Source: Candidatus Omnitrophota bacterium (lineage in GTDB: Bacteria; Omnitrophota; Gorgyraeia; Pluralincolimonadales; Pluralincolimonadaceae). From it: DNA of 64,000 nucleotides. The stretch spans positions 14,757 to 78,756 of the forward strand of contig JBAZFB010000004.1 of NCBI GenBank assembly GCA_041653595.1, read 5' to 3'. Positions within the stretch are counted from its first letter, which is position 1. Every line of letters starts with the position of its first letter. The position numbers were made by a program, and so were the translations under genes. Below the pieces are notes generated by a model. It saw only the letters and a list, made by a program, of their open reading frames with translations, had not been told where the DNA came from and made no database searches. Positions 1 through 64,000 of this stretch are shown one piece after another.

Positions 1-1641
1 AACCTCAAGAACGCGAAATTACTGGATGATATCACCGACCTGACGAAGAAATACAACCTGTATTTCCAGCTCGTATTGAACCAGCACGGGCAGCTCAGCA
101 CAAAGGTCGACCCGGAGTGGCTCAATAACCCCTACAACGTGAAGAACGGCGGGCCATGCAAGGAGCCGAAAGATTTCCTTACGAACCCGGAAGCCAGGAA
201 GCTCTATAAGATGCGCGTGCGTTATATCGTGGCGCGCTGGGGATACTCCACGAACATCCTCGCGTGGGAGCCGTGGAACGAGCTTACGCTCATGGACAAT
301 TACGACGCGAAACTCGACATCCCGTGGCAGAGGGAGATGGGCCAGTACATTAATTCGATCGACCCCTACAGGCACATGGTAACCACCAGCTATTTCGGCA
401 ACTTCCCGAAGGAGATCTGGAAGCAGCCCGAGATATCCTACGGCCAGATACATATGTATACGCCGGAGATAGTCACGACCCTCGACGGGCTCTATACGAT
501 AATGAAGGATTATAAGAAGGCGTATTTCGTCGGCGAGTACGGCGGCAGCAATTTAAGCGGCATCGATATACAAGACCCGAATGCCACGGTCCACCACAAC
601 GGCATCTGGGCCGCCTATACCACAGTATCATCCGGCGACGCGATGCCGTGGCAATGGGACGATTATATCGAGCCGAATAACTTTTATTTCCACTGGCTCT
701 CGCTCGCAAAATTCAACGAGGGCGAAGACAGGCGCGGCCAAAGCTACCGGTACAGCCGCGGGACGCTCGAGTTCGATGACGGGACGATACTTAACGCCCA
801 GGGCATAATGAATAACAAGAGGGCGCTTATCTGGGTATATGACCTGCTGAGGACGAAATTCAACCAGGGCGCGTTCAGGCCTCTTGATATCAAAGGCGCC
901 GTATTGACGGTCGCCGGGATGGACAAGGGAGATTATAAAGTCGAGTTCTGGGACACATATAGCGGGAAAGTCACCGGGACGGTCGATGCCGCGTGCAAAG
1001 GCTCGAAGATAGAGATACCCTTGCCCGAGATAACCCGGGATATGGCCCTAAAGGTGATATCCCTGGATGCCAAGGCCCGTCCCAGGCCTGCAAAGGTCTA
1101 CATAGCTTCGAAATTGCTGAAGAAGGATGTGCCGTTGGAGATGCGCGATATCTGGGAAGGTTTTGAGAAACAGGGCGATTGGGTCTGCGCGGACTGGGGC
1201 GATAAAGGGAAGGTTTCGCTCGCCAAAGACAGGCTCACCGAAGGCAAGACTTCGATCAAAGTGGTATTCGACAAGGCGGGCAAGAGGACCGATGGGAAAG
1301 GCCTGTGCCTCCAGAATACCAAGCTTGACCTCGACCTGTCAAAGGCCAAAAAGATGATATTCGATGTTTATCTCGACGCGCCGAACTCCATAGAGGTAGC
1401 GGCCGTCCTTAACAGCAAGGGCTTCTGCGAGAGCGTCAGGAAGCAGCTGGTTCCCGGCTGGAACAGGAACATCACGTTCGATCTTACGGCTAATACTTTC
1501 AAGAAACAATCGACCAAGTGGCAACACAAGGGCGCCATCGACAGGGAAGAGCCGATGAAAGAAATGATGTTCATGTTCTACCCGTGGGACGTGGATTCCG
1601 GCGCTATCTACGTAGACAATGTGGGATTTTTGAACGACTAG
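1..1641 (+). CDS. Putative clan GH-A (GH5-like) glycoside hydrolase, 5'-truncated by the window edge. Paralog of the 9244..11370 gene, with a C-terminal beta-sandwich/CBM-like region.
   Basis: Frame 1 is open from nt 1. The translation (…QHGQLSTK…NPYNVKNGGPCKEPKDFLTNPEARKLYK…RYIVARWGYSTNILAWEPWNEL) aligns residue-for-residue with the 9244 ORF (…IHGQFSTSS…NPYNAKNGGPCKSPPDFFTNEDATKLFK…RYIIARWGYSPAIFSWELWNEI). The W-E-x-W-N-E motif resembles the GH5 acid/base NEP region. The tails also match (GMDKGDYKVEFWDTYSGKV vs GLKDGDYAVEYFDTIAGGV). Exact family (DUF4038/GH140-like or GH5) was not verified. Confidence 0.7.
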   Translation, partial: NLKNAKLLDDITDLTKKYNLYFQLVLNQHGQLSTKVDPEWLNNPYNVKNGGPCKEPKDFLTNPEARKLYKMRVRYIVARWGYSTNILAWEPWNELTLMDNYDAKLDIPWQREMGQYINSIDPYRHMVTTSYFGNFPKEIWKQPEISYGQIHMYTPEIVTTLDGLYTIMKDYKKAYFVGEYGGSNLSGIDIQDPNATVHHNGIWAAYTTVSSGDAMPWQWDDYIEPNNFYFHWLSLAKFNEGEDRRGQSYRYSRGTLEFDDGTILNAQGIMNNKRALIWVYDLLRTKFNQGAFRPLDIKGAVLTVAGMDKGDYKVEFWDTYSGKVTGTVDAACKGSKIEIPLPEITRDMALKVISLDAKARPRPAKVYIASKLLKKDVPLEMRDIWEGFEKQGDWVCADWGDKGKVSLAKDRLTEGKTSIKVVFDKAGKRTDGKGLCLQNTKLDLDLSKAKKMIFDVYLDAPNSIEVAAVLNSKGFCESVRKQLVPGWNRNITFDLTANTFKKQSTKWQHKGAIDREEPMKEMMFMFYPWDVDSGAIYVDNVGFLND

Positions 1642-1695
1642 GGATCTCAGACGCAGGATAACAAAATTTTACATCAAAAAAGCAATAATATATTC

Positions 1696-1724
1696 TTGAC
1701 AAAGAGTGCTTAAGGTGATATATT
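1696..1724 (+). promoter_or_regulatory. Sigma-70-like promoter: TTGACA, 17 nt spacer, TATATT, upstream of the PEP-CTERM gene.
   Basis: TTGACA lies at 1696-1701, a 17 nt spacer follows, and TATATT lies at 1719-1724, in a 293 bp AT-rich intergenic region. This would give a leader of roughly 200 nt. Confidence 0.45.
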
Positions 1725-1934
1725 TCCTTTGATAGTTATACCAGAGTATACTTGCCTTGTTATTCAATAATCATTTAATCCTTGTAGAAACATCTTTGTT
1801 TCCAATTAAATAGTATACTAGGATATACTAATCAAAGGAAAGGGGGTTGGTAAATGGTCAAAAGCTTAATAGCGGTAAAGGAAGAGATCAGCCAAACAAT
1901 TTCAACATTTCAAAAAGAAGGAGGTGAAACAATA

Positions 1935-2603
1935 ATGATGAAGTACATGGTAGTGATTGCAGCGATGTTATTGGTAAGCGGTTCGGCGTTCGGTACAACT
2001 TTGTATGACTTCGAGTCAGGCACGCAGGATTGGTCAGCTCAGACTTATGTAGACAGCCAGGCTATATCCGCCGTTGCGCAATCCAGCGCCCAGGCAAAAT
2101 CCGGTTCATCTTCATTGATGGGAACGACTCACTTGGTTGCGACGAACCCGGCCGATGCTAATTACAGCAAGGGTGAGGTCAAGATCGAAAGAGGCGCATC
2201 TAACGCGCTTAATCTGCAAGGAGTACTGGCTTCTGTGTCGGTCTTCGGACCTACCGGCGCGAAGGGAGGGAATCCTTCGTCCCCCAACGGATGGCAGATG
2301 TTCTTTAAAGACACTTCCTGGAAGTCGTGGTACGGTCCGTGGAGTGATTTGACGGAGAATACCTGGCAGACGTTATCGGTAACGCCAGGTTCTACGGTCC
2401 CGGCTTTTGTCGATTCGGGTTTTGACCCCACGCAGATCATGGTCATGGGCGTCAAGATCGGTACCGGTGGTTCGGCCACAGGGACCTATGACGGTCCCGT
2501 CTATGTCGACGACTACACCGTGGTCCCTGAACCGGCGAGCATGCTTCTTCTCGGCAGCGGTCTGATTGGCATCTTTGGTTTCGCGAGAAAGAAGAAAGCG
2601 TAG
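1935..2603 (+). CDS. PEP-CTERM sorting-domain protein with an N-terminal signal peptide and a CBM-like beta-sandwich domain.
   Basis: A strong SD (aagaaggaggtgaaacaataATGATG) precedes the start. The signal peptide reads MMKYMVVIAAMLLVSGSAFG. The C-terminus VPEPASMLLLGSGLIGIFGFARKKKA is a canonical PEP-CTERM (VPEP, TM helix, basic tail). 'YDFESGTQDW' is a CBM_4_9-like start. The ORF track begins at 1854, but that in-frame extension would precede the signal peptide. Confidence 0.8.
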   Translation: MMKYMVVIAAMLLVSGSAFGTTLYDFESGTQDWSAQTYVDSQAISAVAQSSAQAKSGSSSLMGTTHLVATNPADANYSKGEVKIERGASNALNLQGVLASVSVFGPTGAKGGNPSSPNGWQMFFKDTSWKSWYGPWSDLTENTWQTLSVTPGSTVPAFVDSGFDPTQIMVMGVKIGTGGSATGTYDGPVYVDDYTVVPEPASMLLLGSGLIGIFGFARKKKA

Positions 2604-2659
2604 TAAAAATTCGACAGTAGAGGTACAATAAGAAAAATAATAAAGGGGGTATTAAAGCT

Positions 2660-5089
2660 ATGAGGAAAGTTCAAAAGGACTTGCTCCCTCACCCGAAAAT
2701 AGCTTTAAGCACCCCCTTTTTTATCTCCGGGAGGAACAATAGGGGCGTCGCCCTTATCCTCACGGTAGGGGTGTTGGCCCTTATCCTGCTCGTCGGCACT
2801 TCCTTTGCCATCAACATGATAGCGGACCTCAAGTCGGCGAAAAACTTCAGGAATGCCGCGGAAGCGAAATATCTCGCCGAGGCCGGGATAAACAGGGCGA
2901 TCTCCGAACTCCTCTACGGCACCGAAGGATTTGTAAGCGACGCGGTCGACTCGTCGGATGAGCTTTGGGCGCAGAGCCCAGCTTATAATACGCCGGTAGG
3001 TAACGGCGGTTATAGGGTAGATAAAATATATGATTGCGCGGGCCAGATATGCATAAACGACGCAAATCCTAACCTAAGCGTTATACTGGAGAACCTGGTC
3101 GCTTCCCTTGGCGCGCCCCTGTCCGCCGGCGATGGCGCGGCGATAGTCACTAATCGTCCCGCTGCCGGTTATACCACAAAGGAAACAATAATAGAAGCCC
3201 TTCCCGGAGCGGCGCTTGCCGACAAAAAGGCAAAATACAATAAGATAAAGGACCATATAACCTTACAGGCATTTATAGATTACGATGTAATAAGCCCCGC
3301 GTCGCCTTATCCCGCGGCGCCCAGGGCGCCGGTAAACGTGAATACCGCATCAAGGGAGGTATTGATCGCGGTCCTGACGGGGATAAGCGACGGCACGAAT
3401 ACTATGACTTCCGCGAAGGCCGCTGCCCTCACCGACCATCTTATAAATAACCGCCCTTACGGGACCTACGACCAGTTGTGGGGCATGCTCTTGTCCGCAG
3501 AGACGCTCGGTTATATCGCCGCCGGCGACGCTGCTGCCGTCATGGCGAACGCCAACCCGAACACGGACCTGATGCGCGCGAACCCCAATTATTCATGGCG
3601 GTATAAGCATGTATCGAGGTATGATCCCGCCAATCCCGACATCCAGGCCTATTACGACGCGAATGGCGTCCCCCTCACGGTAGATAAGACCGCGCTCTCG
3701 GTTTATACGACGGAATTCTGCTTCAACTCCGGCGGATATTATGAGATCAACGCGACCGGGTTCATAAATGACGCGTCAGGGAACCAGGTGGCATCTAAAA
3801 GCCTGCAGGCGGTCGTAAAACTTTTCGATATCTGGAAACAGACTACCCAGGCCCAGTTCGCGCAGGGCACGATAAGTAATACCGAGCTCTATCCGGAGTA
3901 CGACCAGGCCTCTTCCGGCGTATCTCCCGCCGCCTATGACGGGCAGGTAATGCTCACGACAAGGAAAGAAGCAGCCCCTTCCGGAACACCGCATTTCAAG
4001 ATCGATTACGCAGATAAGGCCAATCATCTGAACGCCGACAGCGCGGGGGGAAACGCTGCCAGGCAGACGAGCGGCGTCACAGGCCCTATCCCGAGGGAGG
4101 CCGGCATACTTGCTAATCCTGCGGGCAATCTTATGCCTGACGGGGTATTTTATCCCCGCGATGGACAGACTATAGATTGGTTTTATCCAGAAAACAATAT
4201 AGAGGCGAGCAGGGGCTCTATAGAGATATGGTTTAAGCCGAATTTCTATGAAAGATGGGTGACGTTTCCTACCTATGATTCGGGTAAGATATTTGAAACG
4301 CAGACCAGATCTTTTTGGGATGCCGACGGCAATGAATGGAAATGGTCCAATTCTTCCATTGATATGTATATGGCCAGGGGTTCCGGCGAGACCTCGTGTA
4401 AAGTCGTCGTCAGGGTCCACGGGAAAGACGGCCTGGAGCATAATTTTTCTTATTGGCTTTGGGGCGTCAGCAGTTCCTGGGGGGCGGGGACGTGGCACCA
4501 CCTGGCTTTTGTGTGGGACTTTAATACCGCGGAACAGCATATGTATATAGACGGGATCAGCCAATATGATAATTCGCTGGCCATCCAGCCATACGGGTTT
4601 ACCGGATTTCAGGGCCTGCAGTTCGGCTGCGATACGAACGCGAACGAGCCTCCGAACGGCACTATGGATGAGATACGCGTATTCCCGACGATGTTAAATG
4701 CATCCGACATCGGCAACGATTGCGCTGCCGGAAGATACTACGATGTGGGGGACGCCTCTTTTACGTCTTCTTCGCATGCGGCGGGCGCGGTAAGACTTGG
4801 GACTATATCATGGACCGAACACGTCTCGGACATGAACGGCAACCCTATTATCCCGGGTGCGGACATAACTTTTGACGTTTTTGACGGCGCGAATTGGCTA
4901 GGCAACAGCTCATCCAGGTCTAACCCGGCGGGCAATCCGCTCAATGTCGTTACCGGCGGCACGGGTGATATCAGGTATAACGCCTATTTCCTGGAATCCG
5001 GGGACGGCCTCCTTGATTCGCCGGTCCTGGACGATGTGACGATAACTTATCAAAAACGCGCGAAGATATTATACTGGAGAAATATATAA
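2660..5089 (+). CDS. GspK-like minor pseudopilin (T2SS protein K / PilX-N family) with a large C-terminal extension containing a LamG / concanavalin A-like lectin domain.
   Basis: The N-terminus RGVALILTVGVLALILLVGTSFA, followed by a helix, resembles E. coli GspK 'RGMALVVVLVLLAVMMLVTITLS'. 'VNVNTASREVLIAVLTGI' matches the GspK 'ININTLDVTQSVILEAL' helix-hairpin-helix motif. The C-terminal region has LamG_3-like signatures (SIEIWFKPNFYERW…WHHLAFVWDFNTAEQHMYIDGIS…GLQFGCDT…MDEIRVF). An RBS (aaagggggtattaaagctATG) precedes the start. Confidence 0.75.
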   Translation: MRKVQKDLLPHPKIALSTPFFISGRNNRGVALILTVGVLALILLVGTSFAINMIADLKSAKNFRNAAEAKYLAEAGINRAISELLYGTEGFVSDAVDSSDELWAQSPAYNTPVGNGGYRVDKIYDCAGQICINDANPNLSVILENLVASLGAPLSAGDGAAIVTNRPAAGYTTKETIIEALPGAALADKKAKYNKIKDHITLQAFIDYDVISPASPYPAAPRAPVNVNTASREVLIAVLTGISDGTNTMTSAKAAALTDHLINNRPYGTYDQLWGMLLSAETLGYIAAGDAAAVMANANPNTDLMRANPNYSWRYKHVSRYDPANPDIQAYYDANGVPLTVDKTALSVYTTEFCFNSGGYYEINATGFINDASGNQVASKSLQAVVKLFDIWKQTTQAQFAQGTISNTELYPEYDQASSGVSPAAYDGQVMLTTRKEAAPSGTPHFKIDYADKANHLNADSAGGNAARQTSGVTGPIPREAGILANPAGNLMPDGVFYPRDGQTIDWFYPENNIEASRGSIEIWFKPNFYERWVTFPTYDSGKIFETQTRSFWDADGNEWKWSNSSIDMYMARGSGETSCKVVVRVHGKDGLEHNFSYWLWGVSSSWGAGTWHHLAFVWDFNTAEQHMYIDGISQYDNSLAIQPYGFTGFQGLQFGCDTNANEPPNGTMDEIRVFPTMLNASDIGNDCAAGRYYDVGDASFTSSSHAAGAVRLGTISWTEHVSDMNGNPIIPGADITFDVFDGANWLGNSSSRSNPAGNPLNVVTGGTGDIRYNAYFLESGDGLLDSPVLDDVTITYQKRAKILYWRNI

Positions 5090-6169
5090 ATGAAAAAGGG
5101 AATATGTTTCATCTCTCTTATATTTGCTCTGTCATTGGCGTGCCGGGCCTCATTCGCGGACACGGTGACGCTCAATAACGGCCGCTCGCTCGAAGGAGAG
5201 ATACTCGAAGAGAACGGCGCGACCATGACTTTAAGGACGAAAATAGGAAAGGTAATTTTCAAACGCGCCGATGTCGCCTCGGAGAAACGCACGGAGCTGC
5301 CCGAGGGATTCTTCGGCGCGAGGGCGGAGGAGAAGCCCCGGGTCACGGTAAATCCGGTGCCGCTCAAGGCCGAGGGTTACGGCGAGGCGAATTCCGGGAA
5401 ATTTAATTTGAACGTTTCGGCCGAGATGAAAAGTTCTTACAACGGCGACGCTATTCTCGTTAAGTATAAGACAAACCTTCCGCAGAAGACCGTCCTCTTC
5501 CTGCAGGTCAGGGCGCTCAACCAGGTTATCGTCACGCGCAAGCATGCGGTGGAAGGGCAGTCATTTGCGATAAGGTTCGGCCCGTTCAAGGAGAAGAGAT
5601 TCTCGCCGGGCATCTATGTAGTCGAGGTCTCCTGCATAGCCTCAAGGCAGGAGAGCGAAGAGATAAAGAAGAAACTCGAAGGCGTTGGCGATATCGTCGC
5701 GACCGCGGAGATCCGCGTAGGGTCTCCGGACGAGGCAGAGGGGGCTACCGGCAAGCGCAGGAAGGAGTTGGCGGCCGAACTTAAGGAACTGGACAGCCTT
5801 TACAATAAGCTGAGCCTGGAATACGAATCCCAAAAGAAGAAATTCAACAAAGAGAGATGGGAATCGTTTACGAACGACTTTGAGGGCACGATAGAGAAGA
5901 TAAAGGATGCGGACCTGGCGTACCGGAAGGTCGCGATAGTCATGGACTACCCGGCGCAGGAGAACGCCAAGATATCTATCGCGGATATTTTAAGGAAGCT
6001 CCGGATCCGTTATGCGGAAAGTCTATACAAGGCGAACAACCTCGAGTTCAAGGTCCCTCCGTCGGATGACGGCAGGGGAGCGGAAGCGCTCGACGTCAAC
6101 ACGAAGAGCCTTCTTGCCTCTGCCCGTAGTTTTGTAGAGAAATCGGAAAAAAAGACGGAGCAAAAGTAA
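5090..6169 (+). CDS. Hypothetical secreted protein with a signal peptide and a C-terminal coiled-coil-rich region, translationally coupled to the GspK-like gene.
   Basis: ATG is 1 nt after the upstream stop (tataaATGaaaaag). The signal peptide is MKKGICFISLIFALSLACRASFA. The C-terminal half is K/E-rich and low-complexity helical. No recognisable catalytic motif. Confidence 0.7.
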   Translation: MKKGICFISLIFALSLACRASFADTVTLNNGRSLEGEILEENGATMTLRTKIGKVIFKRADVASEKRTELPEGFFGARAEEKPRVTVNPVPLKAEGYGEANSGKFNLNVSAEMKSSYNGDAILVKYKTNLPQKTVLFLQVRALNQVIVTRKHAVEGQSFAIRFGPFKEKRFSPGIYVVEVSCIASRQESEEIKKKLEGVGDIVATAEIRVGSPDEAEGATGKRRKELAAELKELDSLYNKLSLEYESQKKKFNKERWESFTNDFEGTIEKIKDADLAYRKVAIVMDYPAQENAKISIADILRKLRIRYAESLYKANNLEFKVPPSDDGRGAEALDVNTKSLLASARSFVEKSEKKTEQK

Positions 6170-6210
6170 CTATTTCTTGACTTTTTATCACAATAGAGAA
6201 TAATAAGGCT

Positions 6211-7455
6211 ATGCGCGGAATAGAACGCGGAAGTGCTATATGGTGTCTTTTTTTATTTTTTGCGGCCCTCATTTTATCCTGCCTTTCCGGCTGCGCGAAG
6301 AAATCTTCCGAGAAAGAGATACTCATGTGGCTCGTCGGTTCCGAGAAGCAGGCCCAGAAGATAACCGAGCTCGGGCGGGATTTTTATAAAGAGACCGGAG
6401 TCAAAGTGAGATGCGAGGCGCTCTCGTGGGGAGAGGCCCATTCGAAATACCTGACCTCGGTCGTAGGGGAAGTCACCCCCGACATCGGGACGATGGGGCT
6501 TACCTGGGGGACCGAATTCGGCAACCTGGGCGCGATGGTCGACCTCCAGAAGGCTTTTCCTGCGGACCTCAAGGATATAGAGGACAACATCTTTCCCGGC
6601 CTCGCGGAATCCATAAGATATAAAAACAGCGTCTATGCCGTCCCGTTCGATATAAGCGAATATGTAATGTATTACAGGATCGACATAGTCGGAAGGCCGC
6701 CGCGGGACTGGAAAGAACTGGCTTCCCTTCTGGCCGATCTCAACCGCGACGGCAAGTCGATGATAATCGACTGGGGCGGCCTCGGATGGATAGGATACAG
6801 CCCGTTCCTGTGGCAGGCGGGCGGGGATTTTTATAATAAGGAGAAGACGGCCGCCACGCTCGATACCGCGGCCGCGGAAACCGGGATGGAATTCTTTACC
6901 GGCCTATATAAGAGATACGGCGTGCCGAAAGAGGAGAAACCCGTAGAGCAAGGATTTAAGATGGGCGACTACCCGATATTCATCTCCGGGAACTGGAAGA
7001 TGAAGAGCCTTGCGGACGTTGCCCCGGAGATAAACGGTAAATGGGGCATATCGCCGCTCCCGGCCGGGCCCACAGGAAAGAGGACCGGGTTCATCGGCGG
7101 CAGGGTTATGGGAGTCTTCTCCCAGTCCAAATTAAAGGATGAGTCGTGGGAGTTCATCAAGTATCTCTCCCGCCCGGCGGTCCAGCTGAAATTATACGAG
7201 GCGACCCTCGAGTCGCACGATACCTATCTTCCCCCGAACATAAAGACGTGGGATATCCTCCCGATGGATGCGGCGTTCAAGGAACCGCTTAAGGCGCAGG
7301 CGATGGACTCGAAAGGGCCGCCGTCATTATTGGGCTGGGATGACAGCACGAGGTTCATAGATACGGCCATACAACTTATCGTCCTGAAGGGCAAGGACGT
7401 GAAGGCCGCTTTAGCCGGCGCGAACGACGAGTTGAACAGGAGGCTCAGGAAGTGA
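6211..7455 (+). CDS. ABC transporter extracellular solute-binding lipoprotein (family 1, CUT1 sugar type).
   Basis: The LSGC lipobox follows the signal peptide. The length and composition are typical of sugar SBPs. The gene is followed by two MalF/MalG-type permeases. Confidence 0.8.
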   Translation: MRGIERGSAIWCLFLFFAALILSCLSGCAKKSSEKEILMWLVGSEKQAQKITELGRDFYKETGVKVRCEALSWGEAHSKYLTSVVGEVTPDIGTMGLTWGTEFGNLGAMVDLQKAFPADLKDIEDNIFPGLAESIRYKNSVYAVPFDISEYVMYYRIDIVGRPPRDWKELASLLADLNRDGKSMIIDWGGLGWIGYSPFLWQAGGDFYNKEKTAATLDTAAAETGMEFFTGLYKRYGVPKEEKPVEQGFKMGDYPIFISGNWKMKSLADVAPEINGKWGISPLPAGPTGKRTGFIGGRVMGVFSQSKLKDESWEFIKYLSRPAVQLKLYEATLESHDTYLPPNIKTWDILPMDAAFKEPLKAQAMDSKGPPSLLGWDDSTRFIDTAIQLIVLKGKDVKAALAGANDELNRRLRK

Positions 7456-8354
7456 AGTCGGTAGCCAAGGAATTGAACAAGCAGAAATGGGCGTATATCT
7501 TCATCGGGCCGTCCTTTATCATCTTCGCCGTATTTCTCATAATACCGGTCTTCGCGTCGCTTTACTGGAGCCTGACCGAATACAATATCCTCCAGCCGCC
7601 CAAATTTGTCGGCCTGCAGAATTATATAAATATAATATTCCACGACCCGCGTTTCTGGAAGGCGATGGTAAACACCGCGATCTATGTGGCCGGCACGGTC
7701 CCGACGAGCATAGCTATCTCGCTGCTTCTCGCCGTGGCCATCGACCAGAACATCCGTTTCAAGAACTGGTTCAAGACCTTCTTCTTCATCCCGAGTATCA
7801 CTTCGATTATAGCGATCTCGGTCATCTGGAAGTGGCTTTACGCGAGCGGGAAATACGGCCTCTTTAACCACGCCCTTTCGTCGATCGGGATAGCGCCGGT
7901 AAACTGGCTCGGAGTGGATTGGACGCTTCCCTCGATAATAATCATGAGCGTCTGGGGCGGTCTCGGGTATAACATGATACTCTTCATCGCCGGGCTGCAA
8001 GGCATCCCCCAGGTCTTCTATGAGGCGGCCGAGGTCGACGGGGCGAGCGAATGGGACAAGTTCCGCAACATCACGCTTCCGCTCCTGGCGCCGACGATGG
8101 TCTTTGTCACCATAATGTCGATCATAAGCGCGTTCCAGGTCTTCGACGCGGTATATATCATGACCTACAGTTCGGAGGGGGCGGTGGGCGGGGCGCTCGA
8201 CTGCGCGCTGACGATAGTCGCGTATCTCTACGATACCGGCTTCCAGAGGTTCGCGATGGGCTACGCCTCGGCGCTGGCGTACCTGATATTCTTCGTCCTC
8301 TTCATCGTAACGGTGATAAACATGAGACTGGTCGAGAAAAAGATAGAGTATTGA
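7452..8354 (+). CDS. Carbohydrate ABC transporter permease (MalF/UgpA-like).
   Basis: Multi-TM protein with an EAA loop 'EAAEVDGASEWDKFRNITLPLLAPT'. GTG start overlaps the SBP stop (GTGA). Confidence 0.85.
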   Translation: MKSVAKELNKQKWAYIFIGPSFIIFAVFLIIPVFASLYWSLTEYNILQPPKFVGLQNYINIIFHDPRFWKAMVNTAIYVAGTVPTSIAISLLLAVAIDQNIRFKNWFKTFFFIPSITSIIAISVIWKWLYASGKYGLFNHALSSIGIAPVNWLGVDWTLPSIIIMSVWGGLGYNMILFIAGLQGIPQVFYEAAEVDGASEWDKFRNITLPLLAPTMVFVTIMSIISAFQVFDAVYIMTYSSEGAVGGALDCALTIVAYLYDTGFQRFAMGYASALAYLIFFVLFIVTVINMRLVEKKIEY

Positions 8355-8355
8355 T

Positions 8356-9240
8356 ATGGACATAAACGGGATAAAAGAGCTGGAGAGAAGAGGCACCGTC
8401 AGGGTCGCGAGCAAGAAGAAGCAGCAGCGGACCGCCAACCTCCTCATTTATACTTTCCTGATAGCCGGCTCATTCATAATGATCGTGCCGTTCGTGTGGA
8501 TGATAGTCACGTCATTCAAACCGCTCGACGAGATAAATACCTATCCGCCGAGCTTCTTTATCCGCAAGCCGACGATCGCGGCATACCTTGAACTCTTCAG
8601 GATAATACCGATGGGCAGGTATTTCCTCAACAGCCTTTTTGCCACGACGGCGATCACGCTGGCCAACATATTCTTCTGTTCCCTGGCCGGCTACGCCTTC
8701 GCCAAGCACAGGTTCTTCGGCAGGGACAAGCTCTTCCTCCTGCTTGTGGGTTCGATGATGATACCCTGGCAGGTGAACCTGATACCGAGTTTCGTCATAG
8801 TGAAGAAGTTCGGGTGGCTTAACTCGTTTTACGGGTTGATAATCCCGGCGATGTCCGGCGCGTTCGGGATATTCCTGATGAGGCAGTTCATAATGAACAT
8901 CCCGGATGACCTGATAGACGCGGCTAAGATAGACGGCTGTTCCGAGTTCACTATATACCGCAGGGTGATCTTGCCGCTCATACAGCCGGCGCTCGCCTCG
9001 CTGGCGATATTTACCTTTATGGCCCAATGGAACAATTTCGTCTGGCCGCTCGTGATAATATATTCCTCGAAGATGAGGACGATACCGCTCGCGCTCTCTG
9101 TCCTGAACGGGCAGTTCGGGACGAATTTCGCGATGGTCATGGCCGGCGCCGTGGTCGCCACGGCCCCCGTATTGATAGTATTTATAGCCTTCCAGAAATA
9201 TTTCGTAAAGGGTATAGCGCTTACCGGCCTGAAGGCGTGA
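8356..9240 (+). CDS. Carbohydrate ABC transporter permease (MalG/UgpE-like).
   Basis: EAA loop 'AAKIDGCSEFTIYRRVILPLIQPAL'. Six TM segments. No ATPase gene in the locus, which is usual for CUT1 systems sharing an MsmK-like ATPase. Confidence 0.85.
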   Translation: MDINGIKELERRGTVRVASKKKQQRTANLLIYTFLIAGSFIMIVPFVWMIVTSFKPLDEINTYPPSFFIRKPTIAAYLELFRIIPMGRYFLNSLFATTAITLANIFFCSLAGYAFAKHRFFGRDKLFLLLVGSMMIPWQVNLIPSFVIVKKFGWLNSFYGLIIPAMSGAFGIFLMRQFIMNIPDDLIDAAKIDGCSEFTIYRRVILPLIQPALASLAIFTFMAQWNNFVWPLVIIYSSKMRTIPLALSVLNGQFGTNFAMVMAGAVVATAPVLIVFIAFQKYFVKGIALTGLKA

Positions 9241-9243
9241 CGC

Positions 9244-11370
9244 ATGAAAAATCCCCTCCCCGTCGTCCTGGCGTGCGTTTTTGTATTGGCCGCGGCCGAA
9301 GCCCACGCCTATAAGCCGGCCGCGATAAATTCGGCCATCGCTTCTTCCGAAAAAGTGGGCATGTACGGCCTGTTCGAACTTACGGTTGACCTGAGCGCCG
9401 AATACGAAAACCCGTTTGATCCCTCCCAGGTCGACCTCTCCTGCATCTTCAAATCACCGTCCGCCAAGGAAATAAAAATCCCGGGATTCCTTTACTCATC
9501 GTCAGGGAAGAGGCCGGTCTGGAAGATACGTTTCTCCCCGAATGAAGAGGGAGAGTGGGCCTATTGCGCGGCAGTCGCAGACAGGCGGTCTTCTGCCAGG
9601 TCGCCGGCCGGAAGGTTCATGTGCGTCCCGTCCGGCGCGAGCGGACCGGTGAGGGTAAGCAAGATCGATCCCTGTTATTTTGAGACCTCCGACGGAAAAT
9701 TCTTCTTCCCTGTCGGCATGAACGTCGCGTGGCTCGGTGGGGATACGCTGTATAATTACGACGGCTATTATAAGAAGATAAGCGGCAACGGCGGGAACTG
9801 GTCGCGGCTGTGGCTGTGTTCCTGGGGCCTCGGGCTTGAATGGAAGAAGGACAAGTCGTACGGCGGCCTCGGGAAATACAATCTCAGGAACGCGGACAGG
9901 ATAGATAAGATACTGGGGATGGCCGAAAAATACGGCATGCGCGTCCAGCTTACGATAAATATCCACGGCCAGTTTAGCACTTCATCAAATTCTGAGTGGG
10001 GCGTAAACCCATATAACGCCAAGAACGGCGGGCCATGCAAGTCCCCGCCGGATTTTTTTACGAACGAGGACGCAACAAAGCTCTTCAAGAACCAGCTCCG
10101 TTATATAATCGCCAGGTGGGGATACAGCCCGGCGATATTCTCGTGGGAGCTTTGGAACGAGATTGACCTGACCGACGGTTTCGACGAGGCCCGCGCCGGC
10201 GAATGGCACAAGGAGATGGCGGATTATATAAAGGGCGCGGACCCGCTCGGCCATATGATAACCACGAGTTTCTCAAAGCCGCTGGATTACTCGCTCTGGC
10301 GCGCGCCATACATCAGCTATACGCAGATCCACCAGTACAGCGACGTTATGATAGACGAGATAGTCTTCCGCGCGAAGGAGTTCCGGGAGAGGTACGGAAA
10401 GCCGGTCCTTATCGCTGAAGTAGCCAGCACCGCGAAGGAAGGGACAATAGAGCGCAGGCAGGATCCCCAGGGGATAAGGTTACATAACGCGCTCTGGTCT
10501 TCGGCCGCCTCGCCTGCAGCCGGGACCGCGATGTATTGGTGGTGGGACAGCTATATCAAGCCGCGAAACCTTTTCTACGAGCTTAGGGCGGTCTCCGGGT
10601 TTACCGCCGGCGATGACAGGCGCGGTAAAAAGTTCACGGATATCGATTACAGGATAATTTACCCCAAGGATACCTATAATACGCTCACTTTCACGCCTTA
10701 TCTCGACTGGCAGGCCTCGACCGCCTCGGAATTCATCGTGGGGAACGACGGGCGCGTCTCGGATATCGACAAACTTTCGAGGTTTTTCCAGGGCTCGGCG
10801 CACACGGACATGAAGGTCACTCCGGTATTCGCCGTAGATTATCCCGAGGACGGCTCGTTCACCCTTAATATCGACATGGTATCCGAGGGCGGGGCCAAAG
10901 CTGCCATCTGGCTTGACGACCGGATGGTCCTGGAACATATCTATAAGCCGCTCCCGAGTTATAAGCATCTCGATGACAGTTTCGAGGTCGGCGTGAGCAA
11001 GGGGAAGCACCGCATAAAGATAACCAATGACGGGCCCGATTGGTTCAGGGTCAGGAACATCTGCCTGAGCGGCTATTCCAACCCGCTCCAGGTGGTAGGT
11101 ATCCGGTCCGGCGATTCGGCGTATCTTTGGTTCAAAAACAGGGATGACACGGTCGATAACCGCAGGAAAGGCGTCAGGTATACCTGGATAGAGATACCCA
11201 GGGTCGTCATAACCGGTTTGAAGGACGGGGATTACGCAGTCGAATATTTCGATACCATCGCCGGCGGCGTGATCCGGAGCGAGAAAACCGGGTGCCGGAA
11301 CGGCAGCCTCGAGCTGGTCATACCAACCTTTACCACCGATCTGGGCTGCAAGGTCAAACTCTCCAGATAA
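9244..11370 (+). CDS. Secreted clan GH-A (GH5-like) glycoside hydrolase with N-terminal and C-terminal beta-sandwich domains. Paralog of the gene at 1..1641.
   Basis: Signal peptide MKNPLPVVLACVFVLAAAEA. An N-terminal Ig-like region (…KIPGFLYSSSGKRPVWKIRFSPNEEGEWAY) is followed by a TIM-barrel region with WELWNEID and a C-terminal beta-sandwich. The architecture resembles DUF5060+DUF4038-type putative glycosidases (unverified). Confidence 0.7.
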   Translation: MKNPLPVVLACVFVLAAAEAHAYKPAAINSAIASSEKVGMYGLFELTVDLSAEYENPFDPSQVDLSCIFKSPSAKEIKIPGFLYSSSGKRPVWKIRFSPNEEGEWAYCAAVADRRSSARSPAGRFMCVPSGASGPVRVSKIDPCYFETSDGKFFFPVGMNVAWLGGDTLYNYDGYYKKISGNGGNWSRLWLCSWGLGLEWKKDKSYGGLGKYNLRNADRIDKILGMAEKYGMRVQLTINIHGQFSTSSNSEWGVNPYNAKNGGPCKSPPDFFTNEDATKLFKNQLRYIIARWGYSPAIFSWELWNEIDLTDGFDEARAGEWHKEMADYIKGADPLGHMITTSFSKPLDYSLWRAPYISYTQIHQYSDVMIDEIVFRAKEFRERYGKPVLIAEVASTAKEGTIERRQDPQGIRLHNALWSSAASPAAGTAMYWWWDSYIKPRNLFYELRAVSGFTAGDDRRGKKFTDIDYRIIYPKDTYNTLTFTPYLDWQASTASEFIVGNDGRVSDIDKLSRFFQGSAHTDMKVTPVFAVDYPEDGSFTLNIDMVSEGGAKAAIWLDDRMVLEHIYKPLPSYKHLDDSFEVGVSKGKHRIKITNDGPDWFRVRNICLSGYSNPLQVVGIRSGDSAYLWFKNRDDTVDNRRKGVRYTWIEIPRVVITGLKDGDYAVEYFDTIAGGVIRSEKTGCRNGSLELVIPTFTTDLGCKVKLSR

Positions 11371-11372
11371 GA

Positions 11373-11386
11373 TGTTATCGGTCACA
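11373..11386 (+). promoter_or_regulatory. Putative LacI-family operator, a CG-centred 14-mer palindrome (TGTTATCGGTCACA), abutting a TTGACA -35-like hexamer (11387-11392).
   Basis: Near-palindrome with a central CG, as in the LacI/CcpA consensus TGnnAnCGnTnnCA. A nearly identical 14-mer (TGTTATCGGTAACA) precedes the second LacI gene at 19969-19982. Confidence 0.5.
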
Positions 11387-11438
11387 TTGACAAAAGGCCG
11401 TTCGTATGGTAACCTTTCTTTTAGAGGTATGCTAATCA

Positions 11439-12464
11439 ATGAAACGTTTCGATAAATCCAGTATAACGATAAAAGACGTGGCAAAACGGGCGGGGGTCGC
11501 TCACTCAACCGTCTCTCTTGTTATGAACGACCGTGAACACGTGTCGCCGAAGCTGCGCGAACGTATCCTTAAGATCGCCAAAGAGATGGGCTATATGCCC
11601 AACCTGGTCGCGCGCAGCCTTATCAGCAAGAAATCGTCCACCGTAGGGGTGGTATTCCCCGAGAACCCGCATTTCTTCACCATAACGTACTTCCTTATGA
11701 TAATAGAGGGCATACAGAACGCCTGTAAGAAATACGACAGGGCGCTCATGTTCTTCAGCCTCGACCAGACCAAAGGCGAGTCGTATTACCAGATATCCCG
11801 CAAATGGCTTATCGACCTCATGGTCATCCTGAACGTCGATTACACAAGAGATATCTCCAAAGACATCCGCGACCTAAAAGACAACGGCATAGCCTTCTCT
11901 TTAGTGACAAAATATAACGGCAAAGAAAAGGTCAACTCGGTCTGCGTCGATAATTTCGAGGGCGTGAGATTGGCCCTGGAATATCTGGCCTCGCAAGGCC
12001 ACAAGCGCGTCGGGTTCATAAGCGGCAACCCGAACTCGGCAGACGGCCCCGAAAGGCTGCAGGCGTTCAAGGTCCTATCCAAAAAGATGGGCTTTGACCA
12101 GGACGAGGAGCTTATCGTCTACGGCGATTTCACGTTCGAGAGCGGCGAGAGGGAGGTCCCGAAGCTCCTGGGGCTCAAGAAACGCCCCACCGCGATATTC
12201 GCGGCGAGCGATTATATGGCCATCGGCGCGATGCGCGTCATGAAAGCGCAGGGTATCTCTATACCCAAAGACATGGCGTTGATGGGGTTCGATAATACCC
12301 TCGAGGTCGCTTATGTCGAACCCCCGCTGACGACGATAAGGCAGCCTCTCCAGGAGATGGGAGAGAAGGCGGTCGACCTCGCAGTCCGCTCCATGAACGA
12401 CGAGAATTTTGAACCCCAGATGGCAGTGATAAAACCCGAACTCATCAAGAGGCAATCATGCTGA
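11439..12464 (+). CDS. LacI-family transcriptional regulator.
   Basis: N-terminal HTH 'ITIKDVAKRAGVAHSTVSLVMND…SPKLRERILKIAKEMGYMPNLVARSL' followed by a periplasmic-binding-protein-like sugar-binding domain. Overlaps the start of the GH2 gene by 7 nt. Confidence 0.9.
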   Translation: MKRFDKSSITIKDVAKRAGVAHSTVSLVMNDREHVSPKLRERILKIAKEMGYMPNLVARSLISKKSSTVGVVFPENPHFFTITYFLMIIEGIQNACKKYDRALMFFSLDQTKGESYYQISRKWLIDLMVILNVDYTRDISKDIRDLKDNGIAFSLVTKYNGKEKVNSVCVDNFEGVRLALEYLASQGHKRVGFISGNPNSADGPERLQAFKVLSKKMGFDQDEELIVYGDFTFESGEREVPKLLGLKKRPTAIFAASDYMAIGAMRVMKAQGISIPKDMALMGFDNTLEVAYVEPPLTTIRQPLQEMGEKAVDLAVRSMNDENFEPQMAVIKPELIKRQSC

Positions 12465-15400
12465 AAAAAACCTTCCCGTATTTTGCGATAGCGGTCTTCC
12501 TGACGTGCGCGTTCGCGCCTGCGCAGGTGTATCCCGCCCAGGACGCGGGACCCGGGGTCCAGCCCCCCACATTCGAGGTAAAAGAGATAGACGGCCTGTA
12601 TCTCCCGTTCCAGAACGGGATACCTTTCCCGTCATGGGAGAGGCAGGACCGCCCTTACATTGAATTGGACGGCTCATGGAGGTCCGAACGGCAGGGCGTC
12701 GACCACAAACTTACGCTTTACAAGAGGACGCCGGAGACCTTAAAACTCCTCGAAGAAGAGAGCGCCGGCAGGTATAAGGCCGATTACGACGACAGCGCGT
12801 GGAAAGAGAAGCCTGTCCCGGGCGTCGAGGACCCGGCCCCTGACAGGTATATGGACGGGGCATGGTACAGGAGGCATTTCACAGTCCCGGCCGACGCGTC
12901 CGGCAAGTACGTTAAGCTCATGTTCGAGGCCGCGAATTATTTTACGGATGTGTGGATCAACGGCAAATGGATAGGCTGCCATGAAGGCGGCTATACGCCG
13001 TTCGCGTTCGATATAAGCCAATACCTTAACTATGGGCAGGATAATGTCATAGCCGTCCGCGTAGATAATATCCCGTGGCTCCCCAACGGAGACGCCTCGT
13101 CCGAAGCGCTCAGTACCAACGACCATAACATAGTCCCTTACGTTACAGGCGACTGGTGGAATTACGGCGGGATAACAAGGAGCGTATATATAGAGATATC
13201 TCCGCCGGTCTCTATTGTCCGCGCCGACATAAAACCGAAACTGGTCAACGAGAAAGATTCCGAACTGACGATAGATGTGACCGTTTATAACCGGAGCGAT
13301 GCCGAATTCGATTCATCCCTTGCCCTCAAGATCGTCCAGGCCAATGTGAAGGACGACAACTTAGAGGAAGCGTCTGTAAAGAAGATAGCTACAGGCAGGA
13401 CCGTCTCCCTGGAAGGCGAAACCTCCAAACAGGTAACGTTGAAGGCGGGCGAGGCGAAGGTGTTCAGGTTCTCGCTGAAATCGGGCGGGCTCAAACCCTG
13501 GTCGCCGGAGTCGCCTAACCTTTACGTGTTACGGGTAACCCTCGGGGACAGGAAAGCAAGATCGGGCGAGCTCTACACCCAGTTCGGCGTCAGGGAGGTA
13601 AGCGTAGATAAAGCCAACGCTAAACTGCTCCTGAACGGCAAAGAGATATTCCTCCGCGGTATCGCGCGCCATGAAGTATTTTACGGAGAGCCCGGCCCGC
13701 TGGTTTACGGCCCGGCCGCGGTCACGGCGGATTTCAAGTACATAAAGGACGCCAACGCGAATTTCGTCAGGACGGCCCATTATCCCAACCAGCAGCAGAC
13801 CTACACTATCGCCGACAGGATGGGGCTTCTCGTATGGGAGGAGATACCCATGTTCTGGTTCACCGGGCCGGAGTTCCTCATCCAGAAAAACGTCCGGGGC
13901 ATCGGAAGGCAAATGTGGTTCGAGATGATATACCGCGATTATAACAGGCCGTCGGTCATAATCTGGGGCGCGTGCAACGAATGCAGCTGGCAGGGGGAGA
14001 GGGCCGCTTTTATAAAAGACCTGCGGGAGAACGCTTATAAGGTCGACGGGACCCGGCTTGTAGCGCAGTCAGCCTCGGGAAGCGATCCTACCGACGCCAC
14101 CCAGAAGGAATGCGATATCATAGGGTTTACGACTTATTACGGTATATTCTACGGCAACTCGTATTTTGCCGATACGAAAGAAGCGCTCAGGAAGACCCAT
14201 GAAGCTTTTCCGGACAAACCGGTCATATCCACCGAATACGGCGTCTGGGCCCGTTACGGGGACCTTGCCCAGGAAGCGTCGCAGGTCGAAGTGGCGAAAG
14301 ATACCTTCAAGGCTTTCAGGGACTTCCCGTTCGTCGCCGGCGCGACATGGTGGACGATCGCGGATTGGCACACGATGATCAACGAGCCGGAGGTTATGGG
14401 CACTATGACGATCGACAGGAAATTCCAGAAGCCGGTATATTTCCAGCTGCAGCGGCAATATGCCTCGCTTTTAGGCGACCTGGCGGTCGAGCTTAAAGAA
14501 CCGAAGGAAGAAGCGGTCTTGCAGGGAAAAGCCGGTATATCGGCCGAGATAAAAGGGGAAGAAAAGCCCGAGGCGGTGGAACTGATGGTAGAAGGGAAAC
14601 TCTTGGGCCGGCTATACCAGAAGAAAGACCTTTACCGGATGGAATTGGACACGTCAAAACTTCCGGAAGGCAAACATATGCTTATCGTCCGCGCGACCGG
14701 CAAGAAGAGTTATTATGTCTCCGGTTTCGTCCGGGTCATCGTAGATAATATAGACGAACTTCCTGCGGTCACTGTCAATCTCAAAGATAACGACGCAGTT
14801 ATAGGCAAAGTCTCGCTGAAGGCCGTCGCGGCCGACGACAGGGGCATCGCCTCGGTCACTTATTCCGTCGACGGGGGAGAGCCCAAGCAGATGGAAGGCA
14901 TAGGCGAGGGAAACTACCAGGCGGTATGGGACGCCTCGCAGCTTCCCGACGGCTCTACTCATGATATTAAATTCATAGTGACGGACACGGGCAGCCAGAC
15001 CTCCGGGGCAACGGCCAAAGTAACTATCGATAATAAGCCGGGCAAGTATGCGGAGTTGCCGTTCGACCACGACTGGATCTCATGGAACACAAGCCGCAAT
15101 GACGGGACCGGCTATGACTTCCCGGCGGAGGAACTGCCGGACTCGAATTCCGAGTTCATATTCAACGGCGCGGAAAAGGTAAAGTTCAAATTCGGCGACA
15201 AGGCCGACGGCCAAAAGAACACCGTCGAATGCGGCAGGCAAAAGATAGCTTTCCCGCCCGGGTATTATACGAAAGTATATATTCTTGGCAGCATGCATGA
15301 CGGCGGTTCGAAACAGACGTTCGTCCTGAACTACACCGACGGGACATCGGCGAAGATCGTGACAGGTTTTTCAGACTGGTGGGGCGGCAATCCCATCTAC

Positions 15401-17011
15401 GGCGAAGAAGCAGCCGTAGTGACGACGTACCATCATGAATCGGCCGGCGACAGGAAGCCCGGCGTGGCGCTTTATATGCAGACGCTCGAGCCGGACAAGA
15501 GCAAGATCCTCTCTTCGATCACCCTGCCCGCGGACAAGAGATTGAATATATTCGCGATCACCCTTGAGGGGGAGGCCTCTAACATTCCCTTGCCCGAGCC
15601 CGCTATAAGTAAGCCCGGGCCCAACTCATCGGTGGGCGGCGCCGTAAAGATCGCGGCGGAGGACAAGCAGGAAAATATAGCGAAGATCGATTATTCCGTG
15701 GACGGGGGAGAGTGGATGCCGATGTCGCCTTCGGCCGCAGGGACTTATACCGCCGAATGGGACACGTCAAAAGTGCCGGGGATAAATCATACGATAAGCG
15801 TAAAGGCGACCGATAAGATCGGGCAGATAAATATAAAAAGCATAGACGTGAGGGTCGTAAATAAGGTCACCATAGTATTCCCGTTCGACGGCGCCAGCAT
15901 ATATAAAATGGCTACTCTTATGGTCGAGCCGAGGGCCAACACGGAAGTCGATAAACTGGAGTATTCAATCGATAACGGCCGGTTTATCGAGATGACGCCG
16001 AATATGGGGCTCTACACGGCCGAGTGGAAGATAGACGAGGGGTATAAGCCCGGCTCAAGCCATACGCTGATGGTCAGGGAGAACGAGAAAGGCGGCGGGG
16101 TCACGATAGACACGGTCAAGGTAACGGCCGATACCGTCAAGATAATGATAGCGGAGCCGGTCAAGGGCCATACGATAAAGGTCGACAAGAACATAAGGGA
16201 CTGGGTAGGCACCGCGCCGGCCCAGGAGAATACGGCGACTATCAGCGGAGGCGAATATATCTGGGAAGACGCCAAAGGCGACGATACCGGAAACGGGCAT
16301 TACACTTATCCGACTAATAAAGCGCTGACTAAAGGCGCCGACCTTAGGGAATTCAGGGCCACATGGGACAACGAGAACCTGTACCTGATGATAAAATGCG
16401 ACCGGCCCGGGGATTTCTGGACGCCTTACAGGATAATAGGCATAGACCAGGACGGCGCTAAAGGCGGCAAGGGCGGCACGCAGGTCCTTGCCCAGGGCGA
16501 CGGGGACCAGGATACCGGCTGTTACGGTAATCTTAAGGTCTCGCCGGATTTGGCGTGCGAATATGTGATAGGGATATTCAATTCCTACAAGGGCCGGATC
16601 TGGGACGCGAAGGGGAGAACTATCGCCCGCAAAGAAGGAGATAGCAACGATACGCAGGGGTTCATGATCGACGACGCCAACTGGAACTCGGTCGAGGTCG
16701 CTATTCCTTTGAAACTCATCGGCGGAAGCCCTGCGGGCCATACGTGGAGGTTCGTTGTGGGGACCGGCCAGCAGGACAACGGAATTTTCAGGAAAGTGGA
16801 TAAGGACGTGTCCGAGTGGCACGGCGGCGGGGGCGAGGCGAACAGCTCGAACCCGTACACTTACGACCTGGCAAGCCCGGACAGGAAGACGCAGGAATAT
16901 GAGTTGAACAGCTACAAGAAGGACGGGGACTCTTCGGACCCGTCGACGTTCGCGGTAATAAACAGATCTTATCTTGCGGTCACTTTCAGCGACGAGGCAA
17001 AGTCCCCGTAA
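12458..17011 (+). CDS. GH2 glycoside hydrolase (beta-glucuronidase/beta-mannosidase/beta-galactosidase-like) fused to Ig-like repeats and a C-terminal CBM9/DOMON-like module.
   Basis: Signal peptide. GH2 sugar-binding domain (…YFTDVWINGKWIGCHEGGYTPFAFDISQYL…). GH2 TIM barrel with acid/base 'IIWGACNECS' and nucleophile 'PVISTEYGV'. The last ~300 aa (from ~nt 16165) are paralogous to the three downstream stand-alone proteins. Confidence 0.85.
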   Translation: MLKKTFPYFAIAVFLTCAFAPAQVYPAQDAGPGVQPPTFEVKEIDGLYLPFQNGIPFPSWERQDRPYIELDGSWRSERQGVDHKLTLYKRTPETLKLLEEESAGRYKADYDDSAWKEKPVPGVEDPAPDRYMDGAWYRRHFTVPADASGKYVKLMFEAANYFTDVWINGKWIGCHEGGYTPFAFDISQYLNYGQDNVIAVRVDNIPWLPNGDASSEALSTNDHNIVPYVTGDWWNYGGITRSVYIEISPPVSIVRADIKPKLVNEKDSELTIDVTVYNRSDAEFDSSLALKIVQANVKDDNLEEASVKKIATGRTVSLEGETSKQVTLKAGEAKVFRFSLKSGGLKPWSPESPNLYVLRVTLGDRKARSGELYTQFGVREVSVDKANAKLLLNGKEIFLRGIARHEVFYGEPGPLVYGPAAVTADFKYIKDANANFVRTAHYPNQQQTYTIADRMGLLVWEEIPMFWFTGPEFLIQKNVRGIGRQMWFEMIYRDYNRPSVIIWGACNECSWQGERAAFIKDLRENAYKVDGTRLVAQSASGSDPTDATQKECDIIGFTTYYGIFYGNSYFADTKEALRKTHEAFPDKPVISTEYGVWARYGDLAQEASQVEVAKDTFKAFRDFPFVAGATWWTIADWHTMINEPEVMGTMTIDRKFQKPVYFQLQRQYASLLGDLAVELKEPKEEAVLQGKAGISAEIKGEEKPEAVELMVEGKLLGRLYQKKDLYRMELDTSKLPEGKHMLIVRATGKKSYYVSGFVRVIVDNIDELPAVTVNLKDNDAVIGKVSLKAVAADDRGIASVTYSVDGGEPKQMEGIGEGNYQAVWDASQLPDGSTHDIKFIVTDTGSQTSGATAKVTIDNKPGKYAELPFDHDWISWNTSRNDGTGYDFPAEELPDSNSEFIFNGAEKVKFKFGDKADGQKNTVECGRQKIAFPPGYYTKVYILGSMHDGGSKQTFVLNYTDGTSAKIVTGFSDWWGGNPIYGEEAAVVTTYHHESAGDRKPGVALYMQTLEPDKSKILSSITLPADKRLNIFAITLEGEASNIPLPEPAISKPGPNSSVGGAVKIAAEDKQENIAKIDYSVDGGEWMPMSPSAAGTYTAEWDTSKVPGINHTISVKATDKIGQINIKSIDVRVVNKVTIVFPFDGASIYKMATLMVEPRANTEVDKLEYSIDNGRFIEMTPNMGLYTAEWKIDEGYKPGSSHTLMVRENEKGGGVTIDTVKVTADTVKIMIAEPVKGHTIKVDKNIRDWVGTAPAQENTATISGGEYIWEDAKGDDTGNGHYTYPTNKALTKGADLREFRATWDNENLYLMIKCDRPGDFWTPYRIIGIDQDGAKGGKGGTQVLAQGDGDQDTGCYGNLKVSPDLACEYVIGIFNSYKGRIWDAKGRTIARKEGDSNDTQGFMIDDANWNSVEVAIPLKLIGGSPAGHTWRFVVGTGQQDNGIFRKVDKDVSEWHGGGGEANSSNPYTYDLASPDRKTQEYELNSYKKDGDSSDPSTFAVINRSYLAVTFSDEAKSP

Positions 17012-17060
17012 AGGGGGAGCGAAAAAGTAATTAAACCGGTACAAAAAGGAGGGCGGTAAA

Positions 17061-17966
17061 ATGGGTAAAGTGGCGGTGCTGTTAGCGGTCGGATTGGTCT
17101 TTTCGTCTGTCTGTTTCGCCGAGGATGCGGTCACAGGGCATACTATCGCGGTCGACAAAAATATAAAGGACTGGACCGGCGTTGCTCCGGAGCAGGAGAA
17201 CTCGGCAGCGGTAAGTAACGGCGAGTATATCTGGAAGGATGCCGCCGGCGACGATACGGGAAACGGGAAATACACTTATCCTTTGGATAAAGCGCTCAAG
17301 AAGGGCGCGGACCTGAAGGAGTTCAGGGTCACGTTCGACAAGGAGAACCTTTATATCCTGATCAAGACCGACAGGCCCGGAGACTGGTGGACCGGCTACA
17401 AGGTAATAGGGATACACAAGGAAGGCGTAGAGGGCGGCACGCAGGTCCTGGCCCAGGGCGATCCCGACGAATTAAATTTTGATTCGGGCACTTTCGCCAA
17501 CCTGAAGGCCGCGCCGGCGTTATCCTGCCAGTATGTGGTGGCGGTCTCCTCGACTTACAAAGGCCGTATCTATGACGAGAAAGGCAAGATGATAGCGCGC
17601 AAAGAAGCGCAACCGGATGATACAGCCGGGTTCAAGGTTGACGATTTCAACTGGAACGCGGTAGAGATAGCGATCCCGTTAAGCCTCATCGGCGGAAGCC
17701 CGGCGGGCCAGACATGGAAGTTCATTGTGGCAGTCGGACAGCAGGATAACGATATTGCCCGTAAGGTACTTGTCGAACAGAGCCAGTATAACGGCGGCGG
17801 CGGGGCCGAGAACGGCGAAAATCCGAGCGCATATGACCTCGCAGGCGCCGATAAGGCTACGCAGGAGAAAGATCTCGGAAGTTATGATCCTAACGCGTCA
17901 GAGGGTGACCTGAAAGGGTTAGCGACGATCGAGAAGTCGTTCTTGACCGTTAATTTCGCGAAATAA
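17061..17966 (+). CDS. Secreted CBM9/DOMON-like carbohydrate-binding domain protein (stand-alone paralog 1).
   Basis: RBS aaaaaggagggcggtaaaATG. Signal peptide. Shares GEYIWKDAAGDDTGNGKYTYP, EFRVTFDKENLYILIKTDRPGDWW, NWNAVEIAIPLSLIGGSPAG and QQDN…GGGG motifs with the GH2 C-terminus. The 'WD..NLY' and 'VE.AIP' pattern is reminiscent of CBM9. Confidence 0.8.
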   Translation: MGKVAVLLAVGLVFSSVCFAEDAVTGHTIAVDKNIKDWTGVAPEQENSAAVSNGEYIWKDAAGDDTGNGKYTYPLDKALKKGADLKEFRVTFDKENLYILIKTDRPGDWWTGYKVIGIHKEGVEGGTQVLAQGDPDELNFDSGTFANLKAAPALSCQYVVAVSSTYKGRIYDEKGKMIARKEAQPDDTAGFKVDDFNWNAVEIAIPLSLIGGSPAGQTWKFIVAVGQQDNDIARKVLVEQSQYNGGGGAENGENPSAYDLAGADKATQEKDLGSYDPNASEGDLKGLATIEKSFLTVNFAK

Positions 17967-17999
17967 GCCCGGCTCATCGTAAACAGGAAGGGCAGACAT

Positions 18000-19019
18000 A
18001 TGAAAAGAGTCCCCTACTTTCTTTTTTATATGTTCGTAGCGATGAGCGCCATCTTTTTTATGGATCAACGGATGGCAGGCGCTTTTTCCGGCCATCCGGT
18101 CCTTGTCGGCGGCGCGACCAACGATTGGATCGGGACGGCGCCGTCCGAACCCAACAGCTGGACGATAAGCGGCGGGGAATATATATGGAAGGACGGCGTG
18201 GGCGATGATACCGGTAACGGCAGTTATACCTATCCTCTCCAGAAGGCCCTGAAAGGCGGATGCGACCTAAGGGAGTTCAGGCTTACCTACGACGACAAGA
18301 ACCTCTACTTATTGATAAAATGCGACCGGCCCGGGGATTTCTGGCCCCCTTTAAGGATAATAGGGATACATAAAGAGGGAATGGTGGGCGGAATGACCGT
18401 CCTGGCGCAGGGCGATGCGAATGAACCGAATTTTGATAAAGGAGTTTCCGCCAACCTGAAGGTCGCGCCCGAGTTAGCCTGCCAATACGTGATCGCTATA
18501 TCATCCTCCGCATATAAGGGCCGGATATGGGATGCCGAAGGAAAACTTGTTGCCCGGAAAGAGGGCGAAAAGAACGATACTCCCGGTTTTAAAGTGGAAG
18601 GCGTAAATTGGAATCATGTCGAAGCCGCGATACCGCTGGAGCTGATAGGCGGCAGTCCGGCGGGACAGGTGTGGAAGGTCATTATCGCCATAGGCCAGCA
18701 GGATTTTGATGTCGCGCGCAAGATAGACGTGGACGCGAGCGAATGGAACGGCGGCGGCGGCGCGCCGAACAATTCCAATCCGTATATCTATGACCTGGCC
18801 GGCGCCGATAAAGAGACGCAGGAGAAAGAATTGGGAAGCTATAACCTTAATGCGCCGTTCGGGGATCCCGACGGATTCGCCGTTATAGCGAAATCATTCC
18901 TGAAAATCGATTTCAGCAATGAGGGTCCCGGTAAATTATCAAGGAGGGGTGAAAATGGCACGGAAACCGGTTTTTTATCTGGCGTTGGCGTCTTTTTTCC
19001 TGCTCTGCTCTCACGCTGA
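18000..19019 (+). CDS. Secreted CBM9/DOMON-like carbohydrate-binding domain protein (paralog 2). Its 3' end overlaps the next paralog.
   Basis: Same motif set (GEYIWKDGVGDDTGNGSYTYP, LIKCDRPGDFW, VEAAIPLELIGGSPAG). Other family members stop right after the '…F(S/A)' motif. This ORF reads ~35 codons further (…SNEGPGKLSRRGENGTETGFLSGVGVFFPALLSR) into the next gene in another frame. Confidence 0.7.
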   Translation: MKRVPYFLFYMFVAMSAIFFMDQRMAGAFSGHPVLVGGATNDWIGTAPSEPNSWTISGGEYIWKDGVGDDTGNGSYTYPLQKALKGGCDLREFRLTYDDKNLYLLIKCDRPGDFWPPLRIIGIHKEGMVGGMTVLAQGDANEPNFDKGVSANLKVAPELACQYVIAISSSAYKGRIWDAEGKLVARKEGEKNDTPGFKVEGVNWNHVEAAIPLELIGGSPAGQVWKVIIAIGQQDFDVARKIDVDASEWNGGGGAPNNSNPYIYDLAGADKETQEKELGSYNLNAPFGDPDGFAVIAKSFLKIDFSNEGPGKLSRRGENGTETGFLSGVGVFFPALLSR

Positions 19020-19920
19020 GGCGGCAGACAGGTACGGGCCTTTTTCCGGCCATTCGATAAAAGTGGACGGTTCGCTGGCCGACTGGGTTGGTGTAGCCCC
19101 GTCCAGCCCTAATACCGGCGCGATAAGCGGCGGCGAGTTCATCTGGAAGGACGCTTCAGGCGACGATACCGGAAACGGCAGCTATACCTATCCAAAGAAT
19201 GCCGCCTTCGCAAGAGCCGCCGACCTGGAGGAATTCAGGGTAACGTGGGACAAGAAGAATGTTTATTTCCTGGTCAAGACGGCCATGCCCGGAGAATGGT
19301 GGGCCCCTTACCGCGTCATAGCCATAGATACGGACGGCGCCGGCGGAGGAGGGAAAGGGATGCAGGTCATACAGCAGGGCTATATTAATGCCGAGTCCGC
19401 CGATTCCGGCACGTTCGGAGAGTTGAAGGTCGACGATGCGACCGCGGCGAATTATGTAATAGCCATAGCGGGCACATACAAGGGGCGCATCTGGGACGAG
19501 AAGGGCAACCTTATCGCAAAGGCCGCCGGTGAAAGCACGGATACCCGCGGTTTCAAGATAAAGGATGCCAATGCTTGCGCAATCGAGATCCAGGTGCCGC
19601 AGAAGATAATCGGGGATCCTGCCGGGAAGATATGGAGATTCATCGTGGCCTGCGGCCTCGAAGACAAGGAGCGCGCCAGGGAGGTCTATAAGGTTGCCGA
19701 CGAATGGCATGGCGGCGGAGGGGAATCCACGACAGCCGAAGACGGCGTAGACCCGGATTTTTATGACCTGGCCGGCCTCGAAAAGACCACGCAGGAGACG
19801 GAGCTTTCGAGCTACGGCTCCAACAAGGCGCCGGGAGACCCCTCGGGTTTCGCGGAGATAAAAAGGTCTTATCTGCAGGTAAAGTTCGCGCCGTATCCGA
19901 ACGCGAAGAACCCGAAATAA
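18955..19920 (+). CDS. Secreted CBM9/DOMON-like carbohydrate-binding domain protein (paralog 3).
   Basis: SD aaggaggggtgaaaATG. Signal peptide MARKPVFYLALASFFLLCSHAEA. Motifs GEFIWKDASGDDTGNGSYTYP and EFRVTWDKKNVYFLVKT. The ORF-track start at 18919 would precede the signal peptide. Confidence 0.8.
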   Translation: MARKPVFYLALASFFLLCSHAEAADRYGPFSGHSIKVDGSLADWVGVAPSSPNTGAISGGEFIWKDASGDDTGNGSYTYPKNAAFARAADLEEFRVTWDKKNVYFLVKTAMPGEWWAPYRVIAIDTDGAGGGGKGMQVIQQGYINAESADSGTFGELKVDDATAANYVIAIAGTYKGRIWDEKGNLIAKAAGESTDTRGFKIKDANACAIEIQVPQKIIGDPAGKIWRFIVACGLEDKERAREVYKVADEWHGGGGESTTAEDGVDPDFYDLAGLEKTTQETELSSYGSNKAPGDPSGFAEIKRSYLQVKFAPYPNAKNPK

Positions 19921-19938
19921 CCGCCGGTTTTTTTCCCC

Positions 19939-19982
19939 TTGACGGGGAGAATTTTTTACGGTATTATATGTTATCGGTAACA
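19939..19982 (+). promoter_or_regulatory. Sigma-70-like promoter (TTGACG, 17 nt spacer, TATTAT) immediately followed by a LacI-type palindromic operator TGTTATCGGTAACA (19969-19982). A weak CCCC/GGGG hairpin with flanking T-runs sits just upstream.
   Basis: TTGACG at 19939-19944, TATTAT at 19962-19967. The 14-mer is a 6/7 half-site palindrome with a central CG and is identical at 13/14 positions to the site at 11373-11386. Confidence 0.5.
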
Positions 19983-19986
19983 TAAG

Positions 19987-21012
19987 ATGAAGAAAGTCAC
20001 CTTTAAAGAGATCTCCAGGATAGTCGGCGTGTCCCCGATGCACGTGTCGAGGGCCCTCGCAGGGCACCCTTACGTAAAGGAGGAGCTGCGCCGCGAGATA
20101 TCCAAGGTAGCCAAGAAGCTCAACTACAGCATCAATCCCTTCGGCCGCGGCCTGTCCAAGAATATCCAGATGAAGGCCCGGATGATATGCGTCCTGACCA
20201 AATACGGGAACTTCTTCCGGACCGAGTATTTCGTCAACCTGATAGACGCGATCAGCAGCAATTGCAGGGCGAAGGGATACGACGTGATAATGGCGAGCCT
20301 CACGGACGATGAAAGCGGAAACATAAAGAGGCTCAAGAACCTGGTCAGTTATTATAAGGCGGGCATAATAGAGGGGTTCGTCTTCATCGCGCCGGACCTC
20401 GACGCCGCGGAAGGCTTTTTCCTGCGCGCGGAAAAGGTCAATTTTGTCTGCGCCGGCAGCAGGATAGAAGCGGCTACGAAATATGTCGACGTCGATAATT
20501 TCAGGGCGGGCTCCGAGGTCGGCGGCTATCTTATCCGGCTGGGCCACAGGAGGATAGCTTTTGTGAAAGGCCTCGAGAAGAGGCGCGATAGCCGGGAGAG
20601 GCAGCAGGGTTTCTTGAATGCCCTGACGGCAAGCGGGATCGCGCCGGACGAAGGCCTATTCATTTCCGGCGATTACAGTATTCCCGGCGGGAAGAAGGCG
20701 ACAGCGGAATTGTTTTCGCGCAAGAAGAAGCCGGACGCGATATTTTATGCTAACGACCTTATGGCCTACGGCGGCCTCGAATTTTTCAAGGAAAAAAAGA
20801 TAAGGGTCCCTCGCGAGATCTCTATCGTGGGTTTTGACGACCTCGCTGCGTCGTCTCGGACCGAGCCCCCGCTTACGACCGTGAGGCAACCTTATAAGGA
20901 GATGGGAGAGGCGGTCATGGAGGCCGTATCCCACCCGGAATTCGCTTCAAGGATGATAACGGCGAAATTAATAATAAGGAAGAGCTGCGACAAGCCAAGG
21001 AGAATTGGATGA
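19987..21012 (+). CDS. LacI-family transcriptional regulator (second copy).
   Basis: HTH 'VTFKEISRIVGVSPMHVSRALAGHPYVKEELRREISKVAKKLNYSIN' followed by a PBP-like domain. 4-nt ATGA overlap with the downstream hydrolase gene. Confidence 0.9.
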   Translation: MKKVTFKEISRIVGVSPMHVSRALAGHPYVKEELRREISKVAKKLNYSINPFGRGLSKNIQMKARMICVLTKYGNFFRTEYFVNLIDAISSNCRAKGYDVIMASLTDDESGNIKRLKNLVSYYKAGIIEGFVFIAPDLDAAEGFFLRAEKVNFVCAGSRIEAATKYVDVDNFRAGSEVGGYLIRLGHRRIAFVKGLEKRRDSRERQQGFLNALTASGIAPDEGLFISGDYSIPGGKKATAELFSRKKKPDAIFYANDLMAYGGLEFFKEKKIRVPREISIVGFDDLAASSRTEPPLTTVRQPYKEMGEAVMEAVSHPEFASRMITAKLIIRKSCDKPRRIG

Positions 21013-24000
21013 GGACTACCGCGGGATACAGGATCGGTAACGACAACGAATTCATAATTGAAAATTACAACTATTCCAAGGCCTTTTCGAGTTTCCTGCC
21101 CGGCATAGCCGGCGTCGACGGCATCCCGATGTGGGTCTTTTACGTGAACAGGAACCAGGCGGTATGCAGCCTCGGCATAGAGAGCAAGGACCGCGCGATG
21201 ATGGAATTTCTGCCCGCGAATTTCGCCTACCAGCTGGTCGGGACGCAGGGCTTCAGGACCTTTATCAAGATAATTGGCAAAAACGGTTTTACGCTGTATG
21301 AGCCGTTCAGGGTATACGAGAAAGAAGAGGGGTATATCCCGTCCCAGGTGATGGCTATTACCCCTTATTCCGTGACGCTAAGGGAGGTCCACGAGAAGCT
21401 GGGCATGAGCGTCGAGGTCAGGTATTGCAACGTCGTCCAGGAGCCGTTCCCCGGCCTCATAAGGCAGGTGGAGATAAAGAATATCTCCGGGAGGGCCGTG
21501 AAGATCGAGCTCCTCGACGGGATGCCGCAGGTGATACCCTTCGGGATGGACGATTCCAGCCTGAAGAAGATGAAATACCTCGTCAAATCCTTCAGTTACG
21601 CGGAAAACCTCGGGGAAAAGATACCTTATTTCCATATCAGGACGACCCATGAGGACGGCCCTGAGGTGGCCATGGTAAAGAGAGGCCATTATTACGCGTG
21701 CGTCAGGGTGGAGGGAGGCAAGGCTGAGTTGAAACGGCCCCTTATAGATGCCTCGCAGATCTTCGGAATTAGGAAGGACATGATCCTCCCCTCGCGCTTT
21801 AACGTGAGGTCGAAATTCATTTATGATACTAAGGGCGAACTGACCAGCGGGGAGTTCTCTTCGGCCATGTGCCATGAGGATGCGGCACTCAAGCCTTCGG
21901 AGACGCTCACTTTATACTGCGTCTGCGGCACCCTGGATTCTGTCGGCGGCACGAAAGAGGTGGCGCGCGCCCTCACCGCGGATTTCGCGGAGACGCAGCT
22001 CAAGAAAAACCGGACCGTCATCGAATCGATCATGGGCTCTTCCCTGGTCATAAGCGAAGACGAGAAGTTTGACAGGTATTCCGCCCAAAATTTCCTCGAC
22101 AACGTGCTGCGCGGAGGCTTCCCCCTGACGGTAACGAAAGACAGGAGCAAAGTCTTCTATGTCTATTCCAGGAAGCACGGCGACCTGGAGAGGGATTATA
22201 ACCAGTTCTACACTTCCCCGACCCTTTATTCCCAGGGCGATTCCAATTACAGGGACGTCAACCAGAACAGGCGAAACGACACGTTCTTCAATCCCGACGT
22301 CGGGATGTCCAACATTATCAACTTCATAAACTTCATACAGATGGACGGGTTCAATCCGCAAGGCGTGGACGGAGTGACATTCATATATAAGGGAGACAAA
22401 AAACTTCTCATAAGCCTTTTCGGATCCGGCGCGGAAAAGATGGAGGAGTTTTTCAGGAAGCCTTTCGCCCCGGGCGACATCTTCAAGTTCGCCGGATCCA
22501 ATTCTATCAAGGCCGCCGTATCGAACGGGGAGATGCTCTCGAAGATACTCGAGCGCTCGGACGCCGGGCAGAATTCGCGGCATATCGACGGTTTCTGGAG
22601 CGACCACTGGTCCTATAATATGGACCTCATCGACAGTTTCCTGGCCGTCTATCCGGACAGGAGGAAGGAGCTATTCTCCGGGCGCAGGGATTTCACGTTC
22701 CACGACAGCCCTTACGTCGTCCTGCCGAGGCAGGATAAATACGTCTTGTGGGACGGAAAACCGGTCCAGTTGGGCGCGGTAAAGGTCGACGAGGAGAAGA
22801 GGAAGATGATCGCCGGCAGGAGATCGGAGAAGACGCTCGTCCGCAAAGTAAACGGCAAAGGAGATGTTTACAGGACCGACCTCATCACGAAACTCCTTAT
22901 AATCGCGGTCAATAAGATAAATTCCATCGGGCCGGACGGCTGCGGCATCGAGATGGAGACGGATAAGCCGAACTGGTGCGACGCGCTTAACGGACTTCCG
23001 GGGCTCTTCGGGTCGTCCTCGAACGAGACATTTGAACTGAAGAGGCTGATAACCATGATCTCGAAGAACCTTGGCGGCAAGGCCCTCGAGCTTCCCGAGG
23101 AAGCCGTCGAGGCGATCAGGGATTCTAAAGACGCGCTAAACGGTTATCTCGGCGGGAGACTGGACGATCTCGGCATATGGGACAAACTGACCGCGATAAA
23201 AGAAAATTTCAGGAGAAAGACGAGATGCGGGATAATCGGCAGGCTCATCCCGGTCCCGGCAGACGAAATATCCGGCTACCTTGCGCTCGCGGCAAAGAGG
23301 GTCCAGGCGGCCATAAACAAAAGTTTTGACGAGAAGACCGGACTTTATTCCGGGTATTTTATCAATGTCCCGGCCGAATACGAACAGATCACGGTCACGG
23401 ACAGCGCCGGCAGGGAGGTCCCGAAGGCCAACCACAAGGGCCTGCCGTGCATCAGGGTGATGAAATTCAACTCCCGGACGCTGCCGTTATTCCTGGAGGC
23501 GCAGGTCCACGCGCTGAAGGCGGAAGAGGACAGATCTGTCGCCGCGAGGCTGCACTACAACCTCATGAAGAGCGGCCTGGTCGACAAAAAATTGAAGATG
23601 TTCTCGGTCAATGCCTCGCTTGAAAAGGAGCCGTATGAGATAGGCAGGACCAAGACGTTCAATCCGGGCTGGCTCGAGAACCAGTCGATCTGGCTTCACA
23701 TGGAATATAAATACTTGCTCGAGTTATTGAAGGCCGGGCTTTACAAAGATTATTACGCGAATTTCAAGGACGTCCTCGTGCCGTTCCTGAGGCCAGAGGT
23801 CTACGGAAGGAGCATCTTCGAGAACTCGTCTTTCATCGCGGGCAGCGTCCATCCGGACAAGAAAGTCCACGGACAGGGGTTTTACGCGAGGCTCTCCGGC
23901 TCGACCGCAGAATTCGTCCATATGTGGCTTATAATGATGACCGGAGGAAGGCCGTTTTCGCTCGACGCAAACGGCAAACTGGTCTTCAGCCTCTCCCCGG

Positions 24001-24299
24001 TCCTTAAGGGCGGGATGTTCCTGAAAAAAGACCGCAAGGCGGAGCACTATTCTCCCGAAGGAAAATTGCAGAAAGAGACCGTCAAGAAAGGCACATTGAA
24101 ATTCATGCTGCTTGGCAGCATACCCGTGACTTATATCAATCCCCGGCGGAAGGATATATTCGGGGGCGGCAAAGGGGCTAAGTACGCGCTGACGCTCGAG
24201 GACGGCGCGGTGAAGGAATTCACCGGCAGCGTCCCGGAACCGTATTCGGCCCTTGTCAGGGAAAGAAAAATAAAAGAGATAAAGATGTATCTTGATTAA
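21009..24299 (+). CDS. Large (1096 aa) cytoplasmic glycoside hydrolase/phosphorylase-like protein of the (alpha/alpha)6-toroid type, family unassigned.
   Basis: No signal peptide. N-terminal beta-rich region followed by a helical-repeat region (…LLELLKAGLYKDYYANFKDVLVPFLRPEVYGRSIFENSSFIAGSVHPD…GQGFYARLSGSTAEFVHMWLIMM) typical of six-hairpin glycosidases (GH94/GH65/GH116-like). Confidence in the exact product is low. Confidence that this is a real CDS is high. Confidence 0.55.
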   Translation: MRTTAGYRIGNDNEFIIENYNYSKAFSSFLPGIAGVDGIPMWVFYVNRNQAVCSLGIESKDRAMMEFLPANFAYQLVGTQGFRTFIKIIGKNGFTLYEPFRVYEKEEGYIPSQVMAITPYSVTLREVHEKLGMSVEVRYCNVVQEPFPGLIRQVEIKNISGRAVKIELLDGMPQVIPFGMDDSSLKKMKYLVKSFSYAENLGEKIPYFHIRTTHEDGPEVAMVKRGHYYACVRVEGGKAELKRPLIDASQIFGIRKDMILPSRFNVRSKFIYDTKGELTSGEFSSAMCHEDAALKPSETLTLYCVCGTLDSVGGTKEVARALTADFAETQLKKNRTVIESIMGSSLVISEDEKFDRYSAQNFLDNVLRGGFPLTVTKDRSKVFYVYSRKHGDLERDYNQFYTSPTLYSQGDSNYRDVNQNRRNDTFFNPDVGMSNIINFINFIQMDGFNPQGVDGVTFIYKGDKKLLISLFGSGAEKMEEFFRKPFAPGDIFKFAGSNSIKAAVSNGEMLSKILERSDAGQNSRHIDGFWSDHWSYNMDLIDSFLAVYPDRRKELFSGRRDFTFHDSPYVVLPRQDKYVLWDGKPVQLGAVKVDEEKRKMIAGRRSEKTLVRKVNGKGDVYRTDLITKLLIIAVNKINSIGPDGCGIEMETDKPNWCDALNGLPGLFGSSSNETFELKRLITMISKNLGGKALELPEEAVEAIRDSKDALNGYLGGRLDDLGIWDKLTAIKENFRRKTRCGIIGRLIPVPADEISGYLALAAKRVQAAINKSFDEKTGLYSGYFINVPAEYEQITVTDSAGREVPKANHKGLPCIRVMKFNSRTLPLFLEAQVHALKAEEDRSVAARLHYNLMKSGLVDKKLKMFSVNASLEKEPYEIGRTKTFNPGWLENQSIWLHMEYKYLLELLKAGLYKDYYANFKDVLVPFLRPEVYGRSIFENSSFIAGSVHPDKKVHGQGFYARLSGSTAEFVHMWLIMMTGGRPFSLDANGKLVFSLSPVLKGGMFLKKDRKAEHYSPEGKLQKETVKKGTLKFMLLGSIPVTYINPRRKDIFGGGKGAKYALTLEDGAVKEFTGSVPEPYSALVRERKIKEIKMYLD

Positions 24300-24312
24300 A
24301 CAGGAGGTTTCG

Positions 24313-27087
24313 GTGGAGGAGAAGGTGATCTCTTTCGACAGGAAGAGCATGATCATTAACGGGAAACGCATCATGCTCTACGGAGGGGAATTCCATTACT
24401 TCCGCGTGCCGCACGAACTTTGGGAGGACAGGCTCCGTAAGATGAAGGCGGCGGGGCTTAACCTCGTCGCGACATATATACCCTGGAATTTCCATGAGAT
24501 GAAGGAGGGTGAGTTCGTCTGGGAAGGCGACCGCGACCTCGAGAAGTTCGTGACGCTGACGGAAAAATACGGGTTTTACCTCGCGATAAAGCCGGGGCCG
24601 TATATCTGCGCGGAATGGGATTTCGGCGGGTTCCCTGACTGGCTCCTCGGAAAGGACGTGAAACTGCGCGAAGACGACCCGGAGTACCTCAGGCTTATCG
24701 GCAGGTATTATAAGGAGATCGCCGGGATCCTGCGGCCGCACCTGGTCACAAAAGGCGGCAATATAATCCTATTCCAGATAGAGAACGAATATGACCACCT
24801 GATCGCATTTACCGGCATAAAGAGATACAAGGACGGCGCCCTGCGATACCACCTCAAGCTTTTGAAGATGGCTCGCGAGGCGGGCATAGACGTGCCGGCG
24901 TTCACGGTGGAAGGGAGTTTCCTGAGGAAGAGCGAAATAATCGACGCGAGGACCTATTACCCGAATATCCCGTGGATATGGCTCTGGGAGTTCGACGATT
25001 TCGATAAGGCGATCGAGGCGTCGGTCGCCCAACAGCCGAAGAAGCCGCTGATGATAATGGAACTCGAGACCGGCTGGTTCGCGCAGTTCGGGAAGCCGCT
25101 GTACCAGATAGAGCCGGAGGTCACGAGGGCCATATTAAGGACGGTCATCGCCGAGGGCGCATCCGTCATGAACCATTTCCTGTTCGTCGGCGGCACGACG
25201 TTCCCTTACTGGAACTGCAAGGGCGACTACGGCGGGATAGGCACCTGCACGACATATGACTTCGGCCATTCGCCGCTCAGGGAATGGGGCGAGGTCTCGC
25301 CGACGAAATACCATATGGCCCGCAACACCGCGCAGTTCCTCGATTCATTCGAGGACGTGCTCTTCGGTTCCGAAAAGATAGGTGGAGCGGCGAAGTTTAT
25401 CGACAGCGGGAATACCGTGGCGCTCGTGGACCTGAGAAAGGGCACGGTCAAACCCGACTTCTCCGGGACTTTCGAGAACGTCAAGGTCACCGAGAGGGCG
25501 GGGAAGAGAGGCGGATTCCTGATGGTCCGCAACCTTACCGACGATACGCTCAGGACGCAGATCGAATATCTATCTCCGGCCGGGAAGAAAACCGAAAAGC
25601 TGCCCTTTTCCGGAGACCTTAAGCTCGCTCCCAGGTCCTCATTCCTTTTCCCCATAGATGTCCCTATCGGCGATAAAGGAGTGGTCATCAAGCACTCTAC
25701 CTGCGAACTTCTTTTGAAGAAAGAGATAGGGAGGAACGCGTTTGTCTTCCTCACCGGAAGACCCGAATTTAGGGGAGAGACCTATATCAAGTGCGGTCCC
25801 GTAAAGCCTGCCGTCATCGAAGGCGATTTCGATGTAAAAGGGGTAAAGGACGGCTATATCATCGGGAACGAGAACTCAGGGCTCCGGATAATAAAAATTG
25901 AAGGGGTATTCTTCGTTTTTCTCGACGACAAGACGGCCGCTAAAGTATGGGACGGCGAAGAGACGGTCGCGATAAGCGATTACTACTACATCGAGGACCT
26001 TATTGCCGACGGGCGGTCGATCGAGATAAACGCGCAGGTCAAGAACGGATGCAACCAGCTTACAAGGATATTTACCGCGGTCAGGCCCGGATACGTAACG
26101 ATCAACAAGGAAAAGGCGCCTTTTAAATATGACAAAAAGACCGGGTCGGTGATCTTCAAATACGATTGCGCGGTGGAGGAGCTTCCGAGGATAACATGGC
26201 TCGACTCTCCGCGGTTCATCTCCGACGTCGACGAGAAAGAGCCCGGTTTCGACGACTCGTCTTGGAAGACGATAACCATGCCCAAAGCGCTTGAGCAGGC
26301 CGGCCTGCTCAAGCACGGTTTCATCTGGTACAGGCAGGAGTTCGGGCTTAAGGGGAGGCCGGCGGAATGCCGGGCAAGGATAATAACCAATGACATGGAC
26401 AGGTTCTATGTCTATATCAACGGGGAATTCATCTGGCGCGGGATAGGCAGTCCCGACCTTGATATCTCCGGGGCGGCCAGGAAAGGGAAGAACCTCCTCG
26501 CGGTCAGGTATGAGAACGCCTACCATACCAAGGCGCATCCCCACGAAGGGCCGATAAAAAAACTCAGCGGCATAATGCGGCCGGTAAAGATCAGCGGCAG
26601 GGCGCAGGGAAAGTCCTTCAATATTGTCCTTAATAAATTGCTGGTCCGCGAGAATGCGGGCGGCCTCTTGAAGGGCTATCATGAACCTGAGATCGATGAA
26701 AACGGCTGGAAGGTCTCGCCTCCCGCTAAGAAATACGTATTCGCGAAAGAGATGGGAGAGCTTGTCTGGTACAGGCGGAGGTTCAAGTTCCTGCCGCGCA
26801 AGGGCGGCACCTGCGCGCTCAAGCTCACGATAGACCACGCCTTCGAGAGGTGCGTCATATACCTGAACGGAAGGGCGCTCGGCAAATACGAGTCGGTCGG
26901 TCCGCAGAATGATTTTTATATCCCCGAGCCGTTCCTGCGCGCGGAGAATACTCTGGCTATCCTCGTCGAGGGGCCGGGTTTCCATCCCGTCAAGGGATCG
27001 GGGTTCGTCCCGCCGGTCCTTAAAGACCCCAGGATAGGTTTCTACTATGCGGCCAAAAAGGTGAGCGCGAGGGTATCGGCCTATTGA
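24313..27087 (+). CDS. GH35 beta-galactosidase with C-terminal beta-sandwich domains.
   Basis: GH35 hallmarks: GGEFHYFRVP, YIPWNFHE, 'KPGPYICAEWDFGGFPDWLL', acid/base 'FQIENEYD' and nucleophile region 'MELETGWFAQFG'. Start assigned to GTG 24313 (SD acaggaggt 5 nt upstream). The ORF-track TTG at 24292 is the alternative. Confidence 0.85.
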   Translation: MEEKVISFDRKSMIINGKRIMLYGGEFHYFRVPHELWEDRLRKMKAAGLNLVATYIPWNFHEMKEGEFVWEGDRDLEKFVTLTEKYGFYLAIKPGPYICAEWDFGGFPDWLLGKDVKLREDDPEYLRLIGRYYKEIAGILRPHLVTKGGNIILFQIENEYDHLIAFTGIKRYKDGALRYHLKLLKMAREAGIDVPAFTVEGSFLRKSEIIDARTYYPNIPWIWLWEFDDFDKAIEASVAQQPKKPLMIMELETGWFAQFGKPLYQIEPEVTRAILRTVIAEGASVMNHFLFVGGTTFPYWNCKGDYGGIGTCTTYDFGHSPLREWGEVSPTKYHMARNTAQFLDSFEDVLFGSEKIGGAAKFIDSGNTVALVDLRKGTVKPDFSGTFENVKVTERAGKRGGFLMVRNLTDDTLRTQIEYLSPAGKKTEKLPFSGDLKLAPRSSFLFPIDVPIGDKGVVIKHSTCELLLKKEIGRNAFVFLTGRPEFRGETYIKCGPVKPAVIEGDFDVKGVKDGYIIGNENSGLRIIKIEGVFFVFLDDKTAAKVWDGEETVAISDYYYIEDLIADGRSIEINAQVKNGCNQLTRIFTAVRPGYVTINKEKAPFKYDKKTGSVIFKYDCAVEELPRITWLDSPRFISDVDEKEPGFDDSSWKTITMPKALEQAGLLKHGFIWYRQEFGLKGRPAECRARIITNDMDRFYVYINGEFIWRGIGSPDLDISGAARKGKNLLAVRYENAYHTKAHPHEGPIKKLSGIMRPVKISGRAQGKSFNIVLNKLLVRENAGGLLKGYHEPEIDENGWKVSPPAKKYVFAKEMGELVWYRRRFKFLPRKGGTCALKLTIDHAFERCVIYLNGRALGKYESVGPQNDFYIPEPFLRAENTLAILVEGPGFHPVKGSGFVPPVLKDPRIGFYYAAKKVSARVSAY

Positions 27088-27140
27088 CAAGGGTCAGGAT
27101 TGTGCTATAATTAAATAGAGCCTAAAATGAATTAGGAAGA

Positions 27141-27183
27141 GACGAAGGCGTCTTTCATATAAATGAAAGGCGCCTTTTTCGTC
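27141..27183 (+). terminator. Imperfect ~18-bp hairpin with a T-rich 3' arm. It could be an intrinsic terminator for the GH35 gene, or a leader attenuator for gltB.
   Basis: gacgaaggcgtctttcat-ATAA-atgaaaggcgcctttttcgtc. It lies downstream of a TTGACA (27085-90), 15 nt spacer, TATAAT (27106-11) promoter-like element and ~50 nt upstream of gltB. Confidence 0.4.
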
Positions 27184-27232
27184 TTCTGTAGTACAACTGA
27201 TTACGCAAATGAATAAAAAAGCAGGGAATAAA

Positions 27233-31784
<4,552 letters not shown>

Positions 31785-31792
<8 letters not shown>

Positions 31793-33224
31793 TACAAAGA
31801 GATTCCTGAAAATAAAACGGGAGGCCTCATCTTACCGCGAGGTATGCGAGCGCGTAAAGGATTACAGAGAGGTGGCTGTCCTGCGCCCGGAGGAGAAGTC
31901 GAAAGACCAGAGCTCTCGCTGCATGGACTGCGGAGTGCCGTTCTGCCATTGGGGCTGCCCGATCGGGAATTATATACCGGAGTGGAACGACCTGATGTTT
32001 CGCGGCCAATGGAAAAAGGCAATAGACGTCCTGGGCGCGACGAATAACCTGCCCGAGATAACCGGCAGGATCTGCCCGGCACCGTGCGAATACGCGTGCG
32101 TCCTCGGGATAAACGATGACCCTGTCACTATACGGGAAGACGAGCTCGATATTATAGAATATGCTTTCAAAGAGGGAGGGCTCAAGCCCAACCCGCCGAA
32201 AAAACGCACCGGCAAGAAAGTCGCCGTCATAGGTTCCGGACCGTCAGGCCTTGCCTGCGCCGACCAGTTGAATAAAGCCGGGCATAAAGTCACGGTATTC
32301 GAGAAGGACGACAAGATAGGCGGAATACTGCGCTACGGCATACCCGATTTCAAGCTCGACAAATCCGTCCTCGACAGGCGCATAAAGATATGGAAGAAAG
32401 AGGGGATAGAATTCAAGACATCCGCTGATGTAGGCGCCGATTATAAAACGTCCAAACTGAAGAAGGATTTCGACGTGATCGTGCTTGCCGGCGGGAGCCG
32501 CTTCCCGCGCGACCTCAAGATACCCGGCCGCGAGCTGGGCGGAATACATTTCGCGATGGATTTCCTCGTCCAGTCGAATAATAGGGTTTCCGGAATCAAG
32601 GTACCTTCCGGAAAGCTCATCGACGCGAAGGGTAAGAAGGTTGTCGTTATCGGCGGCGGTGACACAGGCGCTGACTGCGTAGGCACCGCGCACAGGCAGG
32701 GCGCGTCATGCATCGTCCAGATAGAGCTCTTGTCCCAGCCTCCGGAATGCCGCACAAAGGATTTTCCGTGGCCGAAATATCCGATGCTTTTGAAGACAAC
32801 TACGAGTCATCAGGAGGGCGGCGAACGCTATTGGTCGGTCTCGACCAAGAAGTTTGAGGGCGCCGGCGGAAAGGTCAAGAAACTTTCCTGCGTAAAGGTC
32901 GAGATAGGCCGTGACGATAAAGGCTGCATGATGATAAAAGACGTCCCGGGAAGCGGATTTGAGATAGAAGCGGACCTTGTCGTCCTCGCGCTCGGGTTTA
33001 TGCACCCCGAGAAAGGGCTCATCTCACAGCTCGGCGTCGAGCTCGACCCGCGCGGGAACGTAAAGACCGACGAGCATTATCTTACCTCGGTAAAAGATGT
33101 CTTCGCCGCAGGCGATATGAGGAGGGGCCAGTCGCTCATCGTCTGGGCCATCTCCGAAGGCCGCCGCGCCGCCCACTCCATCGACAAATACCTCATGGGC
33201 TCCACCCGCCTGCCGGCCATTTGA
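31785..33224 (+). CDS. gltD: Glutamate synthase small subunit (NADPH-dependent, GltD-like).
   Basis: Two Cys clusters (CMDCGVPFCH…CP, CPAPCEYAC). FAD/NAD Rossmann motifs (VAVIGSGPSGLACA, VVVIGGGDTGADC). 8-nt overlap with gltB. Confidence 0.9.
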
Positions 33225-33230
33225 GCCGTC

Positions 33231-33259
33231 TTGACAATCCCCGCATTTTGCCGTAAAAT
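33231..33259 (+). promoter_or_regulatory. Sigma-70-like promoter: TTGACA, 17 nt spacer, TAAAAT, for the hyf-like operon.
   Basis: TTGACA at 33231-33236, TAAAAT at 33254-33259, in the 117 bp gap after gltD. Confidence 0.45.
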
Positions 33260-33341
33260 ACCACCTACAACAGTCAAGTAATACTGCAGCGAAGAACCGA
33301 AGCTCCTGCCAGCATTACCTCTAACTAACAAAAAAACGTAA

Positions 33342-35168
33342 ATGGAATATCTCAAAATAGGTCTTACATTACTATTTGACCCGCTGTCTTTGTTTTTCCT
33401 GGCGGTCATAGCGCTCGTCTCGGTGCCGTCGGCGGTCTACGCGATAGGCTACTTAAAAGGGGACCATTCACGCGGCGGGACGCTCCTCGCGTGGTCGCTT
33501 ATGGCCGCGTTCGTCCTGTCTATGGCGCTCGTAGTCACGGCCGGCAATGCCTTTCTTTTCCTCGTCGCATGGGAGCTGATGTCGCTCCTTTCGTATTTCC
33601 TCGTCGTCTTCGACCACAAGCATGAAAAATCAGTGAAGGCAGGCACTATCTACATAGTCATGACCCACATCGGGACGGCATTTATTACCGCGGCCTTCCT
33701 TATTATTTTCAAGTACGCCGGGTCGTTCGAATTTTCCGCGTTCAAACAGGCCTGCCTCTCGATGCCCGGTAACATAAAAGATATCGTTTTTATCTTCTTA
33801 TTGATAGGGTTCGGTACGAAGGCGGGGATCGTGCCGCTTCACATCTGGCTTCCTTACGCGCATCCCCAGGCGCCCAGCCACATCTCAAGCATAATGTCCG
33901 GTGTTATGATAAAGACGGCCATCTACGGGATGGTCAGGTTCATCATCTTTATCCTCGGCGTCAATTCGTTGTGGTGGGGCAACCTCGTGCTGGTCGTCGC
34001 GATAGTTTCGTGCCTCGTTGGCGTCATTTATGCGCTTATGGAACATGACCTGAAGAAGCTCCTGGCCTATCACAGCGTCGAGAATATCGGGATCATCCTT
34101 CTCGGCGTCGGCGCCTCGATGGTTTTTATTAAAATGGGAAATCCGGTCCTTGCCGTATTCGCGCTCTGCGCCGGCCTGTATCATTTGGTTAACCACGCTG
34201 TATTTAAAGGCCTTTTATTTTTGGGCGCGGGCGCAGTCTATAAAGCTACCGGGACGCGCAATATGGAAGACCTCGGCGGGCTGATAAAGCTGATGCCGTG
34301 GACCGCGGCGACATTCCTTGTCGGCGCGATGGCGATATCGGCGCTGCCTCCGTTGAGCGGGTTCGTGAGCGAGTGGCTTACCCTCCAGGCGTTCTTTTTT
34401 GGCGCGCTCGCTTCGGCGGGAAGCTATAAGATATTCTTAAGCGTATGCGCGGCGATGCTCGCCCTGACAGGCGGCCTTGCCGCCTCGTGTTTCGTGAAGG
34501 CCTTCGGCATTACGTTCCTGGCGATGCCGAGGAGCGACCGCGCGAGGGAGGCAAAAGAGGTATCGCTTTCGATGAAATCAGCCCTTGTAGCCATGTCCAT
34601 ATTTACGGTCATCCTTGGGCTTGCGGCTTCGGTGATGATCAAGATATTGGTCGTCGTCTCGGGCTGCGCGACAGGCATCGAAACCTCCGGCATGAGCTTT
34701 ACCCTGAATAATTTCACGCTCGCGCCGCAGCCTGGAACATATCTTTCGGTCCCGCTCATAACCCTTGCGCTTATATTCGCAGCCGGCGCCGGCTTGGCCC
34801 TCGTCCGTACCGGACGCAAGCGCGTTTGCGAGGGAAAGACATGGGGCTGCGGCTATTACGACCTGGACTCAAGGACAGAATATACCGCGACCGCCTTTTC
34901 AAAGCCGTTCCGGATAGCGTTCAGTTTCTTTTTACGGCCGTACAGCAAGACAGAGAAGATAAGGGAATCGTTCTATCACGTAAAATCATTCAAGTACGAG
35001 GTCTTTACCACCCCTGTCTTCAGGCGTTATATATACGAGCCTGCGCTTAACCTTATCGTCAAGACGGCGCACGCGATGAAGCGTATACAGCCGGGCAGCA
35101 TCCACGTCTATATCGCCTATATTTTTGTCACGATACTGGCGCTTGTTATTTTTATGGGGAGGCCCTGA
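33342..35168 (+). CDS. HyfB/HycC-like proton-translocating membrane subunit (NuoL family) of a group-4 hydrogenase-related complex.
   Basis: Aligns along its length with E. coli HyfB (e.g. GTKAGIVPLHIWLPYAHPQAPSHISSIMSGVMIKTAIYG vs [39 protein letters not shown]). Confidence 0.85.
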   Translation: MEYLKIGLTLLFDPLSLFFLAVIALVSVPSAVYAIGYLKGDHSRGGTLLAWSLMAAFVLSMALVVTAGNAFLFLVAWELMSLLSYFLVVFDHKHEKSVKAGTIYIVMTHIGTAFITAAFLIIFKYAGSFEFSAFKQACLSMPGNIKDIVFIFLLIGFGTKAGIVPLHIWLPYAHPQAPSHISSIMSGVMIKTAIYGMVRFIIFILGVNSLWWGNLVLVVAIVSCLVGVIYALMEHDLKKLLAYHSVENIGIILLGVGASMVFIKMGNPVLAVFALCAGLYHLVNHAVFKGLLFLGAGAVYKATGTRNMEDLGGLIKLMPWTAATFLVGAMAISALPPLSGFVSEWLTLQAFFFGALASAGSYKIFLSVCAAMLALTGGLAASCFVKAFGITFLAMPRSDRAREAKEVSLSMKSALVAMSIFTVILGLAASVMIKILVVVSGCATGIETSGMSFTLNNFTLAPQPGTYLSVPLITLALIFAAGAGLALVRTGRKRVCEGKTWGCGYYDLDSRTEYTATAFSKPFRIAFSFFLRPYSKTEKIRESFYHVKSFKYEVFTTPVFRRYIYEPALNLIVKTAHAMKRIQPGSIHVYIAYIFVTILALVIFMGRP

Positions 35169-35169
35169 C

Positions 35170-36045
35170 ATGAAAACCGCGCTTATCTTCATCCAGGTCG
35201 CGATGCTCATCGTTTTATCGCCTCTCGTTAGCGGCATAATAAGGAAGATAAAGAATAATATCAGGATGCGCAAAGGCGCCGGCATATTCCAGCCGTATTA
35301 TAACCTTGCTAAGCTTTTCGCGAAGGAAGAGGTCGTATCGGATACTACGTCGTGGATATTCAGGGCCGCGCCGTTTGTCGTCCTTGCCTCATCCGTGTGC
35401 GCGTTGTCGCTCGTGCCTGTATTCTCGCCGGCGCTTTCGTTCTCCAATATGGGCGATTTCCTCTCCTTAATATTTATTTTGGCGCTCGGCAGGTTCTTTA
35501 TCGCCCTCGCCGGACTCGACGCGGGGAGCGCGTTCGGCGGAATGGGCTCATCGCGGGAGATGTTCATATCGACATTCGTGGAGCCCGTGGCCTTGCTGTC
35601 GATCTTCGCGGTCTCGCTCAACGCGGGTTCGACGAACCTGGCGTCGGTCAGCGCGCCTGCCGTTCTGCGGTTGTCATCCATCATCGCGGCGCTCTCGCTT
35701 TTTATAGTGACTATCGCCGAGACCTCGCGCATCCCGGTCGATAACCGGGAGACCCACCTGGAATTGACGATGATACACGAGGCGATGGTCCTGGAATATT
35801 CAGGCAGGCCGCTCGCCCTTATAGAATTGGCCTCGCACATAAAGCAGATATTGTTCTTTTCCCTGATAGCCGCGGTCGTCATCCCGTGGGGCGATTTCGC
35901 CCTCAAGATGGCGGCGATCATCATAGCGGTGAGCCTGATAGAGGTATCGGTGGCTAAGATGAGGCTGTTCAGGGCCGTGGATTTCCTGAGCTTCGCGTTC
36001 GTCCTCTCGATAATGGCGGTCATCGTCTCCGCGGCGGGGTACTGA
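35170..36045 (+). CDS. HyfC/HycD-like membrane subunit (NuoH family).
   Basis: Multi-TM protein. The N-terminus MKTALIFIQVAMLIVLSPLVSGIIRKIKNNIRMRKGAGIFQPYYNLAKLF matches the NuoH/HycD pattern. ATG 1 nt after the upstream stop. Confidence 0.8.
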   Translation: MKTALIFIQVAMLIVLSPLVSGIIRKIKNNIRMRKGAGIFQPYYNLAKLFAKEEVVSDTTSWIFRAAPFVVLASSVCALSLVPVFSPALSFSNMGDFLSLIFILALGRFFIALAGLDAGSAFGGMGSSREMFISTFVEPVALLSIFAVSLNAGSTNLASVSAPAVLRLSSIIAALSLFIVTIAETSRIPVDNRETHLELTMIHEAMVLEYSGRPLALIELASHIKQILFFSLIAAVVIPWGDFALKMAAIIIAVSLIEVSVAKMRLFRAVDFLSFAFVLSIMAVIVSAAGY

Positions 36046-36046
36046 T

Positions 36047-36667
36047 ATGTTCATGAATATATCCTTATTCGCGATACTCATGATGGCCTTCGCCATGGTC
36101 GCGGCGAAACGGGTGACCGCCCTGATAAACGGTTTCCGCGCCCAGTCGCTATTCCTGTTCCTTTTTATGTTAGTGCTGGCGCGCAGGGCCGATTCGACGG
36201 AATTATATATAGTCGCCGCGCTCCTCTTCCTGATAAAAGTCATATTGATACCGCGCATGCTGCACAGGGTGGTAAAAAGGATAAAAGTGAGCGAAGATCT
36301 CGGGCTTTCCGCGAACCCGACCGTCTCGATCTTCGCAGCCATCGTGCTGGCTTACCTGGCGTACGCGTTCACCGGGATGATAGCCGGTGTTCCGGCGTTC
36401 TTCGTCTCTATCTCGATAACGCTCATCGGCTTATTTATCATGATATTCAGGATGAAGGCGCTGGCCCAGATAGCCGGCCTGCTCATAATGGAGAACGGGA
36501 TGTTCCTCGCCGCAGCCAGTGTCTCCGGCGGGATGCCGTTCATAGTCGAAATAGCGATATTCTTCGATGTCTTCCTCGCGGTGATAATACTCGGTATTTT
36601 CGTCTATAAGATAAACAGCCTGTTCACGCATATAGACGTGGACAAGCTCACTGAGCTGAAAGGTTGA
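36047..36667 (+). CDS. HyfE-like small hydrophobic membrane subunit.
   Basis: 206 aa, 6-7 TM helices. Position and size match HyfE of hydrogenase-4 type operons. Sequence-level identification is weak. Confidence 0.55.
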   Translation: MFMNISLFAILMMAFAMVAAKRVTALINGFRAQSLFLFLFMLVLARRADSTELYIVAALLFLIKVILIPRMLHRVVKRIKVSEDLGLSANPTVSIFAAIVLAYLAYAFTGMIAGVPAFFVSISITLIGLFIMIFRMKALAQIAGLLIMENGMFLAAASVSGGMPFIVEIAIFFDVFLAVIILGIFVYKINSLFTHIDVDKLTELKG

Positions 36668-36670
36668 CGA

Positions 36671-38071
36671 ATGAATAGGATAAAGGCATTGGGCGTCATC
36701 AACGCGGTATTGCATCTCGCGATATCGGCCGCTTCTGTATTCCTTGCCTCGTATGTGCTAAAGGAAGGTCCGGTCAGCGGTTTTGATTTCTTCTATATCG
36801 ACGCGCTGAGCGCTTTCTTTATCCTTACGATATCCGTAGTTAACCTTGCTGCGGCGCTTTATTCGATAGGCTATATGGAGAAGGATGTCGAGGCGGGGAC
36901 GATAAAGGAGAGGAAGGCGGGCGCCTATTACGGGCTCTTTAATCTCTTCGCGTTCACTATGTATTTCGTGACGGTCGTGAATAACCTCGGCATGCTCTGG
37001 GTCGCGATCGAGATGACGACCCTCGTTTCCGCGTTCCTGGTGGGTTTCTACAACAACAAGAGATCCATCGAGGCGGCCTGGAAATATATAATAATATGCT
37101 CGGTAGGCATAACGCTTGCCCTTTTGGGGACGATATTATTTTATTATACCGCCTCGCGCGACGGGGGGATATCGAGCCTGAACTGGACCGACATGATGGA
37201 CGCGGCGGGAAAGCTCGACCCGAAGGTGTTGAAGGTCGCGTTCCTTTTCATCCTTGTCGGATACGGGACCAAGGCCGGCCTCGCGCCCATGCATACCTGG
37301 CTCCCTGACGCGCACAGCCAGGCGCCGGCGCCGATAAGCGCGCTCCTCTCCGGCGTGCTCCTTAAGACGGCTATCTACGCGATAATCAGGTTCACTTCCA
37401 TAATAAATATCTGCATCGGCACGTCATATTCGGACGGGCTGCTTATCTTCTTCGGGCTCCTTTCACTCGGCGTATCCGCGGCGTTCGTGATCGTCCAAAA
37501 GGACATCAAGCGCCTGTTCGCGTACAGCAGCGTCGAGCATATCGGCGTCATAACTTTCGGCCTGGGCATGGGCGGCGCGCTCGGGCTTTTCGGCGCGCTC
37601 TTCCACGTATTCAATCACGCGGTGACGAAATCACTCATGTTCTTCAGCGCCGGCAATGTGGTGAAAAAATATAAGACGAGCGAGATGGGCGCGATAAGGG
37701 GAGTGCTAAACGCCATGCCTTTTACCGGCATCATGCTGATAATAGGCGCGTTCGCCCTGACGGGTTCCCCGCCGTTCTCGGTATTTTTCAGCGAAGTGAT
37801 GATACTCATCTCGGGTTTCGGGCAGGGGCTTTATCTCCAGTCGGCGCTCTTCCTGCTCTTTTTGGCGATAATATTCGGCGCGGTCATACACCATATAAGT
37901 AAAATAGCCTTCGGAAAGAAGCCGCAGGATATGCCGGTCTCCGGCGAACCCTTGAGCGGGAAGATGGCGTTCGTACTCCTGCTGTTATTCATATGCGCGC
38001 TCGGGTTCAAGCTGCCCGCGCTTTTCAGCGGGCTTATTACTTCGGCGATAGAGATAATAAGAGGGGCATGA
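36671..38071 (+). CDS. HyfF/HyfD-like antiporter-type membrane subunit (NuoM/NuoN family).
   Basis: 'GTKAGLAPMHTWLPDAHSQAPAPISALLSGVLLKTAIYAIIRF' is the conserved NuoL/M/N motif. 466 aa polytopic protein. Confidence 0.8.
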   Translation: MNRIKALGVINAVLHLAISAASVFLASYVLKEGPVSGFDFFYIDALSAFFILTISVVNLAAALYSIGYMEKDVEAGTIKERKAGAYYGLFNLFAFTMYFVTVVNNLGMLWVAIEMTTLVSAFLVGFYNNKRSIEAAWKYIIICSVGITLALLGTILFYYTASRDGGISSLNWTDMMDAAGKLDPKVLKVAFLFILVGYGTKAGLAPMHTWLPDAHSQAPAPISALLSGVLLKTAIYAIIRFTSIINICIGTSYSDGLLIFFGLLSLGVSAAFVIVQKDIKRLFAYSSVEHIGVITFGLGMGGALGLFGALFHVFNHAVTKSLMFFSAGNVVKKYKTSEMGAIRGVLNAMPFTGIMLIIGAFALTGSPPFSVFFSEVMILISGFGQGLYLQSALFLLFLAIIFGAVIHHISKIAFGKKPQDMPVSGEPLSGKMAFVLLLLFICALGFKLPALFSGLITSAIEIIRGA

Positions 38072-39597
38072 TGGGCTTCAGGGATGAATTATATATAGAC
38101 GTAAAACCGGAAGAGTTCAGGAGCAAGTGCCTGGAACTCCACAAAAAACTTTCTTCTCCTGTGATGATGTATTTCGCGGTCGACGAGAGGAAAGAGAAGG
38201 GATCATTTGCGGTCTATTGCGCCTTCCTCGACGCGGCGGATAAGAGGTGGGCATTTGTCAGGATGTACCTGCCCCAGGACGGACCCGCATTCGAGTCGGT
38301 CTCAAAAGACATATTTTCCGCGTCCCTCTTCGAAAGGGAGATAAGGGAGATGTTCGGGATCGAGCCGCGGGGGAATCCCGACCTGAGAAGGCTCAATCTC
38401 CACGAGGAGGTCTGGCCCGAGGGATTTTATCCCCTGCGCAAGGATTTTACCCCTCCGGAGCGCGCGCGGAAAGCCGAGGGTTCGTACAAATTCAGGAAAG
38501 TCGAAGGAGAAGGCATCTTCGAGGTGCCGGTCGGCCCGGTCCATGCCGGGATAATCGGCCCGGGCCATTTCAGGTTCAGCGCGGCCGGTGAACCGATAAT
38601 AAATCTTGAGGCGAGGCTCGGGTTTACCCATCGCGGGGTCGAGAAGATCTTTGAAGGTATGCCTTCGGCCGGGTCGGCTGAGGCTGTTTGTTTTTCCGAG
38701 CGCGTCTCAGGCGATTCCGCGTTCGCTTACAGCACGGCATATTGCTCGGCAGTAGAGAAGATATACGGTATACGCGTCCCGGAACGGGCGCAGTACATAA
38801 GGGCGATATTCCTCGAGCTTGAGAGGATGTATAACCACGCGAACGATATCGGGGGAATGGCCCTCGACGTGGGTTTCAGTTTCCCGAACGCGTTCGCCTC
38901 GGTAGTAAAAGAAAAGATCCTTGCCCTCAACGAGAAGATGTCCGGCAGCAGGTACCTCAAAGGCGTAAATACCGTAGGCGGAGTGAACAGGGACCTGAGC
39001 GGGTCCGAGAGGATGGCCCTGGCGGATTCGCTTGCCGGGATATCTAAGGACCTCGAAGAGCTCAAGGCCATGCTCAAATCAAGCATATCCTTCATGGACA
39101 GGGTCGATAAGACAGGCATATTAAAGAAGAAGACCGCCGCAGACCTCGGCATAGTCGGCCTCGCGGCGCGCGCGTCGGGCATCCCGATGGACCTGAGGAA
39201 TACTTTTCCCGGCGTTTACGCCGCCGCGAATTTCAACCTCATAAAAGAGGAAGAGGGCGATGTCCTCGCCCGCCTTAACCTGCGCCTGCGGGAAGCCTCC
39301 GAATCGGCGCGCCTCATAAAAGAATTTGTCAGGATCATGAACCAGGGCGACACATCGCCCGCGAAGAAGATCGAACCGGCGGCGGGCTGCGGGATCGGCC
39401 ATGCCGAAGGCTGGCGGGGCCCGGTCCTCTTCTGGATAAAGACAGGCGCCTCAGGCCGGATAGAGAGATGCAAGATAGTCGACCCGTCTTTCCATAACTG
39501 GCAGGGGTTGTGTTTCGCGGTCCTGGGGAATATCATCCCCGATTTCCCTCTGTGCAATAAGAGCTTCGACCTATCGTATCCGGGGAATGACCTATGA
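38068..39597 (+). CDS. Fused NuoC-NuoD-like 'large subunit' (HycE/HyfG homolog) lacking the [NiFe]-binding cysteines, i.e. Ehr-type.
   Basis: N-terminal NuoC-like region, then NuoD/hydrogenase large-subunit motifs (GPVHAGIIGPGHFRF…ARLGFTHRGVEKIFEG). The L1 motif position reads ERVSGDSAFAYSTAY (expected ER-x-C-G-x-C-x-x-x-H). The C-terminal L2 reads VDPSFHNWQG (expected DPC-x-x-C). ATGA overlap with the upstream gene. The ORF-track start 37993 was rejected because it lies inside hyfF. Confidence 0.85.
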   Translation: MMGFRDELYIDVKPEEFRSKCLELHKKLSSPVMMYFAVDERKEKGSFAVYCAFLDAADKRWAFVRMYLPQDGPAFESVSKDIFSASLFEREIREMFGIEPRGNPDLRRLNLHEEVWPEGFYPLRKDFTPPERARKAEGSYKFRKVEGEGIFEVPVGPVHAGIIGPGHFRFSAAGEPIINLEARLGFTHRGVEKIFEGMPSAGSAEAVCFSERVSGDSAFAYSTAYCSAVEKIYGIRVPERAQYIRAIFLELERMYNHANDIGGMALDVGFSFPNAFASVVKEKILALNEKMSGSRYLKGVNTVGGVNRDLSGSERMALADSLAGISKDLEELKAMLKSSISFMDRVDKTGILKKKTAADLGIVGLAARASGIPMDLRNTFPGVYAAANFNLIKEEEGDVLARLNLRLREASESARLIKEFVRIMNQGDTSPAKKIEPAAGCGIGHAEGWRGPVLFWIKTGASGRIERCKIVDPSFHNWQGLCFAVLGNIIPDFPLCNKSFDLSYPGNDL

Positions 39598-40100
39598 AAA
39601 ATATATTTAAGAACAGAATGATCAAGGGGATGGTCACCATCCCGGTAGGGAAAGACGCCGATGAGGCCGATAAGCTCGGCGTAGAATTAAAAGCGCGGAT
39701 ACAAAAGAGGTTCGGCAGGTCTTTCCATATACGGGAGGTCGATACCGGTTCATGCAACGGCTGCGAATCCGAGATAATCGCGACCACGAACCCCATTTAT
39801 GATATCCAGCGGTTCGGTATCGACTTTGTCGCGTCCCCGCGCCATGCCGACGCGCTGCTCGTGACCGGACCGGTATCGAAGAATATGGCGCTGGCGCTGC
39901 GCAGGACCTACGATGCGATGGCCGAGCCGAAATTCGTCATAACCCTGGGCGATTGCGCCCTCGACGGCGGCGCGTTCAAGGATTCATATTACGTCGCCGG
40001 CGGGGTAAAAGAGATACTTCCCGTAGACCTGCATATCCCCGGCTGCCCGCCGTCGCCTCTTGCCATAATAAAATCACTCTTGGACTTTCTAAGCGCATAG
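39594..40100 (+). CDS. NuoB-like small subunit (HycG/HyfI homolog) retaining the [4Fe-4S] ligands.
   Basis: Cys ligands at GSCNGCE, GDCA and IPGCPPSP. ATGA overlap with the large-subunit gene. Confidence 0.85.
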   Translation: MKNIFKNRMIKGMVTIPVGKDADEADKLGVELKARIQKRFGRSFHIREVDTGSCNGCESEIIATTNPIYDIQRFGIDFVASPRHADALLVTGPVSKNMALALRRTYDAMAEPKFVITLGDCALDGGAFKDSYYVAGGVKEILPVDLHIPGCPPSPLAIIKSLLDFLSA

Positions 40101-40118
40101 AGTATAATCGTTGGTGAT

Positions 40119-40733
40119 ATGGAAGACCGCCATTCGGACGATACTCTAAAAGTTATCAATCGCCGGCACAGCGTCAGGCAATTCCTGGAGAGGCCGGTCG
40201 ACGATTCCCTTATTAAGGCGGTGCTCGACGCCGCGAATAAGGCGCCGTCGGCGCATAACCAGCAGTCGTGGCGTTTCATCGTCGTGCGCGGCGAGAAAAA
40301 GCAGCAGCTGGCCCAGCTCGTTGTGGATAAGTCCCCGGGATTCCCGAAGCCGTCCTCTTCCATACTCCGTATGGCGGCGAGGAGCATAAGCAACGCTCCG
40401 GTCGTCATCGCGGTCATGAACACGGGCACGCTGATAAGCCGCGGGACAGAACTGTTCAAGATAGAAAAAGACAAGGCGAAGGATTTTTTCCGGACGATGG
40501 AGATACAAAGCTCTTCCGCGGCGGTCGAGAACCTGCTTATCGCCGCGACCTCCCTCGGCCTCGGCAGCGTATGGCTCGGGATATTGTTCTTGATAAAAGA
40601 TGAGATCCTGTCGTTCTTCGGTGAGGCAAAAGGGGAATTTATGGCGGTCATCCCAGTCGGTTATCCGGCCAAAGAACAGGAAGGCCCCAAGAAAAAATCG
40701 CTGGAATATGTCGTGAGGTATATTGAAAAATGA
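40119..40733 (+). CDS. Nitroreductase-family flavoprotein.
   Basis: 'INRRHSVRQF…LDAANKAPSAHNQQSWRFIVV' is the nitroreductase fold signature. 18 nt after the NuoB-like gene. Confidence 0.75.
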   Translation: MEDRHSDDTLKVINRRHSVRQFLERPVDDSLIKAVLDAANKAPSAHNQQSWRFIVVRGEKKQQLAQLVVDKSPGFPKPSSSILRMAARSISNAPVVIAVMNTGTLISRGTELFKIEKDKAKDFFRTMEIQSSSAAVENLLIAATSLGLGSVWLGILFLIKDEILSFFGEAKGEFMAVIPVGYPAKEQEGPKKKSLEYVVRYIEK

Positions 40734-41152
40734 CAAAAGAAGATATTATCAAGTTCATCAACGCGAATCTCGTCTGCCATCTCGCCACAACCGAAGGGGA
40801 CCAGCCCCACGTCAGGGGCATGATGGCGTACCGGGCGGACGAGAAAGGGATAATATTCCACACCGGTAATTTGAAAGACCTGTTCAAGCAGGTCTGCGAC
40901 AACCCCCTGGTCGAGGCCTGTTTCTTCGATCCCAATACCAACACGCAGGTCAGGGTGAAGGGCAAGGCCGTCATAATATACGACGATAACCTGAAGAGGG
41001 AGATCGTCGCGGCAAGGCCGTTTTTGAAACCCTGGGTCGAGGAGCTCGGCCTCGATCTGATAGTGACCTTCAGGATAACGGATTGCCGCGCCTGCGTCTG
41101 GACGTTCGGGACGAATTTTGCGCCCAAGGAATACGTCAAGATCTCCGACTGA
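40730..41152 (+). CDS. Pyridoxamine 5'-phosphate oxidase-like FMN-binding split-barrel protein.
   Basis: The pattern 'INANLVCHLATTEGDQPHVRGMMAYRADEKGIIFHTGNLKDLFKQV…EACFFD' is typical of PNPOx-like/GSP26-like proteins. 4-nt overlap with the nitroreductase gene. Confidence 0.65.
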   Translation: MTKEDIIKFINANLVCHLATTEGDQPHVRGMMAYRADEKGIIFHTGNLKDLFKQVCDNPLVEACFFDPNTNTQVRVKGKAVIIYDDNLKREIVAARPFLKPWVEELGLDLIVTFRITDCRACVWTFGTNFAPKEYVKISD

Positions 41153-41157
41153 TACTT

Positions 41158-42117
41158 ATGCTGACGATCGGAAAGCTCAACCTGAAGTCCAGCCTCATCC
41201 TCGCCCCTATGGCGGGCATAACCGACCTGCCGTACCGCATGCTCAACCGCAAGTTCGGCGCCGAGCTCGCATTTACCGAGATGGTCAACGCGCGCTCGTT
41301 AAGCTACAGCAATGTCAAGGCGCTCGAGATGCTCGGATCGGCGAAAGGCGACAGGCCGCTCGGCATCCAGCTCGTCGGGAACGAGCCCGAATATCTTAAC
41401 CGCGCGGTAGAAAAACTCCATAAATACAGGTTCGATATCCTCGATTTCAACGCAGCCTGCCCGGAGAGAAAGGTCACCGCAAAGGGAGAGGGCGCCGCCC
41501 TTCTTAAAGACCTGAAAAAATTAAAACGCCTCCTTAAGATACTCGTCAGGGAATCGAAATGGCCGGTCACGGTCAAGCTTCGCTCCGGTTGGGACAAGAA
41601 TAGCGTAAACGCCGCGGATGCGGCTTTGCATGCCGAGGACGCGGGCGTGGCCGCAATATTCATCCACGGCAGGACGCGCAACCAGCTCTACGGCGGCCAG
41701 GCCGATTACGGCATAATAAGGAAGGTAAAAGGCGCCGTCAGGGTCCCGGTCATCGGAAGCGGCGACGTCTTGTCAGGGCCGCTCGCGAAGAAGATGTTCG
41801 ATGAGACCGGCTGCGACGCGATACTCCTTGCGCGCGGCGCGCTGGGGAACCCATGGCTGTTCAAAGAGGTAGAGGCTTATCTTAAGGATGGCTCTGTGCC
41901 GGAAAGGCCGTCAAAAGAGGTCATAATAAAGACGATGGTTAGTCATCTCAATGCCTCGGTCAAATGCTTCGGCGCGAAGAGGAGCATCCCGTTCTTCCGG
42001 AAATTCTTCTGCTGGTATACCAAGGGGCTCGATAACGTCCGCCCGCTGCGCGTAAAAGCATGCGCCGCTGAGACAAAGAAAGAAATGCTTGATATAATAA
42101 ACGAAATTAACATATAA
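41158..42117 (+). CDS. dus: tRNA-dihydrouridine synthase.
   Basis: 'LILAPMAGITDLPYRMLNRKFGAELAFTEMVNARSL…GIQLVGNEP…NAACP' are Dus family motifs. The ORF-track start 41083 overlaps the upstream gene. ATG at 41158 chosen. Confidence 0.85.
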   Translation: MLTIGKLNLKSSLILAPMAGITDLPYRMLNRKFGAELAFTEMVNARSLSYSNVKALEMLGSAKGDRPLGIQLVGNEPEYLNRAVEKLHKYRFDILDFNAACPERKVTAKGEGAALLKDLKKLKRLLKILVRESKWPVTVKLRSGWDKNSVNAADAALHAEDAGVAAIFIHGRTRNQLYGGQADYGIIRKVKGAVRVPVIGSGDVLSGPLAKKMFDETGCDAILLARGALGNPWLFKEVEAYLKDGSVPERPSKEVIIKTMVSHLNASVKCFGAKRSIPFFRKFFCWYTKGLDNVRPLRVKACAAETKKEMLDIINEINI

Positions 42118-42137
42118 TCTAATAAGGAAGGGCTAAT

Positions 42138-43229
42138 ATGAGACCAAAAAGGATAGCGATACTTACCGGCGGCGGGGACTGCCCGGGCCTGAACGCGGTC
42201 ATACGCGCCGTGGCTAAAAAAGCCATGGGCGAGGGGCGCGAGGTCGTGGGGATCAAGGACGGTTACAAGGGCCTCGTTGAAAACAATTTCAAGAAACTCG
42301 ATAATTCCGATGTCTCGGGTATCCTCACCCTGGGAGGCACGATACTCGGCACGTCCAATATCGCCAACCCTTACCGTTACGCCATAGAAGGCAAGGGCTG
42401 CAAGGTCACCTTCAAGGATTACCACAAGAGAGCCATAAATAATTTTAAGAACTCGAAAGCCGACGCGCTGGTGGCTATCGGCGGGGACGGGACGCTAAGC
42501 ATAGCCTATCGGCTTTATGAAGACGGCATCCCGGTAATCGGTGTCCCTAAGACGATAGATAACGATATCCTCGGCACCGACATCACGTTCGGTTTCGATA
42601 CGGCCGTATGGGTGGCGACCGAAGGCATAGACAGGATACACACGACCGCGCAATCGCATCATCGCGCGATGATAATAGAGGTCATGGGGCGGACCGCGGG
42701 CTGGATAGCCCTGCACTCCGGGGTTGCCGGCGGCGGCGATATCATACTCATCCCCGAGATCCCCTACGATATCAATGTGGTCGTCAAAAAGATAAAAGAT
42801 AGGCACCGCAGGGGAAAGAGGTTCAGCATAATAGTGATATCCGAAGGCGCGAAGCCGAAGGGCGGGGATGTTGTAGTAAAGAGGGTGGTAAAGGAGAGTT
42901 TCGAGTCGGTCAGGCTCGGCGGCGTAAGCTTTGTTCTCGGCAGCCAGATCGAGAAATTAGCGTGCGGCATCGAGTCGCGCGCTGTAGTGATGGGCCATCT
43001 ACAAAGGGGCGGTTCGCCCACGCCTTTCGACCGCGTATTAGCCACACAGCTCGGCACAAGGGCGGTGGATTTCATAAACGAAGGCGCGTTCGGCCATATG
43101 GTCGCGGTCAGGAACAATGAGTTTGTGAAAGTCTCGCTCAGTGAAGTAGCCGGGGGCAAAAGGCTTGTCCCGAGGAACCATCCGCTCGTCGCGTCAGCGC
43201 GCGCGGTCGGGACCTGCTTCGGGGATTAA
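42138..43229 (+). CDS. pfk: 6-phosphofructokinase, ATP-dependent type judging by the GGDGT motif.
   Basis: 'RIAILTGGGDCPGLNAVIRAV' and 'AIGGDGTLS' are PFK signatures. Confidence 0.85.
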   Translation: MRPKRIAILTGGGDCPGLNAVIRAVAKKAMGEGREVVGIKDGYKGLVENNFKKLDNSDVSGILTLGGTILGTSNIANPYRYAIEGKGCKVTFKDYHKRAINNFKNSKADALVAIGGDGTLSIAYRLYEDGIPVIGVPKTIDNDILGTDITFGFDTAVWVATEGIDRIHTTAQSHHRAMIIEVMGRTAGWIALHSGVAGGGDIILIPEIPYDINVVVKKIKDRHRRGKRFSIIVISEGAKPKGGDVVVKRVVKESFESVRLGGVSFVLGSQIEKLACGIESRAVVMGHLQRGGSPTPFDRVLATQLGTRAVDFINEGAFGHMVAVRNNEFVKVSLSEVAGGKRLVPRNHPLVASARAVGTCFGD

Positions 43230-43246
43230 GGATCCAAGGAGGGAAG

Positions 43247-43504
43247 ATGAAGAGCATACTGATAGCGCTTTTGCGCACCCGCAGTAGATCGGCGGTGAAT
43301 TTCCAGAAAGTCCTCACCAAATACGGTTGTTTCGTGAAGACGCGCCTCGGCATCCACGACGGCGTCCTTAACCAATGCTCCGATGTTGGCCTGATAATTC
43401 TAGAACTCGTCGGTGACAGCAAGAAAAAGAAGGAACTCGCCAAAAGGCTTAATGCCATTCCCGGCGTCACCGCGAAACTCGTCGAGATCACTCTTAAAAA
43501 ATAA
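43247..43504 (+). CDS. Small hypothetical protein (85 aa), possibly ACT/NikR-C-like.
   Basis: Compact ORF with a 17-nt gap after pfk and 3 nt before the next gene. No recognisable motif. Fold guess only. Confidence 0.45.
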   Translation: MKSILIALLRTRSRSAVNFQKVLTKYGCFVKTRLGIHDGVLNQCSDVGLIILELVGDSKKKKELAKRLNAIPGVTAKLVEITLKK

Positions 43505-43507
43505 CCC

Positions 43508-44170
43508 ATGCCGCGATACACAGCCAAAGAGATATTAAAGAAACTCAAATCCCTTTCGAACCCCAAAAATATCGAGGGAATGTCGCGCTTCGGCATCAGT
43601 TCCAAAAATACCCTCGGCGTATCTATACCAAATCTCAGGAAGATAGCGAAAGAGACAGGCAAAGACCACGCGCTCGCGCAAAAACTGTGGGCATCAGGCA
43701 TCCACGAGGCGCGCATCCTCGCCGGTATGGTAGCCGATCCCGATAAGGTCACGCACAAAGAGATGGACAAGTGGGCGAAGGATTTCGATTCGTGGGATGT
43801 CTGCGACCAGGTATGTTCGAACCTTTTTTCTTATACGCCGGTCGCCCACAAGAAGACCATCGAATGGAGCAGGAAGAAAGAAGAATATTATAAGCGGTCG
43901 GGTTTCGCGCTGATGGCCTGCCTCGCGGTCCATGACAAGAAGGCGAAAGACGCGGCATTCATGGTTTATTTTCCCGTAATAAAGAGGGAGTCTACCGACG
44001 AGCGCAATTACGTCAGGAAAGCCGTCAACTGGGCCCTGCGCCAGATCGGCAAGCGCAACTCGAAACTCAGGAAAGCCGCGCTTAAAGCTGCCAAAGAGAT
44101 ATATAATATAGACTCGAAGGCCGCCCGCTGGATCGCCGCGGACGCGATAAGGGAGTTAAAGAATAGATGA
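43508..44170 (+). CDS. DNA alkylation repair protein (AlkD/AlkC-like HEAT-repeat glycosylase family).
   Basis: 'AKEILKKLKSLSNPKNIEGMSRFGI…LGVSIPNLRKIAKE…LWASGIHEARILA' matches the DNA_alkylation family. Confidence 0.7.
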   Translation: MPRYTAKEILKKLKSLSNPKNIEGMSRFGISSKNTLGVSIPNLRKIAKETGKDHALAQKLWASGIHEARILAGMVADPDKVTHKEMDKWAKDFDSWDVCDQVCSNLFSYTPVAHKKTIEWSRKKEEYYKRSGFALMACLAVHDKKAKDAAFMVYFPVIKRESTDERNYVRKAVNWALRQIGKRNSKLRKAALKAAKEIYNIDSKAARWIAADAIRELKNR

Positions 44171-44634
44171 GCAGGAGATTCATGCTCCTGGCCGTTAAAG
44201 AGGCCGCGAAGAACCTCAAGAAGATGGGCGGCGGGCCGTTCGGCGCCTGCATCGTCAAAGGTAACAGGGTGATTGCCGTTGCGCGAAACTCCGTCCTGAA
44301 AAATGACGCGACATGCCATGCCGAGATGAATGCCATACGTCTTGCCTCGCGCAAATTAAAGACCTTCGACCTTTCAGGATGCGTTATTTATTCTACGACA
44401 GAGCCGTGCCCGATGTGTTTTTCCGCGATACACTGGGCCCGGATAGATAAGATAATCTACGGCACGTCGACGAAAGACGCCAAAAAGATCGGTTTCAACG
44501 AGCTCGAGATAACCGACAGCCGTCTCAAATCCCTGGGAAAGAGCAGGGTAAAACTTGTCCCGGGATATATGCGTAAAGAATGCCTCGAACTCCTCAATAA
44601 ATTCAATGGACTTCCAAATAAGAAATTATATTAA
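44167..44634 (+). CDS. CMP/dCMP-type zinc deaminase (TadA/guanine deaminase-like nucleoside deaminase).
   Basis: The HAE…(zinc ligand) and 'TEPCPMC' motifs (CHAEMNAIRLA…YSTTEPCPMCFSAIHWARI) are the cytidine/deoxycytidylate deaminase zinc signature. Confidence 0.8.
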   Translation: MSRRFMLLAVKEAAKNLKKMGGGPFGACIVKGNRVIAVARNSVLKNDATCHAEMNAIRLASRKLKTFDLSGCVIYSTTEPCPMCFSAIHWARIDKIIYGTSTKDAKKIGFNELEITDSRLKSLGKSRVKLVPGYMRKECLELLNKFNGLPNKKLY

Positions 44635-45169
44635 GATCTACCTCTGGGCAGTCGCGATCTCCCTGGTCGCCTTCTTCGCCTATAACATCCTCCAGGAAGT
44701 CTTCGGCGGCGAGCAGGCCCGGATAAAAAAATTCATAATGACCGGGAAAGCCCGTATCGAGAAGAAGAACATCCTCGGCATCTCGGATATGGTCTCCTTC
44801 AACTACAAGGACAAATACGGCAATGACCGCCCGGCTATTGTCTACGGCGCGAAGGGTTTCGTCTCGTATTATAAGGATGTCTTCATAAATATCGAGAGCG
44901 TCGATATAAAACTGAACGCGGCGAAGACAGAGGCGGACGTGGAAGTGGTCGCCCTGATAATAGGCCGCACCGGCGGGGGGACATCGGAAACGATAATGCA
45001 GGGGCTGGAAGGGGAGAAGGATAAGTTCAGGCTGAGGCTCATCAAAGAAGAAAACGGCTGGAAGCTCCTTGAGTTGGAATTCCTCCAGCCGCTAAATGTG
45101 ATGGGCGAGACTATCGGCTGCGTCCCAGCGCCTTGTCGAGATTATTCTGGAGATCCGCCTTCTTCCTGA
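44606..45169 (+). CDS. Hypothetical membrane-anchored protein (one N-terminal TM helix; NTF2/SnoaL-like fold guessed).
   Basis: Start chosen at ATG 44606 (MDFQIRNYIKIYLWAVAISLVAFFAY), not ORF-track 44555, to limit overlap with the deaminase gene. Its 3' end overlaps the convergent ppiD by 59 nt. Confidence 0.5.
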   Translation: MDFQIRNYIKIYLWAVAISLVAFFAYNILQEVFGGEQARIKKFIMTGKARIEKKNILGISDMVSFNYKDKYGNDRPAIVYGAKGFVSYYKDVFINIESVDIKLNAAKTEADVEVVALIIGRTGGGTSETIMQGLEGEKDKFRLRLIKEENGWKLLELEFLQPLNVMGETIGCVPAPCRDYSGDPPSS

Positions 45170-46559
45170 GCTCGTTGAACCAGGTTATCGAGGCGAAATA
45201 TCTCTTCTGCTCCGCCATCATCTTCTTCAATTTATCTTTTTCTTCCTGGTATTTCTTCTCGTCTATGGGGACTATCGAATCCTGTTTCACGATCGCGTAT
45301 CCGTCATGGACCCTGACCGCGTCGCCGAATACCTCGCCCTGTTTTAAGGAGAACGCGGCTTCCGCGAACTCGGGCGCCACGCCGAGTCCTTCTATATATT
45401 GTCCGCGCGCGAACGCGTCGGTCTTTTTGACGGATAGCGACAGCCCTTTCGCGGCCGACTCGAATGACTCTTTCTTTTCGATAGAGGCCTTTATCGCCTT
45501 CAGGGCTTCCTGCGCCTTGGTTTTTGCCGTCGCATCAGCTTTCTCCGCCTTTAAACTTTTTTCGACGGCATCCTTTACCTCGGCGAGGGCGGCCTGGCGC
45601 TCCGGCTTCTTTTCCTTTATCTTTATTATATATACGCCGGTCTTCGTTTCGATGGGGCTGCTGACCTGGCCCTCGGCAAGGGAGAGCGCGGTGTCCGCGA
45701 ATTTGAGGTCGTATCCTATGGTCGGGATATTCGTCTCCCTGTTAAAAAGCCCCGTCTCTTTTACCGCGAGCGAGAACTTCTTTGCGGCCGCCGCGAGGTC
45801 CGTGTTCGCGGCTAATTCGTAGGAGACATCCTTCATCTCTTTCCTGATCTTTTGTTTAGTCTCTTCCTTGTCGTCCGGGAACGGCTTGGCGATGTATTCC
45901 GCGTTCACCTGCGCGGGTATCTTAAAGGCCTCTTTGTTCTTTTCGAAATAGGCCTTTATCTCGTCTTCGGCCGCCGCGGCCTTCGGAAGGTTATCGGCGG
46001 TCTTGAACAACGCGTAATCGGCTTTCGCCTTTTCGTTCAGGAATTTATATTCCTTGAGGACTTCATCGTCGGTGATCTTCGCGTCGCCGCTGTGTTTTTC
46101 GATCAGCTTGTCTATCGCCAGGTTCTCTTTGACCTGTCCCTCGAACTCAGCAGGGGTGAGGCCGAGGCTGTATTTCAGTATCTCCTCGTATTGCCTCTTG
46201 CTGAACCTGCCGCTCTTGTCGTTGAAGGCGGTTATTTCCTTGACGGAATCGACGATCTCCTTATCGCTGACTTTTATGCGCTCTTTTTTTGCCTCGTAGA
46301 GCATTATGAGCCTGTTCCATGCCTCGTCCTCGACCACCTTTTGTACTTTCGAATCGTCGGGCAGGTTGCCGTACCTCATTTTCAGCTGGGTCGCCGCGGC
46401 GTTATAGGCCTTCCGGAAATCGCTTATGGGGACCTTCCTGCCGAATATCTTTCCGGCCGGCGGGTTGGTCTCGTGTCCGCTGACCGCGTAGAGGCCGATG
46501 AAGGCCACTATCAAAATATAAAGAGGCACCCTTGCGTTTTCCCTGATCTGTTTGAGCAT
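45111..46559 (-). CDS. ppiD: Periplasmic chaperone / peptidyl-prolyl isomerase PpiD-like (SurA-N plus parvulin domain).
   Basis: Start set at the internal Met (MLKQIRENARVPLYILIVAFIGLYA, signal anchor) preceded by GGAGAACCTAAAatg. The ORF-track start 46757 adds 66 non-hydrophobic residues. Parvulin-like segment 'VSSPIETKTGVYIIKIKEK'. Confidence 0.8.
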   Translation of the reverse strand: MLKQIRENARVPLYILIVAFIGLYAVSGHETNPPAGKIFGRKVPISDFRKAYNAAATQLKMRYGNLPDDSKVQKVVEDEAWNRLIMLYEAKKERIKVSDKEIVDSVKEITAFNDKSGRFSKRQYEEILKYSLGLTPAEFEGQVKENLAIDKLIEKHSGDAKITDDEVLKEYKFLNEKAKADYALFKTADNLPKAAAAEDEIKAYFEKNKEAFKIPAQVNAEYIAKPFPDDKEETKQKIRKEMKDVSYELAANTDLAAAAKKFSLAVKETGLFNRETNIPTIGYDLKFADTALSLAEGQVSSPIETKTGVYIIKIKEKKPERQAALAEVKDAVEKSLKAEKADATAKTKAQEALKAIKASIEKKESFESAAKGLSLSVKKTDAFARGQYIEGLGVAPEFAEAAFSLKQGEVFGDAVRVHDGYAIVKQDSIVPIDEKKYQEEKDKLKKMMAEQKRYFASITWFNELRKKADLQNNLDKALGRSR

Positions 46560-46710
46560 TTTAGGTTCTCCTTGGAACCCCCGTTGCGAGGGGGTATATA
46601 AAGTCAGGACATTATAACAGGAAAACCGGGGACAGGCAACCCCATTTATGGTAAGATAAAGTAAACTTTTTGCGGTCATTATACGTCTAATAAAGTAAAA
46701 GGAGGATAAG

Positions 46711-47034
46711 ATGAGGGTATCCCAGGCAATTTTGGCGGCAGCGCTTGTCCTGATCATCGCGTCAAGCTCGGCCTTTACCGGTTATTATATCGGCAAGACG
46801 CAATCAAGGGAGCACGCCTTTGAGAGGTTCCATAAGCTGAAGGAATACGGTAAGGAGCATCCCGAGCAGTTCAAAAAGATGATGGACCGCAGGCGCGGGC
46901 AGATCCGCGAGAGGCTCGGGAAATTGAAAGAGAAGGACCCGGCGAAGTACAGGGAGATAATCCAGGGCCAGATCGAGAGGATGGAGTCGACCCTCTCGGA
47001 GCTCAAGAAGGACCTGGCGGATACGGGCAAGTAG
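46711..47034 (+). CDS. Small membrane-anchored coiled-coil protein, first gene of a putative ECF sigma operon.
   Basis: SD aaaaggaggataagATG. N-terminal TM helix (AILAAALVLIIASSSAF) then a charged helical region. 14 nt upstream of the sigma-factor gene. Confidence 0.65.
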   Translation: MRVSQAILAAALVLIIASSSAFTGYYIGKTQSREHAFERFHKLKEYGKEHPEQFKKMMDRRRGQIRERLGKLKEKDPAKYREIIQGQIERMESTLSELKKDLADTGK

Positions 47035-47048
47035 GGGTCGAACCGATA

Positions 47049-47651
47049 TTGGATCCTGAACTTCTGCTTATTGAACGGGCAAAAAATGGCGAGCGGGCTG
47101 CGTTCGACTCGCTTGTGGATATCTACAAGGGGAAGGCGTTCGCCCTCGCTTACAGTTTTACCGGGAACGCCGAAGATGCCAAGGACGTGCTGCAGGAGGC
47201 GTTCGTAAAGGCGTATTTGAATATCAGGAAATTCCGCGGCGGCTCGGCTTTCTATACCTGGTTTTACAGGATACTGGTGAACCAGTGCAGGGACGTCTTA
47301 AGGAAGAAGCAGTCCAGGATGAAGGTGCTTGCCGACATGCCTGAGCCCGCGGATGAGGACGATGCGGCGCCGGTAGAGGCGGTCGAGGGTGGTCCGGACC
47401 CGGGAGAGGCGCTCCTCAACAAGGAGATACGGGAAAAAGTCGACGAGGCGATAAATAGGCTGCCGGAGAAGCAGAAGATGACATTTATATTAAGACATGT
47501 GCACGGGATGAAATTGGGCGAGATCGCCGGCGTGATAAAATGCAGCGAGTCGACCGCGAAGGTCCATCTTTTTCGCGCGACAAAGAACCTGCAAAAGGCG
47601 TTATCGCCGTACATAAATACGGAGGGGGGTGGCCAATATGGCGTCGTTTAA
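47049..47651 (+). CDS. RNA polymerase ECF-type sigma-70 factor.
   Basis: Region 2 (LLIERAKNGERAAFDSLVDIYKGKAFALAYSFTGNAEDAKDVLQEAFVKAY) and region 4 (MTFILRHVHGMKLGEIAGVIKCSESTAKVHLFRA). Confidence 0.9.
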   Translation: MDPELLLIERAKNGERAAFDSLVDIYKGKAFALAYSFTGNAEDAKDVLQEAFVKAYLNIRKFRGGSAFYTWFYRILVNQCRDVLRKKQSRMKVLADMPEPADEDDAAPVEAVEGGPDPGEALLNKEIREKVDEAINRLPEKQKMTFILRHVHGMKLGEIAGVIKCSESTAKVHLFRATKNLQKALSPYINTEGGGQYGVV

Positions 47652-48000
47652 GGATATTATGGAGATGATGGCGAAGAAGAAGGTTCCCGAGCCTCAAAAA
47701 GAGTTTTGGCTGAAGTTCGACAGGGAACTGCGCGAAAGGCTGGATGCCATAGACAGCCGTAAGTCTAGCCGCGGCTATGGGTTCGCCGAAAGCCTGGGCT
47801 GGGCCTTCTCCGCGATATTCCAGCCCAAGCCGGTCCTTGTCGCGGCGACATTAGTCGTTGCGATCAACCTGATGGTCTTCTCCCTGTCATCCGGCGGATC
47901 GGGCCTTGTCTCGGTCGCGCTCCTCTCAAGGGATGACCTCGCCGGAGAGTTCGTGCTGACGGAAGAACTGGCTTCCGGCGAAAATATCGTTGACTTTTAG
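47629..48000 (+). CDS. Putative anti-sigma factor (single-pass membrane protein).
   Basis: Overlaps the sigma-factor gene by 23 nt. Has one TM helix (VLVAATLVVAINLMVFSL) with short flanking domains. Assignment is by context only. Confidence 0.55.
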   Translation: MANMASFKDIMEMMAKKKVPEPQKEFWLKFDRELRERLDAIDSRKSSRGYGFAESLGWAFSAIFQPKPVLVAATLVVAINLMVFSLSSGGSGLVSVALLSRDDLAGEFVLTEELASGENIVDF

Positions 48001-48025
48001 GCTCGTAGAATATAGAATATGAGCC

Positions 48026-48901
48026 ATGTCAAAGCTAAAAATAGGTTTGCCGAAAGGTAGCCTGCAAGAGGCTACCTTTAAACTGTTTAAGAAGGCCGGA
48101 TTTTCCATATCCTCTTCAGAGAGGTCGTATTTTCCTTCGACCGATGACCCGGAGCTTGCCCCTGTCCTGTTGAGGGCGCAGGAGATGTCGCGGTATGTCG
48201 AAGGGGGCATCCTCGATTGCGGCATTACCGGCAATGACTGGATACTCGAGAACAAGTCCGACGTCATCCGCGTCGAAGAGCTTACCTACGCCAAACAGAG
48301 CCTCAATCCCGTAAGATGGGTCCTGGCCGTCCCGGAGAATTCCAATATACGCGGCGTAAAGGACCTCAGCGGCAAAAGGATAGCCACCGAACTCGTAAAT
48401 TTCACAAAAGAATATCTTAAGAAGAAGAAAGTCGCCGCCGACGTCGAATTCTCCTGGGGCGCGACAGAGGCCAAGGTATATTCCGGCCTTGTCGACGCTA
48501 TCGTCGAACTTACCGAGACCGGCTCGTCGCTGCGCGCGCACAACCTCAAGATCGTCGAGACGCTCTGCACATCGACGACCCAATTAATAGCGAACAAAAA
48601 ATCCTGGAAGGACCCCTGGAAGAGGGCGAAGATAGAGAAGATCGCCATACTCCTCAAGGGCGCCATAGCCGCCGAGGAGAAGGTCGGCCTGAAGATGAAC
48701 ATCGCTAACAAGAACCTGAAGAAGATCCTCGGCATACTTCCGGCCATGCGCAGGCCCACGATCTCGCAGCTTAGCGTCCCCGGATGGTGCGCGATCGAGA
48801 CGATCATAGACGAGAAACAGGTGCGCGAGCTCATACCCAAATTGAAACAGGCCGGGGCGGAAGGCATAATCGAATACCCGCTCAATAAAGTCATATATTA
48901 A
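48026..48901 (+). CDS. hisG: ATP phosphoribosyltransferase, long form with C-terminal regulatory domain.
   Basis: '[12 protein letters not shown]…' and '[20 protein letters not shown]' match HisG. Its 291 aa length fits the long form. Confidence 0.85.
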
Positions 48902-48917
48902 AAGGAGGCAGTACAAG

Positions 48918-49007
48918 ATGCCGTGCGGTAAAAAGCGCAAAAGAAGGAAGATCAGGACTCACAAGAGGAAAAAGAGGCTCCGCAGGGATAGGCACAAGAA
49001 GAAGTAG
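48918..49007 (+). CDS. 29-aa highly basic micro-protein resembling ribosomal protein bS22 (AURKAIP1/COX24-like).
   Basis: Not in the ORF track because it is under 60 aa. SD aaaggaggcagtacaagATG. MPCGKKRKRRKIRTHKRKKRLRRDRHKKK resembles the bS22 pattern (M-x-x-G-K-K-R-K…H-K-R-K-K-R-L-R-x-x-R-H-K-K), recalled from memory and not checked. Confidence 0.6.
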   Translation: MPCGKKRKRRKIRTHKRKKRLRRDRHKKK

Positions 49008-49013
49008 TCCTTC

Positions 49014-50567
49014 TTGGGACCCGGCTTTCCACAGGTGAAAAAGTATATTTTCGTTGCCATAACAGGGGTGGCCCTTTTTGCCATAATAAAAGGGTCACCT
49101 CTCTATTGCAGGTCTTCCGAGCGCCTCTCCGATTACGATACCCTTTTTTCCGAAGGCCAAAAATCGAAGAGCGCCGATACGAAGTCCTATGCCCATTTTC
49201 TCATGGGCAACATGCTCGACAACGAATCGAAGTTCGAGCAGGCCATCGAGGAATACAAGAAGGCCCTGCAGCAGGACCCCAAGTCCTCGACCATAAATAC
49301 GTGCATAGCGCTCGATTACATCCGGCTCAACAAGTCCGAGGATGCGGAGAAATACCTCAATATCGCGATCGAGAGCGACCCTTCGGACGTCAATGCCCGC
49401 TTTACCCTCGCCCTCCTCTACACGATAACGAAGAAATTCGATAAGGCCGCCCAGCAATATGAGGAGATAGTAAAAAAGGATCCGCACGACATCAAAGCCC
49501 TCGCCTCGCTCGCCGATCTTTACGTAGTCCAGAAAAAGATAGAGGAAGCCGCCAAGGTTTACGAGGACATCCTCAAGGAAGGCAAGGAGTCGGGGCTGAT
49601 ACATTTTACGCTGGGGATCTTTTACACGAAGTTAGGGAAATATGACGATGCGCTCAAGCATTTCGACGCGGCTGTAAAGCTCAGTCCCGATTATGCCGAA
49701 GCGCGCCTGAGCAGGGCGATAATCTGGGAACTTAAGGGCGATTACCCCAAGGCGATAGAGGACTACAAGAAGACCCTCGAGGCCGAGCCCCTGAACACGA
49801 AGATATACGCCTTGCTTGCGCACGCGTATTACCGCGCCGGAAAAATTGAGGACTCGATCGCGACCTATAAACTTATCATCGGCCTCGCGCCGGATAAGAT
49901 AGACGGTTATCTTGAGCTCGCATATGTCTATCTAAATGAAAAGAAGCCGGACGAAGCTCTTAGCCTCCTTGATAAGGCGTCCGTTATAAAAAATGAGCCG
50001 CGCGCCAACCTGGCCTTTATAGTAAAAGGGATGGCCTATTCGCAGAAGAAGATGCCGGAGGAAGCCATAGCCGCCTATAAGCGGGCGGTAGAACTCGCGC
50101 CGAAGGATGCCGAAGGATATTTTTATTTAGCCTCAGTTTACGAAAGCAGCGGGGATAAAGCGCTCGCCATAGAAGAATTAAAAAAGGCGATCACGCTCAA
50201 CCCCGGGCATGCCGACGCGCTTAACTTTTTAGGCTATATGTACGCCGAAGGCGGGACAAATCTCGACGAGGCGATAAGCCTGATCAAGCGCGCTATCGAT
50301 ATAAGCCCGAATAACGGCGCCTATATAGACAGCCTCGGCTGGGCATATTTCAAGAAGGGGATGACCGACGAGGCGATAGACCAGCTCGAGAAGGCGATAT
50401 CCATTTACGGGAAAGATTCGATACTCTATGACCACCTTGGGGACGCGTATTACAAGAAAGGCCTGACGGCGAAGGCGGAGGACGCCTGGAAGAAGTCGCT
50501 GGAATTGAAAGCCGACCAGCCGTCGATCAAAGAGAAGCTCGAAAGATCGCAGAAAGCCCGGAGATAA
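49014..50567 (+). CDS. TPR-repeat protein with an N-terminal signal/anchor.
   Basis: More than 10 TPR units (e.g. AEGYFYLASVYESSGDKALAIEELKKAITLNPGHADALNFLGYMY). Start is uncertain: the ORF track uses TTG 49014. GTG 49035 would give the signal-like MKKYIFVAITGVALFAII. Confidence 0.8.
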   Translation: MGPGFPQVKKYIFVAITGVALFAIIKGSPLYCRSSERLSDYDTLFSEGQKSKSADTKSYAHFLMGNMLDNESKFEQAIEEYKKALQQDPKSSTINTCIALDYIRLNKSEDAEKYLNIAIESDPSDVNARFTLALLYTITKKFDKAAQQYEEIVKKDPHDIKALASLADLYVVQKKIEEAAKVYEDILKEGKESGLIHFTLGIFYTKLGKYDDALKHFDAAVKLSPDYAEARLSRAIIWELKGDYPKAIEDYKKTLEAEPLNTKIYALLAHAYYRAGKIEDSIATYKLIIGLAPDKIDGYLELAYVYLNEKKPDEALSLLDKASVIKNEPRANLAFIVKGMAYSQKKMPEEAIAAYKRAVELAPKDAEGYFYLASVYESSGDKALAIEELKKAITLNPGHADALNFLGYMYAEGGTNLDEAISLIKRAIDISPNNGAYIDSLGWAYFKKGMTDEAIDQLEKAISIYGKDSILYDHLGDAYYKKGLTAKAEDAWKKSLELKADQPSIKEKLERSQKARR

Positions 50568-51397
50568 TGGCAAGACCAAGCCTCGACCAGTTAAAAGATG
50601 CGGCTAAAGTGATAAGGAAAGACGTCCTGACGATGCTTTCGGAGGCGGGGTCCGGACATACGTCCGGCTCGCTCTCATGCGTCGAGATCGTCGTAGCCCT
50701 TTACTATTATAAATTGCGTTATGACCCCAAGAATATCAAATGGCCGGAGAGGGACAGGTTCGTCCTTTCGAAGGGTCACACCTGCCCGACGCTCTACGCG
50801 GTGCTCGCGCGCAGGGGATTCTTCCCGTGCGAAACCCTCATGACCGTGCGCAAGCGCGGTTCGATACTCCAGGGGCACGCGAGCCTCAACACGCCGGGCT
50901 GCGAGGCCTCGACCGGCTCGCTCGGACAGGGACTCTCCATCTCAGACGGGATGGCGTTATCCGCGCGCATGGACTTCAAGGATTACAGGGTATATTGCCT
51001 GTTGGGCGACGGCGAGCTTGACGAAGGGCAGGTATGGGAAGCCGCTATGACCGCCGCGCATTATAAGCTCGACAACCTCTGCGCCATCATAGACCTCAAC
51101 AAGCAGCAGATAGACGGTTGGACGAGCGACATCAAGAACCTCGAGCCGGTAAAAGACAAATGGCTTGCTTTCGGCTGGCACGTCATAGAGATAGACGGCC
51201 ATGATTTCAAGCAGATAATGGACGCGCTCGATAAGGCCGAGATGATAAAAGGGAAACCTACGGTGATAATAGCGCATACGGTAAAGGGCAAGGGCGTCTC
51301 GTTCATCGAGAAGAACGCGCCCGGATACCACGGCACGGCGGTCAAGAAGGCCGACCTTGAAAAGGCGCTGAAAGAAATAGAAGAGGGCCTTAAATAA
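50567..51397 (+). CDS. Transketolase, N-terminal (TPP-binding) section of a split enzyme.
   Basis: 'GSGHTSGSLSCVEIVVALYY' and 'GSLGQGLS…GDGELDEGQVWEA' are the TPP-binding motifs. Confidence 0.9.
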   Translation: MARPSLDQLKDAAKVIRKDVLTMLSEAGSGHTSGSLSCVEIVVALYYYKLRYDPKNIKWPERDRFVLSKGHTCPTLYAVLARRGFFPCETLMTVRKRGSILQGHASLNTPGCEASTGSLGQGLSISDGMALSARMDFKDYRVYCLLGDGELDEGQVWEAAMTAAHYKLDNLCAIIDLNKQQIDGWTSDIKNLEPVKDKWLAFGWHVIEIDGHDFKQIMDALDKAEMIKGKPTVIIAHTVKGKGVSFIEKNAPGYHGTAVKKADLEKALKEIEEGLK

Positions 51398-52339
51398 ATG
51401 GCTGTAATTAAACCCACGCGCGACGGATTCGGCGAGGCGCTGGTCGAGCTCGGGAGGTCCAACAAGGACGTCGTAGTATTGTCCGCGGACCTTACCGCTT
51501 CGGTGCGCGCCAATTGGTTCAGGGATAAATATCCGGAGAGATTCTTCGATTTCGGCGTGGCCGAGCAGGATATGATATCCACTGCCGCCGGTTTCGCGTT
51601 GAGCGGCAAAGTCCCGTTCGCGTGCACGTTCGGCGTCTTCGCCTCGGGCCGCGCATGGGACCAGATACGGCTTTCGGTCTGCTACATGAATTTGAACGTC
51701 AAGATCGCGGGCAGCCACGGCGGGATATCGGTAGGCCCTGACGGCGCCTCGCACCAGGCGCTGGAAGAGATAACGCTTATGCGCGTCCTTCCGAACATGA
51801 CCGTGATCGTGCCGTGCGATTCCGAAGAGGCCCGCCTCGCGACACTCGCGGCCGCTTCGCATCCCGGACCGGTATACTTAAGGCTTGGGCGCGAACCCTG
51901 CCCGGTAATAACCGACTATAAGGATACTTACAAGATAGGCAGGGCCCTGCGCATGGCCGACGGTTCCGATCTCACTATAATAGGGACCGGTATTATGGTA
52001 CATGAAGCGCTGAAGGCGAGAGACGACCTCAAGAAACAGGGAGTGTCGGCTCGAGTAATAAATCTCCATACGGTAAAGCCGATAGATAAGGAAGAAATAA
52101 TAAAGGCCGCGAAGGAGACAAGGGCTATCGTCACCGCCGAGGAGCATACGATCGCAGGCGGTATGGGAAGCGCTGTCGCCGAAGTGTTGGCCGAGAATTG
52201 CCCGGTCCCGATGCGCATGGTGGGAATGAAGGACCGTTTCGGCGAATCCGGCGAGGCCCTTGAGCTCATGAAGTATTTCGGCCTTACCGCCGAGGGCATC
52301 GTGAAAGCGGCGCTTGAACTCCTTAAAACCAAAAAGTAA
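51398..52339 (+). CDS. Transketolase, C-terminal (pyrimidine-binding) section of a split enzyme.
   Basis: 'FGVAEQDMISTAAGFA…' and 'AGSHGGISVGPDGASHQALEEI'. ATG 1 nt after the upstream stop. Confidence 0.9.
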   Translation: MAVIKPTRDGFGEALVELGRSNKDVVVLSADLTASVRANWFRDKYPERFFDFGVAEQDMISTAAGFALSGKVPFACTFGVFASGRAWDQIRLSVCYMNLNVKIAGSHGGISVGPDGASHQALEEITLMRVLPNMTVIVPCDSEEARLATLAAASHPGPVYLRLGREPCPVITDYKDTYKIGRALRMADGSDLTIIGTGIMVHEALKARDDLKKQGVSARVINLHTVKPIDKEEIIKAAKETRAIVTAEEHTIAGGMGSAVAEVLAENCPVPMRMVGMKDRFGESGEALELMKYFGLTAEGIVKAALELLKTKK

Positions 52340-53199
52340 TGCCTATGATCAACCTGAAGCCTCCCGCGAAGATAAATCTTTACCTTAAAGTCCTGCGCAA
52401 GCGGCCCGACGGCTATCACGATATCGAGACCGTCTTCGAGCGCATAGACCTCTGCGACGAGCTTACCCTGAAGCCGATACCCGAAGATATTGTGGTCAAA
52501 TGCGATGACCCACAAGTGCCTTGTGATAAGCGCAACCTCATATACAGGGCCGCGCAGATGCTCAGGGAAAAATGCGGAGTATTGGACGGGGTGGAGATGA
52601 CCTTAAAGAAGAATATCCCGGTCGCCGCCGGGTTAGGCGGCGCCAGCTCGGATTGCGCCTACGCCTTGCGCGGCCTGAACGAGCTGTGGAACTTAAAACT
52701 TAATAAAAGTCAATTATTTGAGATAGGCGGCGCCATAGGGGCTGATGTCGCCTTCTTTTTGCTCGATTGCGGGAGAGCGATAGGCCGCGAAAGAGGCGAA
52801 ATCCTCGAGCCGTTGCCCAAGGGCAACGGCTTTTGGTATCTCCTTGTGAATCCCGGGTTTCCGGTGCTGGCAAAAGAAGCCTATGAGGGCCTAAATTTGG
52901 GCTTGACTTCGGCCCCTTCTGATAGTAGAATTAACCCTGCTCGCCTCAAAGAGATAAGATTTGGGGGCCTTAAGGATCTTTTGTTTAATAGCTTGGAAGT
53001 CCCGGTTGAACGCAAGTTCAGCGCCATCTCCGAGATGAAATCTGCGATAAAAGAAGCGGGGCTCAGGTTTTCGATAATGAGCGGCAGCGGACCTACTGTG
53101 TATGGGGTGGCTTCCGGTAAAGAGGAAGCTCTGGAAGCTAAGAGTAGGCTCATACTAAGGGAGGGCTGGCAGGCTTTTGTCGCGCAGACTTTGTGGTAA
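52339..53199 (+). CDS. ispE: 4-diphosphocytidyl-2-C-methyl-D-erythritol kinase.
   Basis: 'PAKINLYLKVLRKRPDGYHDIETVF' and the GHMP kinase motif 'PVAAGLGGASSDCAYAL'. TAATG overlap with the tkt-C stop. An alternative ATG lies at 52345. Confidence 0.85.
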   Translation: MPMINLKPPAKINLYLKVLRKRPDGYHDIETVFERIDLCDELTLKPIPEDIVVKCDDPQVPCDKRNLIYRAAQMLREKCGVLDGVEMTLKKNIPVAAGLGGASSDCAYALRGLNELWNLKLNKSQLFEIGGAIGADVAFFLLDCGRAIGRERGEILEPLPKGNGFWYLLVNPGFPVLAKEAYEGLNLGLTSAPSDSRINPARLKEIRFGGLKDLLFNSLEVPVERKFSAISEMKSAIKEAGLRFSIMSGSGPTVYGVASGKEEALEAKSRLILREGWQAFVAQTLW

Positions 53200-53258
53200 G
53201 CCAGTCATTTCTCGATCCCGCCGGGCGGGACTTCATCTGAGGTGGAAAGGAGCGGCAG

Positions 53259-53693
53259 ATGCAGATCACCGAGGTCAGGGTCTTCATGAAAGAGGGTCAG
53301 GATAGGAAGCTTAAGGCTTACGCCACGGTCACTTTCGACAATGCGTTTGTCGTCAGGAATATAAAGGTCATCGAGGGGCAGAAGGGCCTCTTCGTCGCGA
53401 TGCCGTCGAGGAAGATGAAGGAACCCTGCCCTAAATGCAATTTTAAGAACGTAGTGCGCTCCAAATATTGCAACAACTGCGGTTCCGCCCTGGATTGCAT
53501 CGCCCGTCAGGCGGCGAAGAGCCCGGAGGACGAGGCGAAGGAACGCCAGGCGGAACACAAAGACATAGCCCATCCTATCACGCTCGAATTCAGGGAGCTT
53601 ATCCAGAAGAAGGTCCTGGATGCCTTTGATGCCGAGAAGAAGAAGGGTCCTGTCCCAGCCAAAGGGGCGGAGTACGCAGAAGAAGAAGACTAA
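53259..53693 (+). CDS. spoVG: SpoVG family protein carrying a ~50-aa internal insertion with a CxxC…CxxC zinc-ribbon-like motif.
   Basis: 'MQITEVRVFMKEG…KLKAYATVTFDNAFVVRNIKVIEGQKGLFVAMPSRK' and later 'DIAHPITLEFRELIQKKV' match SpoVG. Between them lies 'MKEPCPKCNFKNVVRSKYCNNCGSALDCIARQAAKSPEDEAKERQAEHK', which is absent from canonical ~95-aa SpoVG. Confidence 0.8.
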   Translation: MQITEVRVFMKEGQDRKLKAYATVTFDNAFVVRNIKVIEGQKGLFVAMPSRKMKEPCPKCNFKNVVRSKYCNNCGSALDCIARQAAKSPEDEAKERQAEHKDIAHPITLEFRELIQKKVLDAFDAEKKKGPVPAKGAEYAEEED

Positions 53694-53713
53694 CCGCTAG
53701 TTTTATTTTCTTC

Positions 53714-53787
53714 TGCCCGGTAGTGTAAGGGTAGCACACGAGAATTTGGATCTCGGCGTTGAGGTTCGAATCCTCACCGGGCAACCA
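53714..53787 (+). tRNA. tRNA-Gln (anticodon TTG), CCA encoded.
   Basis: Cloverleaf folded by hand. Acceptor TGCCCGG/CCGGGCA. D-arm GTG…CAC with GG in the loop. Anticodon stem CGAGA/TCTCG with loop A-T-TTG-G-A. T-arm TGAGG-TTCGAAT-CCTCA. Discriminator A, then CCA. Confidence 0.7.
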
Positions 53788-53804
53788 ATGCGAGGCGAAT
53801 CGGA

Positions 53805-55061
53805 ATGACAGAGAGATGCTCGTTTTGCGGGAAATCCCGCGAAAAGGTCAAAAAATTGTTCTCAGGGCAGGGCGCGTATATCTGCGAGAGTTGCGTCAAG
53901 CTTTGCGGACAGATACTGTCCAGCGACGACGAAGAGGAGCTTAAACAGAAACGCGAGACCCGCGTCAAGGAACTTTTAAAGCCCGCCGAGTTAAAGCGCC
54001 AGCTCGACCAATACATCGTCGGACAGGAGCGCGCCAAGAGGCAGCTTTCCGTTGCCGTATATAACCATTACAAACGCATAGTCACGCAGGTCCAGAGCCG
54101 CGACGTCGAGTTCGAGAAGTCGAATGTCCTGCTTATCGGGCCGACCGGGTCCGGCAAGACGCTTTTGGCGAGGACGCTCGCGAAGGTCCTCGATGTGCCG
54201 TTTGCCCTGTGCGACGCCACGCCGTTGACAGAGGCCGGTTACGTAGGCGAGGACGTCGAGAACGTGCTCTTGCGCCTCCTCCAGGCGTGCAATTACGACG
54301 TAAAACGCGCGCAGCACGGAATAATATATATCGATGAGATAGATAAGATAGGGAAGACCCAGGAGAACGTCTCGGTCACGAGGGATGTCTCGGGCGAGGG
54401 CGTCCAGCAGGCGCTGTTAAAGATCCTGGAAGGGACGACCGCCAATGTCCCGCCCCAGGGCGGCAGGAAGCACCCTCAACAGGAATACATACAGGTCGAT
54501 ACGACCAACATACTTTTCATCTGCGGAGGGACTTTCTCTACCATTGACAAGATAATCGAGCGCAGGATAGGGAAGAAGACGATCGGCTTCAGCACATATC
54601 TCGAAGAGCCGCAGGCCAGCAAGGCCAAGAAGCTGGGAGACCTCCTTTCCCGCGTCGAGCCCGAGGACCTGTTGAAGTTCGGGATGATCCCGGAATTCGT
54701 CGGGCGCCTTCCGGTCGTCGCGACGCTCAACCCGCTTGACGAGAAGGACCTCGTTGAAGTCCTCATCAAGCCGAAGAATTCGCTGGTAAAGCAATATACG
54801 AAATTTTTCGAGATGGAGAACGTGAAACTTACGATCCCCGAAGATTCGCTTGTAGCGATCGCGAAAGAGGCCATGCATAAAGGCACCGGAGCGCGCGGCC
54901 TGCGTTCGATACTCGAAGAGATAATGTTCGAAGTGATGTATGATATTCCGTCGCAGAACGAGATCGCGGAGTGCGTAATCACGCCCGAATGCGTCACGCG
55001 CAAGACCATGCCCATACTCATCTCGCGCGGCGAAGACAAAGACAAACGTAAAATAGCTTAA
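53805..55061 (+). CDS. clpX: ATP-dependent Clp protease ATP-binding subunit ClpX.
   Basis: Zinc finger 'CSFCGKS…YICESC'. Walker A '[14 protein letters not shown]'. '[10 protein letters not shown]'. Confidence 0.95.
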
Positions 55062-55077
55062 GGGATAAGAGCACAAA

Positions 55078-56349
55078 TTGAGCGGCTTCGGTTGTGTGAT
55101 CCTTGCCGCCGGCAAGGGAACGCGTTTCTATTCCGATATACCGAAAGTCCTGCATGACCTGAACGGGAAACCCGTCCTTCAGCATGTCCTGGACGCGGCG
55201 TCGGCATGCGGGTTCGAAAAGCCGGCCGTCGTGATAGGCCGCGGGGCCGGAGAGATCGGGCGTTTCCTTAAAGGTAAAGCCAGGCCCGTCGTCCAGGAGA
55301 GGCAGCTAGGCACGGCGGACGCGGTAAAGTCCGCGAAGAAAGAATTATCGCGGTTTGATAACATCGCGGTCCTTTACGGCGATGTCCCTCTCGTAAAGAA
55401 AGAGACCTTACGGTCTTTGGTAAGGCAGCATAAGGCTTTCGCGTCTTCCTGTACGGTCCTGACCGTCGAGATGGAAGACCCGTCCGGATACGGCAGGATC
55501 ATCCGCGGGATATCAGGCGGCGTGGAGGCTATCGTTGAGGATAAGGAGGCGACGGCGGAAGAGAAGCGGGTCCGCGAGATAAACGTCGGGCTCTATTGTT
55601 TCGACCGCAAAGACCTTTTTGAAGTCATTGACAGGGTGCAGAGATCGAAGGTCAAGAAGGAATTCTACCTGACCGACGTGATCGCTATCCTTCTGGAAGA
55701 CGGCAGGAAAGTCGGCGCATTCAAGACCGGCGATCCCGATGAGTCCATCGGGATCAACTCGAGGGCTGATTTGGCTAAGGCATATTCGATATTGAACCAA
55801 AGGAAAATAAAAGAACTTACCGGCGGGTCGGTCACCGTATTGGACCCGGCGACGACATTCATATCGCCGGAGGCGAAGATCGGCAGGGACACGGTAATAT
55901 ATCCCTTTACCTTTATCGAGAAGGATGTGGTCATAGGCAAGCGCTGCTCGATAGGGCCGTTCTGCAGGTTAAGGCCCGGCACGGCCATCGGTGACGGCGC
56001 CGAGATCGGGAATTTTGTCGAGATCGTCCGTTCGAAGATCGGCTCCAAGTCGAAGGCCAAGCACCTGACTTACCTCGGCGATACCGTCGTCGGCAAAGGC
56101 GCTAACGTGGGATGCGGCACGATAACGGCCAACTACGACGGGAAGAGGAAGAGCAAGACTGTAATAGGGGATAAGGCTTTTGTCGGGAGCGGCACGATAC
56201 TGGTCGCCCCGGTCAAGATCGGGAACGGCGCCGCAACAGGCGCGGGAAGCGTCGTCTTAAAAAATAAAAACATCCCGGCAGGGGCTGTCGTCGTGGGAGT
56301 GCCGGCGAGGATACTGGATAAATCCAAAAAGGCAAAGGGCAAAAGATGA
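55078..56349 (+). CDS. glmU: Bifunctional UDP-N-acetylglucosamine pyrophosphorylase / glucosamine-1-phosphate N-acetyltransferase.
   Basis: 'VILAAGKGTRFYSDIPKVLH' nucleotidyltransferase motif and C-terminal left-handed beta-helix hexapeptide repeats. TTG start per the ORF track. GTG at 55093 is an alternative. Confidence 0.85.
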   Translation: MSGFGCVILAAGKGTRFYSDIPKVLHDLNGKPVLQHVLDAASACGFEKPAVVIGRGAGEIGRFLKGKARPVVQERQLGTADAVKSAKKELSRFDNIAVLYGDVPLVKKETLRSLVRQHKAFASSCTVLTVEMEDPSGYGRIIRGISGGVEAIVEDKEATAEEKRVREINVGLYCFDRKDLFEVIDRVQRSKVKKEFYLTDVIAILLEDGRKVGAFKTGDPDESIGINSRADLAKAYSILNQRKIKELTGGSVTVLDPATTFISPEAKIGRDTVIYPFTFIEKDVVIGKRCSIGPFCRLRPGTAIGDGAEIGNFVEIVRSKIGSKSKAKHLTYLGDTVVGKGANVGCGTITANYDGKRKSKTVIGDKAFVGSGTILVAPVKIGNGAATGAGSVVLKNKNIPAGAVVVGVPARILDKSKKAKGKR

Positions 56350-57302
56350 AGAACAATAAGGAGATACTGGTATTTTCCGGCAACGCGAATCGCGATCTGG
56401 CGAAGAAGATCTGCAACTACCTTAAGGTCCAGTTAGGCAACGCCCAGGTCGACAGGTTCAACGACGGCGAGGTAAGGATAAGGATCGCCGAGGACGTAAG
56501 GGGCCGGGACGTATTCATCGTCCAGCCGACATGCAATCCGGTAAACGACAATCTGATGGAATTATTGATAATGATAGACGCCATAAAGCGCTCGTCGGCG
56601 AGGCGCATCACCGCGGTCATGCCTTATTACGGATACAGCAGGCAGGACAGGAAGGACCGCCCGCGCGTCCCGATCACGGCGAAGTTGGTCGCCAACCTCA
56701 TAACCGTCGCCGGCGCGAACCGCGTACTGACGATGGACCTGCACGCCGGACAGATACAGGGATTTTTCGATATACCGCTCGATAACCTCTTCGCGGTAAA
56801 CACATTCATGAGGCATTTCGAGAAGATGCACCTTCCTAACCTCGTCGTAGTCTCGCCTGATGTCGGCGGCATGAAGATGGCGCGCGCTTACGCGAAGAAA
56901 TTCAAGGCGGGCCTGGCTGTCGTAGATAAGAGGCGGATAAACGACAAGGAAGCCGAGGTAATGAATATAATGGGCGAGGTCAAAGGCAAGAACGTCTGCC
57001 TTATCGATGACCTCGTCGCTACGGCCGGGACCCTGGTAGAGGCGGTCGCGGCGCTCAAGAACGCCGGGGCAAGGAAGGTCTTTGCCGCGGCCACTCATGC
57101 CGTCTTGTCAGGGCCGGCCATAGAGAGGATAGAAAATTCCGAACTCGAGGAATTGATAGTGACCGACACGATACCCATACCCAGGGAGAAGCTGATCCCG
57201 CGGATAAAAGTGTTATCGGTGGGGCCGCTTTTGGGACAGGCGATAGAGAGGATACACTACGAGAAATCGATAAGCACATTATTCGAGAAAGTGTACCAAT
57301 AA
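56346..57302 (+). CDS. prs: Ribose-phosphate pyrophosphokinase.
   Basis: 'ILVFSGNANRDLAKKI…RFNDGEVRIRI' and the PRPP-binding 'CLIDDLVATAGTL'. Confidence 0.95.
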   Translation: MKNNKEILVFSGNANRDLAKKICNYLKVQLGNAQVDRFNDGEVRIRIAEDVRGRDVFIVQPTCNPVNDNLMELLIMIDAIKRSSARRITAVMPYYGYSRQDRKDRPRVPITAKLVANLITVAGANRVLTMDLHAGQIQGFFDIPLDNLFAVNTFMRHFEKMHLPNLVVVSPDVGGMKMARAYAKKFKAGLAVVDKRRINDKEAEVMNIMGEVKGKNVCLIDDLVATAGTLVEAVAALKNAGARKVFAAATHAVLSGPAIERIENSELEELIVTDTIPIPREKLIPRIKVLSVGPLLGQAIERIHYEKSISTLFEKVYQ

Positions 57303-57319
57303 AAGGAGAAAGAAGTTAA

Positions 57320-58033
57320 ATGGAACAGGTAAAACTGGAAGCTAAGGCAAGGAAGGAACTCGGCAAAGAAATAGTAAAGCGCGAACGCGTAAAGGGGATA
57401 ATCCCCGCCGTCGTCTACAGGAAGGGCGAGAAGTCCATGCCGCTTTTCCTCGACAGGAAAGCGATGGATAAGGCGCTCCATACCTCGGCCGGAGAGAACG
57501 CCCTCATCAACCTCAAGATCGAGGGCGATGAGAAGGCGAAGGCCAAGACCTGCATCATAAAAGAGATCCAGCATGACCCGCTGAGCGGCCACATATTGCA
57601 CGTCGATTTCAACGAGATCTCGTTGACCGAGGAGATCAAGGTGAACGTGCCCCTCTCCTCGAAGGGCGAGTCTGTCGGCGTGAAACAGGAAGGCGGCGTG
57701 CTCGAGCATCTCCTCTGGGAGATCCAGGTCGAGTGCTTGCCTACCGATATCCCGCAGAAACTTGAGGTCGATGTCAGCAACATGAAGATAGGCGACGCGC
57801 TTTTCATAAAGGATATAGTCGCGCCTAAGGGCGTAAAGATCCTCAACGACCCCGACGTCAGGATCTTCGCGGTCGAGAAACCGATAGAGATCATGCCTGA
57901 GGAAGTCGCTGCCGCTGCAGAGACCGCTCCGGCCGAACCCGAAGTCCTGAAGCAGAAGAAACCCGAAGAGATCGCCGCGGAAGAGGCAGCTAAAGCCGCA
58001 GCGAAGGCCAAGGAGAAAGAGAAGAAGGAATAA
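57320..58033 (+). CDS. rplY: 50S ribosomal protein bL25 / general stress protein Ctc, with an A/E/K-rich C-terminal tail.
   Basis: 'LEAKARKELGKEIVKRERVKGIIPAVVYRKGEKSMPLFLD' is the L25/Ctc N-domain. Confidence 0.9.
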   Translation: MEQVKLEAKARKELGKEIVKRERVKGIIPAVVYRKGEKSMPLFLDRKAMDKALHTSAGENALINLKIEGDEKAKAKTCIIKEIQHDPLSGHILHVDFNEISLTEEIKVNVPLSSKGESVGVKQEGGVLEHLLWEIQVECLPTDIPQKLEVDVSNMKIGDALFIKDIVAPKGVKILNDPDVRIFAVEKPIEIMPEEVAAAAETAPAEPEVLKQKKPEEIAAEEAAKAAAKAKEKEKKE

Positions 58034-58044
58034 CGGTCAACGGG

Positions 58045-58623
58045 ATGAAAGTGATCATCGGCCTCGGGAATCCCGGGAAGAGATACGAAAAGACTCGGCA
58101 CAACGTGGGCTTCATGGTTGCGTCCGCGCTGGCCGGCATCCACGGCATAAGGTTAAATACGAAGGCGTTCAATTCGCTCATTGGAAGAGGCAGGATGTTA
58201 GGGGAGGAAGTGACCATAGCGCTTCCCCAGACCTATATGAACAGGTCCGGAGAGGCTGTCAGGGCGATACTCTCGCGCAGGAAGACCGAGCTTTGCGACC
58301 TGCTCGTTATCTGCGATGACGTCAACCTCTCTCTCGGGATCACGCGCATAAGGGCTGACGGCTCTGCCGGAGGCCACAACGGCCTCGCTTCAATAATAGA
58401 GTGCCTCGGAAGCGGCGATTTCGCGAGGCTTAGGGTCGGCATAGGCAAAGAAACGCAAAGCGCCGGCCTGAGCGGATATGTCCTCTCGACTTTCAAGAAA
58501 TTTGAAGAAGCGATCCTAGACGAAGCAGTGGAAACTTCCGTCGATTGTTGCGAAACATGGCTCAAGGGCGGCGTAGAACGCGCCGCGACTCAGTTCAATC
58601 TGAAGAATAGAAAGGAAGGATAG
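58045..58623 (+). CDS. pth: Peptidyl-tRNA hydrolase.
   Basis: 'MKVIIGLGNPGKRYEKTRHNVGFMV' and 'GHNGL' motif. Confidence 0.95.
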   Translation: MKVIIGLGNPGKRYEKTRHNVGFMVASALAGIHGIRLNTKAFNSLIGRGRMLGEEVTIALPQTYMNRSGEAVRAILSRRKTELCDLLVICDDVNLSLGITRIRADGSAGGHNGLASIIECLGSGDFARLRVGIGKETQSAGLSGYVLSTFKKFEEAILDEAVETSVDCCETWLKGGVERAATQFNLKNRKEG

Positions 58624-58914
58624 ATGAAGAAATACGAAGGGCTTTTCATACTCAAACCGAACTTAAGCGATGAAGAATACGGGAAGCTGACCGCCGCTGT
58701 CTTAGAGGTCATCACCAAGAACGGCGGGAAGGTCGACGCTAAAGAGGAATTAGGGACCAGAGACCTCGCCTATCCCATAAAGAAAGAGAAGAAAGGCCGC
58801 TACCTTTTGGCGTATTTTACCGCCGAGCCGCAGTCGATTGTGGCGATGGAGAGGGTCTATAAGATAAACGAATCTGTCCTCAGGGCCGTCATCTTCATCC
58901 ACGAAGCCCAATAA
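58624..58914 (+). CDS. rpsF: 30S ribosomal protein bS6.
   Basis: 'MKKYEGLFILKPNLSDEEY…' is typical of S6. Positioned before ssb-rpsR-rplI. Confidence 0.9.
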   Translation: MKKYEGLFILKPNLSDEEYGKLTAAVLEVITKNGGKVDAKEELGTRDLAYPIKKEKKGRYLLAYFTAEPQSIVAMERVYKINESVLRAVIFIHEAQ

Positions 58915-58925
58915 TAGAGGTATCT

Positions 58926-59339
58926 ATGGCCAGCCTTAACAAGGTATTTCTGATCGGTAATCTGACGCGGGATCCCGAATTGAGGTATATCCCGAGCGGG
59001 AGCGCGGTCACGACATTCACCGTCGCGGTCAACCGCGTCTATACGCAGCAGGGAGAGAAGAAGGAAGAGGTCTCTTTTATCAAAGTGGTCGTCTGGGCCA
59101 AGATGGCGGAGACGTGCGGCGAGTATCTTTCTAAAGGCAGCCCGGTCTTCGTCGAGGGAAGGATCCAGAGCCGCAGCTGGGAAACGCCCCAGGGCGAAAA
59201 ACGCTCCGCGGTCGAAGTCATCGCCGAACGGGTGCAGTTCCTGGGACGGGCCAAAGGAACCAAACAGGAGGGCGGCCCGGAGGCCGAGCCTGCCGATACG
59301 CAAACCAACGCGCCATCCGGAGAGGATGCGCCGTTTTAA
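58926..59339 (+). CDS. ssb: Single-stranded DNA-binding protein.
   Basis: OB-fold 'LNKVFLIGNLTRDPELRYIPSGSAVTTFTVAVNR' with an acidic tail ending DAPF. Confidence 0.9.
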   Translation: MASLNKVFLIGNLTRDPELRYIPSGSAVTTFTVAVNRVYTQQGEKKEEVSFIKVVVWAKMAETCGEYLSKGSPVFVEGRIQSRSWETPQGEKRSAVEVIAERVQFLGRAKGTKQEGGPEAEPADTQTNAPSGEDAPF

Positions 59340-59367
59340 CCGAAAGTAAGGAGAGAACAGGCAGAAG

Positions 59368-59598
59368 ATGGAAAGAAGAGAAAAGAGGGTATACAGGAAG
59401 AAGGTCTGCAAATTCTGCGGAGAGAAGTTAAAGGCGATAGATTACAAAGACACGATGAGGATAGCGAAATTCGTCACGGAAAGGGGCAAGATCATACCGT
59501 CGAGGATATCCGGCAATTGCGCGAAACACCAGCGCATGCTCGCGAAGGCCATCAAGAAGGCGCGCCTCGCCGCGTTCATACCTTATACCTCAGTCTAG
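59368..59598 (+). CDS. rpsR: 30S ribosomal protein bS18.
   Basis: '[10 protein letters not shown]…[33 protein letters not shown]' matches S18. Confidence 0.95.
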
Positions 59599-59626
59599 GC
59601 TGTCCAAAATATAGAGAGGACGTTCA

Positions 59627-60076
59627 ATGGCGACAAAATTGATATTGTTGAAGGATGTCGATAACCTCGGGAAATCCGGCGATATAATATCCGCAAGCGA
59701 AGGCTACGCGAGGAACTTCCTTTTACCGCGCGGCTTTGCTCTGTCGGCAACCGAGCAGAATATAAAGACGGCCGAAACCAACAAGAAACAGAAGGCCGAG
59801 GCGATGGAGAAGGAGAGGCAGGAAGCGGCCAGGCTCGCCGATGCCATCTCGAAAGTCTCCTGCACCATAGCCGTAGAGGCGGGAAAGGACGACAAGTTGT
59901 TCGGCTCGGTCACGAACATCGACATACAGAAAGCGCTGGAGGCCGAGGGCATAATCGTCGACAAGAAGAGGATAGAGATCAAAGACCATATAACCCAGAT
60001 AGGGATATTCCAGATCCCGATAAAACTGCACCAGGATATCACCGCTAACCTGAAATTATGGGTGGTCAAGAAATAA
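59627..60076 (+). CDS. rplI: 50S ribosomal protein bL9.
   Basis: 'MATKLILLKDVDNLGKSGDIISASEGYARNFLLPRGFA' matches L9. Confidence 0.95.
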   Translation: MATKLILLKDVDNLGKSGDIISASEGYARNFLLPRGFALSATEQNIKTAETNKKQKAEAMEKERQEAARLADAISKVSCTIAVEAGKDDKLFGSVTNIDIQKALEAEGIIVDKKRIEIKDHITQIGIFQIPIKLHQDITANLKLWVVKK

Positions 60077-60077
60077 C

Positions 60078-61439
60078 ATGGCCCAGGGCAAAGAAGGCAG
60101 GGATATATCCCTGGAGAAACTCCCGCCGCAGGACCTCGATGCCGAGATGGCCGTCCTATGCTCTATGATGATAGAGGAAGAGGCGATATCGCATGCCGTC
60201 GAGCTGCTGAAGGAAGACGTTTTTTACAAACAGGCCCACAGGATAATATTCAACGCCATCGTAGGGCTTTACAGCAACAATAAGGCCGTCGACCTCATAA
60301 CGCTCGTCGACGAACTGAAGAAGAAGGGCGAGCTCGAAGAGGCCGGCGGCATAAGCTACCTCACTTCCCTTACTACTTTCGTTCCGACCGCCGCCAACAT
60401 CAGCCATTACGCGAAGATAGTAAAAGACAAGAGCATGCTCCGCAGCCTGATCACGAGCGCCACCACCATACTTTCGGCCGCATACGACGCCCAGGACGAG
60501 GCGAAAGAGATACTCGACAAGGCCGAGAGGATGATATTCGAGATAACCTCCAGGAAGGTCGAAGGGGGGTTCGTCTCGCTCAAAGAGATAATAAAAGATT
60601 CCATAGAGACCATAGATTCGCTCTATCAGAGGAAGACGAACGTGACCGGCCTGGCGACCGGGTTCGACGATTTCGACAAGATGACCTCCGGCTTGCACGA
60701 AGGCGAACTTGTAGTGGTCGCAGGAAGGCCGTCGATGGGCAAGAGCGCCCTGGCCTGCTGCATCGCCGAACACGTAGGCATAGTGCTAAAACAGGGAGTG
60801 GCTGTCTTCAGCCTGGAAATGTCCAAGGAACAGCTCGCGCAGAGGATGCTTTGCTCCCACGCGAGGGTCGACGCCAGCAAGGTGAGGACCGGCTTCCTTT
60901 CCCAGACCGACTGGCCGCGCCTCGTCAACGCGGCAGGAAAATTCTCGGAAGCGCCTATATTTATAGACGATTCCTCGGCGCTTTCGGTCCTGGAGCTGAG
61001 AGGGAAGGCCAGAAGGCTTAAATCTATGCATGACATCAAGCTTATAATAGTAGACTACCTGCAGCTGCTCGAGAGCCCGTCGTTTCGGTCCGAGGGCAGG
61101 CAGCAGGAGATATCCGACATATCTCGTTCGCTGAAGGCTTTGTCCAAGGAGTTAGGCGTCCCCCTTATCGCGGTAAGCCAGCTTTCGAGGAAGCCGGAGG
61201 GCAGGGATGATAAGCGCCCGCAGCTTGCTGACTTGCGCGAATCCGGCGCTATCGAGCAGGACGCGGACCTGGTGCTTTTGTTGTTCCGCGAGGAGTTTTA
61301 TAACCCCACCGAAGAGAACAGGGGCATCGCGGAAGTGATGATAGCCAAGCAGCGCAACGGCCCGACCGGACCGACGAAACTCGCGTTCCTGAAAGAATTT
61401 ACGAGATTTGAGAACCTGTCCGTAAGGCAGGATACATGA
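60078..61439 (+). CDS. dnaB: Replicative DNA helicase DnaB.
   Basis: 'PPQDLDAEMAVLCSMM' N-domain. Walker A 'AGRPSMGKSALAC'. 'IIVDYLQLL'. Confidence 0.95.
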   Translation: MAQGKEGRDISLEKLPPQDLDAEMAVLCSMMIEEEAISHAVELLKEDVFYKQAHRIIFNAIVGLYSNNKAVDLITLVDELKKKGELEEAGGISYLTSLTTFVPTAANISHYAKIVKDKSMLRSLITSATTILSAAYDAQDEAKEILDKAERMIFEITSRKVEGGFVSLKEIIKDSIETIDSLYQRKTNVTGLATGFDDFDKMTSGLHEGELVVVAGRPSMGKSALACCIAEHVGIVLKQGVAVFSLEMSKEQLAQRMLCSHARVDASKVRTGFLSQTDWPRLVNAAGKFSEAPIFIDDSSALSVLELRGKARRLKSMHDIKLIIVDYLQLLESPSFRSEGRQQEISDISRSLKALSKELGVPLIAVSQLSRKPEGRDDKRPQLADLRESGAIEQDADLVLLLFREEFYNPTEENRGIAEVMIAKQRNGPTGPTKLAFLKEFTRFENLSVRQDT

Positions 61440-61549
61440 TCCTGAAGGATGGACCTTCCTTTGTTATTATGGGAGGGGTCCACAATTCGCTTTACATTGT
61501 TTTTAGTGTATGTTAAATTAAACATTTAATGAGGATTCCTTATATACCT

Positions 61550-63970
61550 ATGAAGATCTTTCCCGGGGTTATCTTCCTATCGGCCCTTTTGATCCTGTGC
61601 CTTAAACCGGTTTTTTCCGAGGAGATGGTCGCGCCCGAGCAACAGGCGCCGGCCGCAGCCGCAGAGGCGCCGGCGGAATCCGTCCCGGAATCGCCTGAAA
61701 ATCCCTCCCTTGAGAATCCCGTCCCGGCGCAGCCCCCGGTTGTGGCCGCGCAGGAAAAGACGGTCGGGGGAGTCTATATCACGGGAAATAAGGCGGTCTC
61801 TTCGTCCTTGATACTTTCTAAGGTAAAGAGCAAGCAGGGCGAGGCGTACAAGAAGGCCACGGTCGATGAAGATATAAAGCGCATCTACGGCCTCGGATAT
61901 TTCTCCGATGTGAAGGCCGAGGTGAAGGAATTTGAAAACAGCCTTGATATCACCTTTGCGGTGACCGAGAAACCGCCTATAGGCCAGATAATATTCGCCG
62001 GTAACAAGACCTTCAGGGATGAAAGGCTCAAGAAAGAGCTCAAGATAAAACAGGACGAGATCCTCGACGAGCGCCAGCTCAAAGAGAGCACGAAGGTCAT
62101 CAGGGAGATGTATTATAAGAAGGGGTTTACCCACGCCAAGGTCGATTACGCGATAAGGCTTGATCCTGTGACCAATAAGGCGGTCGTAACGATCCTGATC
62201 GATGAGGACAAAAGGGTAAAGATAAACAGGATAACATTCGAGGGGAATAAGGCGTTCAAGTCGGACCAGCTCACCAGGCTTATGTCCACGAAGACGGCGT
62301 GGTGGTTCTTCAGGTCGGGCACTTTTAACGAGGATGCTTTCGAGAGCGATCTCGAAAAGATAAAAGCGTTTTATGAAAACAACGGTTACCTTGACATCAA
62401 GCTGGAACCCGACCTCAAGTACAACGAACAGGGCGGATCCCTCTGGATCAACATAAAGGTCGATGAGGGCAAGAAATATCTCGTCAATACGCTGGCGATA
62501 ACCGGCCAAGCCGTCATCGCGGAGAAAGACCTGAGGAAACCCCTTAAGATGACGGTAGGAAAGGCTTTCAGCCAGGAAGCTATGCGCGCTGACGCCGACG
62601 CGATGCAAGGGCTGTATTTTGAGAAAGGGTATATATACGCCACTATAAAGCCGGAGAGCTCGCTTAATCCCGAGACTAACAATATCGACGTCAAATATAC
62701 TATCATAGAGAACGAACTTACATTTGTCGGCAGGGTAGAGATCAAAGGCAACGTCCGCACCAAGGATAAGGTTATAAGGCGGGAGCTAAGGCTGCGTCCC
62801 GGACAGGCTTTTGATGGGAAGAAGCTCCAGCGTTCCAAAGAGAGGCTCTATAACCTCGGTTATTTTGAGGATATAACTTTCGATACGGAGAAGAGCACCG
62901 AGCCGAACAAGGCGAACCTCATCGTGGATGTCAAGGAGACCAAGACAGGAGAGTTCTCGTTCGGCGGCGGTTTCTCGACCGTAGATAAATTGGTCGGCTT
63001 CATCCAGGTTACGCAGCGTAATTTCGACCTGTTTAATTTCCCGACCTTTACCGGCGGCGGACAGCAACTCGCCGTCAGGGCGGAGATAGGTACCGTAAGA
63101 AGGGATTACCAGTTGAGTTTTACCGAACCCTGGGTATTCGATTATCCGTATCTTTTCGGGTTCGACTTATACCAAAACACCCACTTAAAGGCGGCGGATA
63201 TAGGTTATGGTTATAGCGAGCAGAGGCAGGGAGGGGACTTAAGGCTGGGCAAAGAATTCGACGATAACGACAGGGCCGATATGATTTACAGGCTGGAGAG
63301 CGTCAAGATCTCGGATGTCGACTCAACCGCGCTGGCCGACCTCCAGAAAGAGCAGGGCACCAATGTCATCTCGAGCCTGACCCTGGGATTGACGAGAGAC
63401 CTGAGGGATTCGACGTTGTCCCCGACTAAAGGATATATTTTGTTCGGTTCGGTCCAGGGCGCCGGCGGGCCTATCGGCGGCGACAAGAATTTCGTGAAGT
63501 ACTACGGTTCGTCGAGTTTTTATTTCTCGTTCATCGAAAGACAGGTTTTGCAATTAACCGCGAGAGCGGGCGCGGTAGGCGCGTTCGGGAACACCGACAG
63601 CGTCCCCATCTATGAAAGGTTTTTCATCGGAGGCGCCGATACTGTCCGCGGCTACAAAGAAAGAAGCATAGGTCCAAAAGACCCGGTCACGAACAGCCCG
63701 TTAGGAGGCAACGCCATGCTTGTCGGGAACGCCGAATATGTCTTTCCCATAGTGGAATTCCTCAAGGGCGCGGTCTTCATGGATGCAGGCAACGTCTGGC
63801 AGAGGGAAGGCGATTTCGGCAAGGGCGGAGTTATGTATTCTGCCGGCACCGGTATCAGGGTAAAAACTCCGGTAGGGCCTATAAAGCTGGATTACGGTTA
63901 TCCGCTTAAAACCGACCAGGGCGAGAAGAAGGTTGGAAGGTTTCACTTTAGCCTGAGCAGGGCTTTTTAA
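61550..63970 (+). CDS. bamA: Outer-membrane protein assembly factor BamA (POTRA repeats plus Omp85 beta-barrel).
   Basis: Signal peptide MKIFPGVIFLSALLILCLKPVFS. Multiple POTRA units (…VGRVEIKGNVRTKDKVIRRELRL…). C-terminal barrel ending …FHFSLSRAF (aromatic C-terminus). The ORF-track start 61529 lacks an SD. 61550 has GAGGA 12 nt upstream. Confidence 0.85.
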   Translation: MKIFPGVIFLSALLILCLKPVFSEEMVAPEQQAPAAAAEAPAESVPESPENPSLENPVPAQPPVVAAQEKTVGGVYITGNKAVSSSLILSKVKSKQGEAYKKATVDEDIKRIYGLGYFSDVKAEVKEFENSLDITFAVTEKPPIGQIIFAGNKTFRDERLKKELKIKQDEILDERQLKESTKVIREMYYKKGFTHAKVDYAIRLDPVTNKAVVTILIDEDKRVKINRITFEGNKAFKSDQLTRLMSTKTAWWFFRSGTFNEDAFESDLEKIKAFYENNGYLDIKLEPDLKYNEQGGSLWINIKVDEGKKYLVNTLAITGQAVIAEKDLRKPLKMTVGKAFSQEAMRADADAMQGLYFEKGYIYATIKPESSLNPETNNIDVKYTIIENELTFVGRVEIKGNVRTKDKVIRRELRLRPGQAFDGKKLQRSKERLYNLGYFEDITFDTEKSTEPNKANLIVDVKETKTGEFSFGGGFSTVDKLVGFIQVTQRNFDLFNFPTFTGGGQQLAVRAEIGTVRRDYQLSFTEPWVFDYPYLFGFDLYQNTHLKAADIGYGYSEQRQGGDLRLGKEFDDNDRADMIYRLESVKISDVDSTALADLQKEQGTNVISSLTLGLTRDLRDSTLSPTKGYILFGSVQGAGGPIGGDKNFVKYYGSSSFYFSFIERQVLQLTARAGAVGAFGNTDSVPIYERFFIGGADTVRGYKERSIGPKDPVTNSPLGGNAMLVGNAEYVFPIVEFLKGAVFMDAGNVWQREGDFGKGGVMYSAGTGIRVKTPVGPIKLDYGYPLKTDQGEKKVGRFHFSLSRAF

Positions 63971-63988
63971 CACGGAAGGAGAAGAAAG

Positions 63989-64000
63989 ATGAAGGCAATG
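63989..64000 (+). CDS. 5' end of a downstream gene (likely an OmpH/Skp-like chaperone by context), truncated by the window.
   Basis: ggaaggagaagaaagATGaaggcaatg: a strong SD plus ATG 18 nt after bamA. Only 4 codons are visible. Confidence 0.3.

Follow-up and report, generated by a model that had tools for sequence, protein, structure and literature searches.

The 64 kb stretch of Candidatus Omnitrophota DNA analyzed here (64,000 nucleotides, hereafter the window) contains three consecutive plus-strand genes for exported proteins, designated g1 (positions 1935–2603), g2 (2660–5089) and g3 (5090–6169). These open reading frames were confirmed at the coordinates given in a previous sequence-only reading, as was the tight coupling it had reported, with the g2 stop codon (TAA, 5087–5089) being immediately followed by the g3 ATG at 5090. 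The flanking genes, all on the plus strand, also matched its description of GH5-like/DUF5060 genes and a sugar ABC importer. Upstream lies a gene for a GH5-like enzyme (76–1641), which gave a weak Cellulase/GH5 match and whose N-terminus is beyond the window edge; the gene at the orthologous position in relatives is annotated as DUF5060/GH5_mannosidase. Downstream, domain matches and phmmer labels identified a sugar ABC importer comprising a solute-binding protein and two permeases (6211–9240), which is syntenic in homologous loci. It is followed by the last gene of the operon, a DUF5060/GH5-like paralogue assigned from domain matches and relatives (9244–11370), and by a gene for a LacI-family regulator (11439–12464) homologous to the Pfam-confirmed LacI protein encoded at 19987–21012. 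In line with the earlier claim that an exosortase gene is absent, neither an exosortase family nor a second prepilin-type N-terminus was found in the window among the ORFs scanned, which included only part of the small ones. H/I/J pilins, prepilin peptidase and pilus ATPase genes were likewise not found in the 64 kb. The window does encode BamA and, therefore, an outer membrane is present that a pilus would have to cross.

A promoter-like site (TTGACA-17-TATATT, its −10 extended by TG; 1696–1724, plus strand) matches the consensus at 11 of 12 positions. Its −35 block, TCTTGACAAA, is invariant in nine aligned mannan-type loci, where the TG-N-TAT of the −10 region is also conserved. Two operator-like palindromic blocks lie upstream of g1, both on the plus strand and, together with the promoter, essentially invariant in the same nine loci. 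The first, O1 (ATAGTTATACCAGAGTATACTTGCCTTGTT; 1734–1763), was near-invariant in alignment A7, although the proteins of the compared loci are only 46–81% identical. The second, O2 (TAGTATACTnGGnTATACTAAT; 1810–1832), is an imperfect 18-bp palindrome with a central CG, of the LacI-operator type. The element AGTATACT has only two copies in the 64 kb window, one of them inside O1. A pair of these elements, spaced by 67–68 bp, was found immediately 5′ of the first PEP-CTERM gene in all 11 mannan-type loci (11/11) and at no other place within them. The regulator encoded at 11439–12464 is a candidate to bind O1 and O2.

Domain architecture of the exported proteins

Domain and profile matches showed that g1 encodes a secreted single-CBM protein with a C-terminal PEP-CTERM signal. 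This sorting signal consists of VPEPAS, a hydrophobic stretch and RKKK, and scored above the cut-off with both Pfam (30.1 bits vs. 20.7) and TIGR02595 (23.3 bits vs. 16), so that the motif noted from the sequence was corroborated. The ATG at 1935 has a better SD (AAGGAGGTGA) than the in-frame upstream ATG at 1854, which probably once started a first PEP-CTERM gene, now deleted. The CBM is a mannanase-type galactose-binding-like domain. Its assignment is weak for g1 of the window alone (Mann_GBD_bact, E = 0.014) and solid for the g1 family, where Mann_GBD_bact matched 16 of 30 homologues and the family profile matched the CBM of mannanase 1wky with E = 2e-7. Furthermore, the combination of PEP-CTERM and a CBM (Mann_GBD, CBM11, CBM30 or SGBP_B_XBD) was present in 30/30 neighboring g1-like proteins. 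Sorting of g1 would be expected to depend on an exosortase.

The product of g2 has 809 residues. Pfam and NCBIfam matches, an AF2 model, Foldseek and an N-terminal alignment all contributed to its description as a modular K-type minor pilin. Two Pfam families scored above their cut-offs, T2SSK (30.1 bits) and Laminin_G_3 (46.3 bits), and the N-terminus was GspK-like by NCBIfam with 40 bits, far below the equivalog cut-off of 130. The canonical N_methyl motif (PF07963) was not detected by profile search. The leader is basic, unusually long (29 residues) and ends in RG|VALIL, without Glu5, a pattern conserved in the family according to the N-terminal alignment. In the AF2 model (pLDDT 83, pTM 0.81), an α1 helix spans residues 28–86 (59 residues) and an α-domain is inserted in the pilin sheet; this GspK-like part extends to about residue 400. 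Foldseek matched it to XcpX (GspK) in the XcpGHIJK model 9a1f_T, with a TM score of 0.61 normalized to the target.

A LamG/concanavalin-A-like jelly roll follows at about residues 495–700 (4142–4759, plus strand), with Laminin_G_3 at residues 511–684. Its fold matches included pentraxins, NanA CBM40 and AbnA domain 4, and a PDB profile search matched 4c1w with E = 4e-4. LamG domains may bind proteins as well as sugars. The C-terminus forms a conserved β-sandwich (about residues 701–809; 4760–5086, plus strand; secondary structure from the AF2 model), in which alignment A2 showed W718 and Y773 to be invariant and D786, T787, L790, T796 and Y797 to be near-invariant. Together, sequence and model suggest that g2 is a GspK/PilX-like modular tip pilin onto which a LamG lectin and an additional β-sandwich have been grafted. 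The former designation of g2 as a pseudopilin-lectin thus stood with regard to the pilin N-terminus and the LamG domain, and is refined here to a K-type subunit at the tip of a type IV filament. For g2, cleavage by prepilin peptidase, incorporation into a pilus tip and a glycan specificity are predicted.

Verru_Chthon cassette protein A (TIGR02600) resembles g2 in its very large size, its GspK-like N-terminus and its PVC-type phylum, and is encoded beside prepilin-type proteins according to the TIGRFAM description. Membership of g2 in this family was rejected, as only the first ~80 residues matched, with 24 bits vs. a cut-off of 332.

The third gene encodes a protein with a Sec signal, described from its ORF, a model and homologue comparison. 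It had been regarded as a K/E-rich coiled-coil protein. Secretion was upheld, and the K+E content of 26% applies to the C-terminal helical part only; a simple coiled coil was ruled out by the AlphaFold model, which comprises a small β-barrel (residues 21–70, optional), an Ig-like β-sandwich (94–210) and a four-helix bundle (213–357). Structure comparison of g3 found no informative relative, so the role proposed for it below is a guess.

Conservation in glycan loci and pilus clusters

Gene neighborhoods were counted over 26 Omnitrophota loci with a g2 homologue outside a pilus operon. Being interrelated, these loci are not independent samples, and the Fisher p value therefore exaggerates significance. 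A PEP-CTERM CBM protein was encoded within three genes of the g2 homologue in 20/26, a g3 homologue was the next gene after g2 in 17/26, and a LacI-family gene lay within seven genes in 20 of the 26. In these related loci, 33 of 222 ORFs within three genes of a g2 homologue were PEP-CTERM ORFs, compared to 1 of 282 further away. A solute-binding protein was nearby in only 9/26, and an ABC importer is absent from many g2 loci. The association of g1, g2 and g3 is not random; a random distribution of their homologues in related genomes, which the sequence-only reading had named as evidence against itself, is clearly not what was found.

At least five distinct glycan loci contain the module. Mannan loci encode GH5, GH113, GH130 and GH2 enzymes, and the others GH94/GH116, GH94/GH9/CBM30, GH26/CBM11 or GH94/GH2/GH35. 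Four of these loci have PEP-CTERM CBM proteins, and in all four the type of CBM corresponds to the enzymes encoded alongside. Synteny persists where the proteins share as little as 32–46% identity and is not confined to one type of locus, with some glycan loci having no g3 and some no PEP-CTERM gene. In most loci the g3 homologue comes directly after the g2 homologue, its start touching or overlapping the stop of g2; g3 homologues also come next after g2 in Auribacterota and Planctomycetota. The most widely conserved unit is g2 plus g3, which extends to pilus clusters and other phyla; either may be absent in glycan loci. By its conserved position, g3 is a partner of the K-type pilin, and the two proteins may be in physical contact.

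Homologues of g2 also occupy the K position, after GspH-like, I-like and T2SSJ-like prepilins, and some are part of full clusters with T2SSE ATPases, a PilT-like ATPase, T2SSF, PilM and a secretin. For g2 of the window, we propose that its H/I/J partners come from genes in another part of the genome. Within one genome, the N-modules of g2 paralogues are 40–53% identical and the C-parts, often alignable over a short stretch only, 28–41%; effector modules are swapped between paralogues (LamG, PA14 or CBM_4_9). Related genomes contain several K-pilin genes each, no two in the same glycan locus and each accompanied by a CBM protein and a regulator that match; their products therefore resemble exchangeable pilus tips, each for a particular substrate.

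A putative glycan-capture stage and its alternatives

What the analysis shows is the arrangement of the genes, their domains and fold, their synteny, and a conserved promoter with operator-like elements. We consider it somewhat better than even (a probability of roughly 0.55) that these reflect a repressor-controlled β-mannan operon in which a lectin-tipped pilus cap and surface CBM proteins form a glycan-capture front end. The region from 1696 to about 11370 would be a β-mannan utilization operon of a diderm Omnitrophota bacterium, with the first three genes providing the extracellular capture stage. On induction, g2 would join GspH/I/J-like minor pilins encoded elsewhere, and this complex would both prime a type IVa-like filament and form its cap, giving a mannan-binding pilus tip. 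The Sec-exported g3 may bind or stabilize g2 at its bulky C-terminal region, or ride on it. Sorted to the cell surface by an exosortase, g1 would keep the polymer beside the GH5-type enzymes through its CBM, and the oligosaccharides set free would be taken up via the ABC importer.

As in the type II secretion (T2SS) GspK/XcpX and the GspK-I-J tip complex, g2 has no Glu5 and carries a helical domain inserted in the pilin fold, and, in clusters of relatives, g2-type genes come last, preceded by H-, I- and J-like ones. GspK/XcpX being the nearest named family and fold, an unlikely alternative is that g2 caps a T2SS pseudopilus as a per-locus GspK variant giving cargo specificity, with its LamG or alternative module, possibly assisted by g3 as an adaptor, recognizing the glycoside hydrolases of the locus, which would be pushed through the secretin. 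Many large secreted enzymes are indeed encoded in g2 loci, and a secreted partner beside a tip pilin may recall, by analogy, the pilus-dependent secreted proteins CofJ and TcpF. However, the PilT-like ATPase and PilM in the full clusters of relatives are hallmarks of retractile T4aP-type machinery rather than T2SS, the variable modules (LamG, PA14, CBM_4_9) are classic carbohydrate binders, and the co-located PEP-CTERM proteins are substrate-matching CBMs, which fits capture better than cargo selection. Unlike GspK/XcpX, g2 has about 400 extra C-terminal residues (LamG plus β-sandwich) and falls below the NCBIfam equivalog threshold, and the machinery in relatives is T4aP-like (PilT, PilM).

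The long, atypical leader, the missing N_methyl match, the window without pilus genes, and g3 and the ABC importer directly downstream could also mean that g2 never polymerizes, its N-terminal helix being an inner-membrane anchor, and that a periplasmic lectin and g3 hold imported oligosaccharides for the solute-binding protein. This appears rather improbable given that g2 homologues are found at the K position of genuine minor-pilin/pilus clusters with the N-module as the better conserved part, that a solute-binding protein is nearby in only 9/26 loci, many having no ABC importer, and that an 800-residue multi-domain lectin would be unusual in a periplasmic hand-off.

The capture reading finds its closest parallel in Streptococcus sanguinis PilC (PMC9934059, PMC8179133), a pilin with a grafted Ig-like/β-sandwich region and a concanavalin-A-like lectin domain. 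With PilC-type modular pilins, g2 would share the predicted tip location, the need for a partner subunit and glycan binding as effector function. In contrast to PilC, the carrier of g2 is a K-type (GspK-like) pilin with an inserted α-domain in a diderm, its gene lies in a catabolic glycan operon instead of a pilus locus, several paralogues per genome are each tied to a different glycan locus, and g3 as partner is not a pilin but a protein exported by Sec. In S. sanguinis, pili with lectin tips bring about adhesion to the host (PMC9934059), and type IVa pili of Omnitrophota have been read as devices for host attachment (PMC10066038). Omnitrophota, for their part, are thought to be largely epibiotic. 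The chance seems slim, nevertheless, that the module serves host or prey cell attachment, in which the lectin tip, together with the CBM proteins, would bind foreign envelope glycans, then consumed by the locus enzymes: these are typical of plant/algal β-mannan and β-glucan breakdown (GH5 mannosidase-like, GH113, GH130, GH26, GH94, GH9), the loci combine LacI/GntR control with sugar importers, and the CBM types are mannanase- and cellulase-associated. Attachment differs from capture of β-mannan in target, not mechanism. Finally, a fortuitous adjacency of three functionally unrelated genes is hardly credible, being already contradicted by the neighborhood counts and g2–g3 pairing as well as by synteny kept to 32–46% protein identity across locus types, abutting or overlapping g2 stops and g3 starts in most loci, and conserved upstream regulatory blocks.

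A capture front end distinct from SusC/SusD or cellulosome systems, as first suggested from the sequence, was supported in that no SusC/SusD or cohesin/dockerin family matched in any scan. Bacteroidota polysaccharide utilization loci (SusD/SGBPs) are likewise substrate-specific, regulated loci with surface glycan binders, glycoside hydrolases and an importer, and some g1 homologues match the SGBP_B xyloglucan-binding domain. The present locus differs from them in having no SusC/SusD pair, binders that are PEP-CTERM-anchored rather than lipidated, ABC import and a pilin gene. At its C-terminus, secreted g1 has the canonical VPEP followed by a hydrophobic stretch and a basic tail, in agreement with PEP-CTERM/exosortase sorting, whereas its single-CBM cargo and catabolic locus depart from the usual exopolysaccharide biosynthesis setting.

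Polysaccharide-binding filaments occur elsewhere. The T4P of Caldicellulosiruptor bescii binds plant polysaccharide and its expression responds to it, but there, unlike in g2, the major pilin binds and has no lectin module (bioRxiv 10.1101/614800). Planctomycetes have dextran-binding fibers, with genes not assigned (PMC5394234), and MAGs of Planctomycetota carry g2–g3-like pairs. Modular pilins are widespread (PMC8179133) and T4aP genes are common in Omnitrophota (PMC10066038). A GspK-like lectin pilin with its partner and an anchored CBM protein, heading a regulated mannan operon, suggests substrate-specific tips on pili, and thus that uncultured Omnitrophota may use sugar-binding pilus tips, each specific to its substrate, for catching polysaccharides.

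Gene content of the locus

As proposed in the sequence-only reading, three consecutive ORFs were found on the + strand: g1 (1935-2603, with a further in-frame ATG at 1854), encoding a PEP-CTERM CBM protein; g2 (2660-5089), encoding a predicted K-type (GspK/PilX-like tip) minor pilin with a lectin module; and g3 (5090-6169), encoding a secreted partner, whose ATG comes straight after the TAA of g2. The window belongs to a Candidatus Omnitrophota MAG, under which name the identical g2 protein is recorded, and the presence of a BamA gene (61529-63970) indicates a diderm envelope. Family scans of the window ORFs showed that the genes around g1-g3 form a glycan-utilisation locus, which comprises GH5-like, sugar ABC importer, DUF5060/GH5-like, LacI and GH2 (1517 aa) genes, together with three Glucodextran_C paralogues, a second LacI gene and a GH35 gene. 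The closest relatives have GH113, GH130 and ROK genes and a GH5_mannosidase in front of this locus, a gene content that makes β-mannan or galactomannan its most likely substrate.

Several other features of the window were recorded. The three consecutive Glucodextran_C paralogues (301, 339 and 333 aa; 17061-19920) consist essentially of one such domain, an SLH-like binding module which is also present at the end of the preceding 1517-aa GH2, and may form a second set of proteins that anchor or bind at the cell surface. A 1096-aa ORF (21009-24299), located between the second LacI gene and the GH35 β-galactosidase gene, gave no Pfam matches. At 33342-40100, Mrp-antiporter-like subunits are clustered with NiFe-hydrogenase large- and small-subunit-like genes (homologues of the complex-I 49 kDa, 30 kDa and 20 kDa subunits), an arrangement that looks like a membrane-bound group-4-type hydrogenase.

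Predicted products of g2, g3 and g1

The g2 product carries a putative class III signal peptide, in which a basic leader ends in Gly and is followed by about 20 hydrophobic residues that open a long α1 helix (N-terminus ...GRNNRG followed by VALILTVGVLALILLVGTSFAINM); this N-terminus was conserved across 34 homologues, with a leader of 29 aa in the g2 subfamily vs. 3-14 aa in the others. No match was obtained in g2 to PF07963, the N-methylation motif with its Glu at +5, and g2 has Leu at this position (RG/VALIL after the basic leader). Absence of Glu5 is a known property of GspK-type subunits and hence argues for the K type rather than against the pilin identity of g2. In profile comparisons, g2 exceeded the cut-off of Pfam T2SSK (30.1 bits vs. 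24.2), while it remained below those of NCBIfam T2SS_GspK (40.3 vs. 130) and PilX_N (18.7 vs. 25.5). Assignment to the Verru_Chthon cassette protein A family (TIGR02600) was rejected, as the match reached 24.4 bits of the 332 needed and covered the N-terminal 80 residues only. Neither a prepilin peptidase gene nor filament assembly genes were found in the window.

The AF2 model of g2 (pLDDT 83, pTM 0.81) shows four parts: the α1 helix (aa 28-86, 59 residues), a pilin fold whose β-sheet carries an inserted helical domain, a jelly roll of the LamG type and a conserved β-sandwich at the C-terminus. A Foldseek comparison related it to XcpX (GspK) in the XcpGHIJK pseudopilus model 9a1f_T (E 7e-7 over 402 columns, TM 0.61 when normalised to the target). 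The jelly roll matched Laminin_G_3 (46.3 bits, cut-off 27.6) as a grafted, independently folding domain of the carbohydrate-binding type, and resembled the lectin-type folds of pentraxins, the NanA CBM40 and carbohydrate-binding domain 4 of AbnA in Foldseek; g2 is a candidate glycan binder. Single MAGs contain three to seven K-type genes distributed over glycan loci, plus one cluster of GspH-, GspI- and GspJ-like (H/I/J) partners. Between paralogues of the same genome, the N-terminal pilin module was 40-53% identical and the C-terminal part, which bears LamG, PA14 or CBM_4_9 and often aligned only partly, 28-41% identical.

With regard to g3, the sequence-only reading had described a secreted coiled-coil protein. 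Secretion is in keeping with its cleavable signal peptide, but a plain coiled coil was rejected on the AlphaFold fold, in which a small β-barrel, an Ig-like sandwich and a four-helix bundle follow the signal peptide. No informative structural relative of g3 was found. The family is small, with 187 representatives among 1.84 billion at E ≤ 1e-3, and a second, word-indexed search from a diverse g3 alignment added just four proteins. The barrel, absent from some orthologues, corresponds to aa 25-70 (window 5162-5299, 'DxVxLxNGRxLEGEI...') and is variably present even among close orthologues; barrels of this type also head unrelated secreted proteins, and weak matches were obtained to models of the PTPDL family and of the N-terminal domain of Leptospira LA_0442.

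The g1 product combines an N-terminal signal peptide with the tripartite C-terminus of PEP-CTERM proteins (PEP motif, hydrophobic span and basic tail), which scored 30.1 with PF07589 (cut-off 20.7) and 23.3 with TIGR02595 (cut-off 16). Domain assignment for the body of about 170 residues was weak in the window copy. All 30 non-identical g1-like neighbours of g2 homologues carry PEP-CTERM, and CBM matches among them were to the mannanase galactose-binding-like domain (16), CBM11 (10), CBM30 (5) and the SGBP-B xyloglucan-binding domain (4). Further, the g1 family profile matched the CBM of the Bacillus endo-mannanase 1wky (E 2e-7). When this profile was compared with the C-terminal part of the GH5-like protein encoded upstream, no kinship emerged. 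The scanned ORFs of the 64 kb window included no exosortase (EpsH/Xrt) gene, as had already been noted from the sequence. The ATG at 1854, which has its own SD, aligns with the start of an extra first PEP-CTERM CBM gene in four of the compared loci (L010, L013, L016 and L018). From this alignment, that gene seems to have been deleted in the window, L017 and L019, leaving a 27-codon in-frame leader (1854-1934) before position 1935, where g1 itself begins.

Genomic settings and upstream elements

The contexts of g2 homologues were compared in assemblies and in 76 loci of GTDB species genomes, using our own ORF calls, HMMs and motif searches. Two settings were observed, pilus clusters and glycan loci. 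In the pilus setting, g2-like genes come after GspH-like, I-like and T2SSJ-like prepilins. The homologues in L032, L047, L040 and L058 follow H-, I- and J-type genes (GspH and T2SSJ matches), whereas the window g2 does not. L040 and L058 contain full clusters, in which several pilins, PilM and a secretin are accompanied by two T2SSE ATPases, a PilT-like ATPase and T2SSF. Stand-alone Omnitrophota minor-pilin clusters, headed by GspH-like, I-like and GspJ-like genes, were found in L029-L034 and L047 (e.g. L032:1988-15814); they contain up to three K-type genes of about 1000 aa (PA14, CBM_4_9 or other modules), among which as many as three g3-like genes are interspersed, and an EF-G-like gene adjoins their end. 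A Glucodextran_C protein in L002, flagged as a prepilin by a regular expression, was discarded as a false positive.

In the glycan setting, defined by the lack of other pilins, 26 g2-type genes were recorded. The next gene is a g3 homologue in 17 of them, and a LacI-family regulator lies within seven genes in 20. The PEP-CTERM CBM gene is nearly confined to this setting, with a PEP-CTERM protein at most three genes away in 20/26 cases, compared to 2/23 in the pilus class. The sequence-only reading had proposed to check the co-occurrence of the three genes in related genomes, and their homologues were indeed placed non-randomly: PEP-CTERM ORFs made up 33 of 222 near g2 and 1 of 282 further off in the same loci (Fisher p 9e-12, a value inflated by the relatedness of the loci). 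In MAGs of Auribacterota and Planctomycetota, too, a more diverse g3 profile detected the g3 core straight behind g2-like genes. Chance adjacency of g1-g3 was rejected on the PEP-CTERM and g3 counts near g2 and on these pairs in other phyla. Since it recurs in pilus clusters and in other phyla, g2 plus g3 is the most widely conserved unit; of the partners of g2 in glycan loci, g3 and the PEP-CTERM gene, either may be absent from a given locus.

The neighbouring CBM was Mann_GBD in GH5/GH113/GH130/GH2 loci and in a GH94/GH116 locus, CBM30 in GH94/GH9 loci and CBM11 in a GH26 locus; a GH94/GH2/GH35 locus had small CBM_4_9-like proteins with faint or weak matches and no PEP-CTERM recorded. Neither a SusC-like TonB-dependent transporter nor a SusD-like protein was found in the window or the homologous loci. 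Import relies on an ABC system, and no cohesin or dockerin matches were obtained in any of the Pfam scans or neighbour annotations. The locus thus differs from a Bacteroidota-type PUL, with its adjacent SusC/SusD pair, and from a cellulosome, with its cohesin and dockerin modules, in agreement with what had been suggested from the sequence.

Upstream of g1, a strong promoter-like site (11 of 12 consensus matches) is followed by two operator-like blocks, O1 (1734-1763) and O2 (1810-1832), all of them conserved. The -35 block, O1 and O2 showed little or no variation among nine orthologous loci, in which protein identity is just 46-81%. O2, of the LacI-operator type, is an imperfect palindrome of 18 bp centred on CG. 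A generic scan for LacI palindromes (central CG, at most one mismatch) found none upstream of g1, its sole site lying before the second LacI gene; the g1 operators were identified from the repeat of the AGTATACT palindrome and from footprint alignment. Both copies of AGTATACT in the 64 kb window lie upstream of g1, within O1/O2, and exactly two copies, 67-68 bp apart and in the same place, were present in all 11 mannan-type loci. Between g1 and position 8993, inside the second permease gene, no terminator-like sites were found on the + strand. The 41 nt that separate g3 from the solute-binding protein gene contain a weaker promoter-like site (TTGACT-16-AATAAT, 6177-6204), so the importer may also be transcribed alone.

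A LacI-type palindrome that is nearly perfect, TATGTTATCGGTAACATA (19967-19984), directly precedes the second LacI-family gene (19987-21012) and is probably the autoregulatory operator of a second regulon (GH35 and the 1096-aa protein). Alignment A8 (L020:9920-10010 and orthologues) covers a second type of glycan locus, GH94/GH9/CBM30, whose regulator is of the GntR-Peripla_BP kind. A conserved promoter lies directly upstream of its K-pilin gene, and the three to four GGTATA repeats after this promoter may serve as the operator of the locus. Given conserved promoter- and operator-like elements at both locus types, tip-pilin genes appear to be expressed with their glycan locus, which probably controls them.

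Proposed function and its implications

From gene content, folds, synteny and regulatory conservation, which is what was established directly, we infer processing of g2, its tip location and ligand, a g2-g3 contact and exosortase dependence. Upon induction, g2 would join H/I/J minor pilins encoded elsewhere and cap a type IVa-like pilus with a mannan-binding module, while g3, Sec-exported and encoded by an ORF abutting the g2 stop, would stabilise or accompany the bulky effector part. An exosortase would put g1 on the cell surface, where it would keep the polymer beside GH5-type enzymes, and oligosaccharides would enter through the ABC system.

Three other roles were considered for g2. It could form a T2SS-type tip giving cargo specificity for the enzymes of the locus. 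Alternatively, it could act as a non-polymerised, membrane-anchored binder in the periplasm, or its module could attach to host-cell glycans; to date, discussion of the pili of Omnitrophota has treated them as devices for attachment to hosts (PMC10066038). The PilT and PilM genes in the clusters of relatives, together with the carbohydrate-binding character of the variable modules, favour a capture pilus over these three.

Pilins with grafted lectin modules are an established class, said to be widespread (survey PMC8179133), and GspK itself has been cited as a modular pilin. The structure and glycan binding of S. sanguinis PilC have been described (PMC9934059). Our literature search found no link of PEP-CTERM CBM proteins or GspK-like pilins to glycan-utilisation loci, no exosortases described in Omnitrophota, and no K-type carrier with lectin modules inside catabolic glycan operons. 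Neither did it find several K-type lectin pilin genes per genome as apparent alternative tips, nor a conserved Sec-exported partner of a K-type lectin pilin or PEP-CTERM CBM proteins co-located with one. Testable candidates are the g2 C-terminal region and g1 (binding), the g2-g3 pair (interaction) and O1/O2 (regulator binding).

How diderms lacking SusC/SusD seize and internalise polysaccharides is poorly understood, including in PVC-related and candidate phyla, which dominate many anoxic sediments and groundwaters. It is conceivable from context, at a probability of roughly one in five, that polysaccharide chains are captured by retractile type IV pili in Omnitrophota, and possibly in related Planctomycetota and Auribacterota: exchangeable lectin tips (K-pilin plus g3), induced by the substrate, would catch the chains, and the pili would reel them to or through the secretin into the periplasm. 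If true, such pili would do for glycans what DNA-uptake pili do for DNA, replacing outer-membrane import of the SusC/SusD type, and would provide a molecular identity for the polysaccharide-binding fibres of planctomycetes. The dextran-binding fibres of planctomycetes lack assigned genes (PMC5394234). One pilus-tip gene per substrate within catabolic operons, each linked to a conserved partner and to a surface CBM protein that fits the substrate, would constitute a new organising principle for glycan capture, and the abundant type IV pili of Omnitrophota would then serve nutrient capture as well as host attachment.

Follow-up and report, generated by a model that had tools for sequence, protein, structure and literature searches.

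The DNA that we analysed, a 64,000-nucleotide stretch of a contig from a Candidatus Omnitrophota bacterium (hereafter the window), carries on its + strand a LacI-family gene (11439..12464; Pfam LacI and Peripla_BP_3) which occupies the equal position in syntenic loci and is probably the first gene, or the regulator, of an operon. This gene overlaps by 7 nucleotides the start of a 1517-residue GH2 glycosidase that is predicted to be secreted (12458..17011, + strand; assigned by Pfam). Residues 1236–1517 of this enzyme make up a Glucodextran_C module of ~283 residues (copy 1; 16163..17008, + strand; PF09985 E 5e-20, and alignment), beginning with KGHTIKVD at residue 1236, which is nucleotide 16163. 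Three stand-alone Glucodextran_C proteins, each predicted to be secreted, follow on the same strand: copy 2 (ORF2; 301 residues, 17061..17966, PF09985 E 3e-22), copy 3 (ORF3; 339 residues, 18000..19019, PF09985 E 3e-22, MFA5339032.1) and copy 4 (ORF4; 321 residues, 18955..19920, PF09985 E 1e-23, MFA5339033.1). The product of ORF2 is identical to NCBI MFA5339031.1, and its mature form would be an acidic protein of about 30 kDa with a pI of 4.7. NCBI names all three proteins, from a Candidatus Omnitrophota MAG, “glucodextranase DOMON-like domain-containing protein”. A preliminary description of this DNA had already recognized four paralogous modules here, and we find all four in place, with the first starting at 16163 compared to the 16165 given there.

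Several features of the array point to its expression as a unit. ORF3 has a 33-residue C-terminal extension running over the start of copy 4, an overlap that is kept in a relative locus (L002). The start of ORF4 is most likely at 18955 (MARKP..., 321 residues) and not at the first ATG, 18919 (333 residues); relatives are also called from the equivalent start, and with this choice the ORF3/ORF4 overlap comes to 65 nt. A consensus scan of the + strand from the GH2 gene to copy 4 gave no terminator-like site, and the same type of scan placed a terminator-like hairpin with a T-run immediately 3’ of copy 4 (19930..19961, + strand), which likely ends the transcription unit of the GH2 gene and the three free copies. 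Judged from these predicted elements, the four genes carry the signals for co-transcription. A promoter-like site at 19939–19967 in the consensus scan lies 5’ of a second LacI-family regulator gene (19987..21012, + strand; Pfam), the first of a downstream set that continues with a GH161 (21009–24299) and a GH35 (24292–27087) gene. An ABC importer is encoded at 6211–9240.

As the preliminary description had proposed, each free copy has its own ribosome-binding site and predicted signal peptide. We located a Shine-Dalgarno sequence for all three, AAGGAGG 5’ of ORF2, a weaker GGAAGGG 5’ of ORF3 and AAGGAGGGG (18941–18949) for ORF4. These sites are stronger for the free copies than for the GH2 gene, above all for ORF2 and ORF4, which is consistent with the production of more binder than enzyme. 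Signal peptides were called by eye from an n-region, a hydrophobic core and an AxA-like site; they are predicted for the GH2, the three free copies and a DUF5060 protein, and none was seen in GH161 or GH35.

The GH2 enzyme is a multidomain protein, in which the signal peptide is followed by the GH2 N-terminal, Ig and TIM-barrel domains (residues ~100–670), a Big_7 domain, an AziU2-like module (residues ~868–1040), one or more Big_7 Ig domains and finally the Glucodextran_C module. Its nearest PDB entries are GUS-like GH2 enzymes, and the acid/base NE and nucleophile TEYG motifs were both found. The glucuronate NxK motif is absent from its sequence, and the β-glucuronidase activity implied by its JGI name is thus unsupported. 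The AziU2-like accessory module could, as a counterpoint, be the real substrate binder of this enzyme; neither AziU2 nor the annotation name led to informative literature.

The four modules are clearly related to one another. All pairs share 49–62% amino acid identity over the trimmed domain, the mean column identity of the four-way alignment is 64%, and, compared with the module of the GH2, the three free copies show identities of 58, 58 and 51%. The motif skeleton quoted in the preliminary description (GEYIWKD..GDDTGNG.YTYP, EFR.T.D..NLY, YKGRI.D, GGGG, YDLA, TQE) is seen in this alignment. At the DNA level the array consists of four in-register copies with a period of 954–970 nt and 60–74% identity. 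A six-frame search of the window with a profile of the four copies returned exactly four matches (E 1e-168 to 1e-176) and no fifth copy, a similarity that chance could not produce.

The duplications that gave rise to the array are old. Between paralogues dS ranges from 1.2 to above 3, or is saturated, and both a tree and an identity comparison across genomes show that the copies cluster by position and not by genome, forming old positional orthologue groups. This bears out the earlier statement that the duplications are not recent. In the tree, copy 4, the most divergent, falls in “type A”, the oldest group of stand-alone orthologues, and separate lineages have expanded independently to two or three free copies. 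Every copy is under purifying selection, with dN/dS values between orthologues of 0.05–0.20. The suggestion that the copies have diverged in ligand specificity finds thin support in the few group-specific substitutions; those of the ORF4-type group are the loss of a loop tryptophan, Q228E and a 1-residue deletion.

We conclude that the module is a large DOMON/CBM9-like β-sandwich of the PF09985 family. In a Pfam check of the proposal that it resembles DOMON and CBM9 modules, all four copies matched PF09985 (Glucodextran_C) at 72–84 bits against a cut-off of 22 (E about 1e-20 to 1e-24), with alignments that span positions 5 to about 220 of the 228 in the profile. An AF2 model of ORF2 is all-β and confident (pLDDT 93.4, pTM 0.89), and as modelled its fold agrees with the C-terminal β-sandwich of glucodextranase, the founding PF09985 structure. 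Foldseek matched this model to 1ug9 (E 3e-8) and to CBM74 (7uwv, E 5e-6). At the sequence level these relationships are faint: a search of PDB sequences with the four-copy profile gave no meaningful match, and one with an 86-sequence profile found 1ug9 only marginally (E 0.23). Of the alignment columns, 19 are invariant among these 86 family members; a comparison of the paralogue groups shows 44 columns conserved in all of them. The GDD.G.G.Y.YP loop, which aligns to 1ug9 residues 781–820, is invariant or nearly so, and the conserved aromatics include W38, W58, W110 and W198. Ca2+ probably stabilizes the module through invariant acidic loops such as GDDTGNG.

The contrary outcome named in the preliminary description, an enzyme fold equipped with catalytic residues, did not turn up. 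DOMON-like folds could also serve in redox chemistry, with the modules binding haem b or another cofactor for electron transfer as in ethylbenzene dehydrogenase γ, NxrC or the cellobiose dehydrogenase cytochrome, or the modules could be cryptic enzymes. We consider this extremely improbable. Neither the 19 columns that are invariant in the 86 family members nor the 44 columns conserved in all paralogue groups contain an invariant His, Met, Lys or Cys, and thus no haem ligand pair is conserved; even the histidine of the GH.I.VD motif is another residue, such as Asn, in two relative loci (L036 and L061). Furthermore, the stronger structural matches of the model are all carbohydrate-related, and the operon contains no redox genes. 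An LPMO-like histidine brace was also considered. The conserved histidine follows the likely cleavage sites by 4–11 residues, has an internal position in the fused copy and is not invariant, and because it is not at the mature N-terminus we excluded this arrangement. Likewise, we rejected the C-terminal S..L.V.F pattern as an outer-membrane β-signal; its Phe is not the last residue, and in the model this stretch forms the final strand of the sandwich.

Comparison with characterized proteins gives some indication of what the module might do. The PF09985 founder, the C-terminal domain of Arthrobacter globiformis glucodextranase (GH15; PDB 1ULV/1UG9), is 16–18% identical to the module; the host enzyme here is a GH2 and not a GH15, and the module also occurs free and in several copies. 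The only functional hint for this Pfam family comes from a GH65 debranching enzyme, whose kinetics suggest that its PF09985 D-domain helps to recognize α-glucan chains, although direct binding was not demonstrated (PMC10074034). That domain is fused and belongs to an α-glucan context, whereas free copies are present here. The modelled fold resembles two experimentally proven sugar binders that are structurally related to one another, CBM74 and CBM9 (bioRxiv 10.1101/2022.11.20.514607). Like CBM74 of Ruminococcus bromii Sas6 (PDB 7UWV/7UWW/7UWU), a large starch-binding module of 357 residues from a non-catalytic binding protein, the model is a large CBM9-like sandwich with extra sheets. However, CBM74 binds α-glucan double helices and accompanies GH13 amylases, in contrast to the GH2, GH35 and GH161 context seen here, and profile searches against PDB sequences did not pick up Sas6 (7uwv) at E ≤ 10. 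Thermotoga maritima Xyn10A carries a CBM9 (PDB 1I82) that shares its core β-sandwich with the modelled module but has 189 residues compared to about 283; none of the four copies matched Pfam CBM9 or DOMON at E ≤ 0.01, and 1i82 was not found in PDB sequence searches. CAZy does not count PF09985 among its CBMs, and sugar binding has yet to be demonstrated for any domain of the family (PMC10074034), so we infer, rather than assign, the “CBM” label for the module.

On balance we lean towards the modules being non-catalytic glycan-binding partners of this GH2 that act outside the cytoplasm. The region would be the 3’ part of a LacI-controlled glycan-utilization operon, in which the exported GH2 ends in one ~283-residue Glucodextran_C module and three further copies are made as separate acidic proteins of ~30 kDa, each with a predicted signal peptide of its own. 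The free proteins may capture or hold a polymeric substrate, or retain the enzyme on it, while the GH2 trims the held polymer. The products would then pass to the neighbouring ABC importer and be finished by the cytoplasmic GH161 and GH35. The module ligand would accordingly be a carbohydrate; given the GH2, GH35 and GH161 enzymes, our guess is a β-linked galacto- or gluco-glycan. The site of action may be the periplasm, the cell surface or the medium. In concept such an arrangement would be similar to the SusE/F-type surface glycan-binding proteins of Bacteroidota, whose genes are transcribed together with those of a glycosidase and a transporter and often form paralogous sets. The folds are unrelated, and SusE/F-type proteins have lipid anchoring and work with TonB/SusCD, whereas here we predict plain signal peptides and an ABC importer in a lineage of the PVC group.

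Pfam describes PF09985 as “binding-module, SLH-like”, and the module is found at the C-terminus of large extracellular archaeal and bacterial enzymes, for example of GH57 enzymes and, in PMC8447715, of a GH53 enzyme. The modules could therefore be cell-envelope anchors that bind the cell’s own wall or outer-layer polymer, tethering the GH2 while the free copies coat the layer. This appears improbable: there is no SLH Pfam match, and the fold is a β-sandwich, unlike SLH. Moreover, the free copies have no cargo, the GH2 would be untethered in genomes in which it lacks the module, and the genes sit in a catabolic operon controlled by a sugar regulator. Within the wider family, PF09985 is found on GH15, GH49, GH53, GH57 and GH65 enzymes and, here, on a GH2; it is also present on non-glycosidases, such as a metallophosphatase, and so may bind something more general.

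The preliminary description had missed an obligate and reciprocal linkage between the module and one subtype of GH2. The module always accompanies this subtype in some 35 loci, which come from Omnitrophota and from MAGs with the labels Elusimicrobia, Auribacterota and Verrucomicrobia; it is either fused to the GH2 or encoded by a separate gene just downstream, indicating fusion/fission. The GH2 gene is visible immediately upstream in 26 of the 28 close genome loci, the remaining two being cut by contig ends. The reciprocal search, which used one peptide pattern from the GH2 accessory module, found the PF09985 module in all seven loci (7/7). In six species-level genomes the GH2 has no fused module and is followed by a separate copy that is predicted to be secreted. 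One locus is a minimal pair with only LacI, pseudopilin, GH2 and module genes; in Elusimicrobia-labelled MAGs, module copies are interleaved with genes for ABC binding proteins and permeases. Between genomes the copy number ranges from 1 to 3.

This Rosetta-stone pattern, in which the GH2 occurs with or without a fused module and a separate copy always adjoins it, raises the possibility that the free modules associate non-covalently with the GH2, as subunits or as a scaffold, through protein-protein contacts to the enzyme or to each other, with glycan binding not their main job. The resulting hetero-oligomer, a complex in the periplasm or at the surface, or else a lattice, would have a fixed place for each paralogue. 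Indeed, the pairing survives in the minimal two-gene unit that has neither a transporter nor other glycosidases, the positional orthologue groups have long been maintained under purifying selection, and two to three free copies arose independently in different lineages. However, oligomerization is not known in the PF09985 family, and a copy number of 1 to 3 is more in keeping with dosage or specificity than with a fixed stoichiometry. An AF2 model of the C-terminal half of the GH2, from the accessory module through the Ig domains to the PF09985 module, has a pTM of 0.53; only the PF09985 part is confident, and thus no rigid packing is seen, but the accessory module is poorly modelled from a shallow alignment and the result is compatible with either explanation. 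We regard this explanation as possible but doubtful. It is not mutually exclusive with glycan binding, and the two could be combined if the free Glucodextran_C proteins were obligate non-covalent partners of this distinct GH2 subtype. In such a “split” system of enzyme and binding module, position-specific paralogues would assemble with the enzyme into a glycan-capturing multi-protein machine. Although we think this unlikely, such a system would give PF09985 its first defined function and would span Omnitrophota and neighbouring MAG-labelled phyla, Elusimicrobia among them.

We see here a tidy but fairly ordinary glycan-utilization operon and not a new kind of system, because the module family is known, and is probably sugar-binding, and the genes are already annotated. 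What we add are the positional orthologue groups, the purifying selection on them and the linkage to a GH2 subtype with its fusion/fission variants, a small contribution to the sparse picture of polysaccharide feeding by uncultured Omnitrophota. Secreted glycosidases widely carry PF09985 as an accessory module, the function of which has never been demonstrated, and this operon and its relatives constitute a natural experiment in which one module, present once to four times, occurs fused and unfused beside the same enzyme, so that binding to glycan, to the enzyme or to both should be straightforward to test. The preliminary description had called the free copies unusual, a claim that is weakened because stand-alone PF09985 proteins are common; the array also recurs in many Omnitrophota genomes and, as noted, the proteins have an NCBI annotation. 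Among the 150 top-ranked clusters that represent the wider family, roughly 40% are, judging from lengths, single-domain-sized proteins.

The preliminary description had proposed a tandem array of four paralogous modules, and we find that this array is real, with alignment, DNA periodicity and profile search in agreement. The GH2 gene (12458-17011, + strand, 1517 aa) is followed on the same strand by three called ORFs with PF09985 domains, ORF2 (17061-17966), ORF3 (18000-19019) and ORF4 (from alternative starts at 18919 or 18955 to 19920). The first copy, ~283 aa long, forms the C-terminus of the GH2 and begins at 'KGHTIKVD' (aa 1236, nt 16163). This module and the three ORFs align over their full length with a mean column identity of 64%, and pairwise identities, calculated for the domain only, are 49-62%. 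At the DNA level the four copies are in register, with a spacing of 954-970 nt and 60-74% identity, and a four-copy profile used in a six-frame search of the window matched only those four copies (E 1e-168 to 1e-176). Protein records identical to the four products exist at NCBI (MFA5339030-33, Candidatus Omnitrophota MAG), where the three free proteins already carry the name 'glucodextranase DOMON-like domain-containing protein'. The array repeats a known accessory module of putative function, and its genes are already annotated.

Each stand-alone copy had been described as having its own signal peptide and ribosome-binding site. Indeed, Shine-Dalgarno sites are strong at ORF2 and ORF4 and weaker at ORF3, and a Sec-like signal peptide segment, judged by eye, is present at the N-terminus of each free copy. 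ORF4 most likely starts at 18955, immediately 3' of AAGGAGGGG, in agreement with the gene calls of relatives; from this start it overlaps ORF3 by 65 nt. ORF3 carries a 33-aa C-terminal extension (18918-19019, EGPGKLSRRGENGTETGFLSGVGVFFPALLSR) that is an out-of-frame reading of the ORF4 ribosome-binding site and signal-peptide region, and the overlap is kept in the close relative L002 and absent from the related loci L004 and L005. Because our scan of the window found no + strand terminator-like site between GH2 and ORF4, and because a hairpin with a T-run (19930-19961) lies 3' of ORF4 and a promoter-like site lies 5' of the next gene, the GH2 and the three free copies look like a single transcription unit.

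Each copy scores 72-84 bits with Pfam PF09985 (Glucodextran_C), for which the cut-off is 22, and no other Pfam family matched the module region; there are no NCBIfam models for the free proteins. An AlphaFold2 model of ORF2, built with 86 homologues, is of high confidence (pLDDT 93.4, pTM 0.89) and all-beta, and Foldseek against the PDB returned glucodextranase 1ug9 first (E 3e-8), with the R. bromii Sas6 module CBM74 next (E 5e-6). The PF09985 matches and these structural neighbours bear out the earlier assignment of the modules as CBM9/DOMON-like; membership of CBM9 or CBM74 by sequence was not supported in Pfam and PDB sequence searches. The CBM74 study (bioRxiv 10.1101/2022.11.20.514607) describes that module as a CBM9-like sandwich of larger size that holds Ca2+ at several sites, and the invariant acidic residues of the PF09985 module (E55, D60, D64, D65, D93 and D259 in ORF2) would fit structural Ca2+ sites. 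A kinetic study suggests that a PF09985 domain aids recognition of alpha-glucan chains (PMC10074034). A redox role for the modules is unlikely; a haem-binding DOMON reading is counted against by the absence of any invariant His, Met, Lys or Cys in the family alignment (86 sequences).

Searching 1.84 billion representative proteins with an HMM gave 614 clusters at E<=1e-3. Only ~7 of these are very close, with E below 1e-85, and each is a free protein of ~310 aa or a GH2 fusion of ~1490 aa. Secreted free CBM-like proteins at this copy number had been thought unusual; free PF09985 proteins as such are not rare since, by our own reading of the listed lengths, ~40% of the 150 best clusters have the size of a single domain. 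Other hosts of the domain are GH57 enzymes, a metallophosphatase and giant surface proteins.

Our main new result is a strict partnership between the module and one GH2 type, with fusion and fission variants. Scanning one genome per species and annotating all loci, we found the close module subfamily (at least 43% identity) in 28 loci, mostly Omnitrophota with a few MAGs labelled Elusimicrobia, Auribacterota or Verrucomicrobia; the array is conserved in many uncultured genomes. The same GH2 type, made up of a catalytic part and an accessory module of ~180 aa, lies directly upstream in 26 loci, and the other two are interrupted by contig ends. Six genomes have a GH2 that ends just past the accessory module ('...HIFAVTLE*', about 1060-1097 aa) and, after it, one or two free copies, each with its own signal peptide, so the fusion/fission relation is genuine. 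A reverse search of metagenome contigs with the accessory module, using a single peptide pattern and hence a small sample, found the PF09985 module fused or downstream in all seven loci. We also examined two unfused GH2 genes beyond the survey. The first belongs to a minimal unit of LacI, a pseudopilin-like protein, GH2 and module, outside which the genes are unrelated. The third gene downstream of the second (locus L060) encodes a PF09985 protein of 442 aa (6720-8048) that is more distantly related. In this protein the C-terminal strand motif of the family (profile positions 291-311) precedes the main domain, at residues 42-62, which may reflect a circular permutation. Genes for two secreted proteins that are paralogues of each other (469 and 445 aa, no function assigned) separate it from the GH2. 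The partnership offers a useful experimental handle, and is not a new kind of system.

The accessory module, present in every GH2 partnered with a Glucodextran_C module, covers aa ~868-1040 here (15060-15580, 'LPFDHDWIS...FSDWWGG...HHE...IFA.TLE'). It has no Pfam model and resembles the azinomycin proteins AziU2/Azi28 (PDB 7wuw/8gs1, E 6e-12). A GH92 carries the same kind of module at its C-terminus (34% identity), and a subtilisin-like protease has three. GUS-like enzymes are the nearest matches to the catalytic part of the GH2, which retains both the acid/base and nucleophile glutamates; JGI names the GH2 beta-glucuronidase. When the catalytic domain (13358-14560) is aligned with GUS 6ncy, 'EVMGTM' stands where 6ncy has 'YNRKGL' with the NxK motif for glucuronate recognition, and thus the specificity is probably for something other than a glucuronide.

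In neighbour-joining trees the orthologue groups follow position in the locus, and we saw no sign of concerted evolution among the copies. The ORF4-type group (type A) occurs in all Omnitrophota loci whose contigs extend to that position, and its sister group consists of the single free copies from unfused loci. A separate clade holds the fused copies, with the ORF2/ORF3-type free copies as its sister; the latter duplicated independently in at least two lineages, and Elusimicrobia-type loci show an independent expansion. The tandem array is therefore old, in line with the earlier view that the duplications are not recent. Orthologue dN/dS is 0.09-0.20 between the window and L002 and ~0.05-0.07 between L004 and L005, where dS is saturated. 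As for the suggested divergence of ligand specificity, type A has lost the loop Trp of 'NWN', carries Q228E and lacks one further residue through a deletion, but such group-specific differences are few and 44 positions are conserved across all paralogue groups, so the sequences hint only weakly at divergence.

The locus recurs in other Omnitrophota MAGs as LacI, module-fused GH2, two or three free copies, LacI, a 1096-aa protein and GH35, and in a rearranged version the genes for the ABC binding protein and permease are intermixed with those of the free copies. The 1096-aa protein (21009-24299), which has no Pfam match, belongs to the GH161 phosphorylase family (PDB 9qqk, E 5e-194; 9h8v, E 9e-194), known for beta-1,3-glucan phosphorolysis (PMC6484121), and is encoded beside the array in most Omnitrophota loci. 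The rest of the locus encodes GH35, an ABC sugar importer, a DUF5060 protein, two LacI regulators and a LamG-bearing T2SS-K-like pseudopilin. Signal peptides are present on GH2, the free copies and DUF5060, and absent from GH161 and GH35. On balance we lean slightly towards a pathway in which the GH2 and free modules would capture and trim a beta-linked glycan outside the cytoplasm, whether extracellularly or in the periplasm, and the trimmed products would then be imported and broken down in the cytoplasm. The main rival, in which the free modules would bind the GH2 as protein partners or serve it as a scaffold, seems to us less probable, though the fusion/fission pattern favours it as much as it does glycan capture; an AF2 model of the C-terminal half of the GH2 had a pTM of 0.53 and favoured neither reading. 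Service of the modules as an envelope anchor is unlikely.

Upstream of the ABC transporter lie genes for a PEP-CTERM protein (1854-2603), the 809-aa pseudopilin with its LamG domain (2660-5089) and a secreted 359-aa protein with no Pfam match (5090-6169). Pseudopilins may be linked to the present glycan system. Prepilin-type (N_methyl) genes are found directly 5' of GH2 in two related loci, L007 and L061. Downstream of the sugar locus, 27209-39597 encodes the large and small subunits of glutamate synthase and a gene set like an Mrp antiporter with a membrane-bound hydrogenase or complex I, which are housekeeping genes with no relation to the array.

Follow-up and report, generated by a model that had tools for sequence, protein, structure and literature searches.

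The Ehr (Ech-hydrogenase-related) complex of Geobacter sulfurreducens, EhrA-1/B/C/D/L/S, is encoded at GSU0739-0745, and its subunits have been detected by proteomics, with a higher abundance on formate (PMC7894505). Related complexes from Riflemargulisbacteria, Saganbacteria and Melainabacteria were described by Matheus Carnevali et al. (2019): these comprise NuoCD-like, NuoB-like, HyfB, HyfF, NuoH and HyfE homologues, lack Ni-Fe ligands and, in the RA1A genome, include a NuoB-NuoI fusion (PMC6349859). For the Riflemargulisbacteria and Saganbacteria, an FDH-Ehr complex with formate dehydrogenase as the partner has been proposed (PMC6349859). No function has been assigned to Ehr in the literature, as an earlier note on the present DNA had stated (PMC6349859, PMC7894505, PMC10284858).

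The wider family includes formate hydrogenlyase and hydrogenase 4 (Hyc/Hyf) of Escherichia coli, respiratory complex I and cyanobacterial NDH-1, together with Mbh and Mbx/Mbs (membrane-bound sulfane reductase) of Pyrococcus furiosus, the latter two being hydrogenase-derived, ion-translocating and ferredoxin-dependent. Mbs functions without a Ni-Fe site.

The locus described here lies in a metagenome-assembled genome (MAG) of Candidatus Omnitrophota, and its EhrL is 100% identical to a MAG protein (P0001) from the same group. Within the window, by which we mean the whole 64-kb stretch of DNA that was analysed, six densely packed genes, ehrA-ehrB-ehrC-ehrD-ehrL-ehrS, occupy positions 33342-40100 of the forward strand. 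These genes and their surroundings are as follows:

27209..33224, forward strand: gltB-gltD, NADPH glutamate synthase, a separate upstream transcription unit (NCBIfam).
33231..33259, forward strand: sigma-70-like promoter of the ehr operon, TTGACA-17-TAAAAT (11/12 match).
33260..33341, forward strand: ehr 5' leader with two blocks, CAGTCAAGTAATACTGCAGCGA and CTCCTGCCAGCATTACCTCTAACTA, identical among relatives.
33342..35168, forward strand: ehrA, HyfB/HycC/NuoL-like antiporter-type membrane subunit, 608 aa (Pfam Proton_antipo_M, 1.1e-53).
35170..36045, forward strand: ehrB, NuoH/HycD-like membrane subunit, 291 aa (PF00146, NADHdh/NuoH, 4.4e-39).
36047..36667, forward strand: ehrC, HyfE-like membrane subunit, 206 aa, with a NuoK-like C-terminal half (HyfE model).
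36671..38071, forward strand: ehrD, HyfF/NuoN/MbhH-like antiporter-type subunit, 466 aa (HyfF model).
38068..39597, forward strand: ehrL, fused NuoC-NuoD/HycE-like large subunit, 509 aa (Complex1_30kDa and Complex1_49kDa).
39594..40100, forward strand: ehrS, short NuoB/HycG-like small subunit, 168 aa (Oxidored_q6, 8.3e-31).
40119..40733, forward strand: nitroreductase-family gene (PF00881, 5.3e-30), 18 nt after ehrS.
40730..41152, forward strand: PNPOx-like gene (PF01243, 8.4e-11), overlapping the nitroreductase gene by 4 nt.
41158..42117, forward strand: dusB, tRNA dihydrouridine synthase, housekeeping (TIGR00737, 319 bits, cut-off 293), after a 5-nt gap.
42138..43229, forward strand: pfk, after a 20-nt gap.

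The gene order (HyfB/NuoL-like, NuoH-like, HyfE-like, HyfF/NuoN-like, fused NuoC-NuoD-like and NuoB-like) is identical to that in G. sulfurreducens, and consecutive ehr genes are spaced by 1, 1, 3, -4 and -4 nt. The start of ehrB is placed at the ATG at 35170, preceded by a Shine-Dalgarno-like GGGGAGG, although its reading frame is already open from 35125. The six-gene block was found again at ~80 genome loci, a recurrence that rules out a chance pattern, and is kept across Omnitrophota, Margulisiibacteriota, Firestonebacteria, Elusimicrobia and Geobacter. Judged by family profiles (Pfam and NCBIfam), 33231-40100 is a genuine Ehr (energy-converting hydrogenase-related) operon, a known type of complex. 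The profile searches thereby bear out the earlier note in its recognition of a six-subunit NuoL/NuoH/HyfE/NuoN/NuoCD/NuoB-like operon of Ehr type, a cysteine-less relative of the Hyf/FHL hydrogenases; the six-subunit architecture is not, however, undescribed, as it matches both Geobacter ehrABCDLS (PMC7894505) and the Riflemargulisbacteria Ehr (PMC6349859, Supplementary Note 4).

The operon carries its own sigma-70-like promoter, again as proposed: ehrA starts 117 nt downstream of the end of gltD at 33224, and the site in between is the top promoter-like site among 14 kb scanned. In two relatives (L002 and L004), the -35 box, -10 box and leader are all kept despite differing upstream genes, whereas in a third (L001) they are deleted; promoter and leader accompany the operon regardless of the upstream gene. 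Within the leader, CAGTCAAGTAATACTGCAGCGA and CTCCTGCCAGCATTACCTCTAACTA are able to pair, giving a hairpin with a variable loop; despite the high sequence conservation, there is no covariation across this putative hairpin and its folding z-score is only -0.46; any regulatory role for it is putative.

Every score of the window against the NCBIfam Hyf models falls under the respective cut-off. EhrA is best matched by hydrogenase 4 subunit B (644 bits, cut-off 667), its closest solved structure being E. coli HycC (7Z0S_C, 1e-74), and Glu78, Lys160, Lys191, His285, Lys289 and Glu344 are invariant or almost so among 49 homologues. EhrD scores 517 bits with the HyfF model (cut-off 610) and is nearest to MbhH (6CFW_H, 1.6e-40) and MbsH; here, Glu114, Lys201 and Lys320 are each retained by 69-70 of the 70 homologues, and position 375 is occupied by Glu (57 homologues) or Lys (12). 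For EhrC, there are matches to the HyfE model (92.5 bits, 3.3e-26, cut-off 136) and, weakly, to Pfam Oxidored_q2; Glu149 and Glu168 are conserved, and a sequence search for relatives of solved structure found none. EhrB has numerous acidic residues that 95% or more of the sequences share. To judge from these alignments, EhrA-EhrD retain the Glu/Lys/His ion-channel residues of complex I, Mrp antiporters and membrane-bound hydrogenases.

The large subunit has lost its Ni-Fe ligands, in agreement with the earlier note. On alignment with E. coli HycE (7Z0S_E; E = 1.9e-65), none of the four ligand positions is Cys: these are Ser214, Ser217, Ser503 and Gly506, with RVCGICGFAH and DPCYSC of HycE corresponding to RVSGDSAFAY and DLSYPG of EhrL. 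DPSFHNWQ was considered as a C-terminal ligand motif and rejected, as it aligns with the 'PSFxNLQ' stretch of NuoD. Some 75 positions of EhrL are at least 95% identical, though overall identity among the sequences is only 36-40%, which argues for a selected site rather than decay; they include GPVHAGIIxPGHFRF, GD, DPSFxNW and DFPxxNKSxxLSYxGxDL. In place of the Ni-Fe site, EhrL thus carries other residues that are themselves strongly conserved. In a crude neighbour-joining tree of 50%-identity representatives, drawn without support values, all sequences that retain the complete set of Cys ligands group into a single clade of their own; on this tree, the closest relatives still bearing Ni-Fe ligands belong to a distinct hydrogenase clade, to which EhrL is 38-42% identical.

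In common with Geobacter Ehr, the complex of the window has no Ni-Fe cysteines and four conserved cluster cysteines in EhrS, and the two EhrL proteins share the motifs GD, DPSFHNWQ and DFPLCNKSF.LSY.G.DL, but they are only 37-38% identical and fall into separate clades. The small subunits differ as well: Geobacter-type EhrS has ~248 aa, including an N-terminal HycF/NuoI-like Cys-rich domain for one or two extra clusters (the ~83 additional residues match HycF, 7Z0S_F, 1.6e-7), whereas EhrS of the window is without this domain. In the window's clade, EhrS has lost the part that Geobacter-clade proteins carry as a fusion, leaving one Fe-S cluster; Cys54, Cys57, Cys121 and Cys151, invariant in 75-77 of 77 sequences, provide the site for this [4Fe-4S] cluster. 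No separate gene supplies the missing part nearby: as the note had reported for NuoI/HycF-like and HycB-like subunits, a scan of all frames of the 64-kb window for ferredoxin-type Cys motifs returned only the Fer4_20 domain of GltD, and no ferredoxin gene was found within it.

Of the solved relatives, HycE and HycC (7Z0S) are the best for EhrL and EhrA, and Hyc/Hyf also share the NuoC-NuoD fusion and, in Hyf, the HyfE- and HyfF-like subunits; in contrast, the window lacks the Ni-Fe ligands, HycF/HyfH, HycB/HyfA, FdhF and the C-terminal maturation peptide. Mbx/Mbs (6U8Y) and Mbh (6CFW) are built from 13-14 subunits, among them a NuoI-like one and those of an Mrp module, against six here, and MbsL is a weaker match to EhrL than HycE (97 versus 225 bits). 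The window resembles complex I and NDH-1 in having homologues of the NuoB, C, D, H, K-like and L/M/N modules, whose channel residues are conserved, but it has no nuoEFG, nuoI, nuoA or nuoJ genes. Moreover, the quinone-binding His38 and Tyr87 of Nqo4 correspond to Ile and Gly in EhrL, so any quinone site would be non-canonical.

Taken together, we consider it probable that the locus is a self-contained Ehr operon that has a promoter and leader of its own and serves redox-driven ion translocation, and that the flanking genes are unrelated to it. The peripheral arm consists of two proteins, EhrL with its remodelled site and EhrS with a single [4Fe-4S] site. The EhrS cluster would be reduced directly by a soluble carrier of low potential, for which reduced ferredoxin is the most plausible candidate. 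The usual electron relay, the HycF/NuoI-like domain, has been deleted in this clade, and the carrier would have to reach the cluster without it. From EhrS, the electron would pass to an acceptor sitting at the remodelled interface of EhrL, EhrS and EhrB, perhaps a quinone-like or sulfur compound but not protons, and the ensuing conformational and electrostatic change would drive H+ or Na+ translocation via EhrB-C-D-A. The complex might also operate in reverse.

One could instead regard the complex as a redox-independent, Mrp-like cation/proton antiporter or pH/ion-homeostasis module, with a peripheral arm and cluster of purely structural or regulatory importance. The donor and acceptor sites cannot be named, Ni-Fe and quinone ligands are both missing, the relay clusters are deleted, and the antiporter-like subunits are nearest to Mrp, MbhH and HycC proteins. 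We nevertheless think this unlikely: the invariant cluster cysteines and an EhrL pocket highly conserved across phyla are hard to fit to a structural relic and, to our knowledge, all characterised relatives (complex I, Mbh, Mbs and FHL) are redox-driven.

Quite unlikely, too, is a formate-linked Ehr, whose electron donor would be a formate dehydrogenase that has NuoE/F-like subunits and is encoded at another locus. The FDH-Ehr proposal (PMC6349859) and the abundance of the Geobacter subunits on formate (PMC7894505) speak for it, as do three Margulisiibacteriota loci (L023, L027 and L030) whose EhrL is 58-61% identical to that of the window and falls within its clade. That proposal, however, was based on genome co-occurrence alone and, compared with Riflemargulisbacteria-type Ehr, the window's clade lacks the NuoI-like part and has no fdh gene close by: neither fdh, nuoE nor nuoF was found in the 64-kb window or beside the sampled short-clade loci.

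The earlier note had gone further and envisaged a flavoprotein module in place of the ferredoxin subunits. Here, the nitroreductase, PNPOx-like protein and/or Dus would form a soluble FMN module docked on EhrS/EhrL, with coupling to glutamate synthase. The run-on into these genes at gaps of 18, -4 and 5 nt is as the note described, and EhrS is without any relay cluster. With no terminator-like site found between ehrS and dusB, the 18-nt gap makes co-transcription likely in the window's lineage, such that the nitroreductase gene is possibly transcribed with ehr; the PNPOx-like gene is translationally coupled to it. Additionally, L001, L002 and L004 retain the ehrS-nitroreductase junction, and gltD adjoins ehrA in L001. 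The synteny is nonetheless confined to relatives whose EhrL is at least 75% identical, and is missing from contigs at 76% and 70%, where ehr has other neighbours. Among informative loci of the window's clade (at least 1 kb after ehrS or at least 1.5 kb before ehrA), nitroreductase follows ehrS in 2/24 and gltD precedes ehrA in 2/18, leaving 22 and 16 without; both cases are the closest relatives, L001 and L002 (83-84% identical), and in L002 a 2.4-kb insert separates gltD from ehrA. The corresponding counts in the distant clade are 0/40 and 0/24, Ehr subunits were matched at 0/80 metagenome loci of nitroreductase orthologues (61-100% identity), and the PNPOx-like gene adjoins nitroreductase only in L001, L002, L085 and L086. 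The promoter of ehr does not depend on gltBD, and a further promoter-like site (40081-40108) lies ahead of the nitroreductase gene. Dus modifies tRNA, and the gene after it, pfk, comes at equal spacing. Indeed, gaps of 20 nt or less separate 27 of the 46 same-strand gene pairs of the window (median 15 nt), so tight spacing carries no weight for functional linkage. We therefore regard the FMN module, and with it the coupling to GltBD, as highly improbable and, by the note's own yardstick of gene neighbourhoods in relatives, as largely refuted: the note's reading holds for the Ehr type, the absent ferredoxin-like genes and the separate promoter, but not for these two proposals. Lastly, a hydrogenase with its metal held by non-cysteine ligands has a negligible probability, as the weak NiFeSe_Hases (PF00374) match and the kinship of EhrL to the four-cysteine clade are outweighed by Ser/Ser/Ser/Gly at the ligand positions (the first varying between Ser, Ala and Cys in the family), a terminus (...SYPGNDL) without the C-terminal extension for endopeptidase maturation, and hyp genes not being found in the 64-kb window.

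To return to the self-contained, redox-driven Ehr operon, its neighbours would be chance ones rather than partners: gltB (1839 bits, cut-off 1047) and gltD (TIGR01317, 669 bits, cut-off 448), which score above equivalog or subfamily cut-offs and are, by that measure, bona fide, as well as the nitroreductase, PNPOx-like, dusB and pfk genes, all have unrelated functions. The nitroreductase and PNPOx-like genes are accordingly judged to lie outside the complex, albeit that a lineage-specific functional tie with nitroreductase may exist, because L001, L002 and L004 keep the junction. Overall, the shortened EhrS of the window's clade is a modest addition to what is known about Ehr.

The ehr genes of the window belong to a run of genes that extends without interruption across 33231-43229 of the plus strand, identified using Pfam and NCBIfam models; the gltB and gltD genes upstream of ehrA are likewise bona fide.

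Features of the ehr region of the window
33231-33259, + strand: promoter-like TTGACA-17-TAAAAT, inside the 117-nt gap ahead of ehrA
33342-35168, + strand: ehrA, antiporter-like; top match hydrogenase 4 subunit B (644 bits against a cut-off of 667)
35170-36045, + strand: ehrB, NuoH-like
36047-36667, + strand: ehrC, HyfE-like (HyfE model 92.5 bits against a cut-off of 136)
36671-38071, + strand: ehrD, HyfF/NuoN-like (HyfF model 517 bits against a cut-off of 610)
38068-39597, + strand: ehrL, NuoC-NuoD fusion; PF00346, PF00329 and a weak PF00374 (Ni-Fe hydrogenase signature)
39594-40100, + strand: ehrS, NuoB-like
40119-40733, + strand: nitroreductase-family gene, downstream of ehrS
40730-41152, + strand: PNPOx-like gene, after the nitroreductase gene
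41158-42117, + strand: dusB, after the PNPOx-like gene
42138-43229, + strand: pfk, after dusB

The earlier note had described the sequence accurately, as the ehr operon, its flanking genes and the promoter are all found in the window, and its assignment of the complex to the Ehr type (energy-converting hydrogenase-related) is correct. This is a kind of system that is already known; the noteworthy feature of the window complex is its short-EhrS architecture. EhrL is 100% identical to a protein from a Candidatus Omnitrophota MAG, and in the assembly index the exact window protein occurs only on contigs of 1.7-2.1 kb, and hence without gene context. Across the whole window, an Rfam scan returned one tRNA and nothing else. 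At 21009-24299, upstream of a GH35 beta-galactosidase gene, there is a 1096-aa ORF without a Pfam match.

EhrL is homologous to the large subunits of group 4 [NiFe]-hydrogenases and to NuoD, its best solved relative being E. coli HycE (7Z0S_E; 1.9e-65), ahead of MbhL, Nqo4 and MbsL. Alignments with HycE and across the family reveal that both CxxC Ni-Fe ligand motifs are gone, with S214, S217, S503 and G506 in their place: RVCGICGFAH of HycE corresponds to RVSGDSAFAY, and DPCYSC to a C-terminal DLSYPG. The chain ends nine residues past S503, with the C-terminus DLSYPGNDL and without a maturation peptide. A further conserved stretch, DPSFHNWQ, was first taken for the remnant of the C-terminal Ni-Fe motif; alignments with HycE, MbhL and Nqo4 identified it as the PSFxNLQ stretch of NuoD, the true remnant being DLSYPG. 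In contrast to group 4a (Hyc/Hyf, formate hydrogenlyase), EhrL has none of the L1 (RxCGxCxxxH) motif, the L2 (DPCxxCxxR) motif and the C-terminal maturation peptide; moreover, the 2[4Fe-4S] subunit HycF/HyfH and the ferredoxin-like HycB/HyfA are without an ORF or motif in the window, where EhrS lacks even a fused HycF-like segment, and the subunits score below the equivalog cut-offs that NCBIfam sets for HyfB, HyfE and HyfF (644/667, 92.5/136 and 517/610 bits, respectively).

The complex differs equally from respiratory complex I (NDH-1). His38 and Tyr87 of T. thermophilus Nqo4, the quinone head-group ligands of NuoD, align with Ile and Gly, respectively, in EhrL, which is therefore without a canonical quinone site. 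Neither NuoI, NuoA and NuoJ nor an input module (NuoEFG or the NdhS/Fd site) is encoded within the window, the operon consisting of six genes only. Mbx/Mbs complexes have 13-14 subunits, among them a NuoI-like one and an Mrp-type module, and are again unlike this six-gene operon; MbsL matches EhrL more weakly than does HycE. A survey of the Omnitrophota scored respiratory complex I by PF00346 (PMC10066038); EhrL matches this model at 1.1e-35, and Ehr operons could, therefore, have been counted there as complex I.

In a set of 81 sequences whose overall identity falls to 36%, some 75 positions of EhrL reach at least 95% conservation, which points to a pocket remodelled under selection rather than one that is decaying. 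The NuoB-like EhrS retains the cysteines of the proximal [4Fe-4S] cluster (C54, C57, C121 and C151), these being invariant in 75-77 of 77 sequences. In the membrane domain, EhrA and EhrD possess Glu, Lys and His residues that align with channel residues of MbhH and HycC and are invariant or nearly so, and EhrB and EhrC retain numerous buried acidic residues; a sequence search for a solved relative of EhrC found none. From these features, we infer that Ehr is an intact ion-translocating machine driven by a single Fe-S cluster.

A scan using one genome per species recovered this six-gene block, its order unchanged, at essentially all of 80 loci, and the Ni-Fe ligands are absent from all of them. 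In the window, genes for NuoH-like and NuoL/M/N antiporter-like membrane subunits form part of the cluster, in the ehrA-B-C-D-L-S order of Geobacter, the subunit names (EhrA-1, B, C, D, L and S; GSU0739-45) deriving from Geobacter sulfurreducens (PMC7894505). Thirty-three of the loci, at 57-84% EhrL identity to the window, come from Omnitrophota, Margulisiibacteriota, Firestonebacteria and some Elusimicrobia, whereas the other 47, at 36-44%, come from Geobacter, other Desulfobacterota, Elusimicrobia and others; these are referred to here as the short and distant clades, respectively. Ehr is also known in Margulisbacteria and relatives (PMC6349859), and in the Candidate Phyla Radiation (CPR), Elusimicrobia and Nitrospira; the papers on Geobacter (PMC7894505), Margulisbacteria (PMC6349859), CPR, Elusimicrobia and Nitrospira all state its function as unknown.

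A broader search with EhrL, against 1.84 billion cluster representatives (50% identity), gave 934 matches at E ≤ 1e-30. Among the best 150 of these, most are without the ligands and about 20 keep all four Ni-Fe cysteines; the latter are 38-42% identical to the window protein and end in ...NKSFELCYSCxDR. In a neighbour-joining tree of the 50%-identity representatives, which is crude, with neither support values nor a curated HydDB reference set, the CCCC sequences group as one clade of their own, and the window EhrL falls in an SSSG/ASSG clade with other short-clade sequences, apart from the Cys-bearing hydrogenases.

The Ehr clades differ in EhrS. In the Geobacter/Elusimicrobia clade it has about 245-250 residues, and its N-terminal part matches HycF (7Z0S_F; 1.6e-7) and MbhN and bears one or two CxxCxxC...CP motifs; a NuoB-NuoI fusion in Ehr has been noted previously (PMC6349859, Supplementary Note 4). 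In the clade of the window, EhrS has only 168-179 residues, and the alignment shows a clean deletion of approximately 83 residues that takes out the Cys-rich core and leaves an N-terminal stub. Together with a motif search of the whole window, in which GltD alone has a ferredoxin-type motif, this bears out the statement that a NuoI/HycF-like subunit is missing, which is right for the clade of the window, with its single cluster. The short single-cluster EhrS is a modest variant of a known family.

The earlier note had further proposed that the nitroreductase, PNPOx-like and Dus proteins may form a flavoprotein input module and that Ehr may be coupled to GltBD; this, the novel part of its interpretation and the heart of it, is not supported, and fails the test that the note itself had set. 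A nitroreductase gene lies behind ehrS in two of the 24 short-clade loci whose downstream sequence reaches 1 kb or more and in none of 40 distant-clade loci, and gltD precedes ehrA in two of the 18 short-clade loci with at least 1.5 kb upstream and in none of 24 distant-clade loci. Both adjacencies are confined to L001 and L002, the two loci at 83-84% EhrL identity; at L004 (75%), there is a nitroreductase fragment at the contig end. None of five extra contigs co-localizes the nitroreductase, PNPOx-like and dus genes with ehr. Of these five, the contigs of relatives at 76% and 70% identity carry rubrerythrin and radical SAM genes, or FeoAB, upstream and a cold-shock protein or an antitoxin downstream, and the neighbours differ too in the other three, at 62-64%. 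Conversely, none of 80 metagenome loci that carry an orthologue of the nitroreductase (61-100% identity), 53 of which extend 1 kb or more upstream, has a match to an Ehr subunit, and the PNPOx-like gene adjoins the orthologue only in the cases of 82% and 100% identity. Indeed, 20 immediate neighbours classified by Pfam are heterogeneous, including a TonB receptor, pyruvate kinase, a citrate transporter, Fic, MatE, CstA, GreA and Cpn10. The window itself is densely packed with unrelated housekeeping genes, nearly all in one direction; of its 46 gaps, 27 do not exceed 20 nt and the median is 15 nt, so a gap of 18 nt says nothing about function here. The hypothesis can be dropped.

Several features of the surrounding DNA are recorded here. 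In L002, gltD and ehrA are kept apart by 2.4 kb of inserted DNA (2838-5274) whose ORFs are small, AT-rich and hypothetical; the insert looks like a small genomic islet, and it too tells against a link to GltBD. Promoter-like sites occur in the window just ahead of the nitroreductase gene (40081-40108; 10/12) and pfk (42089-42118; 11/12), lying within the 3' end of ehrS and that of dusB, respectively. The ehr promoter and a nearly identical 80-nt leader precede ehrA in the window, L002 and L004, despite differing upstream genes, which again tells against that link. In the closest relative, L001 (5238-5275), a deletion has removed the promoter together with most of the leader; gltD and ehrA are about 33 nt apart, and the operon may be transcribed there by read-through from gltBD. 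Within the leader (window 33260-33341, L002 5190-5275, L004 165-250), two blocks that are able to pair around a variable loop are 100% identical, the proteins being just 75-90% identical; the leader has no Rfam match, and the hairpin shows no covariation and an energy no better than that of shuffled sequences, such that the fold is not significant.

Across the short clade, a search for a conserved neighbour found minority recurrences only (Rrf2 with Hcp, rubrerythrin and DUF486), the remainder being heterogeneous. The commonest immediate downstream neighbour is a small DMT_6/DUF486 membrane protein, right after ehrS in six loci (L014, L018, L029, L031, L034 and L166). Redox-stress genes also recur: an Rrf2 regulator and a hybrid-cluster protein (Prismane) lie downstream of ehrS in four loci (L005 3039-4706, L006 774-1229, L165 662-2738 and L022), and rubrerythrin directly upstream of the operon in two (L084 3284-3898 and L166 2418-2996). 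In L032 (Candidatus Omnitrophica CG1_02_44_16; 12029-14271), an NfnA/SudB-like gene, beginning 6 nt past the end of ehrS, is itself overlapped at its end by an NfnB/SudA-like (GltD-family) gene; this is the sole sampled locus with a ferredoxin-linked flavoenzyme straight after Ehr. L032 (322-4678) and a second Omnitrophota locus, L021 (15898-20137), have three further antiporter-like (Proton_antipo_M-type) genes a few kb from ehr, which may be part of an Mrp or second complex. In an Omnitrophota-like contig, L083 (12745-14304), a gene with a NifU_N domain is split by an intein that contains a LAGLIDADG endonuclease domain.

In eight Elusimicrobia loci, tblastn and cluster matches had suggested a gltD upstream of Ehr; Pfam resolved this into a DAO+BFD/Pyr_redox_2/DUF1667 trio, which has only the FAD/NAD fold in common with GltD. 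The trio (a DAO and BFD [2Fe-2S] oxidoreductase, Pyr_redox_2 and DUF1667) lies upstream of ehrA in L063, L069, L071, L073, L076, L077 and L079, often with an opposite-strand gene in between, and its proximity may merely mirror the common ancestry of the genomes.

What the sequence establishes is the subunit set, the loss of both the Ni-Fe site and the canonical quinone ligands, the one conserved [4Fe-4S] site, the conserved channel residues and the autonomy of the operon. We propose that a soluble low-potential carrier, most plausibly ferredoxin, would reduce the EhrS cluster directly; that an acceptor would in turn be reduced at the remodelled EhrL/EhrS/EhrB interface; and that this reduction would drive the translocation of H+ or Na+, possibly reversibly. 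Four alternatives are all improbable. One is a formate dehydrogenase partner encoded elsewhere: the Ehr of Geobacter sulfurreducens, seen by proteomics, is more abundant on formate (PMC7894505). Another is a redox-independent antiporter, against which the conservation of the EhrS cluster cysteines and the EhrL pocket speaks. The flavoprotein module, very improbable, has in its favour the gene order of the window and its nearest relatives, and against it the neighbourhoods of the other loci; a residual hydrogenase, suggested by the weak PF00374 match, is contradicted by the missing ligands and is the least probable.

One may speculate that, in Omnitrophota and allied phyla, Ehr with a short EhrS is a minimal single-cluster coupling module, in which deletion of the NuoI-like part exposed the cluster as a docking socket for interchangeable, lineage-specific soluble redox partners. 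NfnAB would be a candidate in L032, either GltD or the nitroreductase/PNPOx pair in the genus of the window, and systems of Hcp or rubrerythrin in other lineages. We regard this as very improbable; were it true, the variable neighbours would not all be accidental.

Ehr is widespread, and is the least understood branch of the complex I/energy-converting hydrogenase family. Where 'complex I' is called by PF00346, or 'hydrogenase' by large-subunit homology, Ehr operons in Omnitrophota genomes may be miscounted. As a self-sufficient six-gene unit with one Fe-S cluster, the Omnitrophota-type Ehr reduces the number of mechanisms worth testing and is the smallest candidate for structural work, and its strongly conserved EhrL pocket argues for a real chemistry.

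Follow-up and report, generated by a model that had tools for sequence, protein, structure and literature searches.

The gene at positions 38068 to 39597 (+) of the window, by which we mean the whole 64-kb stretch of Candidatus Omnitrophota DNA analyzed here, very probably encodes EhrL, the large subunit of a six-subunit Ehr complex that is most likely a complex I-type coupling machine carrying out no Ni-Fe hydrogen chemistry. Support for this identification comes from the match to Escherichia coli HycE, the residues at the [NiFe]-ligand columns (Ser, Ser, Ser, and Gly), the subunit families, the gene cassette, the tree, and the published definition of Ehr. The observation of a large subunit lacking these ligands is correct and of a kind already known; the locus is new in no respect of kind. 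The name Ehr stands for energy-converting or Ech-hydrogenase-related; the subunits are EhrA to EhrD, EhrL, and EhrS, and the rhizobial name is Hyq. The family has reportedly been described since about 2005, with Marreiros 2013 and Coppi 2005 said to be its founding papers. The features that support the identification are those by which Ehr has been defined (PMC10284858, PMC4378227, PMC6349859, PMC7894505, and PMC3569383; for Hyq, PMC3357923), and six-gene Ehr/Hyq clusters have been published (PMC7894505, PMC3569383, and PMC3357923).

The operon and its subunits

The ehrL gene is the fifth of six in an operon at 33342 to 40100 (+), with translational coupling between the genes, in the order NuoL-like, NuoH-like, HyfE-like, NuoN-like, large subunit, and small subunit. 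Four-base overlaps link the ehrD stop to the ehrL start (ATGA) and the ehrL stop to the ehrS start.

33231-33259 (+): candidate promoter, TTGACA-17 nt-TAAAAT, a consensus match only (11/12)
33342-35168 (+): ehrA, NuoL/HyfB-like antiporter-type membrane subunit, 608 amino acids (aa) (Pfam Proton_antipo_M, 1.1e-53)
35125-36045 (+): ehrB, NuoH/HycD-like membrane subunit, 306 aa (Pfam NADHdh, 5.3e-39)
36047-36667 (+): ehrC, HyfE-like (NuoK/J-type) membrane subunit, 206 aa (NCBIfam hydrogenase-4 membrane subunit, 3.3e-26)
36671-38071 (+): ehrD, NuoN/M/HyfF-like antiporter-type membrane subunit, 466 aa (Pfam Proton_antipo_M, 5.3e-53)
38068-39597 (+): ehrL, fused NuoC/NuoD-type large subunit without [NiFe] cysteines, 509 aa (Pfam, HycE match, AF2/Foldseek)
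39594-40100 (+): ehrS, NuoB/HycG-like small subunit, short form with one [4Fe-4S] site, 168 aa (Pfam Oxidored_q6, 8.3e-31)

The promoter-like site falls in the 117-nt gap downstream of gltD and is the joint best match in a 10-kb scan, one other site being equal. No genes for NuoA, I, J, or E to G or for Mrp-type small subunits are among the six operon genes, and the open reading frames of the window that were scanned included no hyp genes.

EhrA scored 644 bits against the NCBIfam model for hydrogenase-4 subunit B, slightly below its cutoff of 667, and an ehrA-type gene heads the cassette in relatives; EhrC has an additional weak match to Pfam Oxidored_q2. The top PDB match of EhrB is HycD (7z0s_D, 8.9e-39), and the acidic loop motifs vEP, aEtsRiPvDnrE, and EYSG are kept. 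EhrD scored 517 bits against hydrogenase-4 subunit F, and its alignment to MbhH showed that the TM5 Glu, the element tKaGlaPmHtWLPDAH, the TM8 Lys, and a TM12 Glu are preserved. These comparisons show that the predicted Ehr membrane subunits retain the charged residues for ion translocation in Mbh, formate hydrogenlyase, and complex I.

HycG is the closest solved relative of EhrS (4.4e-38). As had been claimed from the sequence before, this NuoB-like partner keeps its four cysteines: C54, C57, C121, and C151 occupy the cluster-ligand columns in alignments to HycG and MbhJ, and none of them varies among 10 aligned relatives. The motif at the cluster is CxxC, as in hydrogenases, whereas complex I has a tandem CC. 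Unlike long-form small subunits, EhrS has no N-terminal ferredoxin domain or relay. We considered whether the loss of this domain is specific to the clade and rejected this, short forms being common in Nitrospira, Rokubacteria, Actinobacteria, and Hyq.

Family and fold of EhrL

The translation of the open reading frame, 509 aa that include GPVHAGIIGPGHFRF, HRGVEKIFEG, and ERVSGDSAFAYSTAY, agrees with that reported earlier. Pfam matches are to Complex1_30kDa, Complex1_49kDa, and, over 66 positions only, NiFeSe_Hases (27.9 bits, the cutoff being 25.8). The closest solved relative is E. coli HycE (phmmer against PDB, E = 1.9e-65), which is also the top Foldseek match (7z0s_E, TM score 0.93, 32% identity) for an AF2 model with a pLDDT of 93.4 and a sole low-confidence stretch at residues 159 to 164.

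The NCBI annotation of the gene, "NADH-quinone oxidoreductase subunit C," and the best NCBIfam match, NuoD, would fit a reduced complex I with EhrL as its NuoD-type subunit, or else a quinone, methanophenazine, or polysulfide reductase of the Fpo or Mbx/Mbs type, and a quinone has been proposed as the partner of Hyq by Sprecher et al. (PMC3357923). The NuoD scores, however, lie below the model cutoffs (NF004739, 213 against 360; TIGR01962, 190.7 against 459), as does that for FpoD (NF040602, 159 bits against 600), and the match to MbsL (6u8y_L, 1e-26) is far weaker than that to HycE. The quinone head-group ligands of complex I are His38 and Tyr87 in Thermus thermophilus Nqo4 numbering. In the alignment to 2fug_4, these stand opposite I163 and G215 of EhrL, which therefore has no quinone ligands. 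The operon for Mbx or Mbs has 13 genes, which include those for Mrp-type small subunits and for a NuoI-like subunit; the present operon has six genes only, and neither kind of subunit is encoded among them. The NuoD assignment was thus discarded on the curated cutoffs, the missing quinone ligands, and the operon content; the Fpo assignment on the FpoD score; and the Mbx/Mbs assignment on the weak MbsL match and the missing subunits. This whole group of explanations has only a very slight chance of being right. From the set of labels offered by the sequence-only reading (Ehr, Mbx, or Fpo), the cassette and the tree bear out Ehr, and the other two fall away.

The [NiFe]-ligand columns

At the four columns that hold the [NiFe]-ligating cysteines in hydrogenases, EhrL has S214, S217, S503, and G506.

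38698-38733 (+): L1 position, E211-R-V-S214-G-D216-S217-A-F-A-Y221-S, aligned to HycE RvCGiCgfaH
39475-39507 (+): IVDPSFHNWQG, aa 470 to 480, a conserved element other than L2 with no metal-ligand motif (HycE/Nqo4 alignment)
39565-39594 (+): true L2, F-D-L-S503-Y-P-G506-N-D-L and then the stop codon, aligned to HycE LDPCYSC, the DNA having been read directly

The group-4 L1 motif RxCGxCxxxH is absent, since HycE sdrvCgiCgfahstay stands opposite servSgdSafaystay in the phmmer alignment; L1 had been placed correctly before, and both of its cysteines are serines. The sequence-only reading was wrong in taking IVDPSFHNWQG for L2. This element aligns to raatyanwptl in HycE and rapsfvnlqsl in Nqo4 and is common to NuoD, whereas the true L2 lies at the extreme C terminus, in about the last nine codons of ehrL, with G506 about four residues from the end. 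There, HycE sLDPCYSC is opposite sFDLSYPG, which also aligns to ELCYxCxDR in the nearest Cys-bearing relatives, and the motif (D/E)(P/L)CxxCxx(H/R) is absent. The claim that all four cysteines are replaced is therefore true, although half of the evidence offered for it was misplaced; the concern that the true columns might lie elsewhere and retain CxxC pairs was justified for the location of L2 but not for its content, which includes no cysteine. With the columns corrected, the earlier reading of a nonhydrogenase descendant holds: the alignments support EhrL as a descendant of group-4 hydrogenases that lacks the [NiFe] ligands, and from the missing ligands we infer that it is not itself a hydrogenase.

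Conservation of the substituted site

The L1 and L2 cysteines are replaced likewise in all 120 close homologs and in about 93 of 129 distant representatives, which excludes chance or error as the source of the replacement. Among the Cys-less representatives family-wide, the residues are S214 in 69/93, D216 in 77/93, S or T at 217 in 63/93, S503 in 87/93, and G506 in 82/93. In the close homologs, GD at 215 and 216 is kept in 120/120, and the block at the C terminus, C496-N-K-S-F-[D/N]-L-S-Y-x-G-N-D-L, varies little or not at all (S503 and N507 in 119/120 each, G506 in 116/120, D or N at 501, and position 505 variable). The conserved pocket residues are S214, D216, S/T217, S503, Y504, G506, and D508.

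The loss of four metal ligands could also mark a decaying pseudohydrogenase without function, a reading that we find scarcely credible. The genes have intact reading frames with translational coupling, the AF2 model is of high confidence, the substituted site is nearly invariant in the 120 homologs, the cassette is kept across domains of life, and Ehr subunits of Geobacter have been found as proteins (PMC7894505). Conservation of the replacement residues across phyla points to a maintained new site rather than decay, and the near-invariant pocket, the residues shared family-wide, and the four-base overlaps argue for a maintained function.

An alternative metal site built from other cysteines was considered and rejected, as the family as a whole conserves no cysteine close to the pocket; within the clade of EhrL, conservation is limited to C21, C468, and C496.

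A clade-specific change in the loop between beta1 and beta2

38557-38559 (+): codon for G164, in the beta1-beta2 loop, Glu in relatives (alignment of representatives)

In [NiFe] hydrogenases, the loop Glu is a proton-transfer residue beside the metal site. It is present, in the context GPxH...EPGHFR, in 88/93 Cys-less and 21/21 Cys-bearing representatives; EhrL has G164 instead, inside the low-confidence stretch of the model, and Gly, Pro, or Ala occupies the position in 120/120 members of the Omnitrophota clade. As this clade has lost a residue kept by nearly all Ehr proteins and hydrogenases, its chemistry may be unlike that of other Ehr complexes, or there may be no redox coupling at all.

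Distribution, phylogeny, and gene neighborhood

The same cassette occurs in hundreds of genomes of bacteria and archaea; a genome scan placed it at 80 genome loci in more than 15 phyla, from Omnitrophota to Thaumarchaeota. About 50 of the 85 related loci have the identical gene order, and the remainder have a variant with the small-subunit gene first. Relatives of EhrL found in the library search make up 7,817 cluster representatives when grouped at 50% identity, a number in which hydrogenases and NuoD are counted too. Identity to EhrL is 58% for a Saganbacteria protein (L010), 43 to 44% for two from Nitrospira (L014 and L017), and 37% for a Hyq-like protein from Falsiroseomonas (P0259). In a neighbor-joining tree of 126 representatives, built without support values and with one CCCA sequence inside the Cys-less clade, EhrL nests inside that clade, beside Cys-bearing relatives of the 4f type. 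The link to the type Ehr (Geobacter GSU0739-0745) and to Hyq (AZC4355-4360) was made through published descriptions and indirect relatives. A literature search found no paper linking Omnitrophota with Ehr.

Close relatives have the identical cassette with unrelated flanks. The upstream gltB and gltD genes (glutamate synthase) were rejected as partners, their adjacency not being kept in close relatives, as were the downstream nitroreductase and PNPOx-like genes, which are not neighbors of the cassette there. No dehydrogenase or ferredoxin gene recurs around the 85 related loci, where the recurring neighbors are generic (ABC ATPases at 13 loci, ArsR-like regulators at 12, and sensor kinases at 11).

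Proposed function

We propose that the Ehr complex would no longer make or use H2 at a Ni-Fe center. A soluble low-potential donor, probably ferredoxin, would dock at the site of the missing NuoI-type module and pass an electron to the EhrS cluster, and from there it would reach an acceptor bound in the remodeled polar pocket (S214, D216, S217, S503, and Y504) at the EhrL/EhrS/EhrB interface; this transfer would drive H+ or Na+ through EhrA to EhrD, or the process would run in the reverse direction. The intact EhrS cysteines and the charged motifs of EhrB and EhrD speak for this proposal. The absence of a linked donor or acceptor gene, that of a ferredoxin relay in EhrS, the loss of the loop Glu, and the lack of the complex I quinone ligands count against it.

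The absence of a linked redox gene and of a ferredoxin relay would suit a redox-independent, Mrp-like H+/Na+ antiporter, in which the cap formed by EhrL and EhrS serves only assembly, gating, or redox or oxygen sensing through the single Fe-S cluster and the pocket holds water or a cation. The clade further lacks the four cysteines, the loop Glu, and the quinone ligands; the antiporter-type residues are intact, and the pocket substitutes are small and polar or acidic (Ser, Asp, Ser/Thr, and Ser). The invariance of the four EhrS cysteines and the strong conservation of the pocket, however, seem to go beyond the needs of a passive cap, and we know of no precedent for a complex I-type peripheral arm without redox turnover. 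On balance, we consider this explanation unlikely. A related idea, to which we give an outside chance, is confined to the Omnitrophota/Saganbacteria Ehr: as this branch has lost the loop Glu and the ferredoxin relay as well as the four cysteines, the peripheral arm might turn over no substrate, the conserved Ser/Asp/Ser/Ser/Tyr pocket holding a cation or water and the Fe-S cluster gating a Mrp-like transporter by redox sensing. If true, such an Ehr would be a natural "uncoupled" form of the complex I coupling device.

Among the complex I relatives that lack an assigned function, Ehr and Hyq are some of the most widespread. Annotation often calls them hydrogenases or NADH dehydrogenases, and this mislabeling skews metabolic reconstructions of uncultured lineages. 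The present locus is a clean minimal example, made up of six genes with a single Fe-S cluster and with neither a relay domain nor the loop Glu, and the list of conserved pocket residues could steer mutagenesis or structural work in a tractable homolog.

Comparison with known systems

The locus shares with the Ehr of Geobacter, Nitrospira, Sulfobacillus, Saganbacteria, and CPR bacteria a group 4-related large subunit without CxxC, a small subunit with a [4Fe-4S] site, and a single cassette with NuoL-, NuoH-, HyfE-, and NuoN-like membrane subunits. It differs in that the Omnitrophota/Saganbacteria clade has Gly where about 95% of other Ehr keep the loop Glu. The description of Geobacter Ehr also lists an EhrA-1 (PMC7894505), whereas there is one NuoL-like gene here, and, in contrast to the FDH-Ehr proposal (PMC6349859), there are no formate dehydrogenase or NuoEF genes near the locus.

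Hyq (hyqBCEFGI) of Azorhizobium caulinodans and other alphaproteobacterial diazotrophs has the identical six-gene order. HyqG is likewise a fused NuoC::D protein, of about 504 aa, in which both CxxC motifs are missing, and HyqI is a short NuoB-like subunit with four cysteines at almost identical positions (PMC3357923). These likenesses, together with the placement of Hyq-type proteins such as P0259 in the same Cys-less clade, bear on whether EhrL is still a hydrogenase whose catalytic site is unconventional, an idea put forward for the Cys-less Hyq "endo-hydrogenase": hyq deletion mutants of Azorhizobium, studied in one laboratory, lost in vivo H2 recycling and evolution (PMC2650096 and PMC3357923). 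That case, however, is genetic and physiological, made without a purified enzyme, and its authors called a Ni-Fe site "uncertain, if not unlikely" (PMC3357923). EhrL, moreover, keeps only one of the three cysteines conserved in HyqG (C258, C491, and C497 correspond, via P0259 C261, C491, and C497, to A265, C496, and L502) and has neither the loop Glu, which P0259 retains, nor an alternative conserved Cys cluster, which makes a hydrogenase very unlikely. Hyq also differs in belonging to the nif regulon of microaerophiles, with a regulator gene, whereas the present host is of the anaerobic sugar fermenter type.

The nearest Cys-bearing relatives, at about 40% identity, are group 4f (Ehf; Thermincola, Desulfotomaculum, and Methylocystis), which share the gene order, GPxHAGxIEPGHFRF, and a C terminus of the form NKSF.L.Y..DR/L without a cleaved extension; they differ in keeping the four cysteines and the Glu and in having a small subunit with a fused two-cluster ferredoxin domain. 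E. coli formate hydrogenlyase (7Z0S) provides the closest solved relatives of EhrL (HycE), EhrS (HycG), and EhrB (HycD) but has a Ni-Fe site, a 32-aa cleaved C-terminal extension, electron input through HycF/HycB/FdhF, and one antiporter-type subunit only. The Q-module of complex I (NuoB/C/D/H) is like the Ehr complex in fold, architecture, and the lack of Ni-Fe cysteines, whereas Ehr has no quinone-ligand His/Tyr, NuoI relay, or N-module.

Ligand sites of the large subunit

EhrL, the large subunit encoded in the window, lacks all four cysteines that bind [NiFe] in group 4 hydrogenases; its gene is one of six lying head to tail at 33342-40100:

ehrA, NuoL/HyfB-like, 608 aa
ehrB, NuoH/HycD-like, 306 aa
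ehrC, HyfE-like, 206 aa
ehrD, NuoN/HyfF-like, 466 aa
38068-39597 (+), ehrL, large subunit, 509 aa
39594-40100, ehrS, NuoB-like small subunit, 168 aa

The sequence-only reading was right about the loss and about the Ehr affiliation, but half of the evidence that it offered was misplaced. At L1, the first ligand site, 'servSgdSafaystay' lies as claimed opposite 'sdrvCgiCgfahstay' of HycE (E. coli formate hydrogenlyase large subunit), and because this alignment pairs them, the two cysteines are replaced by S214 and S217. The second site, L2, had been set at IVDPSFHNWQG, which instead aligns to HycE 'raatyanwptl' and complex I (Nqo4) 'rapsfvnlqsl' and is an element common to EhrL and complex I rather than a metal-ligand motif. 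The true L2 columns lie elsewhere, yet are likewise without cysteine: at the extreme C terminus 'sFDLSYPG' stands opposite HycE 'sLDPCYSC', giving S503 and G506. The stop falls four residues beyond G506, and the nearest cysteine-bearing relatives, with 'NKSFELCYxCxDR' at L2, also end there.

EhrL carries Pfam domains Complex1_30kDa (NuoC-type, residues 11-130) and Complex1_49kDa (NuoD-type) and a short N-terminal NiFeSe_Hases match; it falls below the cutoff of every curated NCBIfam model, NuoD scoring highest (213 bits versus a cutoff of 360). The AlphaFold2 model, built from 56 relatives, has high confidence (pLDDT 93.4) with a sole weak stretch at residues 159-164, and its top Foldseek match is HycE (TM 0.93, 32% identity), the structural search yielding no nearer solved structure.

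Conservation and relatives

Among the 120 closest homologues (61-100% identity, mostly Omnitrophota), GD at 215-216 is present in all 120 and S217 in 101, and the C-terminal 'CNKSF[DN]LSYxGNDL' is near-invariant, position 505 varying and 503, 506 and 507 rarely doing so. R212 (38701-38703), the arginine of the hydrogenase RxCGxC motif, is kept in EhrL; its place is taken by cysteine in 73 of these homologues (ECVSGDS). Searching 1.84 billion cluster representatives gave 7,817 relatives; of 129 full-length ones, about 93 lack all four ligand cysteines and 21 keep CC|C(C). In the 93, S214 is found in 69 (Ala in 19), D216 in 77, S/T217 in 63, S503 in 87 and G506 in 82. A neighbor-joining tree (drawn without support values) places the cysteine-less proteins in essentially one clade adjoining the cysteine-bearing ones, with the window protein nested inside. 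On alignment evidence, the replaced pocket is under strong constraint. Decay of a former hydrogenase, which loss of the ligands might bring to mind, is excluded by this conservation, by the intact, coupled reading frames and by detection of Ehr subunits as protein in Geobacter (PMC7894505).

The family loop motif GPxHAGxIEPGHFRF reads GPVHAGIIGPGHFRF in EhrL. Its glutamate, kept in 88 of 93 cysteine-less and 21 of 21 cysteine-bearing representatives, is the only position at least 90% conserved in both groups that EhrL lacks; G164 (38557-38559) takes its place, inside the low-confidence model stretch. The Omnitrophota clade has Gly in 106, Pro in 12 and Ala in 2 proteins here, and Gly recurs in one Saganbacteria and one actinobacterial locus.

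When one genome was scanned for each species, 594 relatives came up. The 80 best loci belong to Omnitrophota, Saganbacteria, Nitrospirota, Acidobacteriota, Firmicutes, Actinobacteria, CPR, Thaumarchaeota, Methanosarcina and others, and share the cassette in the order A-B-C-D-L-S or S-A-B-C-D-L. Flanking genes differ even between close relatives, and clustering of flank reading frames from related loci revealed no recurrent redox partner. An ArsR-like helix-turn-helix regulator gene adjoins the cassette upstream in 12 of 85 loci from different phyla (L008, L022, L034, L039, L042, L057, L058, L061, L062, L065, L072 and L077) and is absent from the window. One Nitrospirota contig carries two complete cassettes in tandem (L035, 10001-19817; L076, 4005-13877), differing in pocket variant (SGDT versus SGTS).

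Operon and surroundings

ATGA overlaps occur at the ehrD/ehrL and ehrL/ehrS junctions. A promoter-like TTGACA-17-TAAAAT (33231-33259) just 5' of the operon matches 11 of 12 consensus positions, the region's joint best with a site at 42089-42118. It separates the operon from two genes immediately 5' of it (27209-33224), which encode the large subunit of glutamate synthase (1527 aa) and a 479-aa GltD-like NAD(P)H/Fe-S flavoprotein and show no linkage to the cassette in relatives. Eighteen nucleotides 3' of ehrS begins a nitroreductase-family gene, with an overlapping PNPOx-like gene next (40119-41152), both of families that usually bind FMN; the pair may be cotranscribed with the operon and is not conserved beside the cassette in relatives. 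No NuoI/HycF-like, formate dehydrogenase or NuoEFG gene was found at the locus.

The remaining genes serve sugar utilisation and housekeeping. A large carbohydrate-utilisation cluster (1-27087) includes glycosidases of families GH2 (1517 aa) and GH35 (931 aa), a DUF5060 protein, an ABC transporter for sugar and two LacI regulators; Glucodextran_C/SLH-like wall-binding modules occur in three standalone proteins (301, 339 and 333 aa) and at the GH2 C terminus, and the frame at 21009-24299 (1096 aa) has no Pfam match.

A complex that may still couple electron and ion transfer

EhrS keeps four cysteines, as had been noted: C54, C57, C121 and C151 occupy the alignment columns of the HycG and MbhJ cluster ligands and do not vary among ten diverse relatives, leaving the [4Fe-4S] site intact. 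EhrS is a short form (about 160-180 aa), retaining at its N terminus only ~20 residues of a NuoI-like domain, whereas long forms (240-350 aa) include, as a fusion, a ferredoxin domain of NuoI type that contains 4-9 cysteines (genes cited for the two forms: window, 39594-40100; L022, 11510-12391; L026, 11524-12258). The cysteine-bearing (4f-type) loci seen are all long form save L083 (Chloroflexota, 249 aa without the N-terminal cysteines) and L070 (Ectobacillus, 165 aa). Because short forms are also common in Nitrospira, Rokubacteria, Actinobacteria and Hyq, the short EhrS is not unique to the Omnitrophota clade.

EhrD retains the glutamate of TM5 and one in TM12, as well as the lysines of TM7 (in 'tKaGlaPmHtWLPDAH') and TM8, and EhrB has the acidic loop motifs of HycD. 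EhrL has neither the four Ni-Fe ligands nor the loop Glu; I163 and G215 stand opposite Nqo4 His38 and Tyr87, the quinone ligands of complex I, so that these too are absent. We infer that this remains a coupling machine of the complex I/Mbh type. A soluble low-potential carrier would probably give an electron directly to the EhrS cluster (Omnitrophota are ferredoxin-based fermenters), from which it would move to some acceptor in the polar pocket of EhrL, coupled to H+ or Na+ movement, or in reverse. A redox-independent, Mrp-like transporter with a cap for sensing or structure would agree with the missing loop Glu and relay domain but is improbable, being at odds with the invariant EhrS cluster cysteines. 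A noncanonical hydrogenase, as has been claimed for Hyq on genetic grounds (PMC3357923, PMC2650096), is still less credible and would be surprising: EhrL lacks the loop Glu and has just one of the three cysteines conserved in Hyq, and activity has been reported for no purified cysteine-less enzyme.

Comparison with known systems

A Candidatus Omnitrophota genome encodes a protein 100% identical to EhrL; NCBI calls it 'NADH-quinone oxidoreductase subunit C' and JGI calls it 'Ni,Fe-hydrogenase III large subunit', and neither name reflects the absent ligands. One Hyq-like homologue even bears the label 'hydrogenase expression protein HypE'. What the finding offers is a correct annotation and a short list of conserved pocket residues that experiments could use; otherwise its interest is modest.

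Of the proposed Ehr/Mbx/Fpo-like label, only Ehr stands. Fpo is ruled out by the NCBIfam FpoD score (159 versus a cutoff of 600), and Mbx/Mbs by phmmer against the PDB, where MbsL is far down at 1e-26 versus 1.9e-65 for HycE (7z0s_E), the best solved relative; MbhL (3.6e-39) and Nqo4 (2.6e-38) lie between.

Ehr (energy-converting, or Ech-, hydrogenase-related) complexes are near group 4f hydrogenases and lack the CxxC motifs; first noted in Geobacter (EhrA-D, EhrL, EhrS; GSU0739-0745) (PMC7894505), they were later found in Nitrospira, Sulfobacillus, Saganbacteria, Margulisbacteria, Melainabacteria and CPR (PMC10284858, PMC4378227, PMC6349859, PMC3569383). Matched to this published definition, the window locus very probably encodes an Ehr complex. 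The rhizobial Hyq complex is Ehr by another name: the six genes of hyqBCEFGI follow the order of the window operon, HyqG (504 aa) is a NuoC::D fusion without both CxxC pairs, and HyqI has four cysteines at 55, 58, 112 and 152 (PMC3357923). A Falsiroseomonas protein of 504 aa with the Hyq cysteine pattern sits in the cysteine-less clade. The window features match the Ehr/Hyq definition, and the complex is therefore a member of a class described for some twenty years, not a new kind.
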